64,000 nt of DNA from Gemmatimonadota bacterium (GTDB taxonomy: Bacteria > Gemmatimonadota > Gemmatimonadetes > Gemmatimonadales > GWC2-71-9): assembly GCA_016874005.1 (NCBI GenBank), contig VGVQ01000010.1:67815-131814 (forward strand), given 5' to 3'. Below are positions 1-64,000 of this stretch, in pieces. The notes below the pieces were generated by a model. The model worked only from the letters and a program-made list of their open reading frames with translations, was not told the DNA's origin and ran no database searches. A program made the position numbers and the translations under genes. Position 1 is the first letter of the stretch. Each line of letters begins with the position of its first letter.

Positions 1-2
1 GG

Positions 3-191
3 ATCGCTCGCCAGGCGGACGCGATCGTGCTCCCGGTCTATCTCGATTGGGGGCGTCGGGTGATCGGCTTGCTGCCGCCCCCGCCGTACAGCGACGATCC
101 CGATCGAGACCTCGCCGGCATCGTCGGCCTATTCGCCCGATTTCCGCGAAAAGACGGCCGGACCATCGATGTCGCTCGCGCGGTGGGGTAA
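3..191 (+). CDS. C-terminal end of an unidentified protein (partial; gene begins upstream of the window)
   Basis: Frame 3 is open from the window edge to TAA at 189-191. It reads ...ADAIVLPVYLDWGRRVIGLLPPPPYSDDPDRDLAGIVGLFARFPRKDGRTIDVARAVG*, which is protein-like in composition. No family recognised. It is absent from the ORF track because it has no start codon in the window. Confidence 0.35.
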   Translation: MARQADAIVLPVYLDWGRRVIGLLPPPPYSDDPDRDLAGIVGLFARFPRKDGRTIDVARAVG

Positions 192-2811
192 GCCGCTGTC
201 ACGTCGGCTGCGCTCGGGGATCGCCCTCGCCACGCTGGGCTGGCTCCTCGCGGTTCCGGCGACCCGGGCCCAGACACCGGGAGTAGGGCCGGGAATCTCC
301 CGGGCGCTGGCCCTTCATCGACGGGCCGCGATCGCCGAGTTGCGGTATCACCTCTCGCTCGCCATTCCCGAGGTCCGCTCCGCGCCGGTTAACGGCACCG
401 TCACGATCGGGTTCCGGCTGCTCCGGCGGACCGACGTGGTCCTCGATTTCCGGGCCCCACCCGCCAACGTCGGATCGATCACCGTCAACGGCAAGCCGGT
501 GACCCCCCTGCTCTCGGTGGACCACATCACCATCCCGGCCGCCGCGGTCGTCGTCGGCTCGAATCGGATCGAAGTCGCCTTCATCGCCACCGACCTCGCG
601 TTGAACCGGCGGGAAGAGTTCTTCTACGCCCTGTTCGTTCCCGACCGGGCCTCGACCGCGTTTCCATGCTTCGACCAGCCGGATCTCAAAGCCCGGATCC
701 AGTTGACGCTGACGGTACCCACCTCCTGGAACGCGGTCGCGAATGGGTCGGTGATCGGGGCCGACACCAGCGGGTCGACCCGCCAGGTTCGATTCGCGGA
801 AACCGAGCCGATCTCGAGCTACCTGATTTCGTTTGCCGCCGGCCGCCTCCGCCAAGAGGAAGCCGTTCGCGACGGCCGCCGGTTCACGATGTATCACCGG
901 GAGACCGATTCCGCGAAGGTCGCCCGCAATCGCGACGCCGTCTTCGATCTCCACGCCGCGGCATTGCGGTGGCTCGAGGACTACACCGGGATTCCCTACC
1001 CGTTCGAGAAGTTCGACTTCTTCGCGATCCCGGCCTTTCAGTTCGGCGGGATGGAGCATCCGGGCGCGGTGTGGTACAACGCGTCGAGCCTCTTTCTGGA
1101 GCGAGCAGCCACTCGGACCCAGCTCCTTGGCCGGGCCTCGCTCATCGCCCATGAAACCGCCCACATGTGGTTCGGCGATCTCGTCACCATGCGGTGGTTC
1201 GACGACGTCTGGATGAAGGAGGTATTCGCCAACTTCATGGCGGCCAAGATCGTCGAGCCAGCCTTTCCCGATCTCAACCACCAGCTCCGGTTCTTCCTGG
1301 CTCACCATCCCACCGCGTCCGACGTCGATCGAACCGCCGGGACCAATCCGATCCGCCAGCCGCTCGACAACCTCGCGGACGCCGGTTCGCTCTACGGGGC
1401 GATCATCTACCAGAAGGCGCCGATCGTCATGCGCCAGCTCGAGCTTCGGATCGGCCCGACCGCGATGCGCGACGGGCTCCGGCGCTACCTGGCCGCGCAC
1501 CGCTACGCCAATGCGGACTGGGGCGACTTGATCGCGGTGCTTGGCCGGATCGCGGGGGATGACCTCGGAGGATGGAGCCGCGCCTGGGTCGAACGCGCGG
1601 GCCGACCCACGGTCCGGATCGAGCGGGCCGGACCGAAAACGCTCCGGCTGGTCGAGACCGATCCCGCGGCCCGGCGCCGCAACTGGCCCCAGGATCTCAG
1701 CTTGGCCCTGGTCGACCCCGACACCGTCCGGACCGTCGTCGCGCGGCTTCGGGGTGGCGGGGCGCTGGTCCGGCTCGAGGCCGAGCCGCGGCTGATTCTC
1801 GCGGCAGCCGATGGCGTGGGTTACGGGCGGTTCGTCCTCGACGACCGGACCCTCGAACGGCTGCCCGACGATGCGGCCCGCCTGGCCAATCCGCTCCACC
1901 GCAGCGTGGCCTGGCAGGCGCTGGCCGAGGAAATGCTCGCCAGCCGGCTCGGGCCTGACCGGCTGGTGGACGCGGTGGTCGCCGCCTTGCCCCAGGAGCC
2001 GGACCCATTGATCAGCCAGCAACTGCAGAACCTGTTGGCGGCCACCTTCTGGCGTTTCCTCTCGGCCGGTGAGCGGAACCGAGTCGCGGCCCCCGCCGAA
2101 GCGGCGCTGTGGCAAGCGCTGGCGGCGGCGGCCGAGCCCGGCCGCAAGGCATCCTTCTTCAATTCACTGGTCAACCTCACCACGACGCCTCACGGAACCG
2201 GGCGACTCGAGCGGATCTGGCGTCGGGCCGACTCGATCCCGGGACTGCCGCTCGAGGAAGCGCAGTTCACCTCCCTGGCGGAGGCGCTGGCCCTGCGGCG
2301 GGTACCGGACGCTGAGGCCATCCTCGACGAGCAGGAGGCCCGGATCACGAATCCCGATCGCCGCGACCGGTTCCGGTTCGTCCGGCAAGCGCTGGCCCCG
2401 AATGAGTCAGCTCTCAGCGCGGTGTATGATCGATTCCGCGATGTCGAGCAGCGCCGCCGGGAGTCCTGGGTCCTCGAGACCCTTGGCTATCTCAACCACC
2501 CGCTCCGAGCGGCCGACGCCATCGGCCGCCTGGCGGCGACCCTCGCGCTGATCGACGAGGTCAAAAGGACCGGCGACATCTTCATGCCCACCGGCTGGCT
2601 GCTGGGCGCCATGAGCGGACACCAGAGCGCGGCCGCGGCATCGATCGTCGCGGAATTCCTTGCCCACCATGACCTTCCGCCGCGGCTTCGGGGCAAGGCG
2701 CTCCAGGCGGCCGACGGCCTGTTCCGGGCGGCCCGGCGGCTCGATGGCTGGCAACCACCGCCCGGGACGCTCGGGGAGGTCGAGTCGCCCCGGGTCACTC
2801 CCAAACGGTGA
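169..2811 (+). CDS. M1-family zinc aminopeptidase (aminopeptidase N-like), probably secreted
   Basis: 880-aa ORF. It has a GGMEHPG (GxMEN-type) motif followed by HETAH + 18 aa + E, the HExxH-x18-E zincin signature. The N-terminus is signal-like (RRLRSGIALATLGWLLAVPATRAQ). Confidence 0.9.
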   Translation: MSLARWGKPLSRRLRSGIALATLGWLLAVPATRAQTPGVGPGISRALALHRRAAIAELRYHLSLAIPEVRSAPVNGTVTIGFRLLRRTDVVLDFRAPPANVGSITVNGKPVTPLLSVDHITIPAAAVVVGSNRIEVAFIATDLALNRREEFFYALFVPDRASTAFPCFDQPDLKARIQLTLTVPTSWNAVANGSVIGADTSGSTRQVRFAETEPISSYLISFAAGRLRQEEAVRDGRRFTMYHRETDSAKVARNRDAVFDLHAAALRWLEDYTGIPYPFEKFDFFAIPAFQFGGMEHPGAVWYNASSLFLERAATRTQLLGRASLIAHETAHMWFGDLVTMRWFDDVWMKEVFANFMAAKIVEPAFPDLNHQLRFFLAHHPTASDVDRTAGTNPIRQPLDNLADAGSLYGAIIYQKAPIVMRQLELRIGPTAMRDGLRRYLAAHRYANADWGDLIAVLGRIAGDDLGGWSRAWVERAGRPTVRIERAGPKTLRLVETDPAARRRNWPQDLSLALVDPDTVRTVVARLRGGGALVRLEAEPRLILAAADGVGYGRFVLDDRTLERLPDDAARLANPLHRSVAWQALAEEMLASRLGPDRLVDAVVAALPQEPDPLISQQLQNLLAATFWRFLSAGERNRVAAPAEAALWQALAAAAEPGRKASFFNSLVNLTTTPHGTGRLERIWRRADSIPGLPLEEAQFTSLAEALALRRVPDAEAILDEQEARITNPDRRDRFRFVRQALAPNESALSAVYDRFRDVEQRRRESWVLETLGYLNHPLRAADAIGRLAATLALIDEVKRTGDIFMPTGWLLGAMSGHQSAAAASIVAEFLAHHDLPPRLRGKALQAADGLFRAARRLDGWQPPPGTLGEVESPRVTPKR

Positions 2812-3802
2812 GCCCGGAACCTCCTCGGCCCTGATCGGCTCGACGACCGTCGAGCACCGGCTTGGCCGTCAGGATCGTGATGTCGTTCGCCTGGAACGTC
2901 AGACGGCCATTCGCCTCTGGGACCCCCGCCACCTCACCGGCTCGAATCCGGCGGAGCACCGAGACGGTCCGGGCCAAGGAAGCGGGCTCGGCCGAGACGG
3001 TGTTGTGCGCCGGATGCAGGCGGCGGAGACCCGGCAGGAGAGATAACTTGACCATGGAGCTGTCGTAGGCGTCGAGGTCGGTTTCCGGGACATAGAGCCA
3101 GATGGGGCCGTCGTAGTAGCTATCGCCGGTGAAGAGCAGCCCCAAAGCCCTGTCCTCCAGGGCCACCGCATCCGGGGTGTGGCCGGGAACCTGCCACACC
3201 CGGAGCACCCGCCCCCCCAAGTCGATCGAATCGCCGTCGGCGATGTGGCCGGTGGCCCGCCAGGCCCGGGTCCTGAACCCGGCGGTATCGACCAGCCGCC
3301 CGGCGCCCCCGCAGAAGCTTTCCCCGGCAACCTCGCCGGCCAGCTCGCCATGCGAAAACCCCGACTGGTTGGCGCCGGTGTAGGCCGTCTCGACCGCGAG
3401 CACCGAATCGAACTCGGCGTTGCCGCCGACGTGGTCGTAGTGGGTGTGGGAGTTGATGACGACCACCGGCAGCGAGGTGAGCCGCTCGACCACCGGCCGG
3501 ATCGGCACCATGCCAAGCCCCGAGTCGAACAGCAGGGCGCGATCCCGCCCGACGATCAGGTACGAGATGACTTCCTGGAATTGCCGCGGCTCCGAGAGCG
3601 CCAGCACGCCGTCACCCAGATCGCGGACCTCGAACCACTCGGAACCGGCGGCGACGACCGGAAACGCCTGATTCGCCTGGCGCGGTATCGCGTCGCACCA
3701 TGCCCCGGCCGATCCACCAGCCGAGTTGGCATCGGGCGGTGGGGCCGCCGACCCGCAGGCCGCGAGAAGGGCGAGTCCGGCGGATCGCGAAACGGAGCGC
3801 AT
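2795..3802 (-). CDS. MBL-fold metallo-hydrolase, lipoprotein-type signal
   Basis: Carries the HTHYDHVGG (HxHxDH) metallo-beta-lactamase motif. I trimmed the start from 3952 to ATG at 3800-3802, which gives MRSVSRSAGLALLAACGS (a lipobox-like LAAC). Confidence 0.85.
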   Translation of the reverse strand: MRSVSRSAGLALLAACGSAAPPPDANSAGGSAGAWCDAIPRQANQAFPVVAAGSEWFEVRDLGDGVLALSEPRQFQEVISYLIVGRDRALLFDSGLGMVPIRPVVERLTSLPVVVINSHTHYDHVGGNAEFDSVLAVETAYTGANQSGFSHGELAGEVAGESFCGGAGRLVDTAGFRTRAWRATGHIADGDSIDLGGRVLRVWQVPGHTPDAVALEDRALGLLFTGDSYYDGPIWLYVPETDLDAYDSSMVKLSLLPGLRRLHPAHNTVSAEPASLARTVSVLRRIRAGEVAGVPEANGRLTFQANDITILTAKPVLDGRRADQGRGGSGLTVWE

Positions 3803-3849
3803 CCGACAAAGCTGCCGGCCGCCGCCCCGCCTGTCAACGAGAGTTTTCG

Positions 3850-4263
3850 TTAGGTTCTGCTCAAGGCTCGAACCACCTCGTCGATTCGAACCCGGCCGAG
3901 GCCGACCCGGACGACCACCGCTTCGCCATTCGCGGCCCCCGGAGGGGTCCACCGCCAGACCAGGCTACCGTCGTCGTGCTCGGTGGGTGGAATCGGAAGC
4001 CGATTCCGATAGAAGTCGGTGACGCCCGTCATCGGGCCGGAAACCGCGAAGGACCACGAGGTCGCCACGAACCGCAATGGGCCGGCTGGCTCGTCGTAGA
4101 ACTGTTGCCCCTCCACGGCTTCGAGCAACGCACCCGGGAAGAGGGGGACGGAACGGGCGTACGTTGCCCCGGTCAGGCCGTCCGGGCTGTGGCTCGGCGG
4201 ACCCCACCCGAGCCAGATTACGGTCAGGCAGATGCCAATCACTGCAGGTCGAAGCCGTTTCAT
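3850..4263 (-). CDS. hypothetical secreted/membrane-anchored protein
   Basis: ORF with the internal start MKRLRPAVIGICLTVIWLGW (hydrophobic signal or anchor). It lies directly upstream of the MBL hydrolase on the same strand. No family recognised. Confidence 0.55.
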   Translation of the reverse strand: MKRLRPAVIGICLTVIWLGWGPPSHSPDGLTGATYARSVPLFPGALLEAVEGQQFYDEPAGPLRFVATSWSFAVSGPMTGVTDFYRNRLPIPPTEHDDGSLVWRWTPPGAANGEAVVVRVGLGRVRIDEVVRALSRT

Positions 4264-4357
4264 CGATGATCCGAAATCGATCACGTTGAGGGCTTAGGCA
4301 GCAAACTACGGACCAGCGACGGGGAAAGGATTATCTTGAGTCACACCTCGGGGAGCG

Positions 4358-4993
4358 ATGATGCCGACACAGCGCGCCCGGTGGGCCGAATTCGCAACGG
4401 TTCTCGGGGCGCTGGGTGCCGCGGGAAGCGATGACCTGCGAGCGCAAGTCGCCCGCGACGTGGCCGACGAGTTCACCCGTTACGAGCTGCTCGAGCCGGG
4501 CTCAGGCCGCTTCAAGATCAGCTACGACGTCACCGTGACCACCCCTGGAGCCCGGGTGTTCTTCAACCCCATCCGCCGCGGCAGCGAAGCGTCCGACGAA
4601 TCGGTCATCGATCCCGCGACCGGCCGCCCAATCGGGTTTCGGGTCGTTTCGGGCTGGGACGCGCGGCGAGAGGGGTTCGGCTCGGCCGACACCGCCGGCC
4701 GCTATATCCGGGTGCCGCTGCCCCGCCCAGTTCCCGGAAGCGGCGAGGTGCGCCTCCGGATCATCAAGACCTACCGCGACCCGGACTCGTATCGGGTCGA
4801 CGGCGACCTGGTGATCTTCGAGAGGACCCTCTCGATCCGCCGCAATGCCGTCGTGCTCCCTGCCGGGTTCGAGCTCGTCGGCGTGAACTACCCGTCGCAA
4901 GTGCTGACTCACCCGGACGGCCGGACCTCGATCAGTTTCTGGAGCGAGGGCCCGGCTCCGGTTCCGCTCTCCGTCAAGGGACGGCGGCTATGA
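4358..4993 (+). CDS. hypothetical protein, paralog A of a tandem pair
   Basis: 211-aa ORF with a GGGGAG Shine-Dalgarno sequence 5 nt upstream. Its C-terminal half aligns by eye with the next ORF: YRVDGDLVIFERTLSIRRNAVVLPAGFEL versus YRRDGETLVWDRAFGRAANAVVLPPGWRL. Stop and start overlap as ATGA with the next gene. Confidence 0.7.
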   Translation: MMPTQRARWAEFATVLGALGAAGSDDLRAQVARDVADEFTRYELLEPGSGRFKISYDVTVTTPGARVFFNPIRRGSEASDESVIDPATGRPIGFRVVSGWDARREGFGSADTAGRYIRVPLPRPVPGSGEVRLRIIKTYRDPDSYRVDGDLVIFERTLSIRRNAVVLPAGFELVGVNYPSQVLTHPDGRTSISFWSEGPAPVPLSVKGRRL

Positions 4994-5586
4994 AACCGGC
5001 GACGATCGGAACCGTCGTGGTGGTCATGGCGTCGAACCTCGCCGCCCAACGCCCAGTCGATCCGGCTCGACTCTCCGAGCGGGCCAGCCAGACCCGTGAA
5101 ATCGTCTATTTCCTCCGAGACCCTGACAGCCACACCTTCGACCTGTTTCACGACTACACCGAGGACCGGCCGGGGGTGAGCCAGTATCTCAACATCGTTC
5201 GGCCAGGAAGCCGGGTCAGCAACCCGTCGGCCATCGACCTCGACACCGGTGCCGCCCTCGAGGTCCGGACCGTGGCCGACACCGTGGCCATCGCGTTCGC
5301 GCCGGTCCGACAGGGGCGGACCGCCCGGATCAGAATCAGCGAGACGTACACCGATTCGACCCGTTACCGTCGCGACGGCGAGACGCTGGTCTGGGATCGA
5401 GCCTTTGGACGCGCCGCGAACGCGGTCGTGCTGCCGCCCGGCTGGCGGCTCACCCATTCGAGCATTCCCGCCACCGTCCGGCTCACCGACGACGGCCGGA
5501 TCCGGCTCGACTACATCAACCCGCGCCCCGACGAGATCGAGGTACTGATCCTCGCCAAGCGGCGCGCACCTGGGAGTCGTCAATGA
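4990..5586 (+). CDS. hypothetical secreted protein, paralog B of a tandem pair
   Basis: 198-aa ORF with a signal-like N-terminus (MKPATIGTVVVVMASNLAAQ). It is a paralog of 4358-4993. ATGA overlaps occur at both ends (4990-4993 and 5583-5586). Confidence 0.7.
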   Translation: MKPATIGTVVVVMASNLAAQRPVDPARLSERASQTREIVYFLRDPDSHTFDLFHDYTEDRPGVSQYLNIVRPGSRVSNPSAIDLDTGAALEVRTVADTVAIAFAPVRQGRTARIRISETYTDSTRYRRDGETLVWDRAFGRAANAVVLPPGWRLTHSSIPATVRLTDDGRIRLDYINPRPDEIEVLILAKRRAPGSRQ

Positions 5587-5960
5587 CACGTTGGTTGCTC
5601 GCCGCCGTTACGGCCACGTCGCTCGGATGCGGGTACGAGTCGGGGCCGGCCTCCCTGTCGGGCGAGTGGAGGGCGACCATCAACGCCCTGGGCATCGCCT
5701 CGCTCACCATGACGATCACCGAAAGCTCGAACACCTTGACCGCAACCGGCCAATGGCAGCCCATGGGAGAAACCGGGACGCGAACGCTGTCCGCGAACGG
5801 TCTTCGTTTCGAATCCGGGCTCAACATGGTCTTCACCTTCCAGACCGCCACCGGCCCCGCCATCTTCACCACCCAGGGGCAGACCGAGAACGAGGATTCC
5901 TTCTATCTCCTCTTCCCGGTCGGCGACGACCCCACCAGGGTGATCTTCACGCGGCGCTGA
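5583..5960 (+). CDS. small hypothetical lipoprotein
   Basis: 125-aa ORF. MTRWLLAAVTATSLGCGYESG has a lipobox (SLGC). It is translationally coupled to the upstream gene. Confidence 0.65.
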   Translation: MTRWLLAAVTATSLGCGYESGPASLSGEWRATINALGIASLTMTITESSNTLTATGQWQPMGETGTRTLSANGLRFESGLNMVFTFQTATGPAIFTTQGQTENEDSFYLLFPVGDDPTRVIFTRR

Positions 5961-6031
5961 CCCGGCGCCGCCGAGGACACCCAAGCGTTCCATTCTTCAA
6001 GCCGGCCGGAAAATCGCCGATAACCGGAAGC

Positions 6032-7252
6032 ATGCCGGTCTCGGACATTTTCATAGCCCGCCAACCGATCTTCGACCGGCACGACGTCGTGACGGCCTAC
6101 GAGATCTTGTTCCGGTCGAGCGAGCTCAACCGATTCGAGGCCCTCGACCAGAACCTGGCCTCGGGGCAGAGCCTCGAACGTACCGTGATGGGGTTCGGAT
6201 TCGAGCAACTCGTCGGCGACAAGACCGCGTTCGTCAACCTGACCCGCGACCTGCTCGTCGCCGAGGCGTTCACCCTGCTGCCCGCGGGGCGGGCCGTGAT
6301 CGAGGTGCTCGAGACGATCGCGCCGGATCCGGCGGTGCTCGCCGCCTGCACTCGGGCCAGAGACCTCGGCTACCGAATCGCCCTCGATGACTTCGTCGCC
6401 CGGCCCGAACTCGAGCCGCTTCTGGCCTTGGCCGACATCGTCAAGATCGACTGGCGGGACCCGGCAGGGGCGTCACCCGAGGCCATCGATCGGCTCCGTT
6501 CTCCCGGCCGGACCATCCTCGCGGAGAAGATCGAAACCCCCGACGAACGGCGTCGGGCCGAAGCGGCCGGCTGCGACTTGTTTCAAGGCTACTTCTTCTG
6601 CCGCCCGGAGATGCTCCGGCGGAAAGCGCCCTCCCCGTCCCGAACCAACCACCTCCGGCTGCTGCGGGAAGTCGGCCAGCAGGACATCGACTTCGCCCGG
6701 GTGGAGCGGCTGATCCGCGAGGAGGTGGCCTTCTCGGTTCGGTTGCTCCGCTACCTCAACTCGGCGGGCTTCGGCTGGCGGTTCCAGGTCGAGACGATTC
6801 AACACGCCCTCCGTTTGCTCGGTGTCCGGGAGTTGCGCAAGTGGGTCTCCGCGGTTGCCACGGTAGGCCTGGCCGAGGGGAAGCCCGCCGAACTGGTCGC
6901 CACCGCCCTGATCCGAGCCCGGCTCGCCGAACTCCTCGCCGAACCGACCGGCCTGCCGAGGGCCGACCTCGACCTCTTCTTGTCCGGCTTGTTGTCGGTG
7001 ATGGACGTCGTGATGGACGAGCCCCTCGACCGGCTCCTCGAGTCGATGGCGGTCAACCATGCGGTTCGGACCGGCCTGCTCGGCCACGAGCCGCCGTTCG
7101 GGCCGGTGCTCGATCTGGTGGTGGCGCAGGAGCGAGGCGACTGGCCGCGGATGGAGCGACTGGCCGGCGAAATGGGCACCGCGCCCGCCCGGGTGCAAGA
7201 GGCTTATCGTTCGGCCACCGCCTGGACCAGAACCCTCCTCGAGGCCGCCTAG
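6032..7252 (+). CDS. EAL + HDOD domain protein (putative c-di-GMP phosphodiesterase/sensor)
   Basis: Starts at ATG 6032 (MPVSDIFIARQPIFD...). EAL-domain landmarks are QPIFD, YEILFR, FVNL, EVLE, IALDDF, VKIDW, LAEKIE and FQGYFF. The C-terminal HDOD-like segment reads VRLLRYLNSAGFG...ALRLLGVRELRKW. The 147 codons upstream in the track ORF (5591-6031) overlap the lipoprotein gene in another frame and are not protein-like. Confidence 0.85.
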   Translation: MPVSDIFIARQPIFDRHDVVTAYEILFRSSELNRFEALDQNLASGQSLERTVMGFGFEQLVGDKTAFVNLTRDLLVAEAFTLLPAGRAVIEVLETIAPDPAVLAACTRARDLGYRIALDDFVARPELEPLLALADIVKIDWRDPAGASPEAIDRLRSPGRTILAEKIETPDERRRAEAAGCDLFQGYFFCRPEMLRRKAPSPSRTNHLRLLREVGQQDIDFARVERLIREEVAFSVRLLRYLNSAGFGWRFQVETIQHALRLLGVRELRKWVSAVATVGLAEGKPAELVATALIRARLAELLAEPTGLPRADLDLFLSGLLSVMDVVMDEPLDRLLESMAVNHAVRTGLLGHEPPFGPVLDLVVAQERGDWPRMERLAGEMGTAPARVQEAYRSATAWTRTLLEAA

Positions 7253-7310
7253 CGGCCGCTTACCAGTCCTCGGTGCCCGGTGGTATCTTGGCGATGCCAG
7301 GGGGGTTCCG

Positions 7311-8159
7311 ATGGACGACCCAAAACCGCGTGACGACGAACTCGATGCCGCTGGTTTGACCGACGTCGGACTGGTCCGCAAGGAGAATCAGGACCACTTC
7401 CTCTTCGCGACGTTGCACAAGACGGTCCGGGTCGGGACCACCAGCCTCCCGAACCCCTCGGCCCTGGAAACCGTGAGCGAGCGGGTCGCCTCCATTACGA
7501 TGGTGGCCGATGGCGTCGGGGGCAGTGAAGGTGGTGAAGCGACGAGCCGGATCACCATCGAGACGGTCACGAGCTACGTCAACCGGACCATGCAATGCTA
7601 CTATCGGGCCGGTGAGCTGGACGACGACGCCTTCCTGACCGAGCTTCGCGCGGCGGCCCTGGCGACCCATGACGCGGTGTCCGAACGAGCGGTCGAACTC
7701 GGCCTCGCGAGAATGGCCACCACCTTGACCCTCGGTCTCGCCGTGTGGCCCAGGTTCTTCCTCCTCCAGGTCGGCGATAGCCGGTGTTACCGGCTCCGGG
7801 CCGGAAAGCTCGAGCTTCTCACCCAAGACCAGACCATGGCGCAGGCCCTCGCCGATCAAGGGGTGATACAGCCAGCTGATGTCGCCCGGTCGCCGTTTCG
7901 CAACGTTCTGGCCAGCGCCATCGGCCGGGAAGCGGCCCCGGCCGTCACCGGGCACGACCTCAAGCGCGGCGATGTGGTGCTGATGTGCAGCGACGGACTC
8001 ACCAAGCATGTTTCCGACGAGCAAATCCGGAACCGCTTGGAGACGTTGACGAGTTCGAAGGAAGGCTGTCGCCAACTGGTGAGCGACGCCCTGGCTGGCG
8101 GCGGCACGGACAACGTCACCGTGCTGATCGTTCGCAACGTCAGCCTCCCCGCGACCTGA
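7311..8159 (+). CDS. PP2C-family Ser/Thr protein phosphatase
   Basis: Starts at ATG 7311 (MDDPKPRDDELDAAGLTDVGLVRKENQDHF). PP2C motifs present are TDVGxxRxxNQD, MVADGVGG, CSDGLT and GGTDNVTVLIV. Confidence 0.9.
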   Translation: MDDPKPRDDELDAAGLTDVGLVRKENQDHFLFATLHKTVRVGTTSLPNPSALETVSERVASITMVADGVGGSEGGEATSRITIETVTSYVNRTMQCYYRAGELDDDAFLTELRAAALATHDAVSERAVELGLARMATTLTLGLAVWPRFFLLQVGDSRCYRLRAGKLELLTQDQTMAQALADQGVIQPADVARSPFRNVLASAIGREAAPAVTGHDLKRGDVVLMCSDGLTKHVSDEQIRNRLETLTSSKEGCRQLVSDALAGGGTDNVTVLIVRNVSLPAT

Positions 8160-8192
8160 CCCAGTGACCGGCTGCCGTCGCTGGACGGCTCG
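8126..8192. repeat. copy 1 of a ~67-bp direct repeat (PP2C 3' end + stop + first codons of the next gene)
   Basis: My hand alignment of 8126-8192 with 8564-8630 gives 59/67 identical positions (ATCGTTCGCAACGTC...GACCTGACCC.GTGACCGGC.GCCGTCG.TGGACG.CTCGC). Weaker similarity seems to continue downstream (GCCATCGCGG, CTGGCCG). Confidence 0.8.
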
Positions 8193-8361
8193 CCGAGCGG
8201 GGTTGGCGGCCATCGCGGTGTCCCGGTCGGAGGAGCTGGCCGCCGGGGCCCGGCTCGGCTGGAGATGACGCTGCCCGAAGAGGAAGAACGCCGCGCGCTG
8301 AGAGGCAACCATTCCCGCCGGCCCCGCGTCTAACCAGCCAACCCCATACACTGAGCATCCC

Positions 8362-8604
8362 ATGGCGCTCCGTCGCTGGGTTCTCGCGGCCATTGGTGCA
8401 GGTGGACTTGGCTGCTCCGCCGGTCAAGCGGCCCCCAAAGTCCTCGCGACCTACGACACCCTCAGTACCGGCACCGTGCTAGTAACCAGTCCGGAGCCCA
8501 CTGGGTGGAGCGACTCCAGCCGCGCCTGGCGGGTCGAGGAGGTCGCCCGCTACGCGCTATCGCATCGTTCGCAACGTCGGCCTCCGGGGGACCTGACCCG
8601 GTGA
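8362..8604 (+). pseudogene. N-terminal fragment of a lipoprotein gene (beta-propeller-lipoprotein-like), fused to repeat copy 2
   Basis: MALRRWVLAAIGAGGLGCSAGQ carries a lipobox. About 45 protein-like residues follow (VLATYDTLSTGTVLVTSPEPTGWSDSSRAWRVEEV). The frame then runs into the duplicated PP2C 3' end and stops at 8602-8604. An 80-aa product is too short for such a protein. Confidence 0.5.
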
Positions 8605-8630
8605 CCGGCCGCCGTCGTTGGACGACTCGC
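8564..8630. repeat. copy 2 of the ~67-bp direct repeat
   Basis: See copy 1. In the PP2C-equivalent frame, copy 2 still reads IVRNVGLRGT* against the genuine PP2C end IVRNVSLPAT*. It also contains the GTG (8601) that starts the hydrolase gene. Confidence 0.8.
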
Positions 8631-9608
8631 ATACTGGCCGCGGTGTTCTGCCTCGCCATCGCGGGCTACCTCGCGATCCTGGCCGGCTACCAATGGTCGC
8701 GGCGGAGCACCCTCGAGCGATTGGCTCGGGGTGGCACCGTCCAAGCCACCGACCTGGGCCCGGTGGAGTTTGCCCGGCTCGGCGCGGGGCCGCCGGTGGT
8801 CGTGCTTCCCGGCTCGTTCGGCGGCTACGATCAGGCGCTCCGGCTCGGCCGCCCTCTTGCCGACCGAGGGTTGGCGGTCATCGCGGTGTCCCGGCCGGGA
8901 TACCTCGGAACGCCGCTGGCGACCGGGCGCGCCCCCGCTGACCAGGCCGCGGCGGTGACGACTCTGCTCGATTCGTTAGGCGTCCCTCGGGCCGCCATCC
9001 TCGGCATCTCCGGCGGCGGCCCCGCCGCGCTCGAGCTGGCGGCCGCCGCGCCCGGCCGGGTCGTCGCCCTGGTGCTGATCGCCGCGCTATCCGGACCGAA
9101 GGTCCAGCCCCCCACCCCACCGGCCGCCCCCGGCTGGAGAGACCGAGTGTTCGGGGAGGATTTCTCGGCGTGGTGGCAGCTGCGACAGTACCAGCGCTCC
9201 GGCACGGCCGTGCTCGAGGCGCCGATCTTCAGCCTGGATACCAAGGCCCGGTTGGCGGCCTCACCCGAGCTGCTCGCCGAGTACTTGGAGCTGGCCTGGT
9301 ATCGTTATCCGACCAAACTGAGATGGGATGGCTACCTCAACGACCGGGAGCAGTTCGGACGGTTCGCGTTCGACGCCTTCGAACGGATCGTCGCGCCGAC
9401 CCTGGTGATTCACGGCACGGCGGATCGCAACGCCCCGATCGAACACGGCGATCGCGCCGCCAGCCGAATCGCGGGGGCTCGCTACCTCAAGATCGAGGGC
9501 GGCGATCACTACATCGGAATCGCCAGAGCTAACGAGGTCTGGCATTCGGTCACGGCCTTCCTCACGGCACCGGTCGCCCAGGCTGCCGATTCAGTCCGCG
9601 CGCCGTGA
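8601..9608 (+). CDS. alpha/beta-fold hydrolase with N-terminal membrane anchor
   Basis: GTG start at 8601 (VTGRRRWTTRILAAVFCLAIAGYLAILAGY, a TM helix). It has a GISGGG nucleophile elbow (GxSxG) and an HG...D/H C-terminal region typical of the fold. The start is uncertain; the track ORF begins at 8505 inside the fragment gene. Confidence 0.8.
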   Translation: MTGRRRWTTRILAAVFCLAIAGYLAILAGYQWSRRSTLERLARGGTVQATDLGPVEFARLGAGPPVVVLPGSFGGYDQALRLGRPLADRGLAVIAVSRPGYLGTPLATGRAPADQAAAVTTLLDSLGVPRAAILGISGGGPAALELAAAAPGRVVALVLIAALSGPKVQPPTPPAAPGWRDRVFGEDFSAWWQLRQYQRSGTAVLEAPIFSLDTKARLAASPELLAEYLELAWYRYPTKLRWDGYLNDREQFGRFAFDAFERIVAPTLVIHGTADRNAPIEHGDRAASRIAGARYLKIEGGDHYIGIARANEVWHSVTAFLTAPVAQAADSVRAP

Positions 9609-11042
9609 CAGCCGGTTCGAGGTGTAGGCCAAATCGTACCGGCCGTCCGGACGGAGCTCCAGGAAATCGATGCTCTGTCGCTGCCCCAACTGGACCGCCT
9701 CGATCGAGGTGAGCTGGGTCGGTCCGGTCTGCTCCAGGGCAAACCGTGGTTGCCCGAGACCGTAGATCTCTCCGCCGTCAAAGTCCTCGGGAATCGCCAC
9801 GAGTTCGGCCGCGAACTTCCCGCCGTCGTGCCTCACCACCAGGATCTCCGACTTGCGGCGGTACTGGCCCACCACCGACTCCGGCGACAACGGTCGCCTC
9901 GGCTCCGCCGGCAACGGCGGCGAGGCCGGAGCCGGCGCCGGAACGACCTGGCCGAGGACCCGTTGCTGCAACTCGGCGTGGAACCCGTAGCTGTCGATGG
10001 CGTTGGCGAACGAGGCGAAGGCGAGTCGTCGCTCGGGATAGACCACCAGTTGGGCGATCCCGCCATTCGAGCCGCCACTGTGGGCCAATCGGAGATCGCG
10101 ACCCTGGCCCCGAAGGCCCCAACCGATCCCCGACGCGCCACCGCCGACCGGCCTCCCGATCGTGCGGGTCGCCATGGCGGCCGCGCTCTGGTCGGTGAGA
10201 ACGCGGCGGCCGCTCGGCCCGATCCCGCGCCCGATGTGCATCGCGGCGAATGACAGTTGGTCGGCCAACGTCGTGATCAAGGTGGAACCCGCCGGCGCCG
10301 CCGATTTGGGCAGCAAGAACTTCGGTGTGGCGCGCCGCCGACCGGGGATCGCCGGATCCGGAAGGCTCCCCACCGCGGTCCGATGGAGAATCGCCTCCTC
10401 GGGGGCCGTGACCGTCCGGTCGAGGCCCAGGGGCTCGACGACCCGTTCCCGCAGGAGCCGATCGAAGCTCCTGCCGGTCAGGAACTCGAGCAGATGCCCC
10501 GCCAGGATATAGGCACCGTTGCAGTACGACGAATAGGCGCCCGGCCGATGAATCTGGCCCACGCTCATCAGAATATCGGCGTAGCGGCGGTGCGCGGCTG
10601 GCCCGTCACCCAGCTCGAGCAGGAGATCGCCCGCGTCGAACCCACTGGCATGATTGAGGAGCTGCAACACGGTGACCGAACCGCCGGCCCACCGAAAATG
10701 CGGCAAGTACGTTTCGACGGGTCGGTCGAGGGCGAGGGTGCCGTCGTCGACGAACGTCATCACCAGCGTCGAGGTCCAGACTTTGGTGATCGATCCGGTC
10801 AGAAAACCGGTATCGACCGTCATCGGCACCCCGGTATTGAGGTTGGCCACGCCAGCCGCGGCCATCTCGGTCTTGCCGTCGCGCCAGACCGCCGCGAGGG
10901 CCCCCGGCATCCGGTGTTTTCGCACGAGCCCATCGAGCAAGGTCGCCAGCGGAACCGCGGGCGGGGTCGGGCGACCGGTGACCGGCAGCCAGGGCGCCGC
11001 GAGGCCGGCAGCCAGAACCTCGCGACGAGTCCACCCCGCCAT
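9591..11042 (-). CDS. S12/class-C-type beta-lactamase-fold serine hydrolase (D-aminopeptidase / DD-peptidase-like), Tat-like signal
   Basis: ATG at 11040-11042 gives MAGWTRREVLAAGLAAP (a T-R-R-x-V-L Tat-like motif). Serine-hydrolase motifs are SITK (SxxK), YCN (YxN) and HSGG (H/K-S/T-G), plus an extra C-terminal domain. The 380 codons upstream in the 863-aa track ORF are a shadow of the neighbouring gene. Confidence 0.85.
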   Translation of the reverse strand: MAGWTRREVLAAGLAAPWLPVTGRPTPPAVPLATLLDGLVRKHRMPGALAAVWRDGKTEMAAAGVANLNTGVPMTVDTGFLTGSITKVWTSTLVMTFVDDGTLALDRPVETYLPHFRWAGGSVTVLQLLNHASGFDAGDLLLELGDGPAAHRRYADILMSVGQIHRPGAYSSYCNGAYILAGHLLEFLTGRSFDRLLRERVVEPLGLDRTVTAPEEAILHRTAVGSLPDPAIPGRRRATPKFLLPKSAAPAGSTLITTLADQLSFAAMHIGRGIGPSGRRVLTDQSAAAMATRTIGRPVGGGASGIGWGLRGQGRDLRLAHSGGSNGGIAQLVVYPERRLAFASFANAIDSYGFHAELQQRVLGQVVPAPAPASPPLPAEPRRPLSPESVVGQYRRKSEILVVRHDGGKFAAELVAIPEDFDGGEIYGLGQPRFALEQTGPTQLTSIEAVQLGQRQSIDFLELRPDGRYDLAYTSNRLSRRAD

Positions 11043-11044
11043 GG

Positions 11045-12028
11045 TCACTTCCAGTCCTTGGTGAGTCGCTCGGCGATCCGGCCGATCGTCGATTCGAGCT
11101 CGAAGAAGTCGCCGGTGCTCTGGCCGGTGAAGACCGAGACCACGGTCGGACCTCCCTGGTAGAAGAGGATCCCGACGTCGTTCCCCGCGAACGGCGGCCA
11201 GTCGCCGGTCTTGTGAGCGACCTCCACCGGGGCGCGGAACTGGAGCATCCGGGGGAGCCGGGAGCTGTAGAACTGGCGCCGCAGCATCCCGACCATCTGG
11301 TCGCTCGACTCCTTGCTCGCGAACTTGGCGTTCAGGATGTCCTCGAGCATCCGCGACATTTCCCGGGCCGTCGTCACCCCGAGCCACAGGGTCGAGTCGC
11401 CCTCGATCTTGAACCCGAGATCGGGGCCGGAGTTCGAGCCGGACGGGAAGCCTCGTTCGAACACCTGCCGATCGGTCATCGAGAGGTTGGCCGAATCGGC
11501 CGCGACCCACACGGCCTTGAAGAGATCCGCCGTCCGCCAGTTGAGCCGGGTCACCTGATAACCGAACTGGGCCAGCATCTCGTTGACCCGTTCCCGACCG
11601 ACGGTCTTGATCAGGATGTCGGTGGCGGTATTGTCGCTCGTGATGATCATCTGCTCGACCAAGTCGCGATAACTCGGGGCCAGGCCAACGTCGAAGGTTT
11701 GAATCAGGCCGCTGCCCCGGCGGAGGTCTTCGGGCCGGATCTGGTACCGGTCGGTCAGCTTGAGCCGACCAGCCTCGGCGTCGCGGAAGGCCTGGATCAT
11801 GATCGGGATCTTGATGACGCTCAGGGTGTTCATCGGCTGGTCGGCCCGAATCTCCACCGTCTTCCCCGACGGGAGGTGCTTCGCGTACATCGACGACCGG
11901 GCGGTGAGAGCTCCGAGCTGGTCGGTGAAGTCGGTGACCAGGTCCTTGGGGGTGGCGGCCGGCTGCGATGGCTTGGCACACCCGGCCAGCGATGCCGTGG
12001 CGAGGCCCGCGGCGAAGGCGAGGCGCAT
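11045..12028 (-). CDS. class-A beta-lactamase-fold serine hydrolase, lipoprotein
   Basis: ATG at 12026-12028 gives MRLAFAAGLATASLAGCAK (lipobox). Motifs present are SVIK (SxxK), SDN and KTG. Its stop lies 2 nt from the start of the S12 gene. Confidence 0.85.
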   Translation of the reverse strand: MRLAFAAGLATASLAGCAKPSQPAATPKDLVTDFTDQLGALTARSSMYAKHLPSGKTVEIRADQPMNTLSVIKIPIMIQAFRDAEAGRLKLTDRYQIRPEDLRRGSGLIQTFDVGLAPSYRDLVEQMIITSDNTATDILIKTVGRERVNEMLAQFGYQVTRLNWRTADLFKAVWVAADSANLSMTDRQVFERGFPSGSNSGPDLGFKIEGDSTLWLGVTTAREMSRMLEDILNAKFASKESSDQMVGMLRRQFYSSRLPRMLQFRAPVEVAHKTGDWPPFAGNDVGILFYQGGPTVVSVFTGQSTGDFFELESTIGRIAERLTKDWK

Positions 12029-12180
12029 GCTGTTCTCCGAAACGGATTGGGATCGAGAATCTCCACGCCAGGGAACCGAACCGCAACCGGAGGTCGTCCG
12101 CCCCCGACCGACCATCGCCAACGCCGGCTGGCGACCGGCCCGGAGCGCGTCTACCTTCCCGACTCGAACGAGAGGAGAAC

Positions 12181-12780
12181 ATGAAGAGCCACCTCCCCGC
12201 TCTGTTGCTGGCCGGTAGCCTCGCGGCAGCCCCCGCCCTGTCCGCTCAGCCAGCCCTCGGTCCCAAGGATCCTGGCCCCTATCCGGCAACCGACACCAGC
12301 CGGGTGGCTGTCGCGACCCAAGCCCCGGATTTCACTCTCGAGTCGCTCGACGGGTCCCCGGTTTCGCTGTCCTCCTTCCGCGGCTCGCACGACGTGATCC
12401 TGGTGTTCTACCGAGGCCACTGGTGACCATGGTGCGCCGGGCAGCTCGGTGAGCTGCGTGACTTGTTGACGCCGTCGGAGCGGGCCACCACCGCGATCCT
12501 TGCCATCGCCGTCGATGGCCGGAAGGAACTCCAACTGATGGTCGATCGGATCGCCGCGACGGACGGCCGCCGCCCCACCGAGATCACCTTCCTCTCGGAC
12601 CCGGGTCACCGGGTGATCGATCGCTACGGTCTCCTCAATCCCTCCGGCCGAGGTTGGCCTCATCCGACCACCTACCTGATCGACCGTTCGGGAACCGTCC
12701 GGTGGAAGTTCACCGAGGTGAACTACAAGATCCGGCCAACCAACGAGGCCATCCTCGGGGCCCTCCGCCAGATCCGCTGA
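12181..12780 (+). CDS. secreted AhpC/TSA (PRX-like, CxxC) redoxin with in-frame TGA at codon 82: candidate selenoprotein (UxxC), or otherwise a pseudogene
   Basis: Two track ORFs (ending 12426; 12463-12780) lie in the same frame. Read through, they give ...APDFTLESLDGSPVSLSSFRGSHDVILVFYRGHW[TGA]PWCAGQLGELRDLL...WPHPTTYLIDRSGTVRWKF. This family normally carries FYRG.WCP.C..QL, so the TGA falls on the first Cys of CxxC. Thioredoxin-fold conservation continues after the TGA. The signal peptide is MKSHLPALLLAGSLAAAPALSAQ. Confidence 0.65.
12441..12457 (+). promoter_or_regulatory. SECIS-like hairpin downstream of the in-frame UGA
   Basis: GCAGCTC-GGT-GAGCTGC is a perfect 7-bp stem with loop GGU (or a 6-bp stem with loop CGGUG). 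It begins 15 nt after the TGA at 12424-12426. The apical G/U and the spacing fit the general bacterial SECIS description. Confidence 0.5.
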
Positions 12781-12962
12781 CCCCCTTGCTTTCCCCCGCG
12801 ATCTCGGCATTTCCGCCGTGGCAGGCCGCCGCCTCGGCCCGGTCTGAGCTGCCAAGCTAAAGCAATACAACGAGTTAGTCGCTGCCTGACGGGGCACGAA
12901 ATTCGCCGGCTCGGGGCCAGCGGGCCACTGAATTTCCAGGGAGGGCGGGTCAGGAAACCGTC

Positions 12963-14981
12963 GTGAACCAGGCCGTGTTTTCTCTGCTCCTCGTTGCCGT
13001 CGGCGGGCTCCTCTACGCCGCGATGGCGGTAGCGTTGCTCCGCAACCGCACCCTGGTCGGTGCTCGGCTGGCGGGCTTCGCCGCGGCCACCGCCGCCGGC
13101 TACATCGTCACCAGCCAGATCGTCCCCACCGCCCGCAACCCGCTCGAACAGTACCTCGCGATCAGTGCCTTCTACACGACCGCGGCGCTGATCGTCCCCG
13201 CGGTCGTCGCGTTCGTGCTCTACGCCGGCCAATCCTGGACTCCCTCGACGGCCGGTTGGCTGGTGCTGCTGGCGATCCCGCTGGTCACCATCGCCTTGGT
13301 CTGGACCAACCCCATCCACGAGTTGATGTGGGCCGAGCCGCCGACCGGCCCGACCGGGCGTCTCCGGTTCGTCCCTCGATTCGGATGGTGGGCCACCTGG
13401 GTGTACCTCCCGGCGCAGTGGGGTGGCTTGGCGGCCGCGGTCGGGGTATTGGCCCGGTCTTGCGCGCGGCCGTTAGGCGAGCTCGGTTCCCGGTCGCGGT
13501 TGACCCGGGTCGAATCGGCCATCACCCTGCTGGCGGTACTGGCGCCCTTCCTGGTGAACGTCTACGCGGTCGCCATCGCGCCGAATCCCGCGAGCGATCA
13601 GTCCCGCACCGCGGTCACCTTGGCGATCTCGAGCCTGGTGCTCCTGGCGATCTTCCTCCGGCTCGAAATCATCGGGCTCGAACGGGTCGCCTACAGCTCG
13701 GTGGTGCGGGCCTCCAAGGACGGCTTCCTGCTGATGGACGCCCGTGACACCGTCGTGAGGCTCAACCAAGCCGCCACCAGACTGCTCACCTTCCCGGCGA
13801 CCGGGGCGCTGGGCCAGACCCTCGACGCCATCCTGGTGGGTGCACCACAGTTGCGGTCGTTGGCGATGCGCTCGGGCGAGGTGCATGAGGAAGTGGCCGT
13901 CGACGGCGATCGGCACCGGTCGGTGAGTTTCCAGCCCCTCTACTCTCGGAGCGGCGAGTATCGGGGTCGCACCCTGACGATTCGCGACATCACCGAGCGG
14001 CGCCAATCGGAGCTGGCGCTGCGGGAATCGGAGACCCTGCTTCGGAGCATCGTCGAGCACTCGCCCAACGGCGTCATCCGACTCCGACCCCTGTTCAGCG
14101 CCTCGTCGACATCGCTCGACTTCGAATGCACCTTCGCCAATCCCGCCGCCGGATACTATCTCGGCATCGATCACAAGGACCTGGTCGGGAAGGCCGTGTC
14201 GGAGACCGTGCCGGTCATGGCGCCGACGCTGCTCCCGAACCTGCTCGACGCCTTGCGCCAGGGAATCACCAATACCTTCGACATTCCGGTGCCGATCGGG
14301 GCGGGCAATCTTTGGTTCCGGGTCATCGCCAGTCCCGTTGGAGATGACCTCTCGGTCACCATCATCGACGTCACCGACGAGCGGCTCCGCCGGCTCGAAG
14401 CGGAGGGCGCCGCGAGCGAGGATCCGCTGACCGGATTGCTCAATCGGCGTGGTCTCGAGACCGCCGTCCAACGGCTCCCGGTCGATCAGAGCCGGCGCGC
14501 GATACCGGCCCATGCCCTGCTCTTCATCGACCTCGACCGGTTCAAGGAAATCAACGACCAGTTCGGACACACGGCTGGCGACCACGTCTTGCGAGAGTTT
14601 GCCCACCGCCTCCGGGCCGCCGTGCGGGAGACCGATGTGGTGGCCCGAGTCGGCGGCGACGAGTTCGTGGTCATCCTGATCAACACCGACCCCGAGGCGA
14701 GCGGGGCCTTGGCCGATCGAATTTTGGGCGAGGCCCGGCGGCCCTATCGGGTTCCGGGGGGCACCGCCAGCTGCGGCGCCAGCATCGGGATCGCCCGGTT
14801 GCCGCGCCAAGGCCAGCTGCTCACCACGGTGCTCCAGTCGGCAGATGCCGCGATGTACCACGCCAAGACCGCGGGCGGTGGGGTCCGGGTCGCTGGGTCG
14901 GCGTCGATGGCCCCGGGCGGGTCGGCGGGCCCTACCCCGGCGGTACCGCCGCGGTCGCCGGAAGCTCCAATCCATCGCTGA
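12963..14981 (+). CDS. multi-pass membrane sensor - PAS - GGDEF diguanylate cyclase
   Basis: GTG start. The N-terminal ~230 aa hold 6-7 hydrophobic helices. PAS-like segments follow (ERRQSELALRESETLLRSIVEHSPNG). The C-terminal GGDEF domain reads RVGGDEFVV, with an RETD (RxxD I-site) 5 residues upstream. Confidence 0.9.
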   Translation: MNQAVFSLLLVAVGGLLYAAMAVALLRNRTLVGARLAGFAAATAAGYIVTSQIVPTARNPLEQYLAISAFYTTAALIVPAVVAFVLYAGQSWTPSTAGWLVLLAIPLVTIALVWTNPIHELMWAEPPTGPTGRLRFVPRFGWWATWVYLPAQWGGLAAAVGVLARSCARPLGELGSRSRLTRVESAITLLAVLAPFLVNVYAVAIAPNPASDQSRTAVTLAISSLVLLAIFLRLEIIGLERVAYSSVVRASKDGFLLMDARDTVVRLNQAATRLLTFPATGALGQTLDAILVGAPQLRSLAMRSGEVHEEVAVDGDRHRSVSFQPLYSRSGEYRGRTLTIRDITERRQSELALRESETLLRSIVEHSPNGVIRLRPLFSASSTSLDFECTFANPAAGYYLGIDHKDLVGKAVSETVPVMAPTLLPNLLDALRQGITNTFDIPVPIGAGNLWFRVIASPVGDDLSVTIIDVTDERLRRLEAEGAASEDPLTGLLNRRGLETAVQRLPVDQSRRAIPAHALLFIDLDRFKEINDQFGHTAGDHVLREFAHRLRAAVRETDVVARVGGDEFVVILINTDPEASGALADRILGEARRPYRVPGGTASCGASIGIARLPRQGQLLTTVLQSADAAMYHAKTAGGGVRVAGSASMAPGGSAGPTPAVPPRSPEAPIHR

Positions 14982-16050
14982 CCAGCTCCCAGTACTCGAC
15001 CGCTTCGGGTTGTTTGGTGAACTCGAGGAACCGGCCGAAGGTCTGCAGGCCCGGGGCGCTGAAATGTCCCGGCGCGATCGCGATCTGGGCCCCGCCCCAG
15101 CGTCCGAAACCGCTCCGAATCAAGACGGCATTCGGCGCCGCGGGCAATGACCGGACGTTCCCGACGAACGCCGGGAAGACCCCCGACCGGAACAGGTACG
15201 ACTCCACGTTCGAGAGATAGAACGCCGAGACTTCCAGTCGCTGCTCCTTGAGGTAGGCCGCGATCGCCGGCATCGCGCCGCTGCCGGCCAGATCGCCAAC
15301 CACCGGAACGATTTTGTCCGCCCGCTGGAGGTCGCGAATGGTCCGCCAGCGATCTTCGCTCGACAGATAACTCGCCGCGGCGCCCTCGAGGTCGGTCTCG
15401 AGATAGAGCCGCCGGTTGGTGGGGAACATCAGCCGAGGCCCCCGACCACGGGTCGAGTATCGGACATCGAGGCCGGTGGAGGCGAACTCGTCGTGGAATC
15501 GCCGGAGGGTGGCCCGGTCGACCTCGTTCAGCGGGACGCCATAGCCCTCGACCAGGCCCATCAGCCGGCGGTGCTGCCGATCGTGCAGGGTCGAATCGGG
15601 AAGCCGGCCGTCCAGGTACTCGAGCAACGACTCGAGCGGAAGGTCGGTCCACATCACCAGGTCGGGCGGCGCCGGCCGACCATACAACAGCGACAGATAC
15701 TCCATCCGGTTACGGGCGATCCCGAACATCGCCTTGATCAGCAGGTGGAACAGCAGGTTGTCGCGCCGGATGTCGACCACCAACGCCAAGGTCGGCTTGA
15801 TCGCGGCCATGTACGAGAAACCCTGCTCGGGCCCGACGCCGAGATACACCCCTCCCGAGACGCCCAGCCGGCGCATGGCGCCCAGGACATGGAGGTACGA
15901 CGTCTCGTTGGACACCAGGTTGTCGCTCGGAAAGAAACCGCCCGGCTCGGAGAGCCGCTCCACCAACTGGGCGAACGGCGGTTTGACCTGCGCCGGGGCC
16001 GTCCCGACCGCCACCCCCGCCAACAGCGCGATGATCCGAAGCAATCTCAC
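14932..16050 (-). CDS. conserved hypothetical secreted protein
   Basis: 372-aa ORF with a GTG start and the signal peptide MRLLRIIALLAGVAVGTAPAQ. The sequence is globular-looking throughout. No family recognised with confidence. It is the last gene of a same-strand run: S9 peptidase, small ORF, symporter, this gene. Confidence 0.7.
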   Translation of the reverse strand: MRLLRIIALLAGVAVGTAPAQVKPPFAQLVERLSEPGGFFPSDNLVSNETSYLHVLGAMRRLGVSGGVYLGVGPEQGFSYMAAIKPTLALVVDIRRDNLLFHLLIKAMFGIARNRMEYLSLLYGRPAPPDLVMWTDLPLESLLEYLDGRLPDSTLHDRQHRRLMGLVEGYGVPLNEVDRATLRRFHDEFASTGLDVRYSTRGRGPRLMFPTNRRLYLETDLEGAAASYLSSEDRWRTIRDLQRADKIVPVVGDLAGSGAMPAIAAYLKEQRLEVSAFYLSNVESYLFRSGVFPAFVGNVRSLPAAPNAVLIRSGFGRWGGAQIAIAPGHFSAPGLQTFGRFLEFTKQPEAVEYWELVSDGLELPATAAVPPG

Positions 16051-16096
16051 CGCCCCTCCGTTGCTGATGCCGCTTCCTCCCGAGTCGACCGCGAGA

Positions 16097-17776
16097 CTAG
16101 CCGGTCCGTCGCGGCCGCCGGATCGCGCTGACGAGCATCCCGACGAACACTACGGTAAGCGCCCCGATCACGTTGTGCCACAGGAACGAGACCGCGGGCA
16201 TCCCGAACGACACGGCCGCGACCATCGACATCCCGGCGATCAGGCCGATCACCGCGCCGCTGGCGGTCGCGCCCCGAAGCATGGCGAGAAGGAAGACACC
16301 AAGAATCGAACCATAGAAGAACGACCCGAATCGATTCACCACCTCGATCAGGGACCCGAGGTCGGCCGCGAACGTCGCCACGACGCAGGCGAACACCCCC
16401 CAGGCGGCGGTCGCGGCCTTCGAGACGAACAGGTAATGGGAGTCGGTCCCCACCGGCCGGAGCCACCGGCGATAGAAGTCGATCACCGTCGCGGTCGAGA
16501 GCGAGTTCAGCTCGGCCGCGATGCTCGACATCGCCGCGGCCATGATCGCCGCGAGGAAGATCCCGGCCAGGCCGAGCGGCAGCTCGTCGAGCACGAACCG
16601 CGGCATGATGTAGTTGACGTCCCGGGCCGGTCCCGACGCCCCGCCCGCGAGCGCGAGTGCCTCCAGGCGGACCCCCGAGGTGGCCGCGTCCGCCGCTTGG
16701 AACTGGCCCTTGGCCGCTTCGACCTGGGCGACGTCTCCCGCGGCCCGGGCCCGGGCAATCCCCTGGGCGGCGGTGCGCCGCTCCGCCAAGGCGGCTTCAT
16801 ACCGCCGCTCCAGCGCGCTGAACGCCGCCGGATCGCCGCGGCGAGCCTCGGCGGCTTGGGCCGGGTTGTAGAGGAGGGGGGGCGCCTTGAACAGATAGAA
16901 CACGAAGACCAAGACCCCGATCAAGAGCACCAGGGCTTGAAGGGGGATCTTCCAGTAGGCGCTCATCAGCAGCGAGCTTCGGGCCTCGGCGACCGATTTG
17001 GCCGTCAGATAGCGCTGCACTTGGCTCTGATCGGTCCCGAAGTAGGAGAGCATCAGGAAGGTGCCGCCGATCACCCCCGACCAGAAGGTATAGGTCTCAT
17101 TGGGCGTGAATCGGAAGTCGAAGGTGTCGAGCCGCCCAACCGAGCCAGCGACCGCCAGCGCATCGGCGGGGCCCACCGGCAGCTTCACCAGCAACACCAC
17201 CACGACCGCGACCAGCGCGAAGACGATCAGGATCATCTGCTTGACGTCGGCCCAGGTGACGGCCTGCACTCCACCCAGCATGGTGTAGATGACCGTCGGT
17301 ATCCCGATCAGCGCCACCGACCAGATCACGTCCCACCCGAAGATCGCGGAGAACACCACCGCTGGAGCGGCGATGATCGTCCCGCACGACATCCCGCGAG
17401 AGAGCAGGAAAAGCAGACTGGTGAGCGAGCGGGTCTTGGCGTCGAACCGGCGTTCGAGGTACTCGTAGGCGGTGAACACCTTGGCCCGGTGCAGAAACGG
17501 GACCAAGGTCACCCCGAGAATCACCATCGCGAGCGGCAACCCGAAGTAAAACTGGACGAAGCGGAGGCCGTCGGTGGCTCCCTGACCGGTGGTCCCGATC
17601 ATCGTCACCGCCGAGAGCTGGGTGGCCATCACGCTCAAACCGACGGCCCACCACGGCAAGCTCCGGTTGGCGAGGAAGTACCCCTCGATCTCGGTGGTGC
17701 CCTTGGCGCGCCGGAGTCCGTCGACCACGACATACACCAGGTACCCGGCGACGATCAGCCAATTGACCGGATGCAT
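16097..17776 (-). CDS. sodium:solute symporter (SSS) family transporter
   Basis: 559-aa polytopic membrane protein. The N-terminus MHPVNWLIVAGYLVYVVVDGLRRAKGTTEIEGYFLANRSLPWW is typical of the SSS family (GYFLAxRxxxWW). Confidence 0.9.
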   Translation of the reverse strand: MHPVNWLIVAGYLVYVVVDGLRRAKGTTEIEGYFLANRSLPWWAVGLSVMATQLSAVTMIGTTGQGATDGLRFVQFYFGLPLAMVILGVTLVPFLHRAKVFTAYEYLERRFDAKTRSLTSLLFLLSRGMSCGTIIAAPAVVFSAIFGWDVIWSVALIGIPTVIYTMLGGVQAVTWADVKQMILIVFALVAVVVVLLVKLPVGPADALAVAGSVGRLDTFDFRFTPNETYTFWSGVIGGTFLMLSYFGTDQSQVQRYLTAKSVAEARSSLLMSAYWKIPLQALVLLIGVLVFVFYLFKAPPLLYNPAQAAEARRGDPAAFSALERRYEAALAERRTAAQGIARARAAGDVAQVEAAKGQFQAADAATSGVRLEALALAGGASGPARDVNYIMPRFVLDELPLGLAGIFLAAIMAAAMSSIAAELNSLSTATVIDFYRRWLRPVGTDSHYLFVSKAATAAWGVFACVVATFAADLGSLIEVVNRFGSFFYGSILGVFLLAMLRGATASGAVIGLIAGMSMVAAVSFGMPAVSFLWHNVIGALTVVFVGMLVSAIRRPRRTG

Positions 17777-17782
17777 CCGCGG

Positions 17783-17911
17783 CTACCGGCCGAACCGAGC
17801 CTGAAGCCACCACAGCACCAGCAGGGTCACGACCTGGACCGCGAGCACCCGAGCCAGCGTGGTTCGGAATGCCCCGTCGGCCGCTGGCCGCTCCTCGCTG
17901 GCGTCGGACAC
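17783..17911 (-). CDS. possible small single-TM protein between the S9 peptidase and the symporter
   Basis: A GTG at 17909-17911 opens 42 codons: VSDASEERPAADGAFRTTLARVLAVQVVTLLVLWWLQARFGR*. It has one hydrophobic helix. It fits exactly between the S9 stop (17916) and the symporter ATG (17776). There is no homology evidence. Confidence 0.3.
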   Translation of the reverse strand: MSDASEERPAADGAFRTTLARVLAVQVVTLLVLWWLQARFGR

Positions 17912-17915
17912 CGTG

Positions 17916-20522
17916 CTACTCGCTGATCGGCCGGGCTTTGGCGTCCGGCTTGCCCGCGTTCTTGACGTACTTATCCAACCAGGCGCTCCATCGGCCCCAG
18001 AGATCGAGCAGGGTTTCCTTGGTCGCCGGGCCGTGGTCCTCGAACGGATAGAGATACATCGAGGCGGTCTTCCCGAGCCCGTTGAGTGCCTGGAAGAGGC
18101 GAGGCGAATTGATCGGGTCGGTACCCACGTTCTGATCGGCGAGGCCGTGATACAGCAAGAGCGCGCCGGTGAGGTTGTTGGCGTGCAGCAGCGGCGACAT
18201 CGACAAGTAGGTGTCCTTGGCCTCCCACAAATCACGGCGCTCGGTCTGGAAGGCGAGCGGCGTCAGGGTGCGGTTGTAATTGCCGTCGCCCGCGATGCCC
18301 GCCTTGAAGAACGGGGTGTGCACCATCGCGTTGACCGTGGAGAACGCGCCGTAGCTGTGGCCGCCGATTCCCATCCGGGTCCGATCGACGAGGCCGCGGC
18401 GGTCCACTTCGTCGATCACCGCCGCCAGGTTGTTCCGAAGATCGTGCTCGTAGTTGTTGTTCCAGCGGCCCTCCGGGCCGACGATCGGGGCGTCGGGCTC
18501 CACCACCGCGTACCCGGCTCGGGCCAGGAACTGCATCGACCGGGCGTTGAACGACGGGAAGGCATTCTTGTCGTGGGTCTTGGCACCGCGGTCGTATTCT
18601 TCCTGGCCCGCGAACTCCCGGGGATAGAACCAGAACATCGCCGGGAGCCGGGTACCGGCCTGGTGACCGGGCGGCAAGGTCACGTTGACCTTGAACTTGA
18701 AGCCATCGGGCCGCTCGACCAGAAAGCTCTCGCGGGGCGCGGCGGTCAGATCAGGAGTGGGGTCGACGTTCTGGGTGAGTTGGACCCGTCGCCCCCCCTC
18801 GTGCAGGAACGCCTGCGGAGCCGCCGTCGGCGATTCCCGAGAGACCACCAGGCTCGGCGTGGCGAGATCGCGCACCGCCAACAGTCGCTCCGAGACCCCC
18901 TCGTTGCTGCTCTCGTAGAGCCGAGTCCGCACCGTTCCCCGAATCGAGGTCTTGTCGATGAACCGCTTGGGACCGACCGCCAGTGGGTCCGCCGCGTACT
19001 CGGTTCCGTAGAAGTAGACATGGTTGCCGTCCGCTGTCGTGGCGACCACTTGCCCGGAACCACTCGACCCCCCGAAGCCCCCGAACCCGCCAAACGGGTT
19101 CGGCTGCGGCACGGTTCCGTCCGCGAGCAGCAGGGTACCGGGATGGGCTCGGGGATCGTCGGATCGATATCGGACCAGCGTCAGCTTCTTGGCCGGTTCG
19201 GCCAGCACGACGGCAAACTCGTGCTGCTGTTGCCCCACCCGTTCGCCCGCGAAGATCGTCTTGTGGTCCGGGGCGTACCGGACGTTGCTGATCCGGCCCT
19301 CGTTTTCGAACAGGATCGATCGGCTGACGCTGTCGAACGGCGCCCGCCACTGATAGAGCCGGTCCTTGCGCCGACTGCGCCCGGCGGGATCGTCGTTCGG
19401 CGGCGCGCTGTCGGCGCGGGGCTCCTGCTCGAGGTAACTCAATCCCTGGCCGTCCCGGCGCCAGGCAACTTCCCTCTTGCCCCTGACCGGGCCGTCGCCG
19501 CCGCCCACCCCGGGAGCCGTCGCCACCCGCGCGGTGTCCGCCCCGAGGTTGAGCGGCTCGTCGCCGATCCTCGCGAGCATCCGGCCCGAGAGATCCCAAA
19601 TCTCGTCCATCGTTCCGAAGTTGCTCACCGGGACGATATACGAGAACGGCTTCACCATCCGCCCCACTCGCAGGTAGCGGCCGTCGGGCGAGAGGTCGGC
19701 CCGCTCGATCATGGCAGGCTGCCCGATCTTCGCCACCGTCTTGGTCTGGACGTCGACCAAGACCAGCTGCCCGGTGGTATGCCACTCCAACAGCGCCTGG
19801 TCATATGGCGTCGCCAGCAGGCTCGCGAAGTTGCGGAGCCGGTTCTTGTCGGTCTCCTCGGCAAGTTTGACCTGGGGGCCGGTCGGGACGGCCGGGCGCT
19901 CTGGCATCGCAGACCGGCCCTCGGGTACCAAGACCGCCAGCAGCGAGCGGCTGTCGTCGCTCCACTCGAAACGAGTGGCCAAGGTCGCCAGCACGGGCTG
20001 GCGGGTGACCTGGCGAGCCCGCCCGGTGAGATCGCTGACCCAGAGGTGGGTAGCGTCGGGGGTATGACCGAAGAAGGCCACGCTCTTGCCATCGGGGCTC
20101 CAGGTCGCCTCCGAAATCCGGAGTCCGACCGGAATGACCACCGAGACCTTGCCGCCATCGGTCGCCGAGATGAGCTCGAGTCCCGCGTTGTTTCGGATCG
20201 TCAGCGCTCGGCTTCGGTTCGCTCGGTAGTCGACGAACAGTCCGCCCAGCTCGTGGAACGGCTTGGAGAAGGTGACCATCGACACCGGGCCGTCGCCGAC
20301 CTCGCGGAGGAAGTGCGACCGGTTCGAGTTGATCTGTGTCGGTACCACCAGGTTATGGCGCGGAGCCAGGACCGCGTCGGCGATGGAGGCCGGCGGCGTG
20401 ACGAACGTCTCCGCGCGGATGACCTGATCGACCGGCGACACCGGCGGCGCTTGGTTGGTCTGGGCGCGGCCGGATCCGGCCGCGAACATCAGTGCCAGGA
20501 GCGACACGAGGGGACGGTGCAT
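17916..20522 (-). CDS. S9-family serine peptidase (prolyl oligopeptidase/dipeptidyl peptidase-like) with N-terminal beta-propeller
   Basis: 868 aa with the signal MHRPLVSLLALMFAAGSGRAQ. PD40-like repeats are present (WSPDGKSVAF, LSPDGRYL). The C-terminal alpha/beta domain has GGHSYGA (GxSxG) and later D/H residues. Confidence 0.9.
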   Translation of the reverse strand: MHRPLVSLLALMFAAGSGRAQTNQAPPVSPVDQVIRAETFVTPPASIADAVLAPRHNLVVPTQINSNRSHFLREVGDGPVSMVTFSKPFHELGGLFVDYRANRSRALTIRNNAGLELISATDGGKVSVVIPVGLRISEATWSPDGKSVAFFGHTPDATHLWVSDLTGRARQVTRQPVLATLATRFEWSDDSRSLLAVLVPEGRSAMPERPAVPTGPQVKLAEETDKNRLRNFASLLATPYDQALLEWHTTGQLVLVDVQTKTVAKIGQPAMIERADLSPDGRYLRVGRMVKPFSYIVPVSNFGTMDEIWDLSGRMLARIGDEPLNLGADTARVATAPGVGGGDGPVRGKREVAWRRDGQGLSYLEQEPRADSAPPNDDPAGRSRRKDRLYQWRAPFDSVSRSILFENEGRISNVRYAPDHKTIFAGERVGQQQHEFAVVLAEPAKKLTLVRYRSDDPRAHPGTLLLADGTVPQPNPFGGFGGFGGSSGSGQVVATTADGNHVYFYGTEYAADPLAVGPKRFIDKTSIRGTVRTRLYESSNEGVSERLLAVRDLATPSLVVSRESPTAAPQAFLHEGGRRVQLTQNVDPTPDLTAAPRESFLVERPDGFKFKVNVTLPPGHQAGTRLPAMFWFYPREFAGQEEYDRGAKTHDKNAFPSFNARSMQFLARAGYAVVEPDAPIVGPEGRWNNNYEHDLRNNLAAVIDEVDRRGLVDRTRMGIGGHSYGAFSTVNAMVHTPFFKAGIAGDGNYNRTLTPLAFQTERRDLWEAKDTYLSMSPLLHANNLTGALLLYHGLADQNVGTDPINSPRLFQALNGLGKTASMYLYPFEDHGPATKETLLDLWGRWSAWLDKYVKNAGKPDAKARPISE

Positions 20523-20609
20523 GTGGCGGTGCCTCCGAAGACCGACGAATCCACAGGGCTCTGGCCCAAATTGACCGCCCCAAGCGGCCGATCACAAGGG
20601 TGGCGGCGG

Positions 20610-20637
20610 TTGACGCCGGCCCGGGCGGTGCTACCAT
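20610..20637 (+). promoter_or_regulatory. possible sigma70-type promoter for the downstream S9 peptidase gene
   Basis: TTGACG (20610-20615), a 16-nt spacer, then TACCAT (20632-20637). A GGAGA Shine-Dalgarno sequence sits about 8 nt before ATG 20666. This is a pattern match only. Confidence 0.3.
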
Positions 20638-20665
20638 CTCCGGGTCACCAACGGAGACCGTAGGC

Positions 20666-22720
20666 ATGCCCCGCTTCGACCTCACGGCCTTGGCCTTGAT
20701 CCTGGCCGCCAGCACGGGCCCGCTTGCAGCGCAGCCGAGCCGGCTCACCCCTGCCGATCTGTTCCAGCTCGAGGTCGGCGCCGATCCTCAGATCTCCCCG
20801 GACGGCCAGTGGGTGGTCTACGTCCGCCAGTGGTCGGATGTCTTGACCGATCGGCGTTACTCGAACCTCTGGCTCGCCAAGGCCGATGGGTCGGAGCACC
20901 GGCCCCTTACCTCGGGCAAGTTCACCGAATCGACGCCCCGGTGGTCACCGGATGGCCGGCGACTCGCCTATGTCTCCAACAAAGATGGCGCGGCCCAGAT
21001 CTACGCCCGTTGGATGGACACCGGCACCACCCACGCGATCACCAACCTCACCGAGCCGCCGAGCAGCCTCGAGTGGGCCCCGGACGGCAGCCGAATCGCG
21101 TTCTTCAAGCGGGTCCCGGAGCCACCCCTGGTGGTGGGGCAGTTGCTCACTCCACCGCCCGGCGGGACTTGGGCCCCGGTGCCCAAGTACACCGACAAGC
21201 TGGTGTTTCGGTACGACCAGCTGGGCGAGCTCCCGCCCGGCTACGTCCACGCCTTCGTGGTCTCGGCCGACGGCGGGACCGCCTCCCAGGTCACCTCGGG
21301 CAACTACCACCACGGCGGACTGGTCACCGGAGGCGGCAGCCTGGCCTGGTCCGCGGATGGAACCGAGTTGATCATGCCAGCTCGACGGGGCGAGAACCCG
21401 GAGTGGAACGCCCGGGAAACCGAGTTGTGGAGCTTCTCGGTCGCGGCCGGGGCGGCCAAGCAGTTGTCGCGACGATTCGGGCCCGACCAGTCGCCGGCCG
21501 TCTCGCCCGATGGGCGGCAGATCGCCTACGTGGGCTACGACGATCGGAAGCAAGGATACCAGAACACTCTGCTCTACCTGATGAACCGCGACGGGAGCGG
21601 CGCCCGGCCGGTTTCCGGCAAACTGGATCGATCGGTTGGCAACCCGACCTGGTCGGCGGATGGCCGCGGGATCTACGTCCAATACGACGACCAGGGGAAC
21701 ACCAAGGTGGCGTTGTTCCAAATGGACGGCACCTGGAAAGACCAGGTCCGGAATCTCGGGGGTGGCAGCTCGGCCTACGGCGGCGGGAGCTACTCGGTGG
21801 CCAGGGATGGATCGATCGCCTACACCCTGAGCACCCCCAAAGTTCCCTCGGAGATTGCCGTGCTCCGGTCGGCCGCGGCTCAGCCGCGGGTGCTCACCGC
21901 CCTCAACGCCGACGTGCTCGCCAGCCGCACGTTAGGCGAGGTCGAGGAACTCTGGTGGCCTTCCTCGAAGGACCAGCGGAGGATCCATGGCTGGATCATC
22001 AAGCCGCCGGGGTTCGACCCGTCCCGGAAGTACCCCCTCATCCTCGAGATCCACGGGGGACCGTTCGCCAACTACGGCGACCGGTTCGACGACGAGAAAC
22101 AGCTGATGGCGGCGGCCGGCTACCTGGTGCTCTACACCAACCCGCGCGGCAGCACCAGCTACGGCGAGGAGTTCGGCAATCTGATCCACCATGCCTACCC
22201 CGGCGACGACTTCCACGACCTCAATTCGGGGGTCGACGCCGTCATCGCCAAGGGCTATGTCGACGAGCGGAATCTCTTCGTCACGGGCGGCAGCGGCGGC
22301 GGGGTTCTCACCGCCTGGATGATCGGGAACACCCCCCGATTCAAGGCCGCGCTGGCGTTCTATCCGGTGATCAATTGGGAGAGCTTCTCGCTGACGGCCG
22401 ACATGGCGCCGTCGTCGGTGAACAACTGGTTCCCAGGCTTTCCCTGGGATCACCAGGAGAACTACGACAAGCGCTCGCTGCTCTCGGTCGTCAAGAACGT
22501 CAAGACGCCGACCCTGGTGATGACCGGGGAAGAGGATTGGCGGACCCCGATGTCCGAGTCGGAGCAGTATTACAAAGCCCTGAAGATGCGTGGCGTGGAC
22601 GCGGTGCTGGTTCGCGTCCCGGAGGAGCCCCACGGGATTCGGCGGCGCCCCTCTCACGCGGCCTCCAAGTTGACGACCCTCTACGGATGGTTCGAGAAAT
22701 ACCGCAGTCAGGTGCCCTGA
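20666..22720 (+). CDS. S9-family serine peptidase (acylaminoacyl-peptidase / DPP-like) with TolB-like propeller
   Basis: ATG at 20666 gives MPRFDLTALALILAASTGPLAAQ. PD40-type repeats are present (ISPDGQWVVY, WSPDGRRLAY, WAPDGSRIAF, VSPDGRQIAY, WSADGRGIY). The catalytic motif is GGSGGG. Confidence 0.9.
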   Translation: MPRFDLTALALILAASTGPLAAQPSRLTPADLFQLEVGADPQISPDGQWVVYVRQWSDVLTDRRYSNLWLAKADGSEHRPLTSGKFTESTPRWSPDGRRLAYVSNKDGAAQIYARWMDTGTTHAITNLTEPPSSLEWAPDGSRIAFFKRVPEPPLVVGQLLTPPPGGTWAPVPKYTDKLVFRYDQLGELPPGYVHAFVVSADGGTASQVTSGNYHHGGLVTGGGSLAWSADGTELIMPARRGENPEWNARETELWSFSVAAGAAKQLSRRFGPDQSPAVSPDGRQIAYVGYDDRKQGYQNTLLYLMNRDGSGARPVSGKLDRSVGNPTWSADGRGIYVQYDDQGNTKVALFQMDGTWKDQVRNLGGGSSAYGGGSYSVARDGSIAYTLSTPKVPSEIAVLRSAAAQPRVLTALNADVLASRTLGEVEELWWPSSKDQRRIHGWIIKPPGFDPSRKYPLILEIHGGPFANYGDRFDDEKQLMAAAGYLVLYTNPRGSTSYGEEFGNLIHHAYPGDDFHDLNSGVDAVIAKGYVDERNLFVTGGSGGGVLTAWMIGNTPRFKAALAFYPVINWESFSLTADMAPSSVNNWFPGFPWDHQENYDKRSLLSVVKNVKTPTLVMTGEEDWRTPMSESEQYYKALKMRGVDAVLVRVPEEPHGIRRRPSHAASKLTTLYGWFEKYRSQVP

Positions 22721-22857
22721 CACGAGGAGGGGGCCGGTAGGCGCTCGCCGGCATACTGTACTGGCCCCTGCTCCCTTGCGCTCGTCACGGTAGGTGCGAT
22801 ATTGGGCCCGCTGCCGGGCACCAGATGTGGTTAGAACTGGCCAGCCGGCGTTCGCCC

Positions 22858-24645
22858 TCACCTCCCACCTCTCGAGGATCCCAATGCGGACCACGTCTCA
22901 CCCGTCTTGTGCGGCGGCTTTCGCCTGTCTGGCGCTTTTCGGTGCCGGTACGGCCGCCTCGGCGCAGCCGGCGGCCAATACCCGTTGTTGTTCCTGGCGC
23001 TTGCCAAGGGTACCGGGTCGCCGAGAAATGACAGGCGTTCCGGATCGAATCGCTGCGCGAGCACCCGTTCGGAGCCGCTGGAGACGTAGACCATCAGGTC
23101 GGACGCGACGATGTGCGCCGCGATCAGTCCCGGGAAAACTCGAGAGAGCCCAGGGCGCTCGGTGTGGCCCAGATATGCGATTGCCCCCGATTCCTCGCCG
23201 CTTTCGCCAGTGATCAGAAAACGGGTCCCGTCGGGAAAGAACGTCGGGATCCAGGAGACGCCCGCCGACACGGTATCCCCCACCCGGCTGGCACAGCCAG
23301 GGCGATCCGCCCGGCCGATCGCGAGCCCGCTCACGAAGGTGATCACGATGTCACCCCGGCTACCCCATGCGGCCCCCTTGGCGAGCGGCGCCTCGCAGAA
23401 CGGCCGGGGCGCCGCCTGGTCGAGGCCACGGAGCCACACCTTGCCTAACGCGAGGTAGCCCACGGTCCGGCCGTCGGGCGACCAGAAGGGCGCCTCGGCG
23501 CCGGCGGTGCCGGCCACAGAGTCGGCGACGGGCTTGGCCAAGTCGCGGACCCAGAGCTGGCGATCGCCGGAGGCGGAGGTGGAGATGAAGGCGAATCGCC
23601 GGCCGTCGGGAGAGAGCGCCCCGAAGGAATTCTGGAGGGCGAACTGGCGGCCTGGTGGCGGGAGGAGCGTGGCGAAGGTCGGAGTGCTCGTCGTCTCGGG
23701 GGACCGGAGCCAGCCCCACGCCGCGGCGGCAGCCGCCGCAAGCGCGACAAGAGCCAACAGAGCCTCGGTCCGTCGGCCCCGACTCGGCACTTGCGCCGGC
23801 TCGGTCGCCGCTTTCGCGTCGAGCGCGTCGAGCAACCGCGCCGCCGACTGGTAGCGGTCGGCCGGCAGCTTCTCGAGTGCGGTCCGGACTACCTGATCGA
23901 GCCAGGCGGGCACAGTGTCTCGAACCCGACTCGGCGGGACGGCGCGCTCGGTCACCACCTTGGCGACGATGGCCTGCGGCGTGGGCCCGGTGAACGGCGG
24001 CTCGCCGGTGAGCATCTCGTGGAGCACACACCCCACGGCGTAGACATCGGTCCGGGCGTCGAGGGTCCGCTCGCCCATCGCCTGTTCGGGACTCATGTAA
24101 TGCGGGGTGCCGAGCGACATTCCGGTCTCGGTCATCCGATTGCCGCCGTCGGAGCGGCTGGCCGCGAGCGCGATCCCGAAATCCGCCACCAGCGCGTGAG
24201 CGCCGTGGAGGAGAATGTTTTCGGGTTTGATGTCGCGATGAATGACACCGTGCCCGTGGGCGTAGTCGAGCGCGCCGGCGACCTCCCGCGCGAATCGGAC
24301 CGCGTCGTCGATCGGGAGTTGTTTCTCCCGGTTGAGCCGGTCGCGAAGCGATTCGCCCTCGACGAACGGCATCACGTAGAACACGGTGCCATCGGTGGCG
24401 CCGGAGTCGAACAACGGAAGAATGTGAGGGTGCTGGAGGTTGGCGGTGGTGCGGATCTCGATCAGGAACCGTTCCGCGCCGAGGACGGCGGCCAGCTCGG
24501 GATGGAGCACCTTGATCGCGACGTCGCGGTCGTGTCGGAGGTCGCGGGCAAGGTAGACGGTGGCCATCCCCCCGGCGCCCAACTGGCGCACGACCTGATA
24601 ACGATCCTTGACGGCCGCGGCGAAAGCGGCGGCATCGATCGGCAT
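22858..24645 (-). CDS. Ser/Thr protein kinase - TM helix - PD40/TolB-like propeller; C-terminus apparently truncated
   Basis: Kinase motifs are GAGGMATVY, VAIKVL, HRDIKPEN, DFG and SPE. The TM helix is ALLALVALAAAAAAAWGWL. PD40-like repeats include SPDGRRFAF, SPDGRTVGY and FPDGTRFL. After ...ERLSFLGDPVPLA (codon at 23002-23004) the last 48 codons are R/P-rich and not protein-like. Confidence 0.85.
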   Translation of the reverse strand: MPIDAAAFAAAVKDRYQVVRQLGAGGMATVYLARDLRHDRDVAIKVLHPELAAVLGAERFLIEIRTTANLQHPHILPLFDSGATDGTVFYVMPFVEGESLRDRLNREKQLPIDDAVRFAREVAGALDYAHGHGVIHRDIKPENILLHGAHALVADFGIALAASRSDGGNRMTETGMSLGTPHYMSPEQAMGERTLDARTDVYAVGCVLHEMLTGEPPFTGPTPQAIVAKVVTERAVPPSRVRDTVPAWLDQVVRTALEKLPADRYQSAARLLDALDAKAATEPAQVPSRGRRTEALLALVALAAAAAAAWGWLRSPETTSTPTFATLLPPPGRQFALQNSFGALSPDGRRFAFISTSASGDRQLWVRDLAKPVADSVAGTAGAEAPFWSPDGRTVGYLALGKVWLRGLDQAAPRPFCEAPLAKGAAWGSRGDIVITFVSGLAIGRADRPGCASRVGDTVSAGVSWIPTFFPDGTRFLITGESGEESGAIAYLGHTERPGLSRVFPGLIAAHIVASDLMVYVSSGSERVLAQRFDPERLSFLGDPVPLASARNNNGYWPPAAPRRPYRHRKAPDRRKPPHKTGETWSALGSSRGGR

Positions 24646-25598
24646 TGTCCTCGGTGGCTCGTCCTGAAAGGCTGGTCGAACGTATCGGATGGGCGGGGCG
24701 GGGACAAGTATGCCGGCCCGAGCCCCGGCGACTCGCTAGCTCGGACCCGGCGGGGCCTGTCGGGGTTGGGGCTCGCGTCCTCGAACGGAAGGACGACGAT
24801 GGTCGCCATCGGGACCAGGGCGACGGCCGCGGTCGGGGTTCCGGTCAGCGCGGCCGCGAATTCGGCTGTCGTCGCGAAGCGGGCCGCCGGGTCCTTCGCG
24901 AGCGCCCGGGCGATGGCCGCGCCGATCGGGCCGGCGAGGGACGGCGCGGCTTCCGTGACGTGTTTCACCATCACCGCCTGCGCGGTCGGGCCCTGGAACG
25001 GCGGTGCCCCGGTGAGCATCTCGAACAGCACGCAGCCGAGGCTGTACTGATCGCTTCGGCCGTCGAGATCCCTCATGCCGGTCACCTGCTCGGGGCTCAT
25101 GTACGCTGGTGTCCCGAGCGAAAAGCCGGTCGCGGTGAGGCGCTCACGGCCCTCGTCGCCCGTCCCGAGCGCCAGCGCGATCCCGAAATCAGCCACCGCG
25201 GCCTGACCGTCCTGGAGGAGGACGTTTTCCGGCTTGATGTCCCGGTGAATGACCCCGCGGCGGTGGGCGTAGTCGAGCGCCTCGGCAACCTGGCTGGCGA
25301 GACGAACGGCCGGACCATGGGGAAGGGTGCGCTCCCTGACGATCAACTGGCGGAGGCTCTCGCCCTCCACCAGCGGCATGATGTAGTAGAGCATCCCCTC
25401 GACGTCGCCGGAGTCGAGCAGCCCGAGGATGTGGGGATGCTGGAGGCCCGCGGCGAGTTCGATCTCGCGGAGGAACCGATCGCGGCCGATCGCAGCCGCC
25501 AGCTCGGGCCGAAGCACCTTGATGGCGACCGAGCGGCGAAGCACCCGGCGGACATCGCGAAATGCCGCAAGCCACCCGAGCCGGCTACCTTGGAGCAT
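24462..25598 (-). CDS. second Ser/Thr kinase paralog with degenerate Gly-loop, truncated after the juxtamembrane motif (possible pseudogene/pseudokinase)
   Basis: It starts MLQGSRLGWLAAFRD, where the paralog has LGAGGMATVYLARD. VAIKVL, HRDIKPEN, DFG and SPE are retained. Recognisable sequence ends at ...VVLPFEDASPNPD (about 24759). The remaining 99 codons are not protein-like and overlap the downstream kinase by 184 nt. Confidence 0.55.
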   Translation of the reverse strand: MLQGSRLGWLAAFRDVRRVLRRSVAIKVLRPELAAAIGRDRFLREIELAAGLQHPHILGLLDSGDVEGMLYYIMPLVEGESLRQLIVRERTLPHGPAVRLASQVAEALDYAHRRGVIHRDIKPENVLLQDGQAAVADFGIALALGTGDEGRERLTATGFSLGTPAYMSPEQVTGMRDLDGRSDQYSLGCVLFEMLTGAPPFQGPTAQAVMVKHVTEAAPSLAGPIGAAIARALAKDPAARFATTAEFAAALTGTPTAAVALVPMATIVVLPFEDASPNPDRPRRVRASESPGLGPAYLSPPRPSDTFDQPFRTSHRGQCRSMPPLSPRPSRIVIRSCASWAPGGWPPSTLPATSDTTATSRSRCSIPSWPPSSARNGS

Positions 25599-25629
25599 GG
25601 CCTGGACCAGACCCGGAGTGTGGGCCGCA

Positions 25630-26328
25630 ATGGTTGCCGGAGGCGCGGGCGCCTCGGCACCGGACCTGGCCGGCCAACCGGTCGGCGAAAACGTCTTCCT
25701 GGCCCGTCGGGCCGCGATGGTCCGAGTGATCGCCGCACAGGGCGTCCGGGACCCCGCCGTGCTCGCCGCGATGGGCATGGTCCCCCGCCACGAGTTCGTC
25801 CGCCCGGACGACCTGGAACACGCCTACGAGGATCGCCCCCTGCCGATCGGACAGGGTCAGACCATCTCCCAGCCCTTCATCGTCGGGTACATGACGGAGG
25901 CCATCCGGCCCCGCCAAAAGATGCGGGTGCTCGAGGTCGGCACCGGTTCAGGATATCAAGCCGCCATCCTCGGTCAGCTTGGCTGTGAGGTGTACTCGGT
26001 GGAGATCGTCCCCGAGCTGGCCCGAACGGCGAGCACCCGACTCGAGCGGCTCGGGTATCGCACGGTCCGGGTCCGCCATGGCGACGGCTACGCGGGCTGG
26101 CCCGAGATGGCCCCGTTCGATGCCATCATCGTCACCGCGGCGCCGCGGGTTGTTCCGCCGGCCCTGATCGCGCAGCTGGCCCCGAGCGGCCGAATGATCG
26201 TGCCGGTCGGCGAAGCAGCCGGCCGACAGCAGCTCAGGCTGATCGAGAAAGACTCGGCGGGTAAGGTCGCGGTTCGAAGGCTCCTCCCGGTGCGCTTCGT
26301 GCCCATGGTCCCCGGCACCGGCCGATAA
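25630..26328 (+). CDS. pcm: protein-L-isoaspartate(D-aspartate) O-methyltransferase
   Basis: ...RRAAMVRVIAAQGVRDPAVLAAMGMVPRHEFV...GQTISQPFIVGYM...VLEVGTGSGYQAAIL... is the classic Pcm pattern with the SAM motif. The start is uncertain: ATG 25630 is preferred and ATG 25597 is also in frame. Confidence 0.9.
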   Translation: MVAGGAGASAPDLAGQPVGENVFLARRAAMVRVIAAQGVRDPAVLAAMGMVPRHEFVRPDDLEHAYEDRPLPIGQGQTISQPFIVGYMTEAIRPRQKMRVLEVGTGSGYQAAILGQLGCEVYSVEIVPELARTASTRLERLGYRTVRVRHGDGYAGWPEMAPFDAIIVTAAPRVVPPALIAQLAPSGRMIVPVGEAAGRQQLRLIEKDSAGKVAVRRLLPVRFVPMVPGTGR

Positions 26329-26398
26329 ACGATTCGGTGCCCGCGCGGCGCCGGCCTCCGTTAGGACGACTGTTGGCCCGAGCACGGAACCTACCGGT

Positions 26399-26422
26399 GC
26401 CCTGCCCCTGGCGCCCTGCCCC
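26399..26422. repeat. tandem direct 10-mer GCCCTGCCCC x2 (4-nt spacer) in the promoter region of the S15 hydrolase gene
   Basis: Read directly: GCCCTGCCCC at 26399-26408, tggc, then GCCCTGCCCC at 26413-26422. This is 46 nt upstream of ATG 26468. Function unknown. Confidence 0.5.
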
Positions 26423-26467
26423 GTGGAGCGCCAATATCGTGTCATCGCTACCCTCGAGTCAGCCGCC

Positions 26468-28378
26468 ATGAACGCCCGCGGGCTCCTCCTGATCGTCCTC
26501 GCTGCCGCCTGTGCCCCGCGCGAGACCGCCCCTCCCTCGACCGGCGCTAACGGCAAGGTCTCCGAGTTCGGCCGCTACCAGGGCTACACCGAGGCCAAGT
26601 ACGACAGTTGGGTCCGCACCTCGCAGTACGTCACCGCCCGCGACGGCACCCGGCTTGCCGTCGACGTGATTCTCCCCGCCATCGGCGGCAAGGTCGCCGA
26701 CGGCAGGTTCCCCACCCTGTGGACCCATTCCCGCTATCAGCGCGGCAGCCCGATGCCCGCGGCGGTTTTGGCGAGCCGCGACGTCCGCAACGTCAACTCC
26801 AAGGAACCGCCGAACGACTCGGCGCTGGCTCGGCGAAGCGCGCCCTCCCAGGTCGACGGGAACGAATCCCTCCAGCGCCTGGTCAAGCACGGATACGCGG
26901 TGGTGGTCGTCCAGGTCCGGGGCGGCGGCGCCTCCTTTGGCCGCTACGAGGGGCTCTTCTCTCCGGCCGAGTCCCGAGACGCCTACGACGTGATGGACTG
27001 GATGACCAAGCAACCCTGGTGCGACGGCAACCTCGGGATGTTCGGCGGATCGTATCTCGGGATCACCCAGTACAAGGCGGCGAGCACCAAGCATCCGGCC
27101 CTCAAAGCGATCTTCCCCAACGTCGCGGCGTTCGGGATGTACGACGTGATCTACGATGGCGGGATCTACCGCGAGAACATGATCCACCACTGGGGGATCC
27201 TGACTCGGAGCCTCGACGTTGTCTACCCGGAGCCGCCGGTCGACGCCGACAGCACCGGTGAACTCCGCGCCCAAGCGTTGAAGGAGCATGAGAAGAACTG
27301 GAACGTGCTGGAGCAGTTCCGCGCCGCCCGGTTCCGCGACCACGACACCAAGGACTACGCCTACGCCCGCCACGAGCCCTCGGCCGTGCTCGAGCAGATC
27401 AACCAATCCGGCGTGGCGGCCCACCACTTCGGGGGCTGGTTCGACGTCTTCGCACGCGACGAGATGCAGTGGCTGGTGAACTACTCCGGCTCGGACCGGG
27501 TCACCATGGGGGCCTGGGCCCACGCTTGGCACGACAGCGCCACCGCGGTCGAGCAGGGGCGGATCATCTCGGCCGAGCAGCATCGCTGGTTCGATCGCTG
27601 GCTCAAGGGCATCGACAACGGGGTCGACCGCGATCCGCCGATCAACTACGCCCTGATGATCGAGCCGGGCCAGTGGCAGTGGAAGACCGCCACCCAATGG
27701 CCGCTTCCCGAAGCCAAGAACACCGACTTCTTCTTCGCCGGCGGCCCCTCGGGCAGCGCTCGATCGGCCAACGACGGCAGGCTTTCGACGGCCGCATCCG
27801 ACCCCGGCTCCGACCGATACCTGGTCGATCTGACCACGACGACGGGAACGGCGAGCCGCTGGGACAACGCCGTGGGCCAGGGCATGATGAAGTACCCGAA
27901 CCTGGCCGACAACGAGAGCAAGGCGGTCACCTATACCACCGAACCCCTGGCCAGCGATCTCACCGTCGTGGGGCATCCGGTGGTGCGGCTCTTCGTGAGC
28001 AGCGATCAGCCCGACGGCGATTTCTACGCCGTGCTCACCGAGGTGGACTCGAGCGGCTTCTCACGATACGTGACCGAAGGAATGCTCCGGGCGTCCCACC
28101 GCGATACCACCACGGCGCCTTTCAATAACCTCGGCTTGCCGTGGCGGCGCCACCACAAAGCCGACCTGAAGCCGATGCTCCCCGGCCAAGTGGTCGAGCT
28201 GCTATTCGACCTCCAACCGACGGCGACGGTGTTCAACCGCGGTCATCGGCTCCGGGTCACCATCATGGGAGCCGACGCCGACAATACCGAGAAGCCGCCG
28301 GTCCGGGGACGCCCGACGATCACGATCCATCGAGGCGCCGACCATCCGTCAGCGGTCCGATTGCCGGTGGTGAATTAG
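26468..28378 (+). CDS. CocE/NonD-family (S15, X-Pro dipeptidyl-peptidase-like) hydrolase, lipoprotein signal
   Basis: ATG at 26468 gives MNARGLLLIVLAAACAPRE (lipobox). The pattern is ...YVTARDGTRLAVDVILP...VVVQVRGGGASFG...DGNLGMFGGSYLGITQ (GxSYxG nucleophile). A C-terminal beta-sandwich region follows, typical of the family. Confidence 0.85.
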   Translation: MNARGLLLIVLAAACAPRETAPPSTGANGKVSEFGRYQGYTEAKYDSWVRTSQYVTARDGTRLAVDVILPAIGGKVADGRFPTLWTHSRYQRGSPMPAAVLASRDVRNVNSKEPPNDSALARRSAPSQVDGNESLQRLVKHGYAVVVVQVRGGGASFGRYEGLFSPAESRDAYDVMDWMTKQPWCDGNLGMFGGSYLGITQYKAASTKHPALKAIFPNVAAFGMYDVIYDGGIYRENMIHHWGILTRSLDVVYPEPPVDADSTGELRAQALKEHEKNWNVLEQFRAARFRDHDTKDYAYARHEPSAVLEQINQSGVAAHHFGGWFDVFARDEMQWLVNYSGSDRVTMGAWAHAWHDSATAVEQGRIISAEQHRWFDRWLKGIDNGVDRDPPINYALMIEPGQWQWKTATQWPLPEAKNTDFFFAGGPSGSARSANDGRLSTAASDPGSDRYLVDLTTTTGTASRWDNAVGQGMMKYPNLADNESKAVTYTTEPLASDLTVVGHPVVRLFVSSDQPDGDFYAVLTEVDSSGFSRYVTEGMLRASHRDTTTAPFNNLGLPWRRHHKADLKPMLPGQVVELLFDLQPTATVFNRGHRLRVTIMGADADNTEKPPVRGRPTITIHRGADHPSAVRLPVVN

Positions 28379-29137
28379 CTCCCGGGCCCCGCCCTCAGCG
28401 GTACCCGTGATAGCGCCGCGCCCCTGCCGCCGGAACCGGGGGCGGCGGTGGCCTTCTTCACCGTCACGAATTCGATCCACGGCATGGTCGCCAGGTCGGC
28501 GGCGAGACGATCGTCGCCCGAACCGAAAATCACCGGGGTCCCCGCCCGCCCCCAGCTCAACGCCACGATCTCGGTCTCGGTGACGAACCGCCCGTTGAAC
28601 GCGATCGCGATGCCGAGCGTGAAGGTGTGCGCCGCGAACCCGCGCGACCCGGTCTTCGAGTGCATCCCAACCACCGCCACGCCATCGAACCGCTCGAAGT
28701 TGGAACGTCGAAATAGCCGTCGAACGGCTCGTCACGGATGATCTGGGTGGCCCGCTGGTCGAGCAGGTCGCGCCGCAGGTCCGGCTCCGGGTTACCACTG
28801 CCGTGCCCGTCGACCACTCTCACCTCGGTAGCGCCGCCCGGGTAGAGCCCCTCGACCACCGCGTTGATGTCCGCGGCGAGCAGCTCCTGCCCCTTGGGAT
28901 ACAGCGGCGTCCCGAAGTCGAACGAGGCCGGATCGTCTGCCCGGAGAGGCCCTCCATGTCGTGGAGGACCAGGATCCGGATCCCGTCGCTGGTGTCGGGG
29001 GTGACGGCCCGGAGCGACCAAGGCTCGTTCCCGGGGGCGGCCGCGCCAGGGGCGGGCGGCGACGCGGGCCGCGGCGATGGGGCCGCGCAAGACGCCACGG
29101 CCAGACAGGCAACGGCCACCCCGATGGATCGAATCAT
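28375..29137 (-). pseudogene. M55-family D-aminopeptidase (DppA-like) gene disrupted by two 1-nt frameshifts
   Basis: Three track ORFs in three frames join into one protein. The first is MIRSIGVAVACLAVASC...IRILVLHDMEGLSG, up to frameshift 1 at about 28941-28942. The second is ADDPASFDFGTPLYPKGQELLAADINAVVEGL...VRVVDGHGSG...DEPFDGYFD, up to frameshift 2 at about 28705-28706. The third is SNFERFDGVAVVGMHSKTGSRGFAAHTF...VIFGSGDD.... The length is 763 nt, which equals 255 codons minus 2 nt. Confidence 0.75.
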
Positions 29138-29168
29138 CTCTCCTCCTCGACGATTGAAGACGGCACCG

Positions 29169-30887
29169 TCAACGGGGCCGCCACCCCGCGCCCCGAAGGG
29201 CCCGGCCGGGTCTGGCCCCGGTGTGCTTGCCATCCGACCAGACCGCCACCCCGCCGACGAACACGTGGCGGACCCCCTCCGACAGCTGATGCGGCCGCTC
29301 GAAGGTGGCTCGATCGATCACCGTGGCCGGGTCGAACACCGCGATGTCGGCCACCATGCCTTCCTTGATCATTCCCCGATCCCGGAGCCCGAGGATCTGG
29401 GCGTTCGACCACGTCATCTTCCGGACCGCCTCCTCCATCGTGAAGAGCCGCTCCTCCCGGGCGTACTTGCCGAGTACTCGGGGGAACGACCCGTACGATC
29501 GGGGGTGCACCAGCGCCTTGGACGAATCGGGATCATAGCCCGCCGCGTCACTCCCGATGACCACCCAGGGCTGCCCGATCATCATCGCCACGTTGGCGTC
29601 CGACATGCCGAAGGTGATCTTGCCGAGCCGGTTCGATTCCCCGACGGTCAGCTCGATGATGGTGTCGATCCAGTCTCTGCCCATCGCCTTGGCGATCGCA
29701 TCGAGTCGCCAGCCCTGGAATCGCTGCCACTCCGGCTTGGTGAAGCCCGAGATCTGGTAGGCACTGGGCGGATTGTGTTGGCAGTAGACCGGCGCGTTCG
29801 CCGCTCGATCCGCCATTTCGCGTCGGATCCGATCCCTCAGACCCGGGTTCCCGAGGTTGTCGAGCAGCTTGCCGTCGGCGTGGGCCCAGGCTGGCACGCA
29901 GGACGAGAGGTTGTTTCCGGACGCCGGGTAGGGGTACATCGTCGCCTTGACGTCCTGCCCCGCGCCGCGTGCCGAGTCGATCTTGGTGACGGCCGGGCCG
30001 GCGAGGTGCCAGTTGACTTGGCCCGACGCCTTGAGGTGATAGACCACCACCGGGACACCGCCCTCGCGCCCGATCCGAATCGCCTCGTCGAGGGCGCCTA
30101 ACAACTGGCTCTCTTCGGACCGAATGTGGGTGATGTATGTCCCATGGAGCGGTGCCATGGCCTTGGCCATCTCGATCAACTCGTCCGTCCCGGCGTAGCT
30201 GCCGGGCGGGTAGATCAAGGCACTCGAAATCCCGAAGGCGCCGTCACGCATCGCGTTCCTGACCACGGCCCGCATGGTGTCGAGCGCGGCCGCGTCGGGG
30301 GCCCCCTCACGCCGTCCCATGGCATAGGCGCGGACGGTCGTGGCGCCGAGGTAGCTGCCGACGTTGGTCGAGTTGCCGTGCCGCTCCATCCCGGTGAGCC
30401 AGGCGTCGAAACCGTGCTCACCCCGATATCCGCCGACCCGTTCGGCGTGACCCCGATCGTCGGAGTCGGACCCGTCGTACAACGAGTCGATGTTGGCGTT
30501 GGATGGCGCCGGCGTGGTCGCTTCCCCGAGGATTTCGGAGGTGACCCCCTGAGCCACCTTGCCAACCAGGCGGCCATCGCCGAAGAGGAGCGCCCCCCAC
30601 GAGTGCGATTGGATGTCGATAAACCCGGGCGACACCGCCAACCCCGAGGCGTTCACCGTCGTCTTGGCCGCGCTTGGCTCGATCGCCCCGGGAGGCGCGA
30701 TCCGGACGATTCGGTCGCCCCGGATGGCGACGTCCGCCAGGTACCAGGGATTCCCGGTGCCGTCCATGATTCGGCCCCCGGCGATCACCAAGTCGTACCC
30801 GGAGCCGTCTCCGGTGCCGGCCGGTGACACCGAGGCTGGCCGGCAGCCGGCTGCGAGCAGGACGGCGAGGATGAATCGCGAGGCCAT
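29169..30887 (-). CDS. N-acyl-D-amino-acid deacylase (D-aminoacylase) family amidohydrolase, lipoprotein
   Basis: ATG at 30885-30887 gives MASRFILAVLLAAGC. The stretch YDLVIAGGRIMDGTGNPWYLADVAIRGDRIVRI...ASGLAVSPGFIDIQSHS is the typical D-aminoacylase N-terminus. The size (572 aa) and C-terminal region also fit the family. Confidence 0.85.
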   Translation of the reverse strand: MASRFILAVLLAAGCRPASVSPAGTGDGSGYDLVIAGGRIMDGTGNPWYLADVAIRGDRIVRIAPPGAIEPSAAKTTVNASGLAVSPGFIDIQSHSWGALLFGDGRLVGKVAQGVTSEILGEATTPAPSNANIDSLYDGSDSDDRGHAERVGGYRGEHGFDAWLTGMERHGNSTNVGSYLGATTVRAYAMGRREGAPDAAALDTMRAVVRNAMRDGAFGISSALIYPPGSYAGTDELIEMAKAMAPLHGTYITHIRSEESQLLGALDEAIRIGREGGVPVVVYHLKASGQVNWHLAGPAVTKIDSARGAGQDVKATMYPYPASGNNLSSCVPAWAHADGKLLDNLGNPGLRDRIRREMADRAANAPVYCQHNPPSAYQISGFTKPEWQRFQGWRLDAIAKAMGRDWIDTIIELTVGESNRLGKITFGMSDANVAMMIGQPWVVIGSDAAGYDPDSSKALVHPRSYGSFPRVLGKYAREERLFTMEEAVRKMTWSNAQILGLRDRGMIKEGMVADIAVFDPATVIDRATFERPHQLSEGVRHVFVGGVAVWSDGKHTGARPGRALRGAGWRPR

Positions 30888-31049
30888 GGTCGATCCGCAG
30901 TGGAAGGGTGGGCTCAAGGATCAATCGCCGATCGAACCTGGTCAAGCGCGGCGGCGGTGATCGGATCGACCGCGGCGGACCGAGGGCCCCTTGCGTGACC
31001 GCGTTGGCTCGCCCACTCTCCACCACCTTTCGCGCTCAGGATCGGCACC

Positions 31050-31532
31050 ATGTCGTTCGCCTTCTGCCGGTTGAACCGGATCACCGGACTCGTCGCCCTC
31101 GCCGCCACGGCGGCTTGCAGCGACGGCGGATCCCCAGACCCGGTCTCGATCGAGAACACCCAGTTCGCGGCGTCCCTCGGCATCAACTTGTCGCAATTCA
31201 CCAGGACGAGCGCCGGCGTCTACCTCCAGGACGTCACCGTCGGCAACGGTGCCGTCGCGACCAACGGCAAGCGGGCCTCGATCCATTACATCGGGTGGCT
31301 CGCCAACGGCACCCAGTTCGATGCCAACCAACCACCCAGTCAGCCGTTCGCGTTCACGATCGCGTCGGGCCAGGTCATCCCCGGCTTCGACGAGGCGGTC
31401 CGCGACATGAAGGTCGGCGGCCGCCGGAAGGCGATCATTCCATCCGAGCTGGGCTATGGACGGAACGGGTCCGGTCCGATCCCGCCCAACGCGGTGCTGG
31501 TCTTCCAGATCGACCTGGTGGCGCTGCAGTAG
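31050..31532 (+). CDS. FKBP-type peptidyl-prolyl cis-trans isomerase, lipoprotein
   Basis: Lipobox LAATAACS. The FKBP core reads VHYxGWLxxGxxFDxS-like IHYIGWLANGTQFDAN...FTIASGQVIPGFDEAVRDMKVGGRRKAIIPSELGYG...PPNAVLVFQIDLV. Confidence 0.9.
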   Translation: MSFAFCRLNRITGLVALAATAACSDGGSPDPVSIENTQFAASLGINLSQFTRTSAGVYLQDVTVGNGAVATNGKRASIHYIGWLANGTQFDANQPPSQPFAFTIASGQVIPGFDEAVRDMKVGGRRKAIIPSELGYGRNGSGPIPPNAVLVFQIDLVALQ

Positions 31533-31552
31533 CCCCGAGCGGGCCGCGCCGG

Positions 31553-32542
31553 TCAGCGGCCCAGCAGCGCTCGGAGGGCCAACAGACCGGCGACCACGCC
31601 GAGCGCCGAGAGCACCGCGATCCGCCGGCCAGTGGCGTTGTCTTGTTCGAACCGCCGAGTTCCAGCGTCGATTCGAGCTTGACGAGGATTGGCCCTGAGG
31701 TACCGGACGGTTACCGCGTCACCCACCGCCAGGTTGGTCACGCTGGCGTCGTCGACCGCGTCGACGGCGAGGATCGGCCCTCGGCCCCGAGCCGGCGTGA
31801 ATTCGAACGCGACCAGCCGATAGGGGCGTTCGAGCCCGAAGAGCCGATCGCGGTTGGCACTGGCCGGATACAAGCTCGCGACCCGCCACATCCGCTTGAT
31901 CGTTCCCTGCCCGCGCTCGGCGGCGGTCTCGGGGGTCCCCGATCCGGAATAGGGACCGAACTGGTCCACCGCAGCGTAGCAGCCAAGCCCGAGCAGGACC
32001 GCGCCAACCGCCCTGCGGATCAGTCCCTTGCTGCCTTTCCCCCCGAACAACAGCAATCCGAACGTCACCGCCGCGACGGCCAGCAAGCCGATACCCCAGC
32101 GGAAGGCCGGAAAGGTGGCGAGCCACGCCGACGACGGGGACCGCTCCAGCCGGATGAACGATTTCCAGATCGGCAGATAGCGGACCTCGATCGGATCGCC
32201 GAAGGCCACCAGATCGTAGCTCTCCTGGTCGGCGCGAACTCGGCGCAACCCGCCGGTACCGGCGGCCTCTTTGATCGAGATCCAGCGCTCGGCCCGGGGA
32301 GCGCCGTTGAGGCCCACCGAGACCGTCTCCCGGCGATCGGCGACGACGACCTTCTCGACCACGCCAGCTCGATCGAGCAGGGCGATCAGGAGCCACGGAC
32401 TCGCGAAGAGACCGGCTGCCATGAACGCCGCCCCAACCCAGGGCAGCTTCTTGCCGCCGAGCCAGGCGCCGAGCCGATACAGCCCGAAGGCGCCGAACAG
32501 GACGCCAACGAGGAGGAGCGCCAGACCGGAGATCGAGTTCAT
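31553..32542 (-). CDS. hypothetical multi-pass membrane protein with an internal duplication (DUF3592-like, tentative)
   Basis: ATG at 32540-32542 (MNSISGLALLLVGVLFGAFGL). Two TM pairs are each followed by a soluble module ending in a similar motif: AFGDPIEVRYLP and AVGDAVTVRYLRANP. Confidence 0.65.
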   Translation of the reverse strand: MNSISGLALLLVGVLFGAFGLYRLGAWLGGKKLPWVGAAFMAAGLFASPWLLIALLDRAGVVEKVVVADRRETVSVGLNGAPRAERWISIKEAAGTGGLRRVRADQESYDLVAFGDPIEVRYLPIWKSFIRLERSPSSAWLATFPAFRWGIGLLAVAAVTFGLLLFGGKGSKGLIRRAVGAVLLGLGCYAAVDQFGPYSGSGTPETAAERGQGTIKRMWRVASLYPASANRDRLFGLERPYRLVAFEFTPARGRGPILAVDAVDDASVTNLAVGDAVTVRYLRANPRQARIDAGTRRFEQDNATGRRIAVLSALGVVAGLLALRALLGR

Positions 32543-32640
32543 CGAGAATCCCGCATGGTCAGTAGAACATAAGGGACTCACCGGGTTGCCGAGCGGGTGT
32601 TTTGATCCCAGATTCGGGGAACCTCTCGACAACCGGCGCC

Positions 32641-33627
32641 ATGCATCGACTGACCGAGACCAGTTGGATCTGGAAAGACGGCAAGTTCATCAAGTGGGCC
32701 GACGCCACCGTCCACGTCCTCTCGCACTCCATGCAGTTCGGCTCATCGGCGTTCGAGGGCATCCGCTGTTACCGGACTCCTCGAGGCCCGGCGATCTTCC
32801 GGCTGTCGGAACACCTCCACCGGCTCAAGAACTCCTGCAAGATCTACCGGATGGAGGTGTCCTACTCGGTCGACGAGCTGGCGGCGGCTTGCTGCGAGCT
32901 GGTCAACCGGAACGGCCTGGAGGAATGTTACCTCCGACCGATGGTGATTCGGGGTTACGGCGCGGCGGGGATGGTACCGTTCGCGAGCCCGGTGGAGGTG
33001 TACCTCCCCTGTTGGCCCTGGGGCGCCTACCTCGGACCCGAGGCGTTCGAGAAGGGCGTCGACGCGACGGTGTCGACCTGGACCCGGGTCGCGCCTAACA
33101 CCTTGCCCGCTGGGGCCAAGATGGCGGGGAACTACCTGAGCGGCATGTTGGTCAAGATGGAAGCCCTCGCCAACGGGTTCGGCGAAGGGATCGCCCTCGA
33201 CGTCGACGGCCGAGTCAGCGAGGGATCCGGCCAAAACGTGTTCCTGGTCAAGGACGGGGCGATTCACACCGCGCCGATCAACGGAACCCTCCTGCCGGGA
33301 ATCACCCGCGACGCGATCGTCACCCTGACCAGGGACGCCGGCTACCGAGTCCACGAAGGCCCGGTCTCGAGGGAAATGCTCTACCTCGCCGACGAGGTCT
33401 TCTTCTGCGGAACCGCGGTCGAGGTCACTCCGGTTCGTTCGGTCGACAAGATCCCGGTCGGCAACGGGACACCCGGCCCGGTCACTCGGGACATCCAGCG
33501 ACGGTTCCAGGCCGTGACCACCGGCCAGGCGCCCGATCCGCACAGCTGGCTGACCTACGCCGGCGCGCCGCGGGAGCCCAACCTGGCAACCCGACCGGCC
33601 CAACCCTCACCCACGCCGGCGGCGTAG
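32641..33627 (+). CDS. ilvE: branched-chain amino acid aminotransferase (PLP fold type IV)
   Basis: ATG at 32641. The pattern is W.DGKFIKWADATVHVLSHSMQFGSSAFEGIRCY...IFRLSEHLHRL..S...YLRP...RGYG...K..GNY..S.L...EA...G..E.I.LD..G.V.EG.G.N.F....G...TP....LPGITR, typical of IlvE. Confidence 0.9.
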   Translation: MHRLTETSWIWKDGKFIKWADATVHVLSHSMQFGSSAFEGIRCYRTPRGPAIFRLSEHLHRLKNSCKIYRMEVSYSVDELAAACCELVNRNGLEECYLRPMVIRGYGAAGMVPFASPVEVYLPCWPWGAYLGPEAFEKGVDATVSTWTRVAPNTLPAGAKMAGNYLSGMLVKMEALANGFGEGIALDVDGRVSEGSGQNVFLVKDGAIHTAPINGTLLPGITRDAIVTLTRDAGYRVHEGPVSREMLYLADEVFFCGTAVEVTPVRSVDKIPVGNGTPGPVTRDIQRRFQAVTTGQAPDPHSWLTYAGAPREPNLATRPAQPSPTPAA

Positions 33628-33768
33628 CTCGGGCCGGATCTCCTCTGCCAATTTGGCGTGTTTGGCAGGTACGGCGGTTGCCCTACCGCCTGGCCAACAA
33701 GTACGCGCGATCCGGGAGGCGGCCAAACGGCCACTCCGGAGACACCCTTGGCATGAGCGAGTAGATCT

Positions 33769-35682
<1,914 letters not shown>

Positions 35683-35692
35683 GCCGGTGCGA

Positions 35693-35709
35693 CCGGAACC
35701 GGGTTCCGG
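35693..35709 (+). terminator. hairpin immediately after dnaK (possible intrinsic terminator, no U-tract)
   Basis: CCGGAAC-cgg-GTTCCGG is a 7-bp perfect stem 11 nt after the dnaK stop. It is followed by an unusually AT-rich stretch (GTATATTGTAAGC, 35717-35730) that could hold the -10 element for htrA. Confidence 0.35.
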
Positions 35710-35835
35710 GCATCCGCGTATATTGTAAGCAAGGATGCCTCCGCTGGGACGATTCCCAAGGGCCGTGGCGGGCCCCAGCGGGGGCAGCTTCGTCAGAGAA
35801 CACCAGACCGCCACGGATGCGAGTTCGAGAAGATT

Positions 35836-37473
35836 ATGTCGATTCGATCACTGAATTGGCTCAAGTTCGGCGGGTTGGTGGGGCTGGCCTTCGCCCTCGG
35901 TCTGATGTTCGCCGGTCTCCTCGACCTGCCCACCACCTCCCTGGCCCAGAGTCGTACCAAGAAGCCCGAGGCCAGCGAGGTGATCCCGGCCGCGGCCACC
36001 CAGCCCCGCCCGGCCTCGACCGGTAGAACGCCGGCGGCAGCGTCGCTGGTCTCGTTGAGCGATGCTTTCGCCGAGGTGGCCGACCAGGTCCGGCCGAGCG
36101 TGGTCTACATCAGGGCTCGGCGCACCGAGCGAGAACTCACCCAACAGCGGCTCCCTCGGGGCCTCGAGGAGTTCTTCGGCACCCCGCGCCGGCGCAATTC
36201 GGCCCAGCCCAACGAGCCTCAGGTCGAGCAGGGATCGGGTTCCGGCTTCATCGTCTCGGACCAGGGCTATATCCTGACCAATAACCACGTGGTCGACGGG
36301 GCCGACGAGGTGACTGTGCGGCTGTTGGATCGTCACGAGTTCAAGGCCAAGGTGGTCGGGACCGATGCCAGCACCGACGTGGCCGTGATCAAGATCGAGC
36401 CGCGCAACGACGTTCGTCTCACCGCCGCGGCGTTGGGTTCGAGCAACGCCGCCCGGGTGGGCGAGTGGGTGCTGGCCGTCGGTAATCCGCTCTCCGAGAA
36501 CCTGAGCTTCACGGTGACTTCGGGGATCATCAGCGCCAAGGGACGGGGGCGGTTGCCGCTGCCCGGGGCGACCAACCTGTCGATCCAGGACTTCATCCAG
36601 ACCGACGCGGCGATTAATAGGGGGAACTCGGGCGGACCGCTCCTCAACGTCCGCGGCGAGGTCATCGGGATCAACTCGGCGATCTACAGCCCGACCGGAG
36701 TGAGCGCCGGGTACGCCTTCGCCGTTCCGATCGACTTGGCCCGCCAGGTGATGGACCAGCTGATCGCCAAGGGCAAGGTCGAACGGGCGGCGCTAGGCGT
36801 CAGCGTGGCCGAAGCCAACGCCAACGACGCCGAGGCGGTCGGCCTCGACGAGATCTCAGGTGTCCGGCTCGAGGCCTTCAGCAACGACGATTCGCCGGCG
36901 AAGGCGGCCGGACTCCAGCCGGGCGACATCATCGTCTCGATCGACGGCCAGAAGGTCGAATACGTCGCCCAGCTCCAGCAGCTGGTGGCCTTTCGGAAGC
37001 CGGGCGAAATCGTCAAGGTCGAGGTCGCCCGCAACAACGGCGTCCGGAAGACCTTCAACATCCGGCTTCAGGCTCAGCAACCGGTTACCCAGCTCGCCCG
37101 CGGCGGCGACGAGGAGGAGCCGGAGAACGAAGAGGCCCGCGAGAACGCCAGCCTGGTCCGGGACCGGCTCGGCGTCTCCGTGACCACGGTGAATTCGCAG
37201 GTGGTCGAGGAACTCAACCTCCCGGCGTCGACCCGGGGCGTCGTCATCCAGTCGGTCGACCCCTACGGCCCCGCGGACGGTCTGCTCACCCCGCCGTCCC
37301 AGTTCGGAGTCGAGATCATCACCGGATACGACGGCAAGCCGATCCGCACCGAAGCGGATCTCCGAGCCGCGATCCGAGCGACCCGGCCGGGCGCCATCGT
37401 GTCACTATCGATCGCGGTGGCGGGCGAGAACGTCCAGACCCCGACCCGAATCGTCAGAGTCAAAGTCAAGTAA
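35836..37473 (+). CDS. htrA: Do/DegP/HtrA-family periplasmic serine protease with two PDZ domains
   Basis: N-terminal anchor, GSGFIVSDQGYILTNNHVV (His), DVAVIKI (Asp) and GNSGGPLLN (Ser). Two PDZ-like segments follow (GLQPGDIIVSIDG...; RGVVIQSVDPYGPA...). Confidence 0.93.
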   Translation: MSIRSLNWLKFGGLVGLAFALGLMFAGLLDLPTTSLAQSRTKKPEASEVIPAAATQPRPASTGRTPAAASLVSLSDAFAEVADQVRPSVVYIRARRTERELTQQRLPRGLEEFFGTPRRRNSAQPNEPQVEQGSGSGFIVSDQGYILTNNHVVDGADEVTVRLLDRHEFKAKVVGTDASTDVAVIKIEPRNDVRLTAAALGSSNAARVGEWVLAVGNPLSENLSFTVTSGIISAKGRGRLPLPGATNLSIQDFIQTDAAINRGNSGGPLLNVRGEVIGINSAIYSPTGVSAGYAFAVPIDLARQVMDQLIAKGKVERAALGVSVAEANANDAEAVGLDEISGVRLEAFSNDDSPAKAAGLQPGDIIVSIDGQKVEYVAQLQQLVAFRKPGEIVKVEVARNNGVRKTFNIRLQAQQPVTQLARGGDEEEPENEEARENASLVRDRLGVSVTTVNSQVVEELNLPASTRGVVIQSVDPYGPADGLLTPPSQFGVEIITGYDGKPIRTEADLRAAIRATRPGAIVSLSIAVAGENVQTPTRIVRVKVK

Positions 37474-37487
37474 TCGAACGGGTAGAC

Positions 37488-37844
37488 TCACGGCTTCGGC
37501 GCGACCGGAATCCGGTTGGCCGCCGCCACCGAATCCCAGTGGTCCCAGCCCCATCCCGTCACCTTGCCGTTGACGGCAACGACAGGAGTCATCTTCCGCG
37601 GCGCCAGGCTGGCCGAGTCCGTCTTGCCCGGCCTGGCGTAGAACATCCCTTCGATATACAGGCCGTTGATGAGGTACGGCTCCAGCTTGTTCGGGGCAGC
37701 CTGCATGACGGCCAGGGCGCTGTCTTTGCCGATCCCGATCGTGAGTCCCTCTAGCCGAGGGTCGGCCCGCTCGCAACCCAACGCCCCAAGCACGGCGAGC
37801 ACCGCAACGGCCCGCATTCGGCTAACCAACTTCGTTTCGCTCAT
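37488..37844 (-). CDS. small hypothetical lipoprotein
   Basis: MRAVAVLAVLGALGC lipobox. An internal ATG at 37817 is the likelier start. About 100 aa; no family recognised with confidence. Confidence 0.6.
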   Translation of the reverse strand: MSETKLVSRMRAVAVLAVLGALGCERADPRLEGLTIGIGKDSALAVMQAAPNKLEPYLINGLYIEGMFYARPGKTDSASLAPRKMTPVVAVNGKVTGWGWDHWDSVAAANRIPVAPKP

Positions 37845-37986
37845 CCCATCTCCCTTGACACGTCTCGGACTGGCCGGCCCGCCCGGCCGACCGGAGCCGG
37901 GACAAATCTAATCGCCCCCTCAAGTTCCCCGAGGTTGGCGCCGATGATCCAACGAAGAAGCCGAATGAACGCCGAGCGGAGTCACC

Positions 37987-38352
37987 ATGCCCGTGGAAGC
38001 GAATCAGATCATCGACGAGAGCATCCTCGACAGCTATCGCACGCTGCAGGAGGACGGTAAGCCGGACGTCGTCACCGAATTCATCGACGTCTTCCTCGAG
38101 GACCTCCCGGGCCGCCTCACCCGCCTGGAACAGTCGGTGGCCGGCGACAACGCCAGCGAAATCCGCTCCGCCGCCCACGCGCTCAAGGGAAGTTCGGGGT
38201 CGGTCGGGGCGGCATTGCTCTCCTCGGTGTGCGGCCAGCTCGAAGCCATGGCCCGAACCGGCAGGGTCGAGGGTGCCAGGGACCTCCACACCAGGATCCT
38301 CGCGGAAGCGGTCCGGGCCACGGAGGAGCTCACCAAGCTTCGAAGACCGTAG
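37987..38352 (+). CDS. stand-alone Hpt (histidine phosphotransfer) domain protein
   Basis: 121 aa. AAHALKGSSGSVGA is the HxLKGS phospho-His motif, in a four-helix-like context (FIDVFLEDLPGRLTRLEQ...). Confidence 0.85.
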   Translation: MPVEANQIIDESILDSYRTLQEDGKPDVVTEFIDVFLEDLPGRLTRLEQSVAGDNASEIRSAAHALKGSSGSVGAALLSSVCGQLEAMARTGRVEGARDLHTRILAEAVRATEELTKLRRP

Positions 38353-38462
38353 CGCAGTTGCAGGTCGAAACAAACCCTCCCGCGAAACCAAATCATCGCT
38401 ATTGTAGAATGGTCGAAAGCGCCAGAAGGAACGGCTCGGTCCGGTAGCGACCGACGTTCTGC

Positions 38463-38544
38463 GCGAACGTGGCGAAACTGGCAGACGCGCAGGACTTAGG
38501 ATCCTGTCCCTTACGGGGTGCGGGTTCGACTCCCGCCGTTCGCA
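38463..38544 (+). tRNA. tRNA-Leu, anticodon UAG (class II, long variable arm)
   Basis: Hand-folded. The acceptor stem is GCGAACG/CGTTCGC. The D arm is GCG-AAACTGGCAGA-CGC. The anticodon stem CAGGA/TCCTG has loop CT-TAG-GA. The variable arm is TCCCTTACGGGGT, the T arm is GCGGG-TTCGACT-CCCGC, and the discriminator is A. CCA is not encoded. Confidence 0.9.
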
Positions 38545-38584
38545 TTCGACGCTCCGTACTTCGGGTGATAGCCGGAGGCCATCC

Positions 38585-38860
38585 ATGGATGAGTTGGCGA
38601 CCTCGATCGGCGGGTTCGGTTCGACGGTGCTGCGCTTGGCCATTGTGGGCATCGTGGTGGTCAATGCCCTGGCCGCGGCTGTGGTCTTTCTCACCAGAGA
38701 CCGTGCCTTGGTCAATCGATGGACCCCGCGCCTCCTGGCGGCGAACCTCTTTTTGATCGGTGCTGGCGCCGGGATTCCGATCGCGGCCCAGGCCCTCAAG
38801 CTGGTGGTGAAGGCCGCCGCCGCGTCCCAGTCCACCGAAATCCGCGTCCAGGCGGAGTAG
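38585..38860 (+). CDS. small hypothetical membrane protein (2 predicted TM helices)
   Basis: 91-aa ORF with an ATG start. Hydrophobic segments are VLRLAIVGIVVVNALAAAVVFL and LLAANLFLIGAGAGIPIAAQAL. No homology evidence. Confidence 0.4.
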   Translation: MDELATSIGGFGSTVLRLAIVGIVVVNALAAAVVFLTRDRALVNRWTPRLLAANLFLIGAGAGIPIAAQALKLVVKAAAASQSTEIRVQAE

Positions 38861-38953
38861 CAAGGCAGGCATAAGCCCCTATCCCCTGGCGACTTACGCC
38901 AGGGGCCCCCGAGGATGCCCCGGGGCCCCCGCCCGGTTACCTTTGTCCCAGCC

Positions 38954-40201
38954 ATGACAGAAATCACCGTTACCAAGACCGCCGAGGACGCGGCGTCCCG
39001 AGCCTTCCGAGTCAGCGTCCCCGTCGACCGCGTTCACGCCGCAGAGAAGCGGGCCCTGGCCGAGTACACCAAGCGGGCTCGAATCCCTGGGTTCCGACCC
39101 GGCAAGGCACCGGGCGAGGTGGTCCGAAAGCGGTTCGGCGACGCCATCAAACAGTGGATCGTCGAGGAGGTCGTTCGGGAAGGTTGGGAGAAGGCCCGCA
39201 CGGACCAGGACCTCAAGCCGGTCAACGACCCGTCGATCAGGAATCTCAAGTTCGAAGACGGCCAGCCGATGGAGTTCGAGGTGGTCGTCGAAGTGAAGCC
39301 CGAGATCCAGCTGACGAGGCTCGGCGGCTTTGAAGTCGAGCGGCGGGTGCCCCCGGTCACCGACCAGCAGGTTGGCGAACAACTCGACCAGCTCCGAGAG
39401 AGCCGAGCAGCCTGGCTCCCAGTCGAAGGTCAGCCACCGGTCGAGGGGAACATGGTCCGGGTCGACGTCGCCGCGATCGAGGCGGATGGCGTCCAGAAGC
39501 CGCAATCGTACACCGTGGTCATTGGCCAAGGGCAGACGGTCGCCGCGCTCGAAGAGCAGTTCCTCAAGATGCAGCCTGGCGAGGTGGCCGAGACCGAGAT
39601 CAAGTTCCCGGAGGACCACCCCGACCCCGCTCGGCGCGGTACCTCGCGACGGGTTCAGGTCACCCTTCACGAGGTCAAACGCCAGGAATTGCCGCCGCTG
39701 GACGATGACTTCGCGAAATCGATGGGCGATTTCGAGGATTTGGACGCCCTCCGAGCCGTCGTTCGGTCGGACTTGGCCCGAGCCGCCGAGCGGGAAGCGG
39801 ACGCCGGGGTTCGGGAGCAACTGCTCCAGCAGGTGATCGAGGCCAACGGAATTGCGGCCCCGCCGTCGCTGGTCGACCGGGCCCTCCATGCCTATTTGCA
39901 CGCCTACAACATTCCCCACGAACGGGCCGAGGCGTTCTACGGTGAGTTCCGGCCCGTCGCGGAAGGTCAGGTCAAACGGGAGCTGGCCCTGGGAGCCATC
40001 GCCGAGGGGCAGAAGCTCTTCTGCACCGAGGCCGACCTCGACGCCCGGATCGCCGCCTTGGCCGCGGCTCGGGGCACCAGCCCCAACGAGGTCTACGCCC
40101 AGCTCGAGAAGGCCAAGCGGCTAGCTGAGCTGGAACGAGGCATCACCGAGGAGAAGGTGTTCGAGTTCCTCAAATCGCAGTCGACCGTCAAGGAGGCGTA
40201 A
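38954..40201 (+). CDS. tig: trigger factor
   Basis: ATG at 38954 ([23 protein letters not shown]...). The ribosome-binding signature is [10 protein letters not shown]. The position upstream of clpP-clpX is the conserved arrangement. Confidence 0.93.
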
Positions 40202-40205
40202 CGTC

Positions 40206-40820
40206 GTGAGCCAGATGCTCTACCCCCCTTATATCATCGAACGGTCGCCCCGGGGCGAGCGGACCTACGACATCTTCTCGCGGCTCTTGATGGACCGGAT
40301 CGTGTTTCTCGGGGCCGCCATCAACGATGACGTCGCCAACATCATCATTGCCCAGCTGCTCTTTCTCGACGCCGACAATCCCGAGAAAGACATCTACATG
40401 TACATCAATTCTCCGGGCGGCCACGTCCACAGCGGCATTGCCATCTACGACACCATGCAACACCTCCGGGCGCCGGTGAACACCATCTGCATGGGGATGG
40501 CGGCCTCGATGGGCGCCTTCCTCCTGGCCACCGGGGCCAAAGGGAAGCGAGCGGCCCTGCCCCACGCCCGGATCATGATCCACCAGCCGTCCGGCGGCTC
40601 CCAGGGCACCGCGGCCGACATCGAGATCGCGGCTCGGGAGATCCTCCACACCCGGTCGCTCATGAACAAGCTGTTCTCGCAGCACACCGGTCAGCCGATG
40701 GAGGTCATCGAGCGCGACTCGGACCGTGACCGGTACATGTCCGCGGAAGAGGCGAAAGCCTACGGGATCATCGACCAGATCTTCGAACCGAAGCAGGTTC
40801 CGGCCCCGGTCGCGGTCTGA
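40206..40820 (+). CDS. clpP: ATP-dependent Clp protease proteolytic subunit
   Basis: [34 protein letters not shown] (Ser), RIMIHQP (His) and ERDSDRD (Asp). The start is GTG 40206 or ATG 40215. Confidence 0.97.
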
Positions 40821-40877
40821 TCCAGGTATCGTAACTCTAAAGAAGACAACATGATAGGTCGTTCGTAACGAGTGACT

Positions 40878-40913
40878 CCCCGGGCCGCAAGGGCCTTGAC
40901 GCCAAGCCCGGGG
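40878..40913 (+). other. hairpin in the clpP-clpX spacer (8-bp GC stem, 20-nt loop), preceded by an unusually AT-rich segment
   Basis: CCCCGGGC (40878-40885) pairs with GCCCGGGG (40906-40913). The segment 40824-40870 (GGTATCGTAACTCTAAAGAAGACAACATGATAGGTCGTTCGTAACG) is far more AT-rich than its surroundings. Role unknown (attenuator or internal promoter). Confidence 0.3.
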
Positions 40914-40964
40914 TTGGACCACCTTTGAGGTGCGGGGCCGTTTCGTACCCTGACCCGAGCCGAC

Positions 40965-42215
40965 ATGTCCAACGACAAGCACCTCCGCTGCTCATTCTGC
41001 GGCAAGTCGAAGGATTCGGTCCGAAAGTTCATCTCGGGCCCGTCGGTCTATATCTGCAACGAGTGCATTACCCTCTGCAACGAAATCCTGGCCGAAGACG
41101 AAGAGCGGGAGGTGGTGGATAACATCACCCACGTCCCGACGCCGACCGAGATCAAGGGCGTCCTCGATCAGTACGTCATCGGCCAGGAACGCGCCAAGCG
41201 GACCCTGGCCGTCGCGGTCTATAACCACTACAAACGAATCAACGCCGCCCAGGGGCGCGATGGCCAAGTCGAGCTGGACAAGTCGAACATCCTCCTCCTC
41301 GGCCCGACCGGCGTGGGCAAAACCCTCCTGGCCCAGACGCTGGCCCGGATCCTGGACGTCCCCTTCACTATCGCCGACGCCACGACCCTGACCGAAGCGG
41401 GGTACGTCGGCGAGGACGTCGAGAACATCCTGGTGCGGCTCCTTCAGGCCGGCGAGTTCGACGTCGCCGAGTGCGAGCGCGGAATCGTCTACATCGACGA
41501 GATCGACAAGATCGCTCGCAAGTCGGAGAACCCGAGTATCACCCGCGACGTCTCGGGCGAAGGGGTCCAGCAGGCGCTCCTCAAGATCCTCGAAGGCACG
41601 GTGGCGTCCGTTCCGCCTCAGGGCGGCCGGAAGCATCCGCAGCAGGAATACATCCAGATCAACACCAAGGACATCCTCTTCATCTGCGGGGGGGCGTTCG
41701 ACGGTCTCGAGAAGGTCATCCAGAACCGGCTCGGCCGCCAAACCATCGGGTTCTCGACCGCGAGCGGCGTCGAGGGCCCCCGCGACATCGACCGGAAAAA
41801 CCCCTTCGCCCAAGTGGAGCCGGACGATCTCCTTCGTTTTGGGTTGATCCCGGAGCTGGTGGGCCGACTGCCGGTGGCCGTGGCTCTCGAGTCGCTCGAT
41901 GAAGACTCCCTGGTCCGGATCCTGGTCGAGCCCAAGAACTCCCTCACCAAGCAATACACCAAGTTGTTCGAGTTGGAGGACGTCGGCCTCACCTTCGACC
42001 AGGAGGCCCTCCGGGCGGTGGCACGCAAGGCCCTGAAGCGAGGCACCGGGGCCCGCGGACTCCGGTCGATCCTGGAGACGGTGATGACCGATATCATGTT
42101 CGAGTTGCCGACTCGAGACGACGTGATCGAGGTCGTCATCACTCCGGAGTCGATCAACGAGAATTCCGGCCCCCTGGTGGTCACGGAGCAGCGCCGGGTC
42201 GCCAAAGAGGCGTGA
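40965..42215 (+). CDS. clpX: ATP-dependent Clp protease ATP-binding subunit ClpX
   Basis: Zinc-finger N-terminus CSFCGKS....CNEC, Walker A GPTGVGKT, Walker B VYIDEIDK and GARGLRSI. Confidence 0.98.
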
Positions 42216-42802
42216 CCCGGCTCGCCCAACAGCCGGTCGAGTTCGTCGGCAGCTTCCCTGATCCAAAGCAGGTACTCGCCCCGTCGCTCCCCGAGATCGC
42301 GGTCATCGGCCGTTCCAACGTCGGAAAATCCAGCCTGATCAACGCGTTGGCGGGCCGCAAGATTGCCCGGACCAGCGGCACACCCGGCAAGACCCAGCTC
42401 CTGAACGCGTTCCGGTTTCCTGGTTTCTACTTGATCGACTTGCCCGGGTATGGATATGCGCGGCTGTCACTGGCTGAGCGACACCGCCTGCGGACGCTCG
42501 TTGCCGGAGTCGTGGAGCGGCGCTCCACGCTCCGAGCGGTGCTGTGGCTGCTCGATGTGCGACACCCACCCTCCGCTGACGATCTCGGGATCCGCGACCT
42601 GCTGGCGGACACTGGCCGGGAGACGATCGTCGCCCTGACCAAGGCCGACAAGCTCCCCCGGGCACAGCTCCGCCGGGCGGTGGCAGCCCGGGCGGACGAG
42701 CTGGAGTTGGAGCGGGACGATCTCGTGGTCACCTCGAGCGCCAAGGGCGACGGGATCGGCGAACTGGACGAGTTGATTCAAGACGCCATGGGCACCAGCT
42801 GA
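42212..42802 (+). CDS. engB: ribosome-biogenesis GTPase YihA/EngB
   Basis: The GTG start overlaps the clpX stop (GTGA). G1 is [15 protein letters not shown]3 is DLPGYGYA and G4 is TKADKL. Confidence 0.9.
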
Positions 42803-43530
42803 TGACGGCGGCGCTGATCGCCGCGGCCATCGGTGTGGTCGCCTTCCTCTACTCCGCCGTCGGGCACGCCGGGGCGTCGGGGTACATCGCGGTCCTCACC
42901 TTGGCTGGGCTTTCGGCGAGCGTGGTCCGGCCGACGGCGTTGGTCCTCAACGTCCTGGTCGCGGCGCTGGGCACCTGGCAGTTCTTCCGCGCCGGCCATT
43001 TTCGGTGGTCGCTGTTCTGGCCATTTGCCCTGCTCTCGGTTCCCGCGGCCTACCTCGGTGGTTCGATCGACGTCCCGACCGACCTGTTCAAGCGGATCGT
43101 CGGGGCGGTGCTGCTATTGTCGGCGGCCCGGTTCCTGACCCAGCTCCGCGACCCGGTCGCCCCGCGGGCTCCCTCATGGACTATTGCCGTGGGCGTGGGA
43201 GCCTTGCTCGGGTTCCTCGCTGGGCTGACCGGGACCGGCGGGGGGATATTCCTCACCCCGGTCATGCTCCTGGCCCATTGGGCCGGCACCAAGGAAACGG
43301 CCGCCGTGTCAGCCCCGTTCATCCTGGTAAACTCGATTGCCGGGCTGGCAGGGTTTCTCCAGACCGGCCAGCCCCTGCCGAGTTTCGCGCCGGCGCTCGC
43401 GGTGGTGGCGGTCGCGGCTGGGGGCCTCGGCTCCTATCTGGGGAGCCGCCGGTTCCCGGTCCGGACCATCCGGCTCCTCCTGGGCCTGGTGGTGACCTTC
43501 GCGGGTGCCAAGCTCGCTTTCGGTTGGTAA
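42802..43530 (+). CDS. TauE/SafE (DUF81) family sulfite/anion exporter-like membrane protein
   Basis: 242 aa with about 7-8 TM helices and a two-fold internal repeat. GxGGG-type motifs are present (LTGTGGGIFLTP). The start overlaps the engB stop (TGATG). Confidence 0.8.
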   Translation: MTAALIAAAIGVVAFLYSAVGHAGASGYIAVLTLAGLSASVVRPTALVLNVLVAALGTWQFFRAGHFRWSLFWPFALLSVPAAYLGGSIDVPTDLFKRIVGAVLLLSAARFLTQLRDPVAPRAPSWTIAVGVGALLGFLAGLTGTGGGIFLTPVMLLAHWAGTKETAAVSAPFILVNSIAGLAGFLQTGQPLPSFAPALAVVAVAAGGLGSYLGSRRFPVRTIRLLLGLVVTFAGAKLAFGW

Positions 43531-43567
43531 CTCGCACAACACACCAGGTTGCCCCACCCGCTCGCTG

Positions 43568-43810
43568 GTGATCGAGGTGTCGTCGGCTAACGCCGCCCGC
43601 TACGATCGGATCGTCAAACGGCCGGCGTTTCAGGACGCCGGTGTCGCCGAGTTCTGGATCGTCGACCTCGATGCGAGGCTGGTGGAGCGATGGCGGCCTG
43701 GCGACTCCCGACCGGAGATCGTGGTTCGTCGACTGACCTGGATGCCGCCCGGCGCCGCCACCCCGCTCGAGATCGACCTCGTCGCGTTTTTCGCCGAGCT
43801 GCTGGACTGA
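43568..43810 (+). pseudogene. C-terminal remnant of a Uma2-family (DUF820) endonuclease gene
   Basis: ...LVIEVSSANAARYDRIVKRPAFQDAGVAEFWIVDLDARLVERW... matches the family's C-terminal half (xVEVxSxS...D...K...Y...GVxEYWIVD). The N-terminal ~100 aa of the fold are absent, and the upstream part of the track ORF (43505-) overlaps tauE. Confidence 0.5.
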
Positions 43811-43862
43811 AGGCACTGCCGGCCCGCGCCGGCCCCGAGCTACCAGGCCGACCACTAGGCGA

Positions 43863-44309
43863 TCAGACCACTCGCAGGGTATCCTCGAGCAAGCCCGCGT
43901 CCCCGGTTCGAAGCAGCACGGCCAGATCGGCAATGGCCCGATGTGCTCGAGGCCAGGCGAGCACCATGTCGGCCCCGGCGATCGGCACCCAGCGCCAGGC
44001 ATCGTGCTCGCCCGAAAGGGTCGGCACCACGTCCGGGTGAATCCGCGCCGCGAAGGCGGGCACGATGGCCACTTGATCGAGTCGATGGAGATAAAACGAC
44101 TCCGCCCGACTCAAGTTGTAGACCCGTTCCGGGATGGCGCCGGTCTCCTCGCGGAGCTCGCGGACGGCCGCCTCGGCAACCGTCTCGCCCCGTTCCACAT
44201 GACCGTGAACGGCCTCCCAGGCGCCGGCGCAGCGCCCGGCGGAGCTGCGCCGCAACCCGAGAATCTCGATGCCGTCCGCGAGCAGCCGGAACGGGTAGAC
44301 ATCGACCAG
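43863..44309 (-). CDS. NUDIX hydrolase (NudB-like); no canonical start codon
   Basis: The Nudix box is GHVERGETVAEAAVRELREETG. Its N-terminal strand VDVYPFRLLADGIEILGLRR must be part of the fold. The only in-frame codons at that position are CTG (44307-44309) and ATC (44313-44315). The next ATG/GTG/TTG (the TTG in ILGLRR) would delete that strand. Confidence 0.7.
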   Translation of the reverse strand: MVDVYPFRLLADGIEILGLRRSSAGRCAGAWEAVHGHVERGETVAEAAVRELREETGAIPERVYNLSRAESFYLHRLDQVAIVPAFAARIHPDVVPTLSGEHDAWRWVPIAGADMVLAWPRAHRAIADLAVLLRTGDAGLLEDTLRVV

Positions 44310-44323
44310 ACGGATCTGGTCGG

Positions 44324-46555
44324 TCAGACCACCCGCCGGCGGCCGAGCGCGGTTTCGAGCCGCGCCGCGAGAGCCCGCGATCGGAACGGCTTGGTCAGGA
44401 AATCGTCGGCGCCGAGTTGAAGCACCCGCACCTCGTTGTCTTCGTCGCCCTTGGCCGTCAGCACGATCACCGGAAGGTTGCGGGTCGTCTCTCGGGAGCG
44501 CACCTGCGAGAGAACCGTGTAGCCGTCGACGCCCGGCAGATTCAAGTCGAGGATCACCAGGTCCGGATTGGTCCGGTCGATCTCGGCCAACGCGGCCGCC
44601 CCGTCGATCGCTTCGACGACGGTATACCCTTGGCGTTCGAGCAGGTCGCGCATCGCTTTGCGCAGTTGGTCCTCGTCGTCGACCAAGAGGATCACCGCGC
44701 CATTCCGGGTCACTTCGAACCGTGGCGGCGGCAACTCGGCGTCGTCGAGCAGCTCGAAGGCCGCGCCGCCGTCGATCGCGGGGACGGAGCCGGAATGCCT
44801 GGGGGTCGGCTCCGCCCGCGAGACACGCGATGGTGGCGACGCCGCGGGCTTCTCCGCCGCGACCGTCTCCTCCCGAGGCGGCTCGGTCACCCGGAGCAAC
44901 TCGTCGACCGACGTCTCGCCCGTCGCCACGTGCCGAAGCCCACTCTCGCACAACGATCGCATGCCGCTTTGCCGAGCGGCCTTGGCGAGCAGGTCCGCGG
45001 TCGCTCCCGAACTCACCAGCCGTTCCAGCTCGGGATTCATGACCATGATCTCGACGATCCCGAACCGCCCCCGGTAACCGGTCTGAGCGCAGTCGCCGCA
45101 GCCGACCGCCTTGAACCGTTGGGCGGTCGAAGACAAGTAGGCCTGCAGTCGAGCCGGGAGGTGGTCGCGATCCTCGATCCGGCAGTTGGGACACAGCCGC
45201 CGCATCAGTCGCTGGGCCACGATGCCCCGCAACGCCGACCCGATCTTGTATGCCTCCATCCCCATGTCGAGGAGCCGGGTGACGGTGTTGGGGGCGTCAT
45301 TGGTATGGAGCGTCGAGAGCACCAAGTGGCCGGTCAACGAGGCCTGGACCGCGATCTGGGCCGTCTCCCGGTCCCGGACCTCACCGATCAGCACCACGTC
45401 CGGATCCTGCCGGAGGATCGACCGGAGGGCGGCCGGGAAGATGAGGCCGGCCTTCTCGTTGATCTGAACCTGGACGATGCTCTGCCCGAGCCGATACTCC
45501 ACCGGATCTTCCAACATGACGATGTTGACGCCGGTGGCCTGGACCTCTCGGAGCGCGGCGTAGAGGGTCGTCGTCTTCCCGGACCCGGTCGGACCGGTCA
45601 CCAGGATGATCCCCTCCTTGTACTCGAGCAGGCTCCGGATCGTCTCCCGCTCGCCCTCGTCCAGTCCCAAGGCATCGATCGCCAGCAGGGTCGACCGGGT
45701 ATTGAGAATCCGGATGACCACCTTCTCGCCTAACGACGCCGGCAAGGTCGACACCCGGAGATCGACCGGGCTGCCGTTGACCGAAACCCGGCAGCGGCCA
45801 TCCTGGGGCCGGAGCCGATCGGCGATGTCCATCCCCGACATGATCTTGATCCGGGAGATGAGCGGGATCCCGGCCGACCGGGGGATCTTCATCACCTCGC
45901 GAAGGACCCCGTCGATCCGGTATCGGACGATCATCCCCGACTCCGACGATTCGACGTGGATGTCGCTGGCCCGACTGGTGATCCCATCGGCCAGGAGGGT
46001 ATCGACCAGCTTGATGATCGGCCGAGCCCGGGCCTCCTCGGCGCTCGCCGCGATCTCCTCGGGCTGGTCCGGCAGCTGAGTGACCTCGAGTTCCTCGGTG
46101 ATCCCGTCGAGGAGCCGCTCGACCAGATCGTCGGGCCGATACACCTCGTCGAGCTTCTCGCGGATCCGATTGGGAGAACAGAGGAACAACCGCACCTCGC
46201 GCCCCGTGGCGAACGCCAGCATCTTCTCGGCGTCCATGTCGAACGGATTCGAGGCCGCGACGTCGAACCGGCTATCGGTCAGCCTGAGGGGTACCACGTT
46301 GAACCGCCGAACCAGCTGCTCGGGAACCTGACTGGCGACGTCCGGACCGACCTGCCCGAGGTCGGCCACCGGCATCCGGAAGCGGGCCGCGACAGCGGCC
46401 AAGACGGCATCCTCCGCCGCCAGCCGGCGATCGAGGACCGCCTGCCACACCGACGCGCTTGGCCCTTCGGCTTGGTCCCGGATCGCCGCCAGCGCCTGCT
46501 CCGAAACCAGCGAGCTCAGGGCGGGCACAACCCATTCGTCAGCAAACGGCCGCAA
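44324..46555 (-). CDS. GspE/PilB-family secretion ATPase fused to a C-terminal response-regulator receiver (REC) domain
   Basis: The T2SSE_N-like N-domain has ...RFRMPVADL...VPEQLVRRFNVVPL. Walker A is VTGPTGSGKTTTLYA, with a Walker B/Asp box and GEVRD. The tetracysteine is CPNC....CGDC. A P/S/A-rich linker leads into the REC domain ILLVDDEDQLR...DLVILDLNLPGVDG...VIVLTAKGD...GADDFLTKPF. The TTG start at 46553-46555 is uncertain. Confidence 0.9.
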   Translation of the reverse strand: MRPFADEWVVPALSSLVSEQALAAIRDQAEGPSASVWQAVLDRRLAAEDAVLAAVAARFRMPVADLGQVGPDVASQVPEQLVRRFNVVPLRLTDSRFDVAASNPFDMDAEKMLAFATGREVRLFLCSPNRIREKLDEVYRPDDLVERLLDGITEELEVTQLPDQPEEIAASAEEARARPIIKLVDTLLADGITSRASDIHVESSESGMIVRYRIDGVLREVMKIPRSAGIPLISRIKIMSGMDIADRLRPQDGRCRVSVNGSPVDLRVSTLPASLGEKVVIRILNTRSTLLAIDALGLDEGERETIRSLLEYKEGIILVTGPTGSGKTTTLYAALREVQATGVNIVMLEDPVEYRLGQSIVQVQINEKAGLIFPAALRSILRQDPDVVLIGEVRDRETAQIAVQASLTGHLVLSTLHTNDAPNTVTRLLDMGMEAYKIGSALRGIVAQRLMRRLCPNCRIEDRDHLPARLQAYLSSTAQRFKAVGCGDCAQTGYRGRFGIVEIMVMNPELERLVSSGATADLLAKAARQSGMRSLCESGLRHVATGETSVDELLRVTEPPREETVAAEKPAASPPSRVSRAEPTPRHSGSVPAIDGGAAFELLDDAELPPPRFEVTRNGAVILLVDDEDQLRKAMRDLLERQGYTVVEAIDGAAALAEIDRTNPDLVILDLNLPGVDGYTVLSQVRSRETTRNLPVIVLTAKGDEDNEVRVLQLGADDFLTKPFRSRALAARLETALGRRRVV

Positions 46556-46650
46556 AATCGAGGTCTCCGGCTGCTTCGTGAATCCGACTGCCCCTAAACT
46601 TGGGGCCGCCAGGCGCTTGAGGGTAGGTCAACAGTTGTCGCGAAGAAAGC

Positions 46651-48672
46651 TCACAACAACGGCCACCAGAGGCGGGGTAGGTCGACCGCGAGGCCCCAGT
46701 GGCCGCCCTCGCCGAGCCCCCGCCCGAGCTCCAGGCGAACCGTTCGGTCGAAAAGCTCGACGACGCCGCCGACCGCGACCCGAACGCCAGCCGAGGGCAC
46801 CCACGGAGCGCCCTCGACCGCCCCGGCGGCCCACCCGGCCGAAACCGCTGGCCCAATCCGCAGCGACCACCCGGTCCGCCCGAATGGCCCCAGCGGAAGC
46901 GAGGGCGCCGGCACCACGGCAAGCCACTCCGCCGATCCAAGCGCGATCCGCCGCCCCCCATAGGCTCGGTGCGGCAGGCCGAGGAGGGTCCCCTGACCGC
47001 CGATGACCATCGAGCGCCACGGCGGGAGCCGCCCGATTGCAGCCCCGAGGACTCCTCTGGCGCTCAACGTCCCGCCGGTGAGTCCAACGGAGAAGTCGCC
47101 GGTCGCGAGGGCACGGGCAAAACCGCCCGACCCCGTGCCAGCCTCGAAGGTGAACTCGCCCCGTCGCTGCTCGCCCACGGACCGGGACCCATCAAACGTT
47201 AAACCGACTTGACCGAACAGACGACCCCGATCTCCTGGCACCGAGTTAGGGCGAAAAGCCCCATGGGCGGCCCGAGCGACGACCGCCGCGGCTTCGCTCC
47301 GCACCCAGCCAAGTTCCGCGGACCCCGTGGCGACCGGTCCGAGCCGGGTCCGGATTCCGAGGCCCAGGAGGTCTCGGCGGACGTAGTCGCCGAGGTCGCG
47401 CCCGAGTTCCTGACCCAAGAACGAGTTGACGAGCGGGCTCGCCGCCGGCGACTGGCCGACATCGAACACGGCCCGTTCCGCCCGGAGGGTCACCGTCGAG
47501 CCAGCCAATCGGCCGGTGGCCTTGACCCGACCCGAGAGCCGCCGGTCACCGAACCCGTAACCCACGCCAATCCGGAGTTCATCGCCGATCGCGCCGCGGA
47601 GCGAGATCCCCCCGCCTACCGCCAGCCCCTCCACCCGATTGAAGCGCGCAACGTCGCTCATTCGGCTCACCGAGAGGCCGAAGCGCGGAAGGCCATCGAG
47701 CAGCCTGCCCCGGGCGATCGCGCGGGCCTCCTGTCGAAGGGCGTCGAGCCGACCGGTCGCGGCCAGGCTGGAATCGACCAGGGGGCCGAACGCGAGCGGT
47801 GGACCGGCCCGGACGGGGCGCCTCATTCCCGCGACCGAGGGTCCCCGCCACTCGATCGGCGGCAATGCCGGGTTGATTTCGTGGTCGCCGATCTGCCAGT
47901 CACCCCGAATGACGGTACGAATCGGAAGCCGGACGGCCGTCGTTCGGCGGCGAATCTCGATCACCTGGCGATAGGGCAACCAATAGCGACCCTCGAAGAG
48001 CGCCCGCTCGAGCCGGACGGTGATGTCCTCGAGTTCCCGGTCGAGGTAGCTGGCCGGGGTGAACCCGAACTCCGATCGGACCACCTGCAAACGGTCGCGG
48101 TCGAGGTAGAGCCGCCCGATCACGGCGGGGGCCCGGTGGTCCTTGGGACGGACCTCGAGACCGACCAGGACGAGGCGGCTGGAACCGAGGGTCACAGTGA
48201 TGGTGTCGGCCAGCCGGTATTCGTAGTGAACCAAGCCGGTCGGGGCGAAGGGATGCACCACGTCGCGCACTTCGTCGCCATCACCGAGACGAATGGCGTT
48301 GCCGAAGTCGTCGGTGACGATCCCGAGGTGATCGCGATGGTACCAGATGCCGGTGGGGAACAGGGTGGTGTCCTGCCACGCTCGAATGATCTGCTTGCTC
48401 TGATCGGGCCGTTGCCAATACACTTCGACCTCGACCCGGTCCGCCTTCAAGAGCCGCGACGAGCTGGCTTCGTCGAGGTCGACGTCGGCCCGAAAGGTGA
48501 TCAGGCCCCGCGCTTTGGCCGAGTAGCCGGCGAGACTCGAGTCGGCCACGGCGATCGTGCGTCGCTCGATCGCCCGGGTCGCCAGCGCGACCGAGGTACT
48601 ATCGTTCCACTGCTGGCCGGCGAGAGGGGAAGCCATGACGCCAAGGGCACTCCACAGCGACCGATGGGTCAT
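46651..48672 (-). CDS. Omp85/surface-antigen(D15)-like outer-membrane beta-barrel protein with a non-POTRA N-terminal region
   Basis: 673 aa with the signal MTHRSLWSALGVMASPLAGQQ. The C-terminal half has alternating beta-strand patterning and Omp85-type motifs (RFNRVEGL; VIGGQGTLLGLPHRAYGGRRIALGSAEW). The N-terminal half is unassigned. Confidence 0.7.
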   Translation of the reverse strand: MTHRSLWSALGVMASPLAGQQWNDSTSVALATRAIERRTIAVADSSLAGYSAKARGLITFRADVDLDEASSSRLLKADRVEVEVYWQRPDQSKQIIRAWQDTTLFPTGIWYHRDHLGIVTDDFGNAIRLGDGDEVRDVVHPFAPTGLVHYEYRLADTITVTLGSSRLVLVGLEVRPKDHRAPAVIGRLYLDRDRLQVVRSEFGFTPASYLDRELEDITVRLERALFEGRYWLPYRQVIEIRRRTTAVRLPIRTVIRGDWQIGDHEINPALPPIEWRGPSVAGMRRPVRAGPPLAFGPLVDSSLAATGRLDALRQEARAIARGRLLDGLPRFGLSVSRMSDVARFNRVEGLAVGGGISLRGAIGDELRIGVGYGFGDRRLSGRVKATGRLAGSTVTLRAERAVFDVGQSPAASPLVNSFLGQELGRDLGDYVRRDLLGLGIRTRLGPVATGSAELGWVRSEAAAVVARAAHGAFRPNSVPGDRGRLFGQVGLTFDGSRSVGEQRRGEFTFEAGTGSGGFARALATGDFSVGLTGGTLSARGVLGAAIGRLPPWRSMVIGGQGTLLGLPHRAYGGRRIALGSAEWLAVVPAPSLPLGPFGRTGWSLRIGPAVSAGWAAGAVEGAPWVPSAGVRVAVGGVVELFDRTVRLELGRGLGEGGHWGLAVDLPRLWWPLL

Positions 48673-48687
48673 CGTTCCGGCAATATA

Positions 48688-49245
48688 GTGGCCCGAGCCG
48701 TGTCGCTCTGCCTCATCGCGGCCGCCTGCGGTGGAAGCGCGGCCCGGCCCAACGTCGCCGGCCCGCCCAGCGCGTTGCCGTTACCGCCAGATAGCCACAT
48801 CGATTCCGTTTTCGTCCTCGAATCGGGCGGCGGCACCCCGGAGGATACCTCGGTCGTGGTGCCACCGAACCAGCCCCGGACGATCCTGATTCGCCGGGGG
48901 CCCCCGGACAACAGTCTCTTCGCCCGACTGGTGGTCGCCCCGGCCCCGACCGAACGGCGCCTAACGATCCGGCCACGGCCCGGTCTCTACGGCGTCGAGC
49001 TGCAGGCCACCGCCGAGTTCGCCGGCCGGCTGACCCTGAGCTATGCCCAGCACTTCGTCGCCCCGTCCGGGGCCAGGACGCGGTATGGGAGCGACCTGGC
49101 CTTCGAGCGGGCCCTCCTGCTCGCCCAGGCGTTCCCCGACGGTCGGATCGTGTTCCTCCGAACCGCCCGGGTCGGCGCCGACATGGTCATGGCGGACCTC
49201 GCCGGGTCGGGGCAGTACCTCGTCGCGGCCCCGAGGACGAGATGA
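48688..49245 (+). CDS. hypothetical lipoprotein, translationally coupled to the FHA-GAF-cyclase gene
   Basis: GTG at 48688 gives VARAVSLCLIAAACGGS (lipobox), followed by a 185-aa protein-like sequence. Its stop overlaps the next ATG (ATGA at 49242-49245). The upstream 480 codons of the 678-aa track ORF are antisense shadow of the Omp85-like gene. Confidence 0.6.
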   Translation: MARAVSLCLIAAACGGSAARPNVAGPPSALPLPPDSHIDSVFVLESGGGTPEDTSVVVPPNQPRTILIRRGPPDNSLFARLVVAPAPTERRLTIRPRPGLYGVELQATAEFAGRLTLSYAQHFVAPSGARTRYGSDLAFERALLLAQAFPDGRIVFLRTARVGADMVMADLAGSGQYLVAAPRTR

Positions 49246-50798
49246 GTTGGGTCCTCAGGGGCGTCGGCCACGAACATTCCTTTCCGGTCGAGGGCCCGGT
49301 GCTGATCGGGCGGGCCCCCGAGTGCACCGTGGCGATCACCGACGCCACGGTGTCGCGACGGCATGCCGAACTGCTCGCGACCCCCAGCGGAGTCGCGGTC
49401 CGCGACCTGAACAGCTCGAACGGCACCACGGTCAACGGTGCCCGAGTCACCGTCGGCGACCTGCTCCCGGGCGACACGGTCGCCTTCGGGAAGGTGATCT
49501 ATCGGCTGACCAGCGGTGCCGAGCCGCCAGCCGGCGAAGCCGTCGCCGACGGAACCGTGATCCGCCCGCTCGACGTCGGGGCGGCCCGCGACGCGCTCGC
49601 CGCCGCCCCCGCCATCGCCACCAACGTGCAGGCCCGCCAGCTGGCCCGGGTGCTCGACGTCGCCAAACGGCTCTCGGGAGAGATCGACGCCAATCGGCTC
49701 CTCAACCTGGTGGTCGACCTCACCTTCGACCTGCTGCCGTGCGATCGGGTCTCGTTGCTGCTGCTCGACGAAGCCTCCGGCGAGTTGGTCCAAGCGTGCT
49801 CCAAGAGCCGCCTCGGCGACGCGGCCAGCGTTCGGGTGCCGCGCTCGATCGCCCGGGCGGCCGTGGAACAGAAGAACCCGATCATGACCGAGAACGCCCA
49901 GGCCGATAGTCGGTTCGGCAGCGGATCGGTGGTGCTCCAGAGCGTTCGCGCCGCCATCTGCACGCCCCTCCTGGCGACCCGCGACCGGGTCCTGGGGGCG
50001 CTCTACGTCGACACCCTGACCGCGAGCGAGCCCTTCGGCGAAGGCGACGCGACCATGCTTTTTGCCTTCGGCGGCTTGGCGGCGGTGACCCTGGGCAAGC
50101 TGCGGTACGAGGAGGAGAGCCGGCGGGAAGCTCAGGTCCGGGCCAATTTCGAGCGGTTCTTCGCTCCCGAGGTTGCCGAACGGATCGCCCGGGAGCCGGG
50201 CGCCATCCGGCAGACCGGGGAGCGGCGGCCCGCGGCCGTGTTGTTCAGCGACATCCGGGGGTTCACCACGATCGCCGAGTCGATCCCGCCGGACTCGTTA
50301 GGCTCGCTCCTGACCGAGTATTGCACCGAGATGGCCGACATCGTGTTCGAGCACGGCGGCACCCTGGACAAGTTCATCGGCGACGCGGTGATGGCGGTCT
50401 GGGGCGCTCCGCTGTCGGCGCCGGGCGACGCCGACCGGGCCCTCGCCGCGGCCCTGGCCATGCACCAGCGGGTCGCCTCGATGAACGACCGCTGGCGGCA
50501 CACCTCGTTCCCCGAGCTGGCGATCGGGATCGGCCTCAACTACGGCGAGGTGTTCGCCGGGTACCTCGGGAGCGAGCGGCGCCTCGAGTACACCGTCATC
50601 GGCGACACCGTGAACGTCGCCTCCCGTCTCTGCGAAGACGCCGGCCCTGGCGAAATCCGGATCGCGGCAGCGTTCGTCGAAGCGCTCACCATCCGCCCGG
50701 AACTCGCCCGCTGTCCCGACGTCGAGCTTCGCGGCAAACGCGATCGGGTGGCGGTCTACCGGATCGGAGCAGCGGACTCCGACCGGCCGAACCGGTAA
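49242..50798 (+). CDS. FHA - GAF - class III adenylate/guanylate cyclase
   Basis: The FHA domain reads LIGRAPECTVAITDATVSRRHAEL......VRDLNSSNGTTVNG. A GAF-like middle region follows. The cyclase domain reads AAVLFSDIRGFTTIAE...TLDKFIGDAVMAVWGAP...GLNYGEVFAGYLGS....YTVIGDTVNVASRL. Confidence 0.9.
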   Translation: MSWVLRGVGHEHSFPVEGPVLIGRAPECTVAITDATVSRRHAELLATPSGVAVRDLNSSNGTTVNGARVTVGDLLPGDTVAFGKVIYRLTSGAEPPAGEAVADGTVIRPLDVGAARDALAAAPAIATNVQARQLARVLDVAKRLSGEIDANRLLNLVVDLTFDLLPCDRVSLLLLDEASGELVQACSKSRLGDAASVRVPRSIARAAVEQKNPIMTENAQADSRFGSGSVVLQSVRAAICTPLLATRDRVLGALYVDTLTASEPFGEGDATMLFAFGGLAAVTLGKLRYEEESRREAQVRANFERFFAPEVAERIAREPGAIRQTGERRPAAVLFSDIRGFTTIAESIPPDSLGSLLTEYCTEMADIVFEHGGTLDKFIGDAVMAVWGAPLSAPGDADRALAAALAMHQRVASMNDRWRHTSFPELAIGIGLNYGEVFAGYLGSERRLEYTVIGDTVNVASRLCEDAGPGEIRIAAAFVEALTIRPELARCPDVELRGKRDRVAVYRIGAADSDRPNR

Positions 50799-51352
50799 GG
50801 CCGGCCCGCGGCCGCCAAGAGCTCCAACACCAGCCTCACCGGCAGTCCCATGACGCTGAAGAAATCGCCCTCGATCCGCTCGACCAGCGCCGCGCCGTAC
50901 CCCTGGATCCCGTACGCCCCCGCCTTGTCTATCGGCTCCCCGGTGGCGATGTAGTCTTCCAGGGTCTGGTCGCTCGCCTGCTTGAACACCACCGTGGTGG
51001 TATCGGCCGCCTGATACTCCCGTCCGTCGGCGATCAGGCAGATCGAGGTCACCACCTGGTGCCGCCGCCCCTGCAACAGCCGGAGCATCCGAAGCGCGTC
51101 CGCGGCGTCGACCGGCTTCTCGAGGATGGCCCCGTCGACGACCACGACGGTATCGGCGCCCAATACCAACGCCCCGGGGACTGCCCGGGCCTTGTCGCGC
51201 GCCAGCCGAGCCGAGTACCCCTCGGGCGTTTCCCGGGGCAGCGGAATCTCCTGCACCGCGCTGACCGTGACGACGACCGGAATCCCCAGCATCTCGAGCA
51301 GCTGGCGCCGCCGGGGCGATCCGGAGGCGAGGACCAAGGGTTGGTTATCCAT
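50756..51352 (-). CDS. maf: Maf-like nucleoside-triphosphate pyrophosphatase
   Basis: [19 protein letters not shown]..., ...GADTVV..DG.ILEKP... and KAGAYGIQG. Confidence 0.9.
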
Positions 51353-51791
51353 GGGACCGCTCGAGCATCAGCGTCACCGGACCGTCGTTGTGGATCTCGA
51401 CCATCATCTCGGCGCCGAACTCGCCGGTGGCAACCCGGAGCCCGGCCAACCGGAGCGCCTCGCAGAACGCCTGGTAGAGCGGGATCGCCGTGTCCGGGCG
51501 AGCCGCGTCGATGAATGACGGCCGCCGGCCCTTGGCGGCATCGCCGTAGAGCGTGAACTGCGAGACGACCAGCACCTCGCCACCCACCTCCGCGAGACCG
51601 AGGTTCATCTTGCCTTCGGCGTCCCCGAAGAGCCGCAGGCCCGCCACCTTGTCCGCCATCCACCGCACCTCGTCGCCGGTATCGCCGTGCGTGAAGCCGA
51701 CCAGGAGGCAGAAGCCTCGGCCGATCGCCCCTCGAACCGACCCATCGACCGTCACCGACGCCCGGGCCACCCGCTGGAGCAGCACTCGCAT
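51345..51791 (-). CDS. dtd: D-aminoacyl-tRNA deacylase
   Basis: ATG at 51789-51791. [17 protein letters not shown]...[11 protein letters not shown]...[17 protein letters not shown]...[19 protein letters not shown] is the canonical Dtd pattern (SQFTL, NDGPVT). Confidence 0.95.
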
Positions 51792-51792
51792 C

Positions 51793-53244
51793 TCAGCGAC
51801 CCGCCGGGGCTTTCCGAGCCCGCTCGAGGGCCTCGGCCATGATCCGCTCTCGGGTGACGGCGTCGAGCACCCGGCCGTCGGCCACCACCACCGCCACCCG
51901 CCGAACGTTTTCGATGTCCTCCAAGGGATCGGCGTCGAGCAATACCAGGTCAGCCAACTTGCCGGCGGCGATGGTACCCAGCCGCTCACTCATCCCGAGC
52001 AACCGGGCCGGCTCCGAGGTGGCGGCCCGAAGCGCCTCCGAGGGGGTGAAGCCGACCGACACGAAGATCGCCAACTCGTCGTGGAGCGAGCTGCCGGGGA
52101 AGATATGAGGGTTCGCCAGGTCGGTCCCGGCCACGAAGCGAACCCCGACCTCCCGGAAAATCCGGGCGATCTCGAGCTGCCGAGCATAGACGAGGCGCCG
52201 CCTCGCCCAATCGGCGCTGGTCAACATCCGAAACCGGAAATCGACCTTGGGGTCCCAGCCGGACTTGAGAAAGCCGGGGATATAGGCGAGCCGCGAATCG
52301 GCCGCCAGCGTCGAGTCATCGAGCTTCGAGATCGATCGGAGCACCGTGAAGGTCGGCACCATCCAGGTTCCCGAAGCCGCGAACGCCCGCCCCAAGGCCC
52401 GGCACCGATCGGCGTCGAAGCTCGCCAGCACCCGCTCGGCCATTTCTCGGGACAGTCTCCCGGCGGAGTCCCAGGCCTTCGGTGAACGCACCGCCGCCGC
52501 CGACTGGACCAGCGTCTCTTCCTCCGCGGCGGAGCAACCCTGCATGGCCTGCTGGAGATGCTCGATGGTCTGCATCCCGAGTCGGGCCGCTTCTTCCGGC
52601 CGAACCAGACTCGGGACATGACCGGCGAAGGGAATCCCAACGGCCTTCGATCGCTCGGCGATCGCCCGGAAGGTCTCGGGCAGGAGCCGGCTGTAGACCT
52701 TGACGAAGGTTGCCCCAGCCGCCTTCATCGAGTCCACGATCCGGATCCCGTCGTCCGGGGTCGTGGCCACCACCGAGCCGGGCCAGATCGGGGGCGCCCC
52801 ATCGACCAGCTGACCGAATGCCGCGACCCGCGGCCCGTGCCACTGGCCGCTGGTCACCCGGCGCCGCCACTCGGCGACCGCTTCGGCGGTGGTGAACATG
52901 TCTCGCACCGCGGTGACGCCGTGGGCCACCATGAGGGGCATGAAGTACTCCCCGAACCAGGGAGTCGCGGCGTGCACGTGCATGTCCCATAGGCCCGGAA
53001 TCAAGAACTTGCCCCGACCATCGATTTGGCGAGCCCTGGCTGGCACCGAGGTCGTTTGGCTGGGGCCCACCACCGAGATCCGGTTCCCCTCGACCACGAC
53101 CGTTTGATCCGGTACCAGGGCACCGCGTTCCACGTCGACGACCGTCACCCGGACGAACGCCACGGCTGACGGTTGCTGGACCGACGGGACGGACGCTTTG
53201 CCGGCCCCGCCGGCGAGCAGGGCGGTCAGGAGGAGAGTCACCAT
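51793..53244 (-). CDS. amidohydrolase-superfamily metal-dependent hydrolase, secreted
   Basis: ...VTVVDVERG.....[12 protein letters not shown].......[19 protein letters not shown] is the HxH metal site. Later G.D and DLV.LD..PL..I motifs are typical of the imidazolonepropionase/prolidase-like clade. Confidence 0.8.
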
Positions 53245-53316
53245 CGGGAAACGCCAACCGGGTCGAAGGAGCCCGAAAGCTATCCTCCGACCCGGTCCGA
53301 CTGCAGCGCCCCGGAC

Positions 53317-55143
<1,827 letters not shown>

Positions 55144-55148
55144 AGGCT

Positions 55149-56504
55149 CTAGACCAGCTCCTGACATGTGGCGATCAACGCCCGGGCCGCCTCTTCCGTC
55201 GGGGCCTCCGCTATGTACCGAATGATCGGCTCCGTTCCTGAAGGACGAACGTGAACCCAGCGGTCGCGCCACCCCAGCCTGAGCCCGTCTCGCCGATCAA
55301 CTTGGCCATCGTGGAACCGCTCGACCAGGCCCCGGTATAGTACCTCTAAGTTGGCACCCCGTGGTGACTTAGCCTTCACGATCCGGTAACGGGGAGCCCC
55401 AGCAACCACCTGGCTCGGCGTGGTTCCCTCCACTGCCAAATATTGCAAGATCAAAGCCACACCCAAAGGGGCGTCACGGCCGATGTGCAGGGATGGCAGA
55501 ATGACCCCTCCGTTCCCTTCCCCCCCGATCAGCGCCCCCTCAGTCTTGATCGCCTCGGCCACGTTGGCCTCGCCGACCGCGGCCCGGACGAACTTGGCCC
55601 CGAACGCGGCGGCCGCGTCTTCGACGACCAGGCTGGTGGAGAGGTTCGCCACGACGGTCGCCGGATCGCCGCGCCGCGCTCGACTCAAAACTGCCCGAAC
55701 CGCGAATGCGAGCGTGTAGTCCTCGCCGATGGCGCGACCGTGCTCGTCGACTAGAGCCAAGCGATCGACGTCCGGGTCGACCGCCAGGCCAATATCAGCG
55801 CCAGAGTCCCGGACCAGCTGGCAGAGCTCGCCCAGATTCTCCGGGAGGGGCTCCGGCTCCCTCGGAAACCGCCCATCCGGTTCCAAGTGGATCCCCGCCA
55901 CCCGGCAGCCGAGGTGCTCGAGCAGCTTGGTGATCACCGGTCCGCCCGCCCCCCGAACGCAATCGAGCGCGACGACGAAGCGCCGGGCCCGGATCGCGTC
56001 GACATCGACCAGCCGATACACCGCCTCGAGGTGTCGGTCGACCGCCTGATCGTCGCGACGGACCGACCCGATCCCGTCCCAGCCCGCCCGCGACGGTCCC
56101 TCGTCGGCCAGCGCCCGCACGGCGGCTCCGGCCGCGGCGTCCAAGAAGATCCCATCCGGGCCGACGAACTTGAGGGCGTTCCATTGGACCGGGTTATGAC
56201 TGGCGGTGATGATCAGACCGGCCCCGGCGTGGTGATGCTCGACCGCCAACTGGACCGTCGGCGTGGGGACGACGCCGACGTCGATCACATTCACACCGAC
56301 GCTGTTGAGGCCGGCAATGGCCGCCTGGGCGAACATCGCGCCGCTGGTCCGGGCGTCGCGGCCGACGACCACCACCGGCTGCCCCCTGCCGACGGCCCAA
56401 GCGCCCAGGGCCGCCGCGTACCGTGCCACCAACTCCGGAGTGAGGTCGGTTCCGACGATGCCTCGCATCCCGGAGACCGACACCATCAGTGTCGACGATG
56501 TCAT
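55149..56504 (-). CDS. glmM: alpha-D-phosphohexomutase family enzyme, probably phosphoglucosamine mutase
   Basis: VSGMRGIVG, phosphoserine loop ITASHNP, metal loop DPDVDR and GGEGNGG. It sits 5 nt upstream of glmS, which supports the GlmM role. PMM/PGM specificity cannot be excluded. Confidence 0.8.
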   Translation of the reverse strand: MTSSTLMVSVSGMRGIVGTDLTPELVARYAAALGAWAVGRGQPVVVVGRDARTSGAMFAQAAIAGLNSVGVNVIDVGVVPTPTVQLAVEHHHAGAGLIITASHNPVQWNALKFVGPDGIFLDAAAGAAVRALADEGPSRAGWDGIGSVRRDDQAVDRHLEAVYRLVDVDAIRARRFVVALDCVRGAGGPVITKLLEHLGCRVAGIHLEPDGRFPREPEPLPENLGELCQLVRDSGADIGLAVDPDVDRLALVDEHGRAIGEDYTLAFAVRAVLSRARRGDPATVVANLSTSLVVEDAAAAFGAKFVRAAVGEANVAEAIKTEGALIGGEGNGGVILPSLHIGRDAPLGVALILQYLAVEGTTPSQVVAGAPRYRIVKAKSPRGANLEVLYRGLVERFHDGQVDRRDGLRLGWRDRWVHVRPSGTEPIIRYIAEAPTEEAARALIATCQELV

Positions 56505-57631
56505 TGGGTAAAGTTAGGCGGTGGCCAGGGGCAATCGGGAGGGATCGGGAAAAGCCCGGAGAAACGCCGCCACCACGTCCGGATCGAACTGGAGCCCGGC
56601 ACAGCGGTGGAGCTCCTCCATGGCGCCGCCGGTTGCCTCGAGGGCCGGTAGGCCCGGTTGGTGGTCATCGCGTCGAAGGCATCGACCACGCACACCAGCC
56701 GCGCCGGCATCGGGATCGACTCGCCCCGAAGGCCGTCGGGGAACCCGGACCCGTCCATCCGCTCGTGGTGGGAACGGACGATCTCCAGCACCACCGGCTG
56801 ATCACGCCGGAGCGGCTCGAGGATCTCCTCCCCCTCGACCACGTGCTTCTTGATCTCGTCGAACTCATCCCTGGTCAGCGGCCCGGGCTTGTTCAGCACC
56901 GCGTCCCGGGTGCCGATCTTGCCGATGTCGTGGAGGTCACCACCGAGACGGATCTGATCCAAGGCCCCACCGGTGAACCCCAACATGACGGCGGTCCGGG
57001 CGGCGTAATGACTGACCCGCTGGGAGTGGCCCCGAGTGTAGATGTCCTTCTTCTCCAGCATCCGAACCGCCATCTGAACCTGACCGAGGAATTGCTCCTT
57101 GTTCTTGAGATCGAGCTCGCGCACGTTGGCCTCGAGGCGTTCCTGGTAGCTCTGCTGGAGATAGCGATTCTCGAGCACTAGGCGACGTTTTTCGAGGGCC
57201 TTTTCGACCCGGGCCCGGAACTCCTCGATCAAGACCGGCTTGGACAGGTAGTCGACCGCCCCGGCCTGAAGCGACTCGACCGCGGTCGTCACTTCGGCGA
57301 CCCCGGTGAGCATCAAGACCGCGGTATCGGGGTATCTTCGGAGCACCTCCCGGAGCAGGGTCAGGCCGTCCATCTCCGGCATGTAGAGGTCGCAGATGAG
57401 CAGGGGTAGCTCACCCGCCTCTTCCAGCACCAACAACGCCTCACGGCCGTTGCCCGCCTCGACGGGGCCAATCCCGAGGGCCTTGAGCACCCGGCACAAA
57501 GTGCGACGAACCTGGAGATCGTCATCGACCACCAGGGCGCGGGCCGTGTCGGCGGGAGCGACAGGCCGGCCGACGAACGGCTGACCCGAAACCGTGTAAG
57601 TGTTTTGTTTCAAAAGGTTTCCGCTCTCCAT
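56501..57631 (-). CDS. response regulator REC - HD-GYP (RpfG-like c-di-GMP phosphodiesterase) with an apparent 1-nt frameshift near the 3' end
   Basis: ATG at 57629-57631. The REC domain has VVDDD...LLICDLYMPEMDG...LSKP. The HD-GYP domain has HSQRV, GGDLHDIGKIG, HHERMDGSGFPDGL and DAFDAMTTNRAYR. After ...NRAYR the annotated frame becomes junk. The -1 frame instead reads ALEATGGAMEELHRCAGLQFDPDVVAAFLRAFPDPSRLPLATA*, with its stop at 56514-56516. Confidence 0.85.
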   Translation of the reverse strand: MESGNLLKQNTYTVSGQPFVGRPVAPADTARALVVDDDLQVRRTLCRVLKALGIGPVEAGNGREALLVLEEAGELPLLICDLYMPEMDGLTLLREVLRRYPDTAVLMLTGVAEVTTAVESLQAGAVDYLSKPVLIEEFRARVEKALEKRRLVLENRYLQQSYQERLEANVRELDLKNKEQFLGQVQMAVRMLEKKDIYTRGHSQRVSHYAARTAVMLGFTGGALDQIRLGGDLHDIGKIGTRDAVLNKPGPLTRDEFDEIKKHVVEGEEILEPLRRDQPVVLEIVRSHHERMDGSGFPDGLRGESIPMPARLVCVVDAFDAMTTNRAYRPSRQPAAPWRSSTAVPGSSSIRTWWRRFSGLFPIPPDCPWPPPNFTQ

Positions 57632-57690
57632 CCTTGCCCGGCGGCGGCGCCGCTGGTTAGGTTCCCCGCTCCCCCATCCAAGCAAGACTC

Positions 57691-58854
57691 ATGACCCGCC
57701 TCCGCGAGACCGACAAGTCACATCGGCTTGGCACCAGGGCCATACATGCCGGGCGGATCGATGACCCCCTCGCGGGAGCCATCATGCCACCGGTCTATCA
57801 GACTTCGACATATCGGCAGGAAGGGCTCGGACTTCACAAGGGCTACGAATACGGCCGAACCCACAACCCGACCCGGGAGGCACTCGAGCGCAACGTGGCG
57901 AGCCTCGAGGGTGGCGACTATGGGTTCGCCTTCGCCTCGGGGCTCGCGGCCCTCGATACCGTCATCAAGATGTTCCGCTCCGGCGACCACTTCGTTTGCG
58001 GGGACAACCTCTACGGCGGCTCGATGCGGTTGATGGTTCGGGTTTACGAGGCTATGGGCCTCGAGTTCAGCTTCGTCGACATGCGGGATGTAAACAACGT
58101 GGCCCGCGCCATGAAGCCCACCACCCGGATGGTCTACTGCGAGACCCCGACCAACCCGATGATGTTCCTCGCCGACCTCGCCGCCGTCGGCGACCTCTGC
58201 CAGGCCCGAGGTACCATCTTCGCCGTCGACAACACCTTTGCCACGCCGATCTTCCAGCGGCCGCTGTCCTTCGGCGCTCACCTCGTCCTCCACTCCACGA
58301 CCAAGTACTTGAACGGCCACAGCGACATGGTCGGGGGAATACTGGTCACCAACCGCGACGACCTCGCCGAACGAATCGGCTTCCTCCAGAACGCGGCCGG
58401 GGGCGTCCCCGGCCCATGGGACTGCTGGTTGGCCCTCCGGGGGACCAAGACCCTGCCGCTTCGGATGAAGCAGCACGACGCCAGCGGACGAGCGATCGCG
58501 CAGTGGCTCACCACCCATCCCAAGGTCCAGCGGGTCTACTATCCGGGGCTGACCAGCCATCCCCAGCACGAGTTGGCCAAGCGGCAGATGAGCGGTTTCG
58601 GCGGAATGATCTCCTTCGAGGTGGGCGACGTCGAGCTCGCCCGCCGGATCTTCGCGGCCACCAAGATCTTTTCGCTGGCTGAATCGCTCGGAGGTGTCGA
58701 GAGCCTGATCGGGCATCCCGCATCCCAGACGCACGCCGCTGTACCGGTCGCCATGCGTCAGGCGATGGGGTTGACCGACTCGCTGGTCCGACTTTCGGTC
58801 GGCGTGGAGGAGACCGCCGATCTGATCGAGGACTTGGATCGGGCGATTCGCTAG
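57691..58854 (+). CDS. Cys/Met-metabolism PLP-dependent enzyme (cystathionine gamma-synthase/gamma-lyase/beta-lyase family)
   Basis: 387 aa. The pattern is ...GTRAIHAG.....GA.MPP.Y.TSTY... with the PLP-lysine motif HSTTKYLNGHSD, followed by ESLGGVESLI.HPA..... Confidence 0.9.
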   Translation: MTRLRETDKSHRLGTRAIHAGRIDDPLAGAIMPPVYQTSTYRQEGLGLHKGYEYGRTHNPTREALERNVASLEGGDYGFAFASGLAALDTVIKMFRSGDHFVCGDNLYGGSMRLMVRVYEAMGLEFSFVDMRDVNNVARAMKPTTRMVYCETPTNPMMFLADLAAVGDLCQARGTIFAVDNTFATPIFQRPLSFGAHLVLHSTTKYLNGHSDMVGGILVTNRDDLAERIGFLQNAAGGVPGPWDCWLALRGTKTLPLRMKQHDASGRAIAQWLTTHPKVQRVYYPGLTSHPQHELAKRQMSGFGGMISFEVGDVELARRIFAATKIFSLAESLGGVESLIGHPASQTHAAVPVAMRQAMGLTDSLVRLSVGVEETADLIEDLDRAIR

Positions 58855-58935
58855 CTGCAGTTGAATCGGAGAGCGCTGCAACGGTTTTCGACCTGGCCGG
58901 CTCTAAGTCGAACACCGTTGGAGTGGATCGTCGAA

Positions 58936-61599
58936 ATGGCTGGCAAGATCGCGAGGGTCGGGCAGTTCGTGGCGTTGACGTGGCTCGCGGCTCTGCCCGC
59001 GGGGGCCCAAACCGCGGTCCCCGAGCCGCTCCGCCCAGATCCGTTGACCGTATCGACCGCCCGGGCGGTCCGGGTCGCTGGCCCGGCCCCGAAGATGGAC
59101 GGCCGACTCGACGACCCGGCTTGGGCTACCGCCGCGCCCTTCGGCGCCTTCGTGCAGCGCGACCCCGATGAAGGACGGCCCGGCACCGAGCCCACCGAAG
59201 TGCGGGTCCTGTTCACCGACGATGCCCTGTGGATCGGGGTCCGCTCCTTCGACTCCAAGGCCGCGGAAATCGCCGCGGTGCTGGCTCGCCGCGACGAGTG
59301 GTCGCCCTCGGACGAAGTCTCGGTGATGATCGACTCCTACCACGATCGCCGCACCGCGTTCGCGTTCACCGTCAACGCGGCGGGCGTCAAGCGGGACGCC
59401 TATCTCTACGACGACACCAATCGCGACGAAAGTTGGGACGCCGTCTGGGAGGCCAAAGCGACCACGGACAGCGCCGGTTGGTCCGCGGAGTTCCGGATTC
59501 CGCTCAGTCAGCTTCGGTTTCCCGCCGCGCCGAGCCATACCTTCGGGTTCAACGTCTCGCGCCGGCTCAACCGGTTGAACGAGACCCAGTTCTGGCGGCT
59601 GGTGCCCAAGCAGGCCTCCGGCTACGTCTCCCGCTTCGGCGACCTCACCTCGCTCGACGGGCTGCGCCCGCCTCGCCGCCTCGAGGTGCTTCCCTACAGC
59701 GCGGCCTTGGCGAGCTACACCCCGTCCCAAGCCGGCAACCCCTTCGCCACCGGAAGCCGGACCCTGGCCAACCTGGGCGGTGACCTCAAGGTCGGACTGG
59801 GCTCGGCCCTCACGCTCACCGCGACCGCGAACCCGGATTTCGGCCAGGTCGAGGCCGACCCCGCCGTGGTCAACCTCACGGCGTTCGAATCGTTCTTCTC
59901 CGAGCGACGGCCGTTCTTCACCGAGGGATTGGACCTGTTCCGCTTCCGGATCGCGGACGGCGACGGCGATGGCTCCGAGGAGGTGCTCTTCTATTCGCGC
60001 CGAATCGGGCGGGCGCCCCAAGGTCGGGCCGATCCACGCAATGGATTCGCCGAGTCGATCGACCGCACCACCATCCTTGCCGCCGGCAAGCTGACCGGGA
60101 AGACCCGCACCGGTTGGTCGGTCGGGGCCCTCGCGGCGCTGACCGATCGCGAGCGTGCCCGTGTCATCGACGGAGCCGGCCAGCCGCACCTCGACGTGGT
60201 GGAGCCTCGGACCGCCTACGGCGTCTTCCGTTTGGAGCGCGAGCTTCGGCGGGGCCAGACCGTCATCGGCGCCTTCGGCACCGTCGTGGACCGGGACCTT
60301 CCCGCTAACCTCCAGTGGTTGCACCGCAATGCCTACACGGCGGGGCTCAACTGGTCCCACCGGTTTGCCAACGACGGCTATCAGTTGAGCGGCCGGGTCG
60401 TGGCCAGTCGCGTCGAGGGGACCACGGCGGCCATCCTCGCCACCCAGTTGGCCCCGGCCCGGTACTTCCAGCGCCCCGACGCCGACCACACCGAGCTCGA
60501 CTCCACTCGAACCGCCCTGGGCGGCTACGCCCTTGGCTTCAACGGTGGCCGGACCGCCGGTAACCTTCGTTGGAACCTGAATTTCACGGCCCGATCGCCC
60601 GGGTTCGAGGCCAACGACGCCGGCTTCATGCGAGAAACCGACAACATCGGCCAGAGCGTCTGGATCAACCGCCGCTGGCTCAACCCCGGCCGGGTCTTTC
60701 GCCGCTTCAATCTCAACCTGAATCAGTGGTCGAGCCATACCTTCGGTGGCGAGCGCCGGAACCTGGGCGGCAACATCAACGCCAACTACACCCTGCTCAA
60801 CTACCTCAGCGGATGGGTGGGGATCAACCGCCACCTCGGCGGCATCAGCCCGACCGCGCTCCGTGGGGGCCCGGCCTTCATCCGCCCCGGTGGCGTCAAC
60901 GGCTGGTTCGGACTGCAGACCGACGACCGCAAGTCGGTCCGCGGCGGCACCAACTTCTGGGCCTTTGCCGAGGACGAGAGCGAGAACTGGGGCTTCGGGT
61001 TCGGGACCTGGCTATCGTGGCGCCCGACGACCAGCGTGGACCTGACGGTGAACCCGACCATCTACTACAACCGCGACGTCTGGCAGTACCTCGATACCCG
61101 CTCGGTCGCCGGCCGCGACGAATACCTCTTCGGCGCGATTCGCCAAACCACCACCGCGATGACCCTGCGGTCCAACATCACGGTGAGCCCCACCCTCTCC
61201 CTCCAGCTCTACGCCCAGCCATTCATTTCGAGCGGGCGCTACGACGGCTTTCGACGGGTCAAGGCGCCCCGGGCCCCCCGCTTCGCCGACCGGTTCGACG
61301 AGTTCGGCGATCGGGCCAGCCGCGATCCGGACGGCAACGTGGTCATCGACCTCGACGGAACCGGCGGGCCGGCGATTACCCTCGGGAACCCCGATTTCAC
61401 GGTGCTCTCGCTCAGATCTAATTTCGTGTTACGGTGGGAATACCTGCTCGGATCGACCCTGTTCCTGGTCTGGCAGCACGGCCGAGGCGGTTTCGATCCC
61501 GACGGCCGCTTCCGCCTCGGCGACCGGCTCGGCGACCTGTTCCGAAGCCCGAGCTCCAACGTGCTGCTCGTCAAGCTCAACTACTGGGTCAGCCTATGA
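58936..61599 (+). CDS. large secreted protein with CBM9-like N-domain and beta-barrel-like C-region (DUF5916-like, tentative)
   Basis: ATG at 58936 with the signal ...LTWLAALPAGAQT. The stretch KMDGRLDDPAWATAAPFGAFVQRDPDEGRPGTEPTEVRVLFTDDALWIGVR is the pattern I associate with CBM9/DUF5916 proteins. The rest is long and strand-rich, ending ...LVKLNYWVSL. Confidence 0.7.
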   Translation: MAGKIARVGQFVALTWLAALPAGAQTAVPEPLRPDPLTVSTARAVRVAGPAPKMDGRLDDPAWATAAPFGAFVQRDPDEGRPGTEPTEVRVLFTDDALWIGVRSFDSKAAEIAAVLARRDEWSPSDEVSVMIDSYHDRRTAFAFTVNAAGVKRDAYLYDDTNRDESWDAVWEAKATTDSAGWSAEFRIPLSQLRFPAAPSHTFGFNVSRRLNRLNETQFWRLVPKQASGYVSRFGDLTSLDGLRPPRRLEVLPYSAALASYTPSQAGNPFATGSRTLANLGGDLKVGLGSALTLTATANPDFGQVEADPAVVNLTAFESFFSERRPFFTEGLDLFRFRIADGDGDGSEEVLFYSRRIGRAPQGRADPRNGFAESIDRTTILAAGKLTGKTRTGWSVGALAALTDRERARVIDGAGQPHLDVVEPRTAYGVFRLERELRRGQTVIGAFGTVVDRDLPANLQWLHRNAYTAGLNWSHRFANDGYQLSGRVVASRVEGTTAAILATQLAPARYFQRPDADHTELDSTRTALGGYALGFNGGRTAGNLRWNLNFTARSPGFEANDAGFMRETDNIGQSVWINRRWLNPGRVFRRFNLNLNQWSSHTFGGERRNLGGNINANYTLLNYLSGWVGINRHLGGISPTALRGGPAFIRPGGVNGWFGLQTDDRKSVRGGTNFWAFAEDESENWGFGFGTWLSWRPTTSVDLTVNPTIYYNRDVWQYLDTRSVAGRDEYLFGAIRQTTTAMTLRSNITVSPTLSLQLYAQPFISSGRYDGFRRVKAPRAPRFADRFDEFGDRASRDPDGNVVIDLDGTGGPAITLGNPDFTVLSLRSNFVLRWEYLLGSTLFLVWQHGRGGFDPDGRFRLGDRLGDLFRSPSSNVLLVKLNYWVSL

Positions 61600-63282
61600 C
61601 GACCTGGTCTTCTCCTTCTGCCAGGAATCCCGGAGCCCAACCGTGCGGTTGAAGACCAAGACATTCGGCCGCGAGTCGAGGGGGTCGGACACGAAGTAGC
61701 CCACCCGTTCGAATTGATACCGGCTGCCCGCCGGATCATTGCCAACCGACGGTTCGACCTTCGCCCCGGGTACAACCTCGAGCGAGTTCGGGTTCAACAC
61801 CGAAAGAAAATCCTGTCCGTCGGGCAGAGAATCGGGGTCCGCGACCGTAAAGAGCCGATCGTAGAGCCTGAGCTCGCAGTCGAGCGCGTGAGCCGCGGAT
61901 ACCCAGTGGATCGTACCCTGAACCTTCCGGCCATCGGGCGCGTTGCCCCCCCGCGTCGCGGGGTCGTACCGGCAGCGGAGTTCCACCACCTCCCCGGACC
62001 CGTTCTTGATCACCTCGTCGCAGGTGATGAAGTAGCCGTAGCGCAGCCGAACCTCCCGCCCCGGCGCCAACCGGAAGAATTTCTTGGGCGGGTCCTCCAT
62101 GAAGTCGTCGCGATCGATGTACAACTCGCCGGAGAACGGCACCAGACGGGAGCCGGTCTTGGGGACGTCGTGAGGGTAATACGGCGCCTCGAGTTGTTCG
62201 ACCTGGCCCGCCGGATAATTCGTCAGCACCACCTTGAGCGGGTTGACCACGCAGAGCACCCGGGGGACCCGCATGTTGAGGTCGTCTCGGACGGCATGCT
62301 CCCAGGCGGCCCACTCGGTCCGCGCCGGGCTGCGGGCAACGCCGACTCCCTCCGCGAACGCCCGGACCGCCTCCGCCGTCACCCCCCGACGGCGGATCCC
62401 CGACAAGGTCGGCATCCGGGGATCGTCCCAGCCGGCGACATGGCCGTCGTTCACCAGCCGGAGCAACTTCCGCTTGCTCACCACCGTGAAGTCGAGTTCC
62501 AACCGAGCGAACTCGGTCTGCTCGGGCGGCGCCGCGAACCCGGCCTCGCGAACCAACCAGTCGTAGATCTCCCGGTTGTCCTTGAACTCGAGGGTACAAA
62601 GCGAGTGGGTGATGCCCTCGATCGCGTCGGAAAGCCCATGGGCGAAGTCGTAGAGCGGATAGAGGCACCAGGCATCGCCACGGCGGTAGTGGTGAGCATG
62701 GCGAATCCGGTAGAGCACCGGATCGCGCATGATCATGTTCGGGTGGGCCAGGTCGATCTTGGCCCGAAGCACGTGGGCGCCATCGGGGAATTCGCCCCGT
62801 TTCATCCGTTCCAGCAGATCGAGGTTCTCGGCCACCGACCGGTCGCGGTGGCGACTGGGGGTCCCCGGGGTGGTCACGGTGCCCCGATGTTCCCGGATCT
62901 CGGCCTCGGTCTCGCTGTCGACATAGGCCTTGCCCCGCTCCACCAGCCCCACGGCGATTTCGAACAATTGTTCGAAATAGTCGCTGGCGTAGAGTTCTCG
63001 ATCCCACCGGAAGCCCAGCCACTCGATGTCGTGCTTGATCGCTTCGACGTACCGAATGTCCTCGGTCGTGGGGTTGGTGTCGTCGAACCGCAGATTCACG
63101 GTACCGCCGAACTCCCGGGCGATCCCGAAGTTGAGGCAGATCGATTTGGCGTGCCCGATGTGCGGGAAGCCGTTGGGCTCGGGCGGAAAGCGGGTCATGA
63201 TCGCTCGGCCGAAGCGGCCCGAGGCGTGATCGGCGGCGACCTTCTCCCGAATGAAGTCGAGGCGGGGTGCGGGGTGGGTCAT
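61594..63282 (-). CDS. glnS: glutamine--tRNA ligase
   Basis: ATG at 63280-63282. The pattern is FIREKVAADHASGRFG..I.TRFPPEPNGFPHIGHAKS (HIGH), ...NLRFDDTNP..., VVSKRKL (KMSKS-like) and a C-terminal anticodon-binding beta-barrel region. Confidence 0.95.
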   Translation of the reverse strand: MTHPAPRLDFIREKVAADHASGRFGRAIMTRFPPEPNGFPHIGHAKSICLNFGIAREFGGTVNLRFDDTNPTTEDIRYVEAIKHDIEWLGFRWDRELYASDYFEQLFEIAVGLVERGKAYVDSETEAEIREHRGTVTTPGTPSRHRDRSVAENLDLLERMKRGEFPDGAHVLRAKIDLAHPNMIMRDPVLYRIRHAHHYRRGDAWCLYPLYDFAHGLSDAIEGITHSLCTLEFKDNREIYDWLVREAGFAAPPEQTEFARLELDFTVVSKRKLLRLVNDGHVAGWDDPRMPTLSGIRRRGVTAEAVRAFAEGVGVARSPARTEWAAWEHAVRDDLNMRVPRVLCVVNPLKVVLTNYPAGQVEQLEAPYYPHDVPKTGSRLVPFSGELYIDRDDFMEDPPKKFFRLAPGREVRLRYGYFITCDEVIKNGSGEVVELRCRYDPATRGGNAPDGRKVQGTIHWVSAAHALDCELRLYDRLFTVADPDSLPDGQDFLSVLNPNSLEVVPGAKVEPSVGNDPAGSRYQFERVGYFVSDPLDSRPNVLVFNRTVGLRDSWQKEKTRSS

Positions 63283-63471
63283 CGGGGCAAGATAACCGAC
63301 GAGATCCACCCCGGGGCAGCCGCAAGTCGGTGTCCGACCGAGCGTTGGGGCCCGGCAGGCGGAACCAGGCGCTCGCCGGCTCGCGGGCCGCCCGGTGACG
63401 AACCCTCCCCCTGCAACCTGCTTCCACCCATATTCGTACAGAGGCAACCTCAAACAACCCGAGCCACGACA

Positions 63472-64000
63472 ATGACTTCCGTTCCTGCGCCCCGCTCGCA
63501 CGTCGCCTTCCGGGAGATCGCCCCCGTTTCCTGGGAGCATCCGGCCGATCGGGCCGCTCTACAAGCGATGCGGGCCGTTCCCGGCTTCGACGAAGTCGTC
63601 AAGAAAGTCATCGGCCTCCTCGGCGGCGAACGAGGGATCCGGCTCCTGTTCCAGGGGAACGCGGTGCGGGTCACGCCGCTTCAATACCCCCGGGCCCACC
63701 AGCTGCTCGTCGAAGTCTGCGCCACCTTCGACTGGCCCCGGACCCCGGAGATGTTCGTCTCCCAGACCCCGGTCTTCAACGCCGGGGCCTACGGGGTCGA
63801 CGATCCGTTCATCGTGCTCCACACGGCCGCCCTCGAACTCCTCGACGACGAGGAGCTCCGGGTCCTGATCGCCCATGAAATGGGTCACGTGATGAGCGGC
63901 CATGCGCTCTATCACACCATCGCCGCCATCCTGTTCATGGTTTCGCTGTCGGCCCTCCCGTTGCTAGCCGGCATCGCTCTGCTCCCGATCAAGCTCGCGG
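63472..64000 (+). CDS. M48-family (HtpX/Ste24-like) zinc metalloprotease, 5' partial (runs off window end)
   Basis: ATG at 63472, open to the window edge. My own translation gives MTSVPAPRSHVAFREI...ELRVLIAHEMGHVMSGHALYHTIA... (HExxH followed by hydrophobic helices). It is not in the ORF track because no stop lies in the window. Confidence 0.75.
   Translation, partial: MTSVPAPRSHVAFREIAPVSWEHPADRAALQAMRAVPGFDEVVKKVIGLLGGERGIRLLFQGNAVRVTPLQYPRAHQLLVEVCATFDWPRTPEMFVSQTPVFNAGAYGVDDPFIVLHTAALELLDDEELRVLIAHEMGHVMSGHALYHTIAAILFMVSLSALPLLAGIALLPIKLA

Follow-up and report, generated by a model that had tools for sequence, protein, structure and literature searches.

The region 12181-12780 of the window, by which we mean the whole 64-kb stretch of DNA analysed, very probably constitutes one intact gene for an exported selenoprotein with a peroxiredoxin (Prx) fold, in which an in-frame UGA codon encodes selenocysteine (Sec). 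The features of the gene are collected in Table 1.

Table 1. Features of the predicted selenoprotein gene, with positions counted from the first letter of the window.
Feature	Position	Strand	Details
Shine-Dalgarno-like purine-rich stretch GAGAGGAGAA	12170..12179	+	just 5' of the ATG; seen in the sequence directly
Predicted selenoprotein coding sequence, complete	12181..12780	+	199 codons including Sec82; terminal TGA 12778-12780; homologs 47-74% identical end to end
Predicted signal peptide MKSHLPALLLAGSLAAAPALSA, next residue Q	12181..12246	+	aa 1-22; positive n-region, hydrophobic core, A-x-A-like end
AhpC/TSA (PF00578) thioredoxin-fold domain	12310..12705	+	aa 44-175; Pfam E=1.3e-25; score 90.2 bits (cut-off 26)
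UGA very probably read as selenocysteine (Sec82)	12424..12426	+	aligned with the Cys of Cys-form homologs; TGA in 145/155 related sequences
Redox motif U82-P-W-C85 (UxxC)	12424..12435	+	W81 and C85 invariant across the homolog alignment
Putative SECIS hairpin, GCAGCUC/GAGCUGC 7-bp stem	12441..12457	+	apical loop GGU 12448-12450; 21 nt from UGA to loop; MFE -10.1 kcal/mol (17 nt)
His161-Pro162, HP motif opposite UxxC	12661..12666	+	invariant in alignment A1

Reading frame and the UGA codon in relatives

The called open reading frames (ORFs) split the gene in two, at 12181-12426 and at 12463-12780, the latter with a TTG start. The initial annotation had described two same-frame ORFs parted only by the TGA at 12424-12426, and direct translation of the 199 codons bore this out, revealing one frame with that TGA as its single internal stop (...VILVFYRGHW*PWCAGQLGELRDLL...). 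UGA serves as an ordinary stop in the window, where it terminates about half of the coding-like ORFs, and all Pfam-annotated genes of the window are uninterrupted. A scan of the 64 kb for in-frame TGA in a coding-like context yielded the codon at 12424-12426 as the only credible case; two further candidates were rejected, both being antisense to real genes. No sigma-70-like promoter was found in the region 11900-13100.

The codon was then compared across 155 sequences, consisting of 154 related genome and metagenome loci and the window. TGA was present in 145 of them and TGC or TGT in 10, and among the best 80 species-representative genome loci the division was 76 TGA to 4 TGC. The codon was strictly conserved as TGA among stops, with TAA and TAG never observed. 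Most of the related loci belong to Gemmatimonadota and the rest to Acidobacteriota, Binatia, and Rokubacteria; the genes of highest similarity were found in metagenome-assembled genomes (MAGs) of Gemmatimonadota. Closed TGA-form relatives include OZ252244.1, OZ251577.1, and CBDBCF010000001.1, and the Cys form occurs in some Gemmatimonadaceae genomes (L071, L075, L080, L082). In the homolog alignment, which had been proposed with the initial annotation as a check, the position of the stop holds either TGA or Cys: where the Cys forms read FYRGHWCPYC, the UGA coincides with the first Cys, giving a Sec/Cys pair.

The ratio dN/dS was 0.22 upstream of the UGA and 0.33 downstream of the hairpin described below. 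Because of the latter value, the part downstream of the UGA appears to be translated and under purifying selection. This result, together with a domain match that spans the stop, agrees with the earlier observation that thioredoxin-fold sequence continues past it. Annotation as fragments had also been anticipated, and public databases indeed hold the homologs either as C-terminal fragments of about 110 aa or with Trp at the UGA codon; several entries of the latter type, which are JGI translations, read HWWPYC.

The hairpin downstream of the UGA codon

The hairpin GCAGCTC-GGT-GAGCTGC, the first base of which is the 15th nucleotide after the TGA, had been singled out as SECIS-like. The published bacterial SECIS (bSECIS) model describes an apical loop of 3-9 nt and a stem of 4-16 bp (PMC13188914 Fig. 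2), with a G within the first two loop positions in the pattern N1-G[G/U]N-N2, a UGA-to-loop distance of 16-37 nt, and a minimum free energy (MFE) of -7.5 kcal/mol or lower (PMC13188914). With a loop of 3 nt, a stem of 7 bp, a spacing of 21 nt, and an MFE of -10.1 kcal/mol, the window hairpin agrees with all four published criteria. Taken alone, in the single window sequence, the hairpin is weak evidence: about 1% of the TGA trinucleotides in the window (15/1363; 67% GC) are followed by a hairpin with a perfect 7-bp stem at +11 to +23, and single-sequence folding of a 55-nt region was no better than that of shuffled sequences (z=0.14), which is uninformative in so GC-rich a region. No Rfam family matched the hairpin, either in a search of the whole window at the gathering threshold or in one of 12380-12520 at E<=10.

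Among the relatives, the hairpin was kept in register in all 135 distinct TGA sequences, and its 5-bp core, CAGCU/AGCUG, was paired in every one of them. Across these sequences 94.4% of the cells were paired, as against 30-46% when the partners were slid, and the observed covariation was reached by none of 500 shuffles. At the outer pair, 99 sequences have U-A and 11 have G-C, as in the window; at the inner pair the counts are 91 for C-G, 8 for U-A, and 5 for G-C. A double change from G-C to A-U was found in two sequences. The loop conforms to G[G/U]N in 135/135. The TGA forms share a minimal, nearly invariant SECIS, UCAGCUN-GKN-NAGCUGA; the RNAalifold consensus retained just the 5-bp core. 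In the Cys forms the hairpin was absent, with none of the nine analysed keeping more than 5 of the 7 pairs, and the median hairpin MFE was -1.9 kcal/mol for Cys forms versus -8.6 kcal/mol for TGA forms. The occurrence of TGA and hairpin in combination across the relatives is far beyond chance. These data support the SECIS-like character first claimed for the element, with compensatory changes and loss in the Cys forms now added.

Codon usage around the hairpin was also unusual. The Leu codon at +10 is CUG in 133/135 sequences, compared with a CUG share of 41% among the other Leu codons of these genes, and the codon at +9 is always NAG. The codon preceding the stem ends in U in 101/135 (background 11.6%), and the Arg that follows is encoded by AGR in 64/69 (background 10.6%). 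Moreover, dS fell to 0.64 across the 12 codons after the UGA versus 1.13-1.20 in the flanks, roughly a halving. Codon choice and reduced dS together point to selection on the RNA beyond that on the protein.

The peptide Q-L...[E/K]-L, encoded with GC-rich codons, by itself already yields some of the complementarity of the stem, CAG and CUG being reverse complements of each other; only the codon bias, the covariation, and the Cys-form controls lift the hairpin above this level. We considered whether the hairpin could be a mere by-product of the QLGEL peptide and rejected this idea on the grounds of codon usage, compensatory changes, and reduced dS, and also of the loss of the hairpin in the Cys forms, which extends even to one that keeps QLGEL (L097).

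Fold, active site, and predicted export

Pfam searches were performed with the internal stop replaced by Cys in the query. In addition to the AhpC-TSA domain, the Cys-substituted protein matched Redoxin (aa 44-183, E=1.2e-16), and both matches extend across the stop codon. The closest solved structure by sequence was that of Mycobacterium tuberculosis AhpE (phmmer E=1.6e-11). For comparison of folds, the AF2 model of a Cys homolog (P0002) stood in for the window protein; this model superposed on AhpE with a TM score of 0.88 and an rmsd of 1.9 Å, and ResA was among its Foldseek matches (TMt 0.81-0.83).

In the AhpE alignment, U82 occupies the position of Prx Thr42 and C85 that of the peroxidatic Cys45. 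The initial claim that the stop replaces the redox-active Cys holds for the first Cys of the CxxC motif; it needs refinement in that it is the second Cys, C85, that aligns with the Prx peroxidatic Cys. In the pairwise alignment P162 lies opposite AhpE R116, an Arg whose identity is confirmed by the R116A mutant structure (4xih), so that Pro stands in place of the catalytic Arg of Prx. Of the canonical peroxiredoxin triad (the Thr of PxxxTxxC, the peroxidatic Cys, and Arg), C85 alone is retained, with Sec82 where Thr would be and Pro162 where Arg would be. Because Sec would stand at the Prx Thr position and Pro at the Prx Arg position, the active site appears to be thioredoxin-like, with no true peroxidase site. 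The subfamily reached the cut-off of no NCBIfam model: scores were below threshold for BCP (42.2 versus 140), the SelL-related redox model NF040769 (41 versus 120), PrxU, NF040737 (22.1 versus 270), WAxxUGC, NF041054 (27.1 versus 300), ResA (42.7 versus 170), and TlpA (21.5 versus 230).

The signal peptide noted earlier proved to be a feature of the family, since a comparable hydrophobic N-terminal stretch was present in 96% of 129 distinct homolog N-termini, as judged by a heuristic rather than by SignalP or another dedicated predictor; some homolog N-termini carry a lipobox Cys instead. With this peptide the protein would be carried through the inner membrane. The host, to judge by the genes most similar to this one, is probably a diderm of the Gemmatimonadota type, so that the periplasm would be where the mature domain acts.

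On this basis the following course can be proposed. With its GGU loop beginning 21 nt after the UGA, the hairpin would be bound by SelB, which would bring selenocysteine to the A site, and translation would then run on to the real stop at 12778-12780. The product would be a 199-residue thioredoxin-like thiol:disulfide oxidoreductase with a peroxiredoxin fold and a Sec82-Pro-Trp-Cys85 site, in which Sec82 may serve as the attacking nucleophile and Cys85 as the resolving residue, forming a selenenylsulfide. A role as a disulfide or sulfenate reductase is more likely than one as a classical peroxidase, because the protein is without the catalytic Thr and Arg of Prx and has a CxxC-type motif and the invariant His-Pro. 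A candidate redox partner is a TlpA-like WCPPC protein, whose gene adjoins the redoxin gene in one subclade of the relatives; apart from that gene, no neighbour was common to more than 8 of 81 loci.

Alternative readings and relation to known proteins

An isolated TGA from a single assembly may always be erroneous, and gene callers do split the gene into two ORFs, as would be expected if a pseudogene or a consensus error (TGC or TGT to TGA) truncated the redoxin and left the downstream frame as a remnant. However, the same TGA recurs in 145 of the 155 sequences, in independent assemblies and several phyla, purifying selection acts downstream of it (dN/dS 0.33), and only the TGA forms have the stable hairpin. 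These comparative data effectively refute such a reading, the probability of which we regard as negligible. It is likewise exceedingly improbable that the gene encodes a split redoxin, with an exported N-terminal fragment of 81 aa assembling with a C-terminal fragment of about 105 aa made from an internal TTG or GTG start. The ORF 12463-12780 does have a TTG start, and such fragments are called in many relatives, but the called C-terminal starts vary among homologs, falling inside or after the hairpin; the C-terminal fragment would be without a signal peptide, whereas the N-terminal one would be exported; the active-site motif would be cut after its first residue; and a simple split leaves the strict use of TGA, never TAA or TAG, unexplained.

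Decoding of the UGA without selenium was also considered, either by near-cognate read-through, which would insert Trp or Cys and which the hairpin might stimulate, or by reassignment of UGA in the lineage. The database entries with HWWPYC speak for it, as does the finding of no Sec machinery in the window or the related loci. ARAGORN detected no tRNA-Sec in the 64-kb window or in 170 related loci, and Rfam likewise none in the window; Pfam scans revealed no SelA, SelB, or SelD among the main window ORFs, and tblastn with the Escherichia coli SelA, SelB, and SelD proteins gave no match in either the window or the related loci (766 kb). These negatives cover a small fraction of a genome and do not count as absence. 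Reassignment is excluded by the ordinary use of UGA as a stop for about half of the window genes, no other of which has an in-frame UGA. Against selenium-free decoding in general, the codon lies exactly on the catalytic Cys of CxxC and Cys homologs exist, the hairpin has the loop sequence and the spacing of a SelB-type SECIS, and a Trp in place of the CxxC nucleophile would abolish activity, which is at odds with the purifying selection on the family. We consider decoding without selenium very unlikely and retain Sec insertion at the UGA as the preferred reading.

Read as a selenoprotein, the gene product is a new member of a known bacterial kind and leaves the known picture of bacterial selenoproteins unchanged. 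Prx-like selenoproteins of the UxxC type, with PF00578, were already known by 2004-2005 and are, as the initial annotation stated, an established class (PMC13188914 Table 1, PMC2398784, PMC1088965), named 'Prx-like protein' in the Sargasso Sea study (PMC1088965) and 'Prx-like 1' in the GOS study, with WP_010940744.1 as reference; the function of the family is predicted only (PMC13188914 Table 1, PMC2398784). The window protein resembles them in domain, motif, and description, rather than by alignment to the reference proteins: it has an AhpC/TSA domain, UxxC where Prx has TxxC (matching the description in PMC1088965), and a SECIS hairpin right after the UGA, and Sec forms outnumber Cys forms in both sets (22 to 4 in the Sargasso Sea data, PMC1088965; 145 to 10 here). 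It differs in having a signal peptide or lipobox, in reaching no NCBIfam cut-off, and in belonging to a subfamily dominated by MAGs of Gemmatimonadota, Acidobacteriota, and Binatia rather than by the Deltaproteobacteria or marine samples of those papers.

AhpE (Rv2238c; PDB 1xxu, 1xvw, 4x1u), a 1-Cys peroxiredoxin, is the closest solved structure in both sequence and fold and shares the Cys at the position of C85 (its Cys45). Unlike the window protein, with Sec82, Pro162, and a CxxC-type dithiol/selenolthiol site, AhpE has Thr42 and Arg116, is cytoplasmic, and is without Sec. The TlpA/ResA/CcmG-type oxidoreductases are similar in being exported thioredoxin-fold proteins with a W-C-x-x-C motif; this likeness is at the level of the fold only, as the window fold is closer to Prx/BCP and Sec replaces the first Cys.

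The gene may further belong to a separate and so far uncurated subfamily of exported redoxins with a Prx fold, dominated by Sec forms, with UGA in about 93% of the sequences found and one minimal SECIS, although we put the likelihood of this somewhat short of even. If so, Sec decoding would be widespread in Gemmatimonadota, Acidobacteriota/Blastocatellia, Binatia, and Rokubacteria, which are largely aerobic soil lineages, and public annotation would systematically either fragment the protein or place a Trp at the UGA. Our literature search found nothing specific on Sec use in Gemmatimonadota. Sec insertion at the UGA would mean that the host, and with it many Gemmatimonadota, Acidobacteriota, and Binatia known only uncultured, possess a working Sec-insertion system and an envelope selenoenzyme, with a bearing on the selenium demand of soil bacteria and on their handling of oxidative and disulfide stress. 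For annotation, a single selenoprotein coding sequence should take the place of ORFs 12181-12426 and 12463-12780, and the same correction applies to well over 100 database entries that now appear as C-terminal fragments or Trp mistranslations.

Compared with the E. coli fdhF-type SECIS and the bSECISearch consensus, the hairpin is similar in being a stem-loop within the coding sequence just 3' of the UGA, with a small loop of G followed by G or U. Unlike the fdhF-type element, its conserved part in this family is limited to 5-7 bp and includes neither a lower helix nor a bulged U, and so short and strongly conserved a SECIS offers a clean natural system in which to ask how little SelB needs for recognition.

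In-frame UGA within a single redoxin domain

The gene under study very probably encodes a true selenoprotein, one of the known Prx-like UxxC kind, as judged by the standard criteria of the field: a Sec/Cys pair, orthologs that contain UGA, and conservation of both the downstream coding sequence and a SECIS, strengthened by codon-level and Cys-form controls. Both the observation in the initial annotation and its selenoprotein interpretation were upheld on these grounds, and re-reading of the frame, the TGA, and the hairpin showed all its coordinates to be correct (Table). Translation gave 199 codons in one frame with a sole internal stop, and the product reads MKSHLPALLLAGSLAAAPALSAQ...VILVFYRGHW-TGA-PWCAGQLGELRDLL...WPHPTTYLIDRSGTVRWKFTEVNYKIRPTNEAILGALRQIR up to the terminal stop. 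With Cys substituted for the internal stop, a Pfam search matched AhpC-TSA (residues 44–175, E=1.3e-25) and Redoxin (residues 44–183, E=1.2e-16); both matches cover the two sides of the TGA, and therefore a single domain extends across it.

Table. Features of the gene and of the surrounding window
Feature	Position	Strand	Basis or remark
M1 peptidase	64-2811		exported
Two adjacent beta-lactamase-family genes	9594-11033 and 11048-12031	-	divergent from selenoprotein gene; one PF00144 (serine hydrolase / class C-like, E=8e-58), other PF13354 (class A-like, E=5e-54)
Purine-rich stretch GAGAGGAGAA	just 5' of ATG 12181	+	sequence
Prx-like redoxin gene	12181-12780	+	translation
In-frame TGA	12424-12426	+	translation
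Hairpin GCAGCTC-GGT-GAGCTGC	12441-12457	+	sequence
Terminal stop TGA	12778-12780	+	translation
7TM-PAS-GGDEF gene	12963-14981		downstream of selenoprotein gene
DUF7790 gene	14935-16149	-	DUF7790 only (E=1.3e-27)
S9 peptidases	17916-20591, 20423-22720		exported
Two tandem Ser/Thr protein kinase ORFs	22861-25823	-	stop-to-stop frames 22858-24735 and 24462-25823 overlap
S15 peptidase	26243-28378		exported
tRNA-Leu	38463		Rfam, gathering threshold
Coding-like ORF, 709 codons	46651-48780	-	only a sub-threshold DUF5686 match
tRNA-Thr(CGU)	46765-46841	-	ARAGORN
DUF5916 gene	58855-61599	+	DUF5916 and CBM9-like domain only (E=1.1e-62)

A protein search returned approximately 29 homologs of full length (~200 aa) and approximately 90 fragments of ~110 aa, the latter starting right behind the CxxC motif. 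The first contigs examined, which were the sources of three C-terminal fragments, all carried W-TGA-x-x-C at the same codon and a hairpin at the same place (3/3). A scan of species-representative genomes yielded 415 relatives; in the best 80 of these, the Sec codon was TGA in 76 and TGC in 4, all 4 from Gemmatimonadaceae or Gemmatimonas. As labelled, the 80 comprised 61 Gemmatimonadota (Longimicrobiales included), 9 Acidobacteriota/Blastocatellia, 4 Binatia, 1 Rokubacteria, 3 Delta- or Proteobacteria, and 2 unclassified. A metagenome scan again returned mostly TGA forms, despite being seeded with Cys forms (TGC or TGT at this codon) only. Genomes and metagenomes together gave 145 TGA and 10 Cys codons, consistent with the initial proposal that TGA replaces the Cys of CxxC. 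The subfamily is systematically mis-annotated: NCBI entries (such as P0051, P0090, P0103, P0114, and P0118) hold only the C-terminal ~110 aa, the fragmentation that had been expected, and eight JGI "full-length" homologs (P0005, P0010, P0011, P0014, P0016, P0023, P0026, and P0028) read HWWPYC, the gene caller having apparently translated TGA as Trp. Another homolog, P0029, reads HWRPYC, with Arg at the Sec codon.

Read as a simple truncation, the UGA would end the protein. By pairwise Nei–Gojobori estimation (~4000 pairs), dN/dS was 0.22 over the 38 codons that precede the UGA and 0.33 between codon +13 and the stop. Purifying selection thus acts on the C-terminal part as protein, which bears out the initial argument from the conserved thioredoxin-fold frame. 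A reassigned genetic code, under which UGA would be read as sense throughout, was excluded because TGA terminates approximately half of the coding-like ORFs in the window, its Pfam-annotated genes are all uninterrupted, and a window scan found a credible in-frame TGA between two coding-like segments at this site only, two other candidates being antisense to real genes. UGA is thus an ordinary stop in the source genome.

Hairpin downstream of the UGA

The hairpin agrees in every constraint with the bacterial SECIS model set out in a 2026 review (PMC13188914), as its geometry had led the initial annotation to propose: a 3-nt apical loop, GGU (model, 3–9 nt), a 7-bp upper stem (4–16 bp), a UGA-to-loop distance of 21 nt (16–37 nt), and an MFE of −10.1 kcal/mol (≤ −7.5 kcal/mol). 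No Rfam family matched it. In the window sequence taken alone, the hairpin carries little evidential weight: folding of the 55-nt region was no better than that of shuffled sequences (z=0.14), and a perfect 7-bp hairpin lies at a similar distance after 15 of the 1363 TGA trinucleotides in the window. Its weight comes instead from comparison with relatives, for which the 145 TGA and 10 Cys codons were reduced to 135 distinct TGA and 9 distinct Cys segments.

With the first base of the UGA numbered 0, the 5′ arm spans 17–23, the loop 24–26, and the 3′ arm 27–33. The five core pairs (CAGCU/AGCUG) were paired and the loop was G[G/U]N in 135/135 TGA sequences; at two related loci (L005 and L006), a double synonymous change, CAA...UUG, preserved pairing as A-U. 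At the outer position, 99 sequences had U-A and 11 had G-C, as in the window, and the inner pair was C-G in 91, U-A in 8, and G-C in 5, several inner-pair changes going with replacement of E by K or Q and a matching Leu codon. Pairing held in 94.4% of cells versus 30–46% when the 3′ partners were slid by 1–3 columns, and 0/500 shuffles matched the observed covariation score or number of double changes. Across the family alignment, RNAalifold kept only the 5-bp core and found no conserved lower helix. No Cys form had more than 5/7 pairs, the GKN loop occurred in only 2/9, and the median hairpin MFE was −1.9 kcal/mol in Cys forms versus −8.6 kcal/mol in TGA forms, with the window hairpin the most stable of the set.

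Because the Gln codon CAG and the Leu codon CUG are reverse complements, the peptide Q-L-G-E-L brings part of the stem pairing with it at no cost. That the hairpin is a mere result of this peptide is true in part only, since codon statistics, with backgrounds computed from the same genes, show extra RNA-level selection. Leu +10 was CUG in 133/135 sequences (background, 41% of Leu codons), Gln +6 was CAG in 133/135 (75% of Gln codons), and codon +9 was NAG in 135/135 (GAA and AAA make up 28–29% of background Glu/Lys codons). The codon before the stem, whatever its amino acid, ended in U in 101/135 (11.6% third-position U), and Arg after the stem was AGA/AGG in 64/69 (10.6% of Arg codons). dS was 0.64 over the 12 codons after the UGA and 1.13–1.20 in the flanking parts, and one Cys form (L097) kept QLGEL with the pairing lost (CAA CUC GGU GAG CUU). 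Selection acts on the RNA beyond the pairing that the peptide gives free.

Active site, family and Sec machinery

In a phmmer search, the closest structure was the 1-Cys peroxiredoxin AhpE of M. tuberculosis (E=1.6e-11). As a stand-in for the window protein, the 59% identical Cys homolog P0002 was modelled with AlphaFold2 (mean pLDDT 80.9), and the model superposed on AhpE with a TM of 0.88 and an rmsd of 1.9 Å; its next structure matches were other Prx/BCP proteins and ResA. Residue alignment with AhpE placed Sec82 at the Prx Thr42 position, Cys85 at that of the peroxidatic Cys45, and Pro162 of the invariant His-Pro at that of the catalytic Arg116 (4xih is the R116A mutant). The predicted protein has a Prx fold but a thioredoxin-like active site, with a selenol/thiol pair and a Pro loop. 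It fits the descriptions of Prx-like UxxC selenoproteins, rightly regarded from the outset as an established class: a "Prx-like protein" family with UXXC in place of TXXU (PMC1088965), "Prx-like 1" (PMC2398784), and a "Prx-like thiol:disulfide oxidoreductase, PF00578, UxxC" family (PMC13188914). No NCBIfam model reached its cut-off for the protein (score/cut-off: ResA 42.7/170, BCP 42.2/140, SelL-related 41/120, WAxxUGC 27/300, PrxU 22/270). A heuristic found a signal-peptide-like N-terminal segment, as noted initially for the window protein, in 96% of 129 distinct homologs, some having a lipobox Cys instead; these N-termini suggest that the family is exported.

selA, selB, selC (tRNA-Sec), and selD were found neither within the 64-kb window nor in 766 kb of related-locus flanks, an absence that matches chance expectation and has no bearing on the genomes. 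A literature search found no discussion of Sec use in Gemmatimonadota. The added interest is modest: a large, Sec-dominant subfamily, centred in soil phyla for which there is little documentation of Sec use, and without a curated model.

Genomic context

The selenoprotein gene stands alone in the window, which carries housekeeping genes (DnaK, trigger factor, ClpP, ClpX, GlmS, GlmM, and GlnRS) and many peptidase and signalling genes, and is rich in exported peptidases. ARAGORN placed tRNA-Thr inside the 709-codon ORF, and Rfam reported tRNA-Leu only; either the 3′ end of this ORF is over-extended or the tRNA-Thr call is doubtful.

Comparison of related loci revealed no family-wide conserved neighbour. 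In a single subclade, with a Rokubacteria MAG among its members, a TlpA/ResA-like WCPPC oxidoreductase gene (motif FINFWATWCPPC) lies directly 3′ of the Sec-redoxin gene (L031:3863; metagenome loci L099-L152, e.g. L101:2389 and L113:2337); it is absent beside the window's gene, and its product is a candidate redox partner of the Sec-redoxin. Thioredoxin-redoxin-redoxin operons house some of the Cys forms: P0002 and P0006, the Cys homologs nearest to the Sec clade, are encoded at L089:602-2223 and L090:572-2262 in an apparent operon of a thioredoxin (116 aa), a Prx-like redoxin, and a second redoxin. The TlpA-like neighbours and the redoxin operons hint at a periplasmic thiol redox relay.
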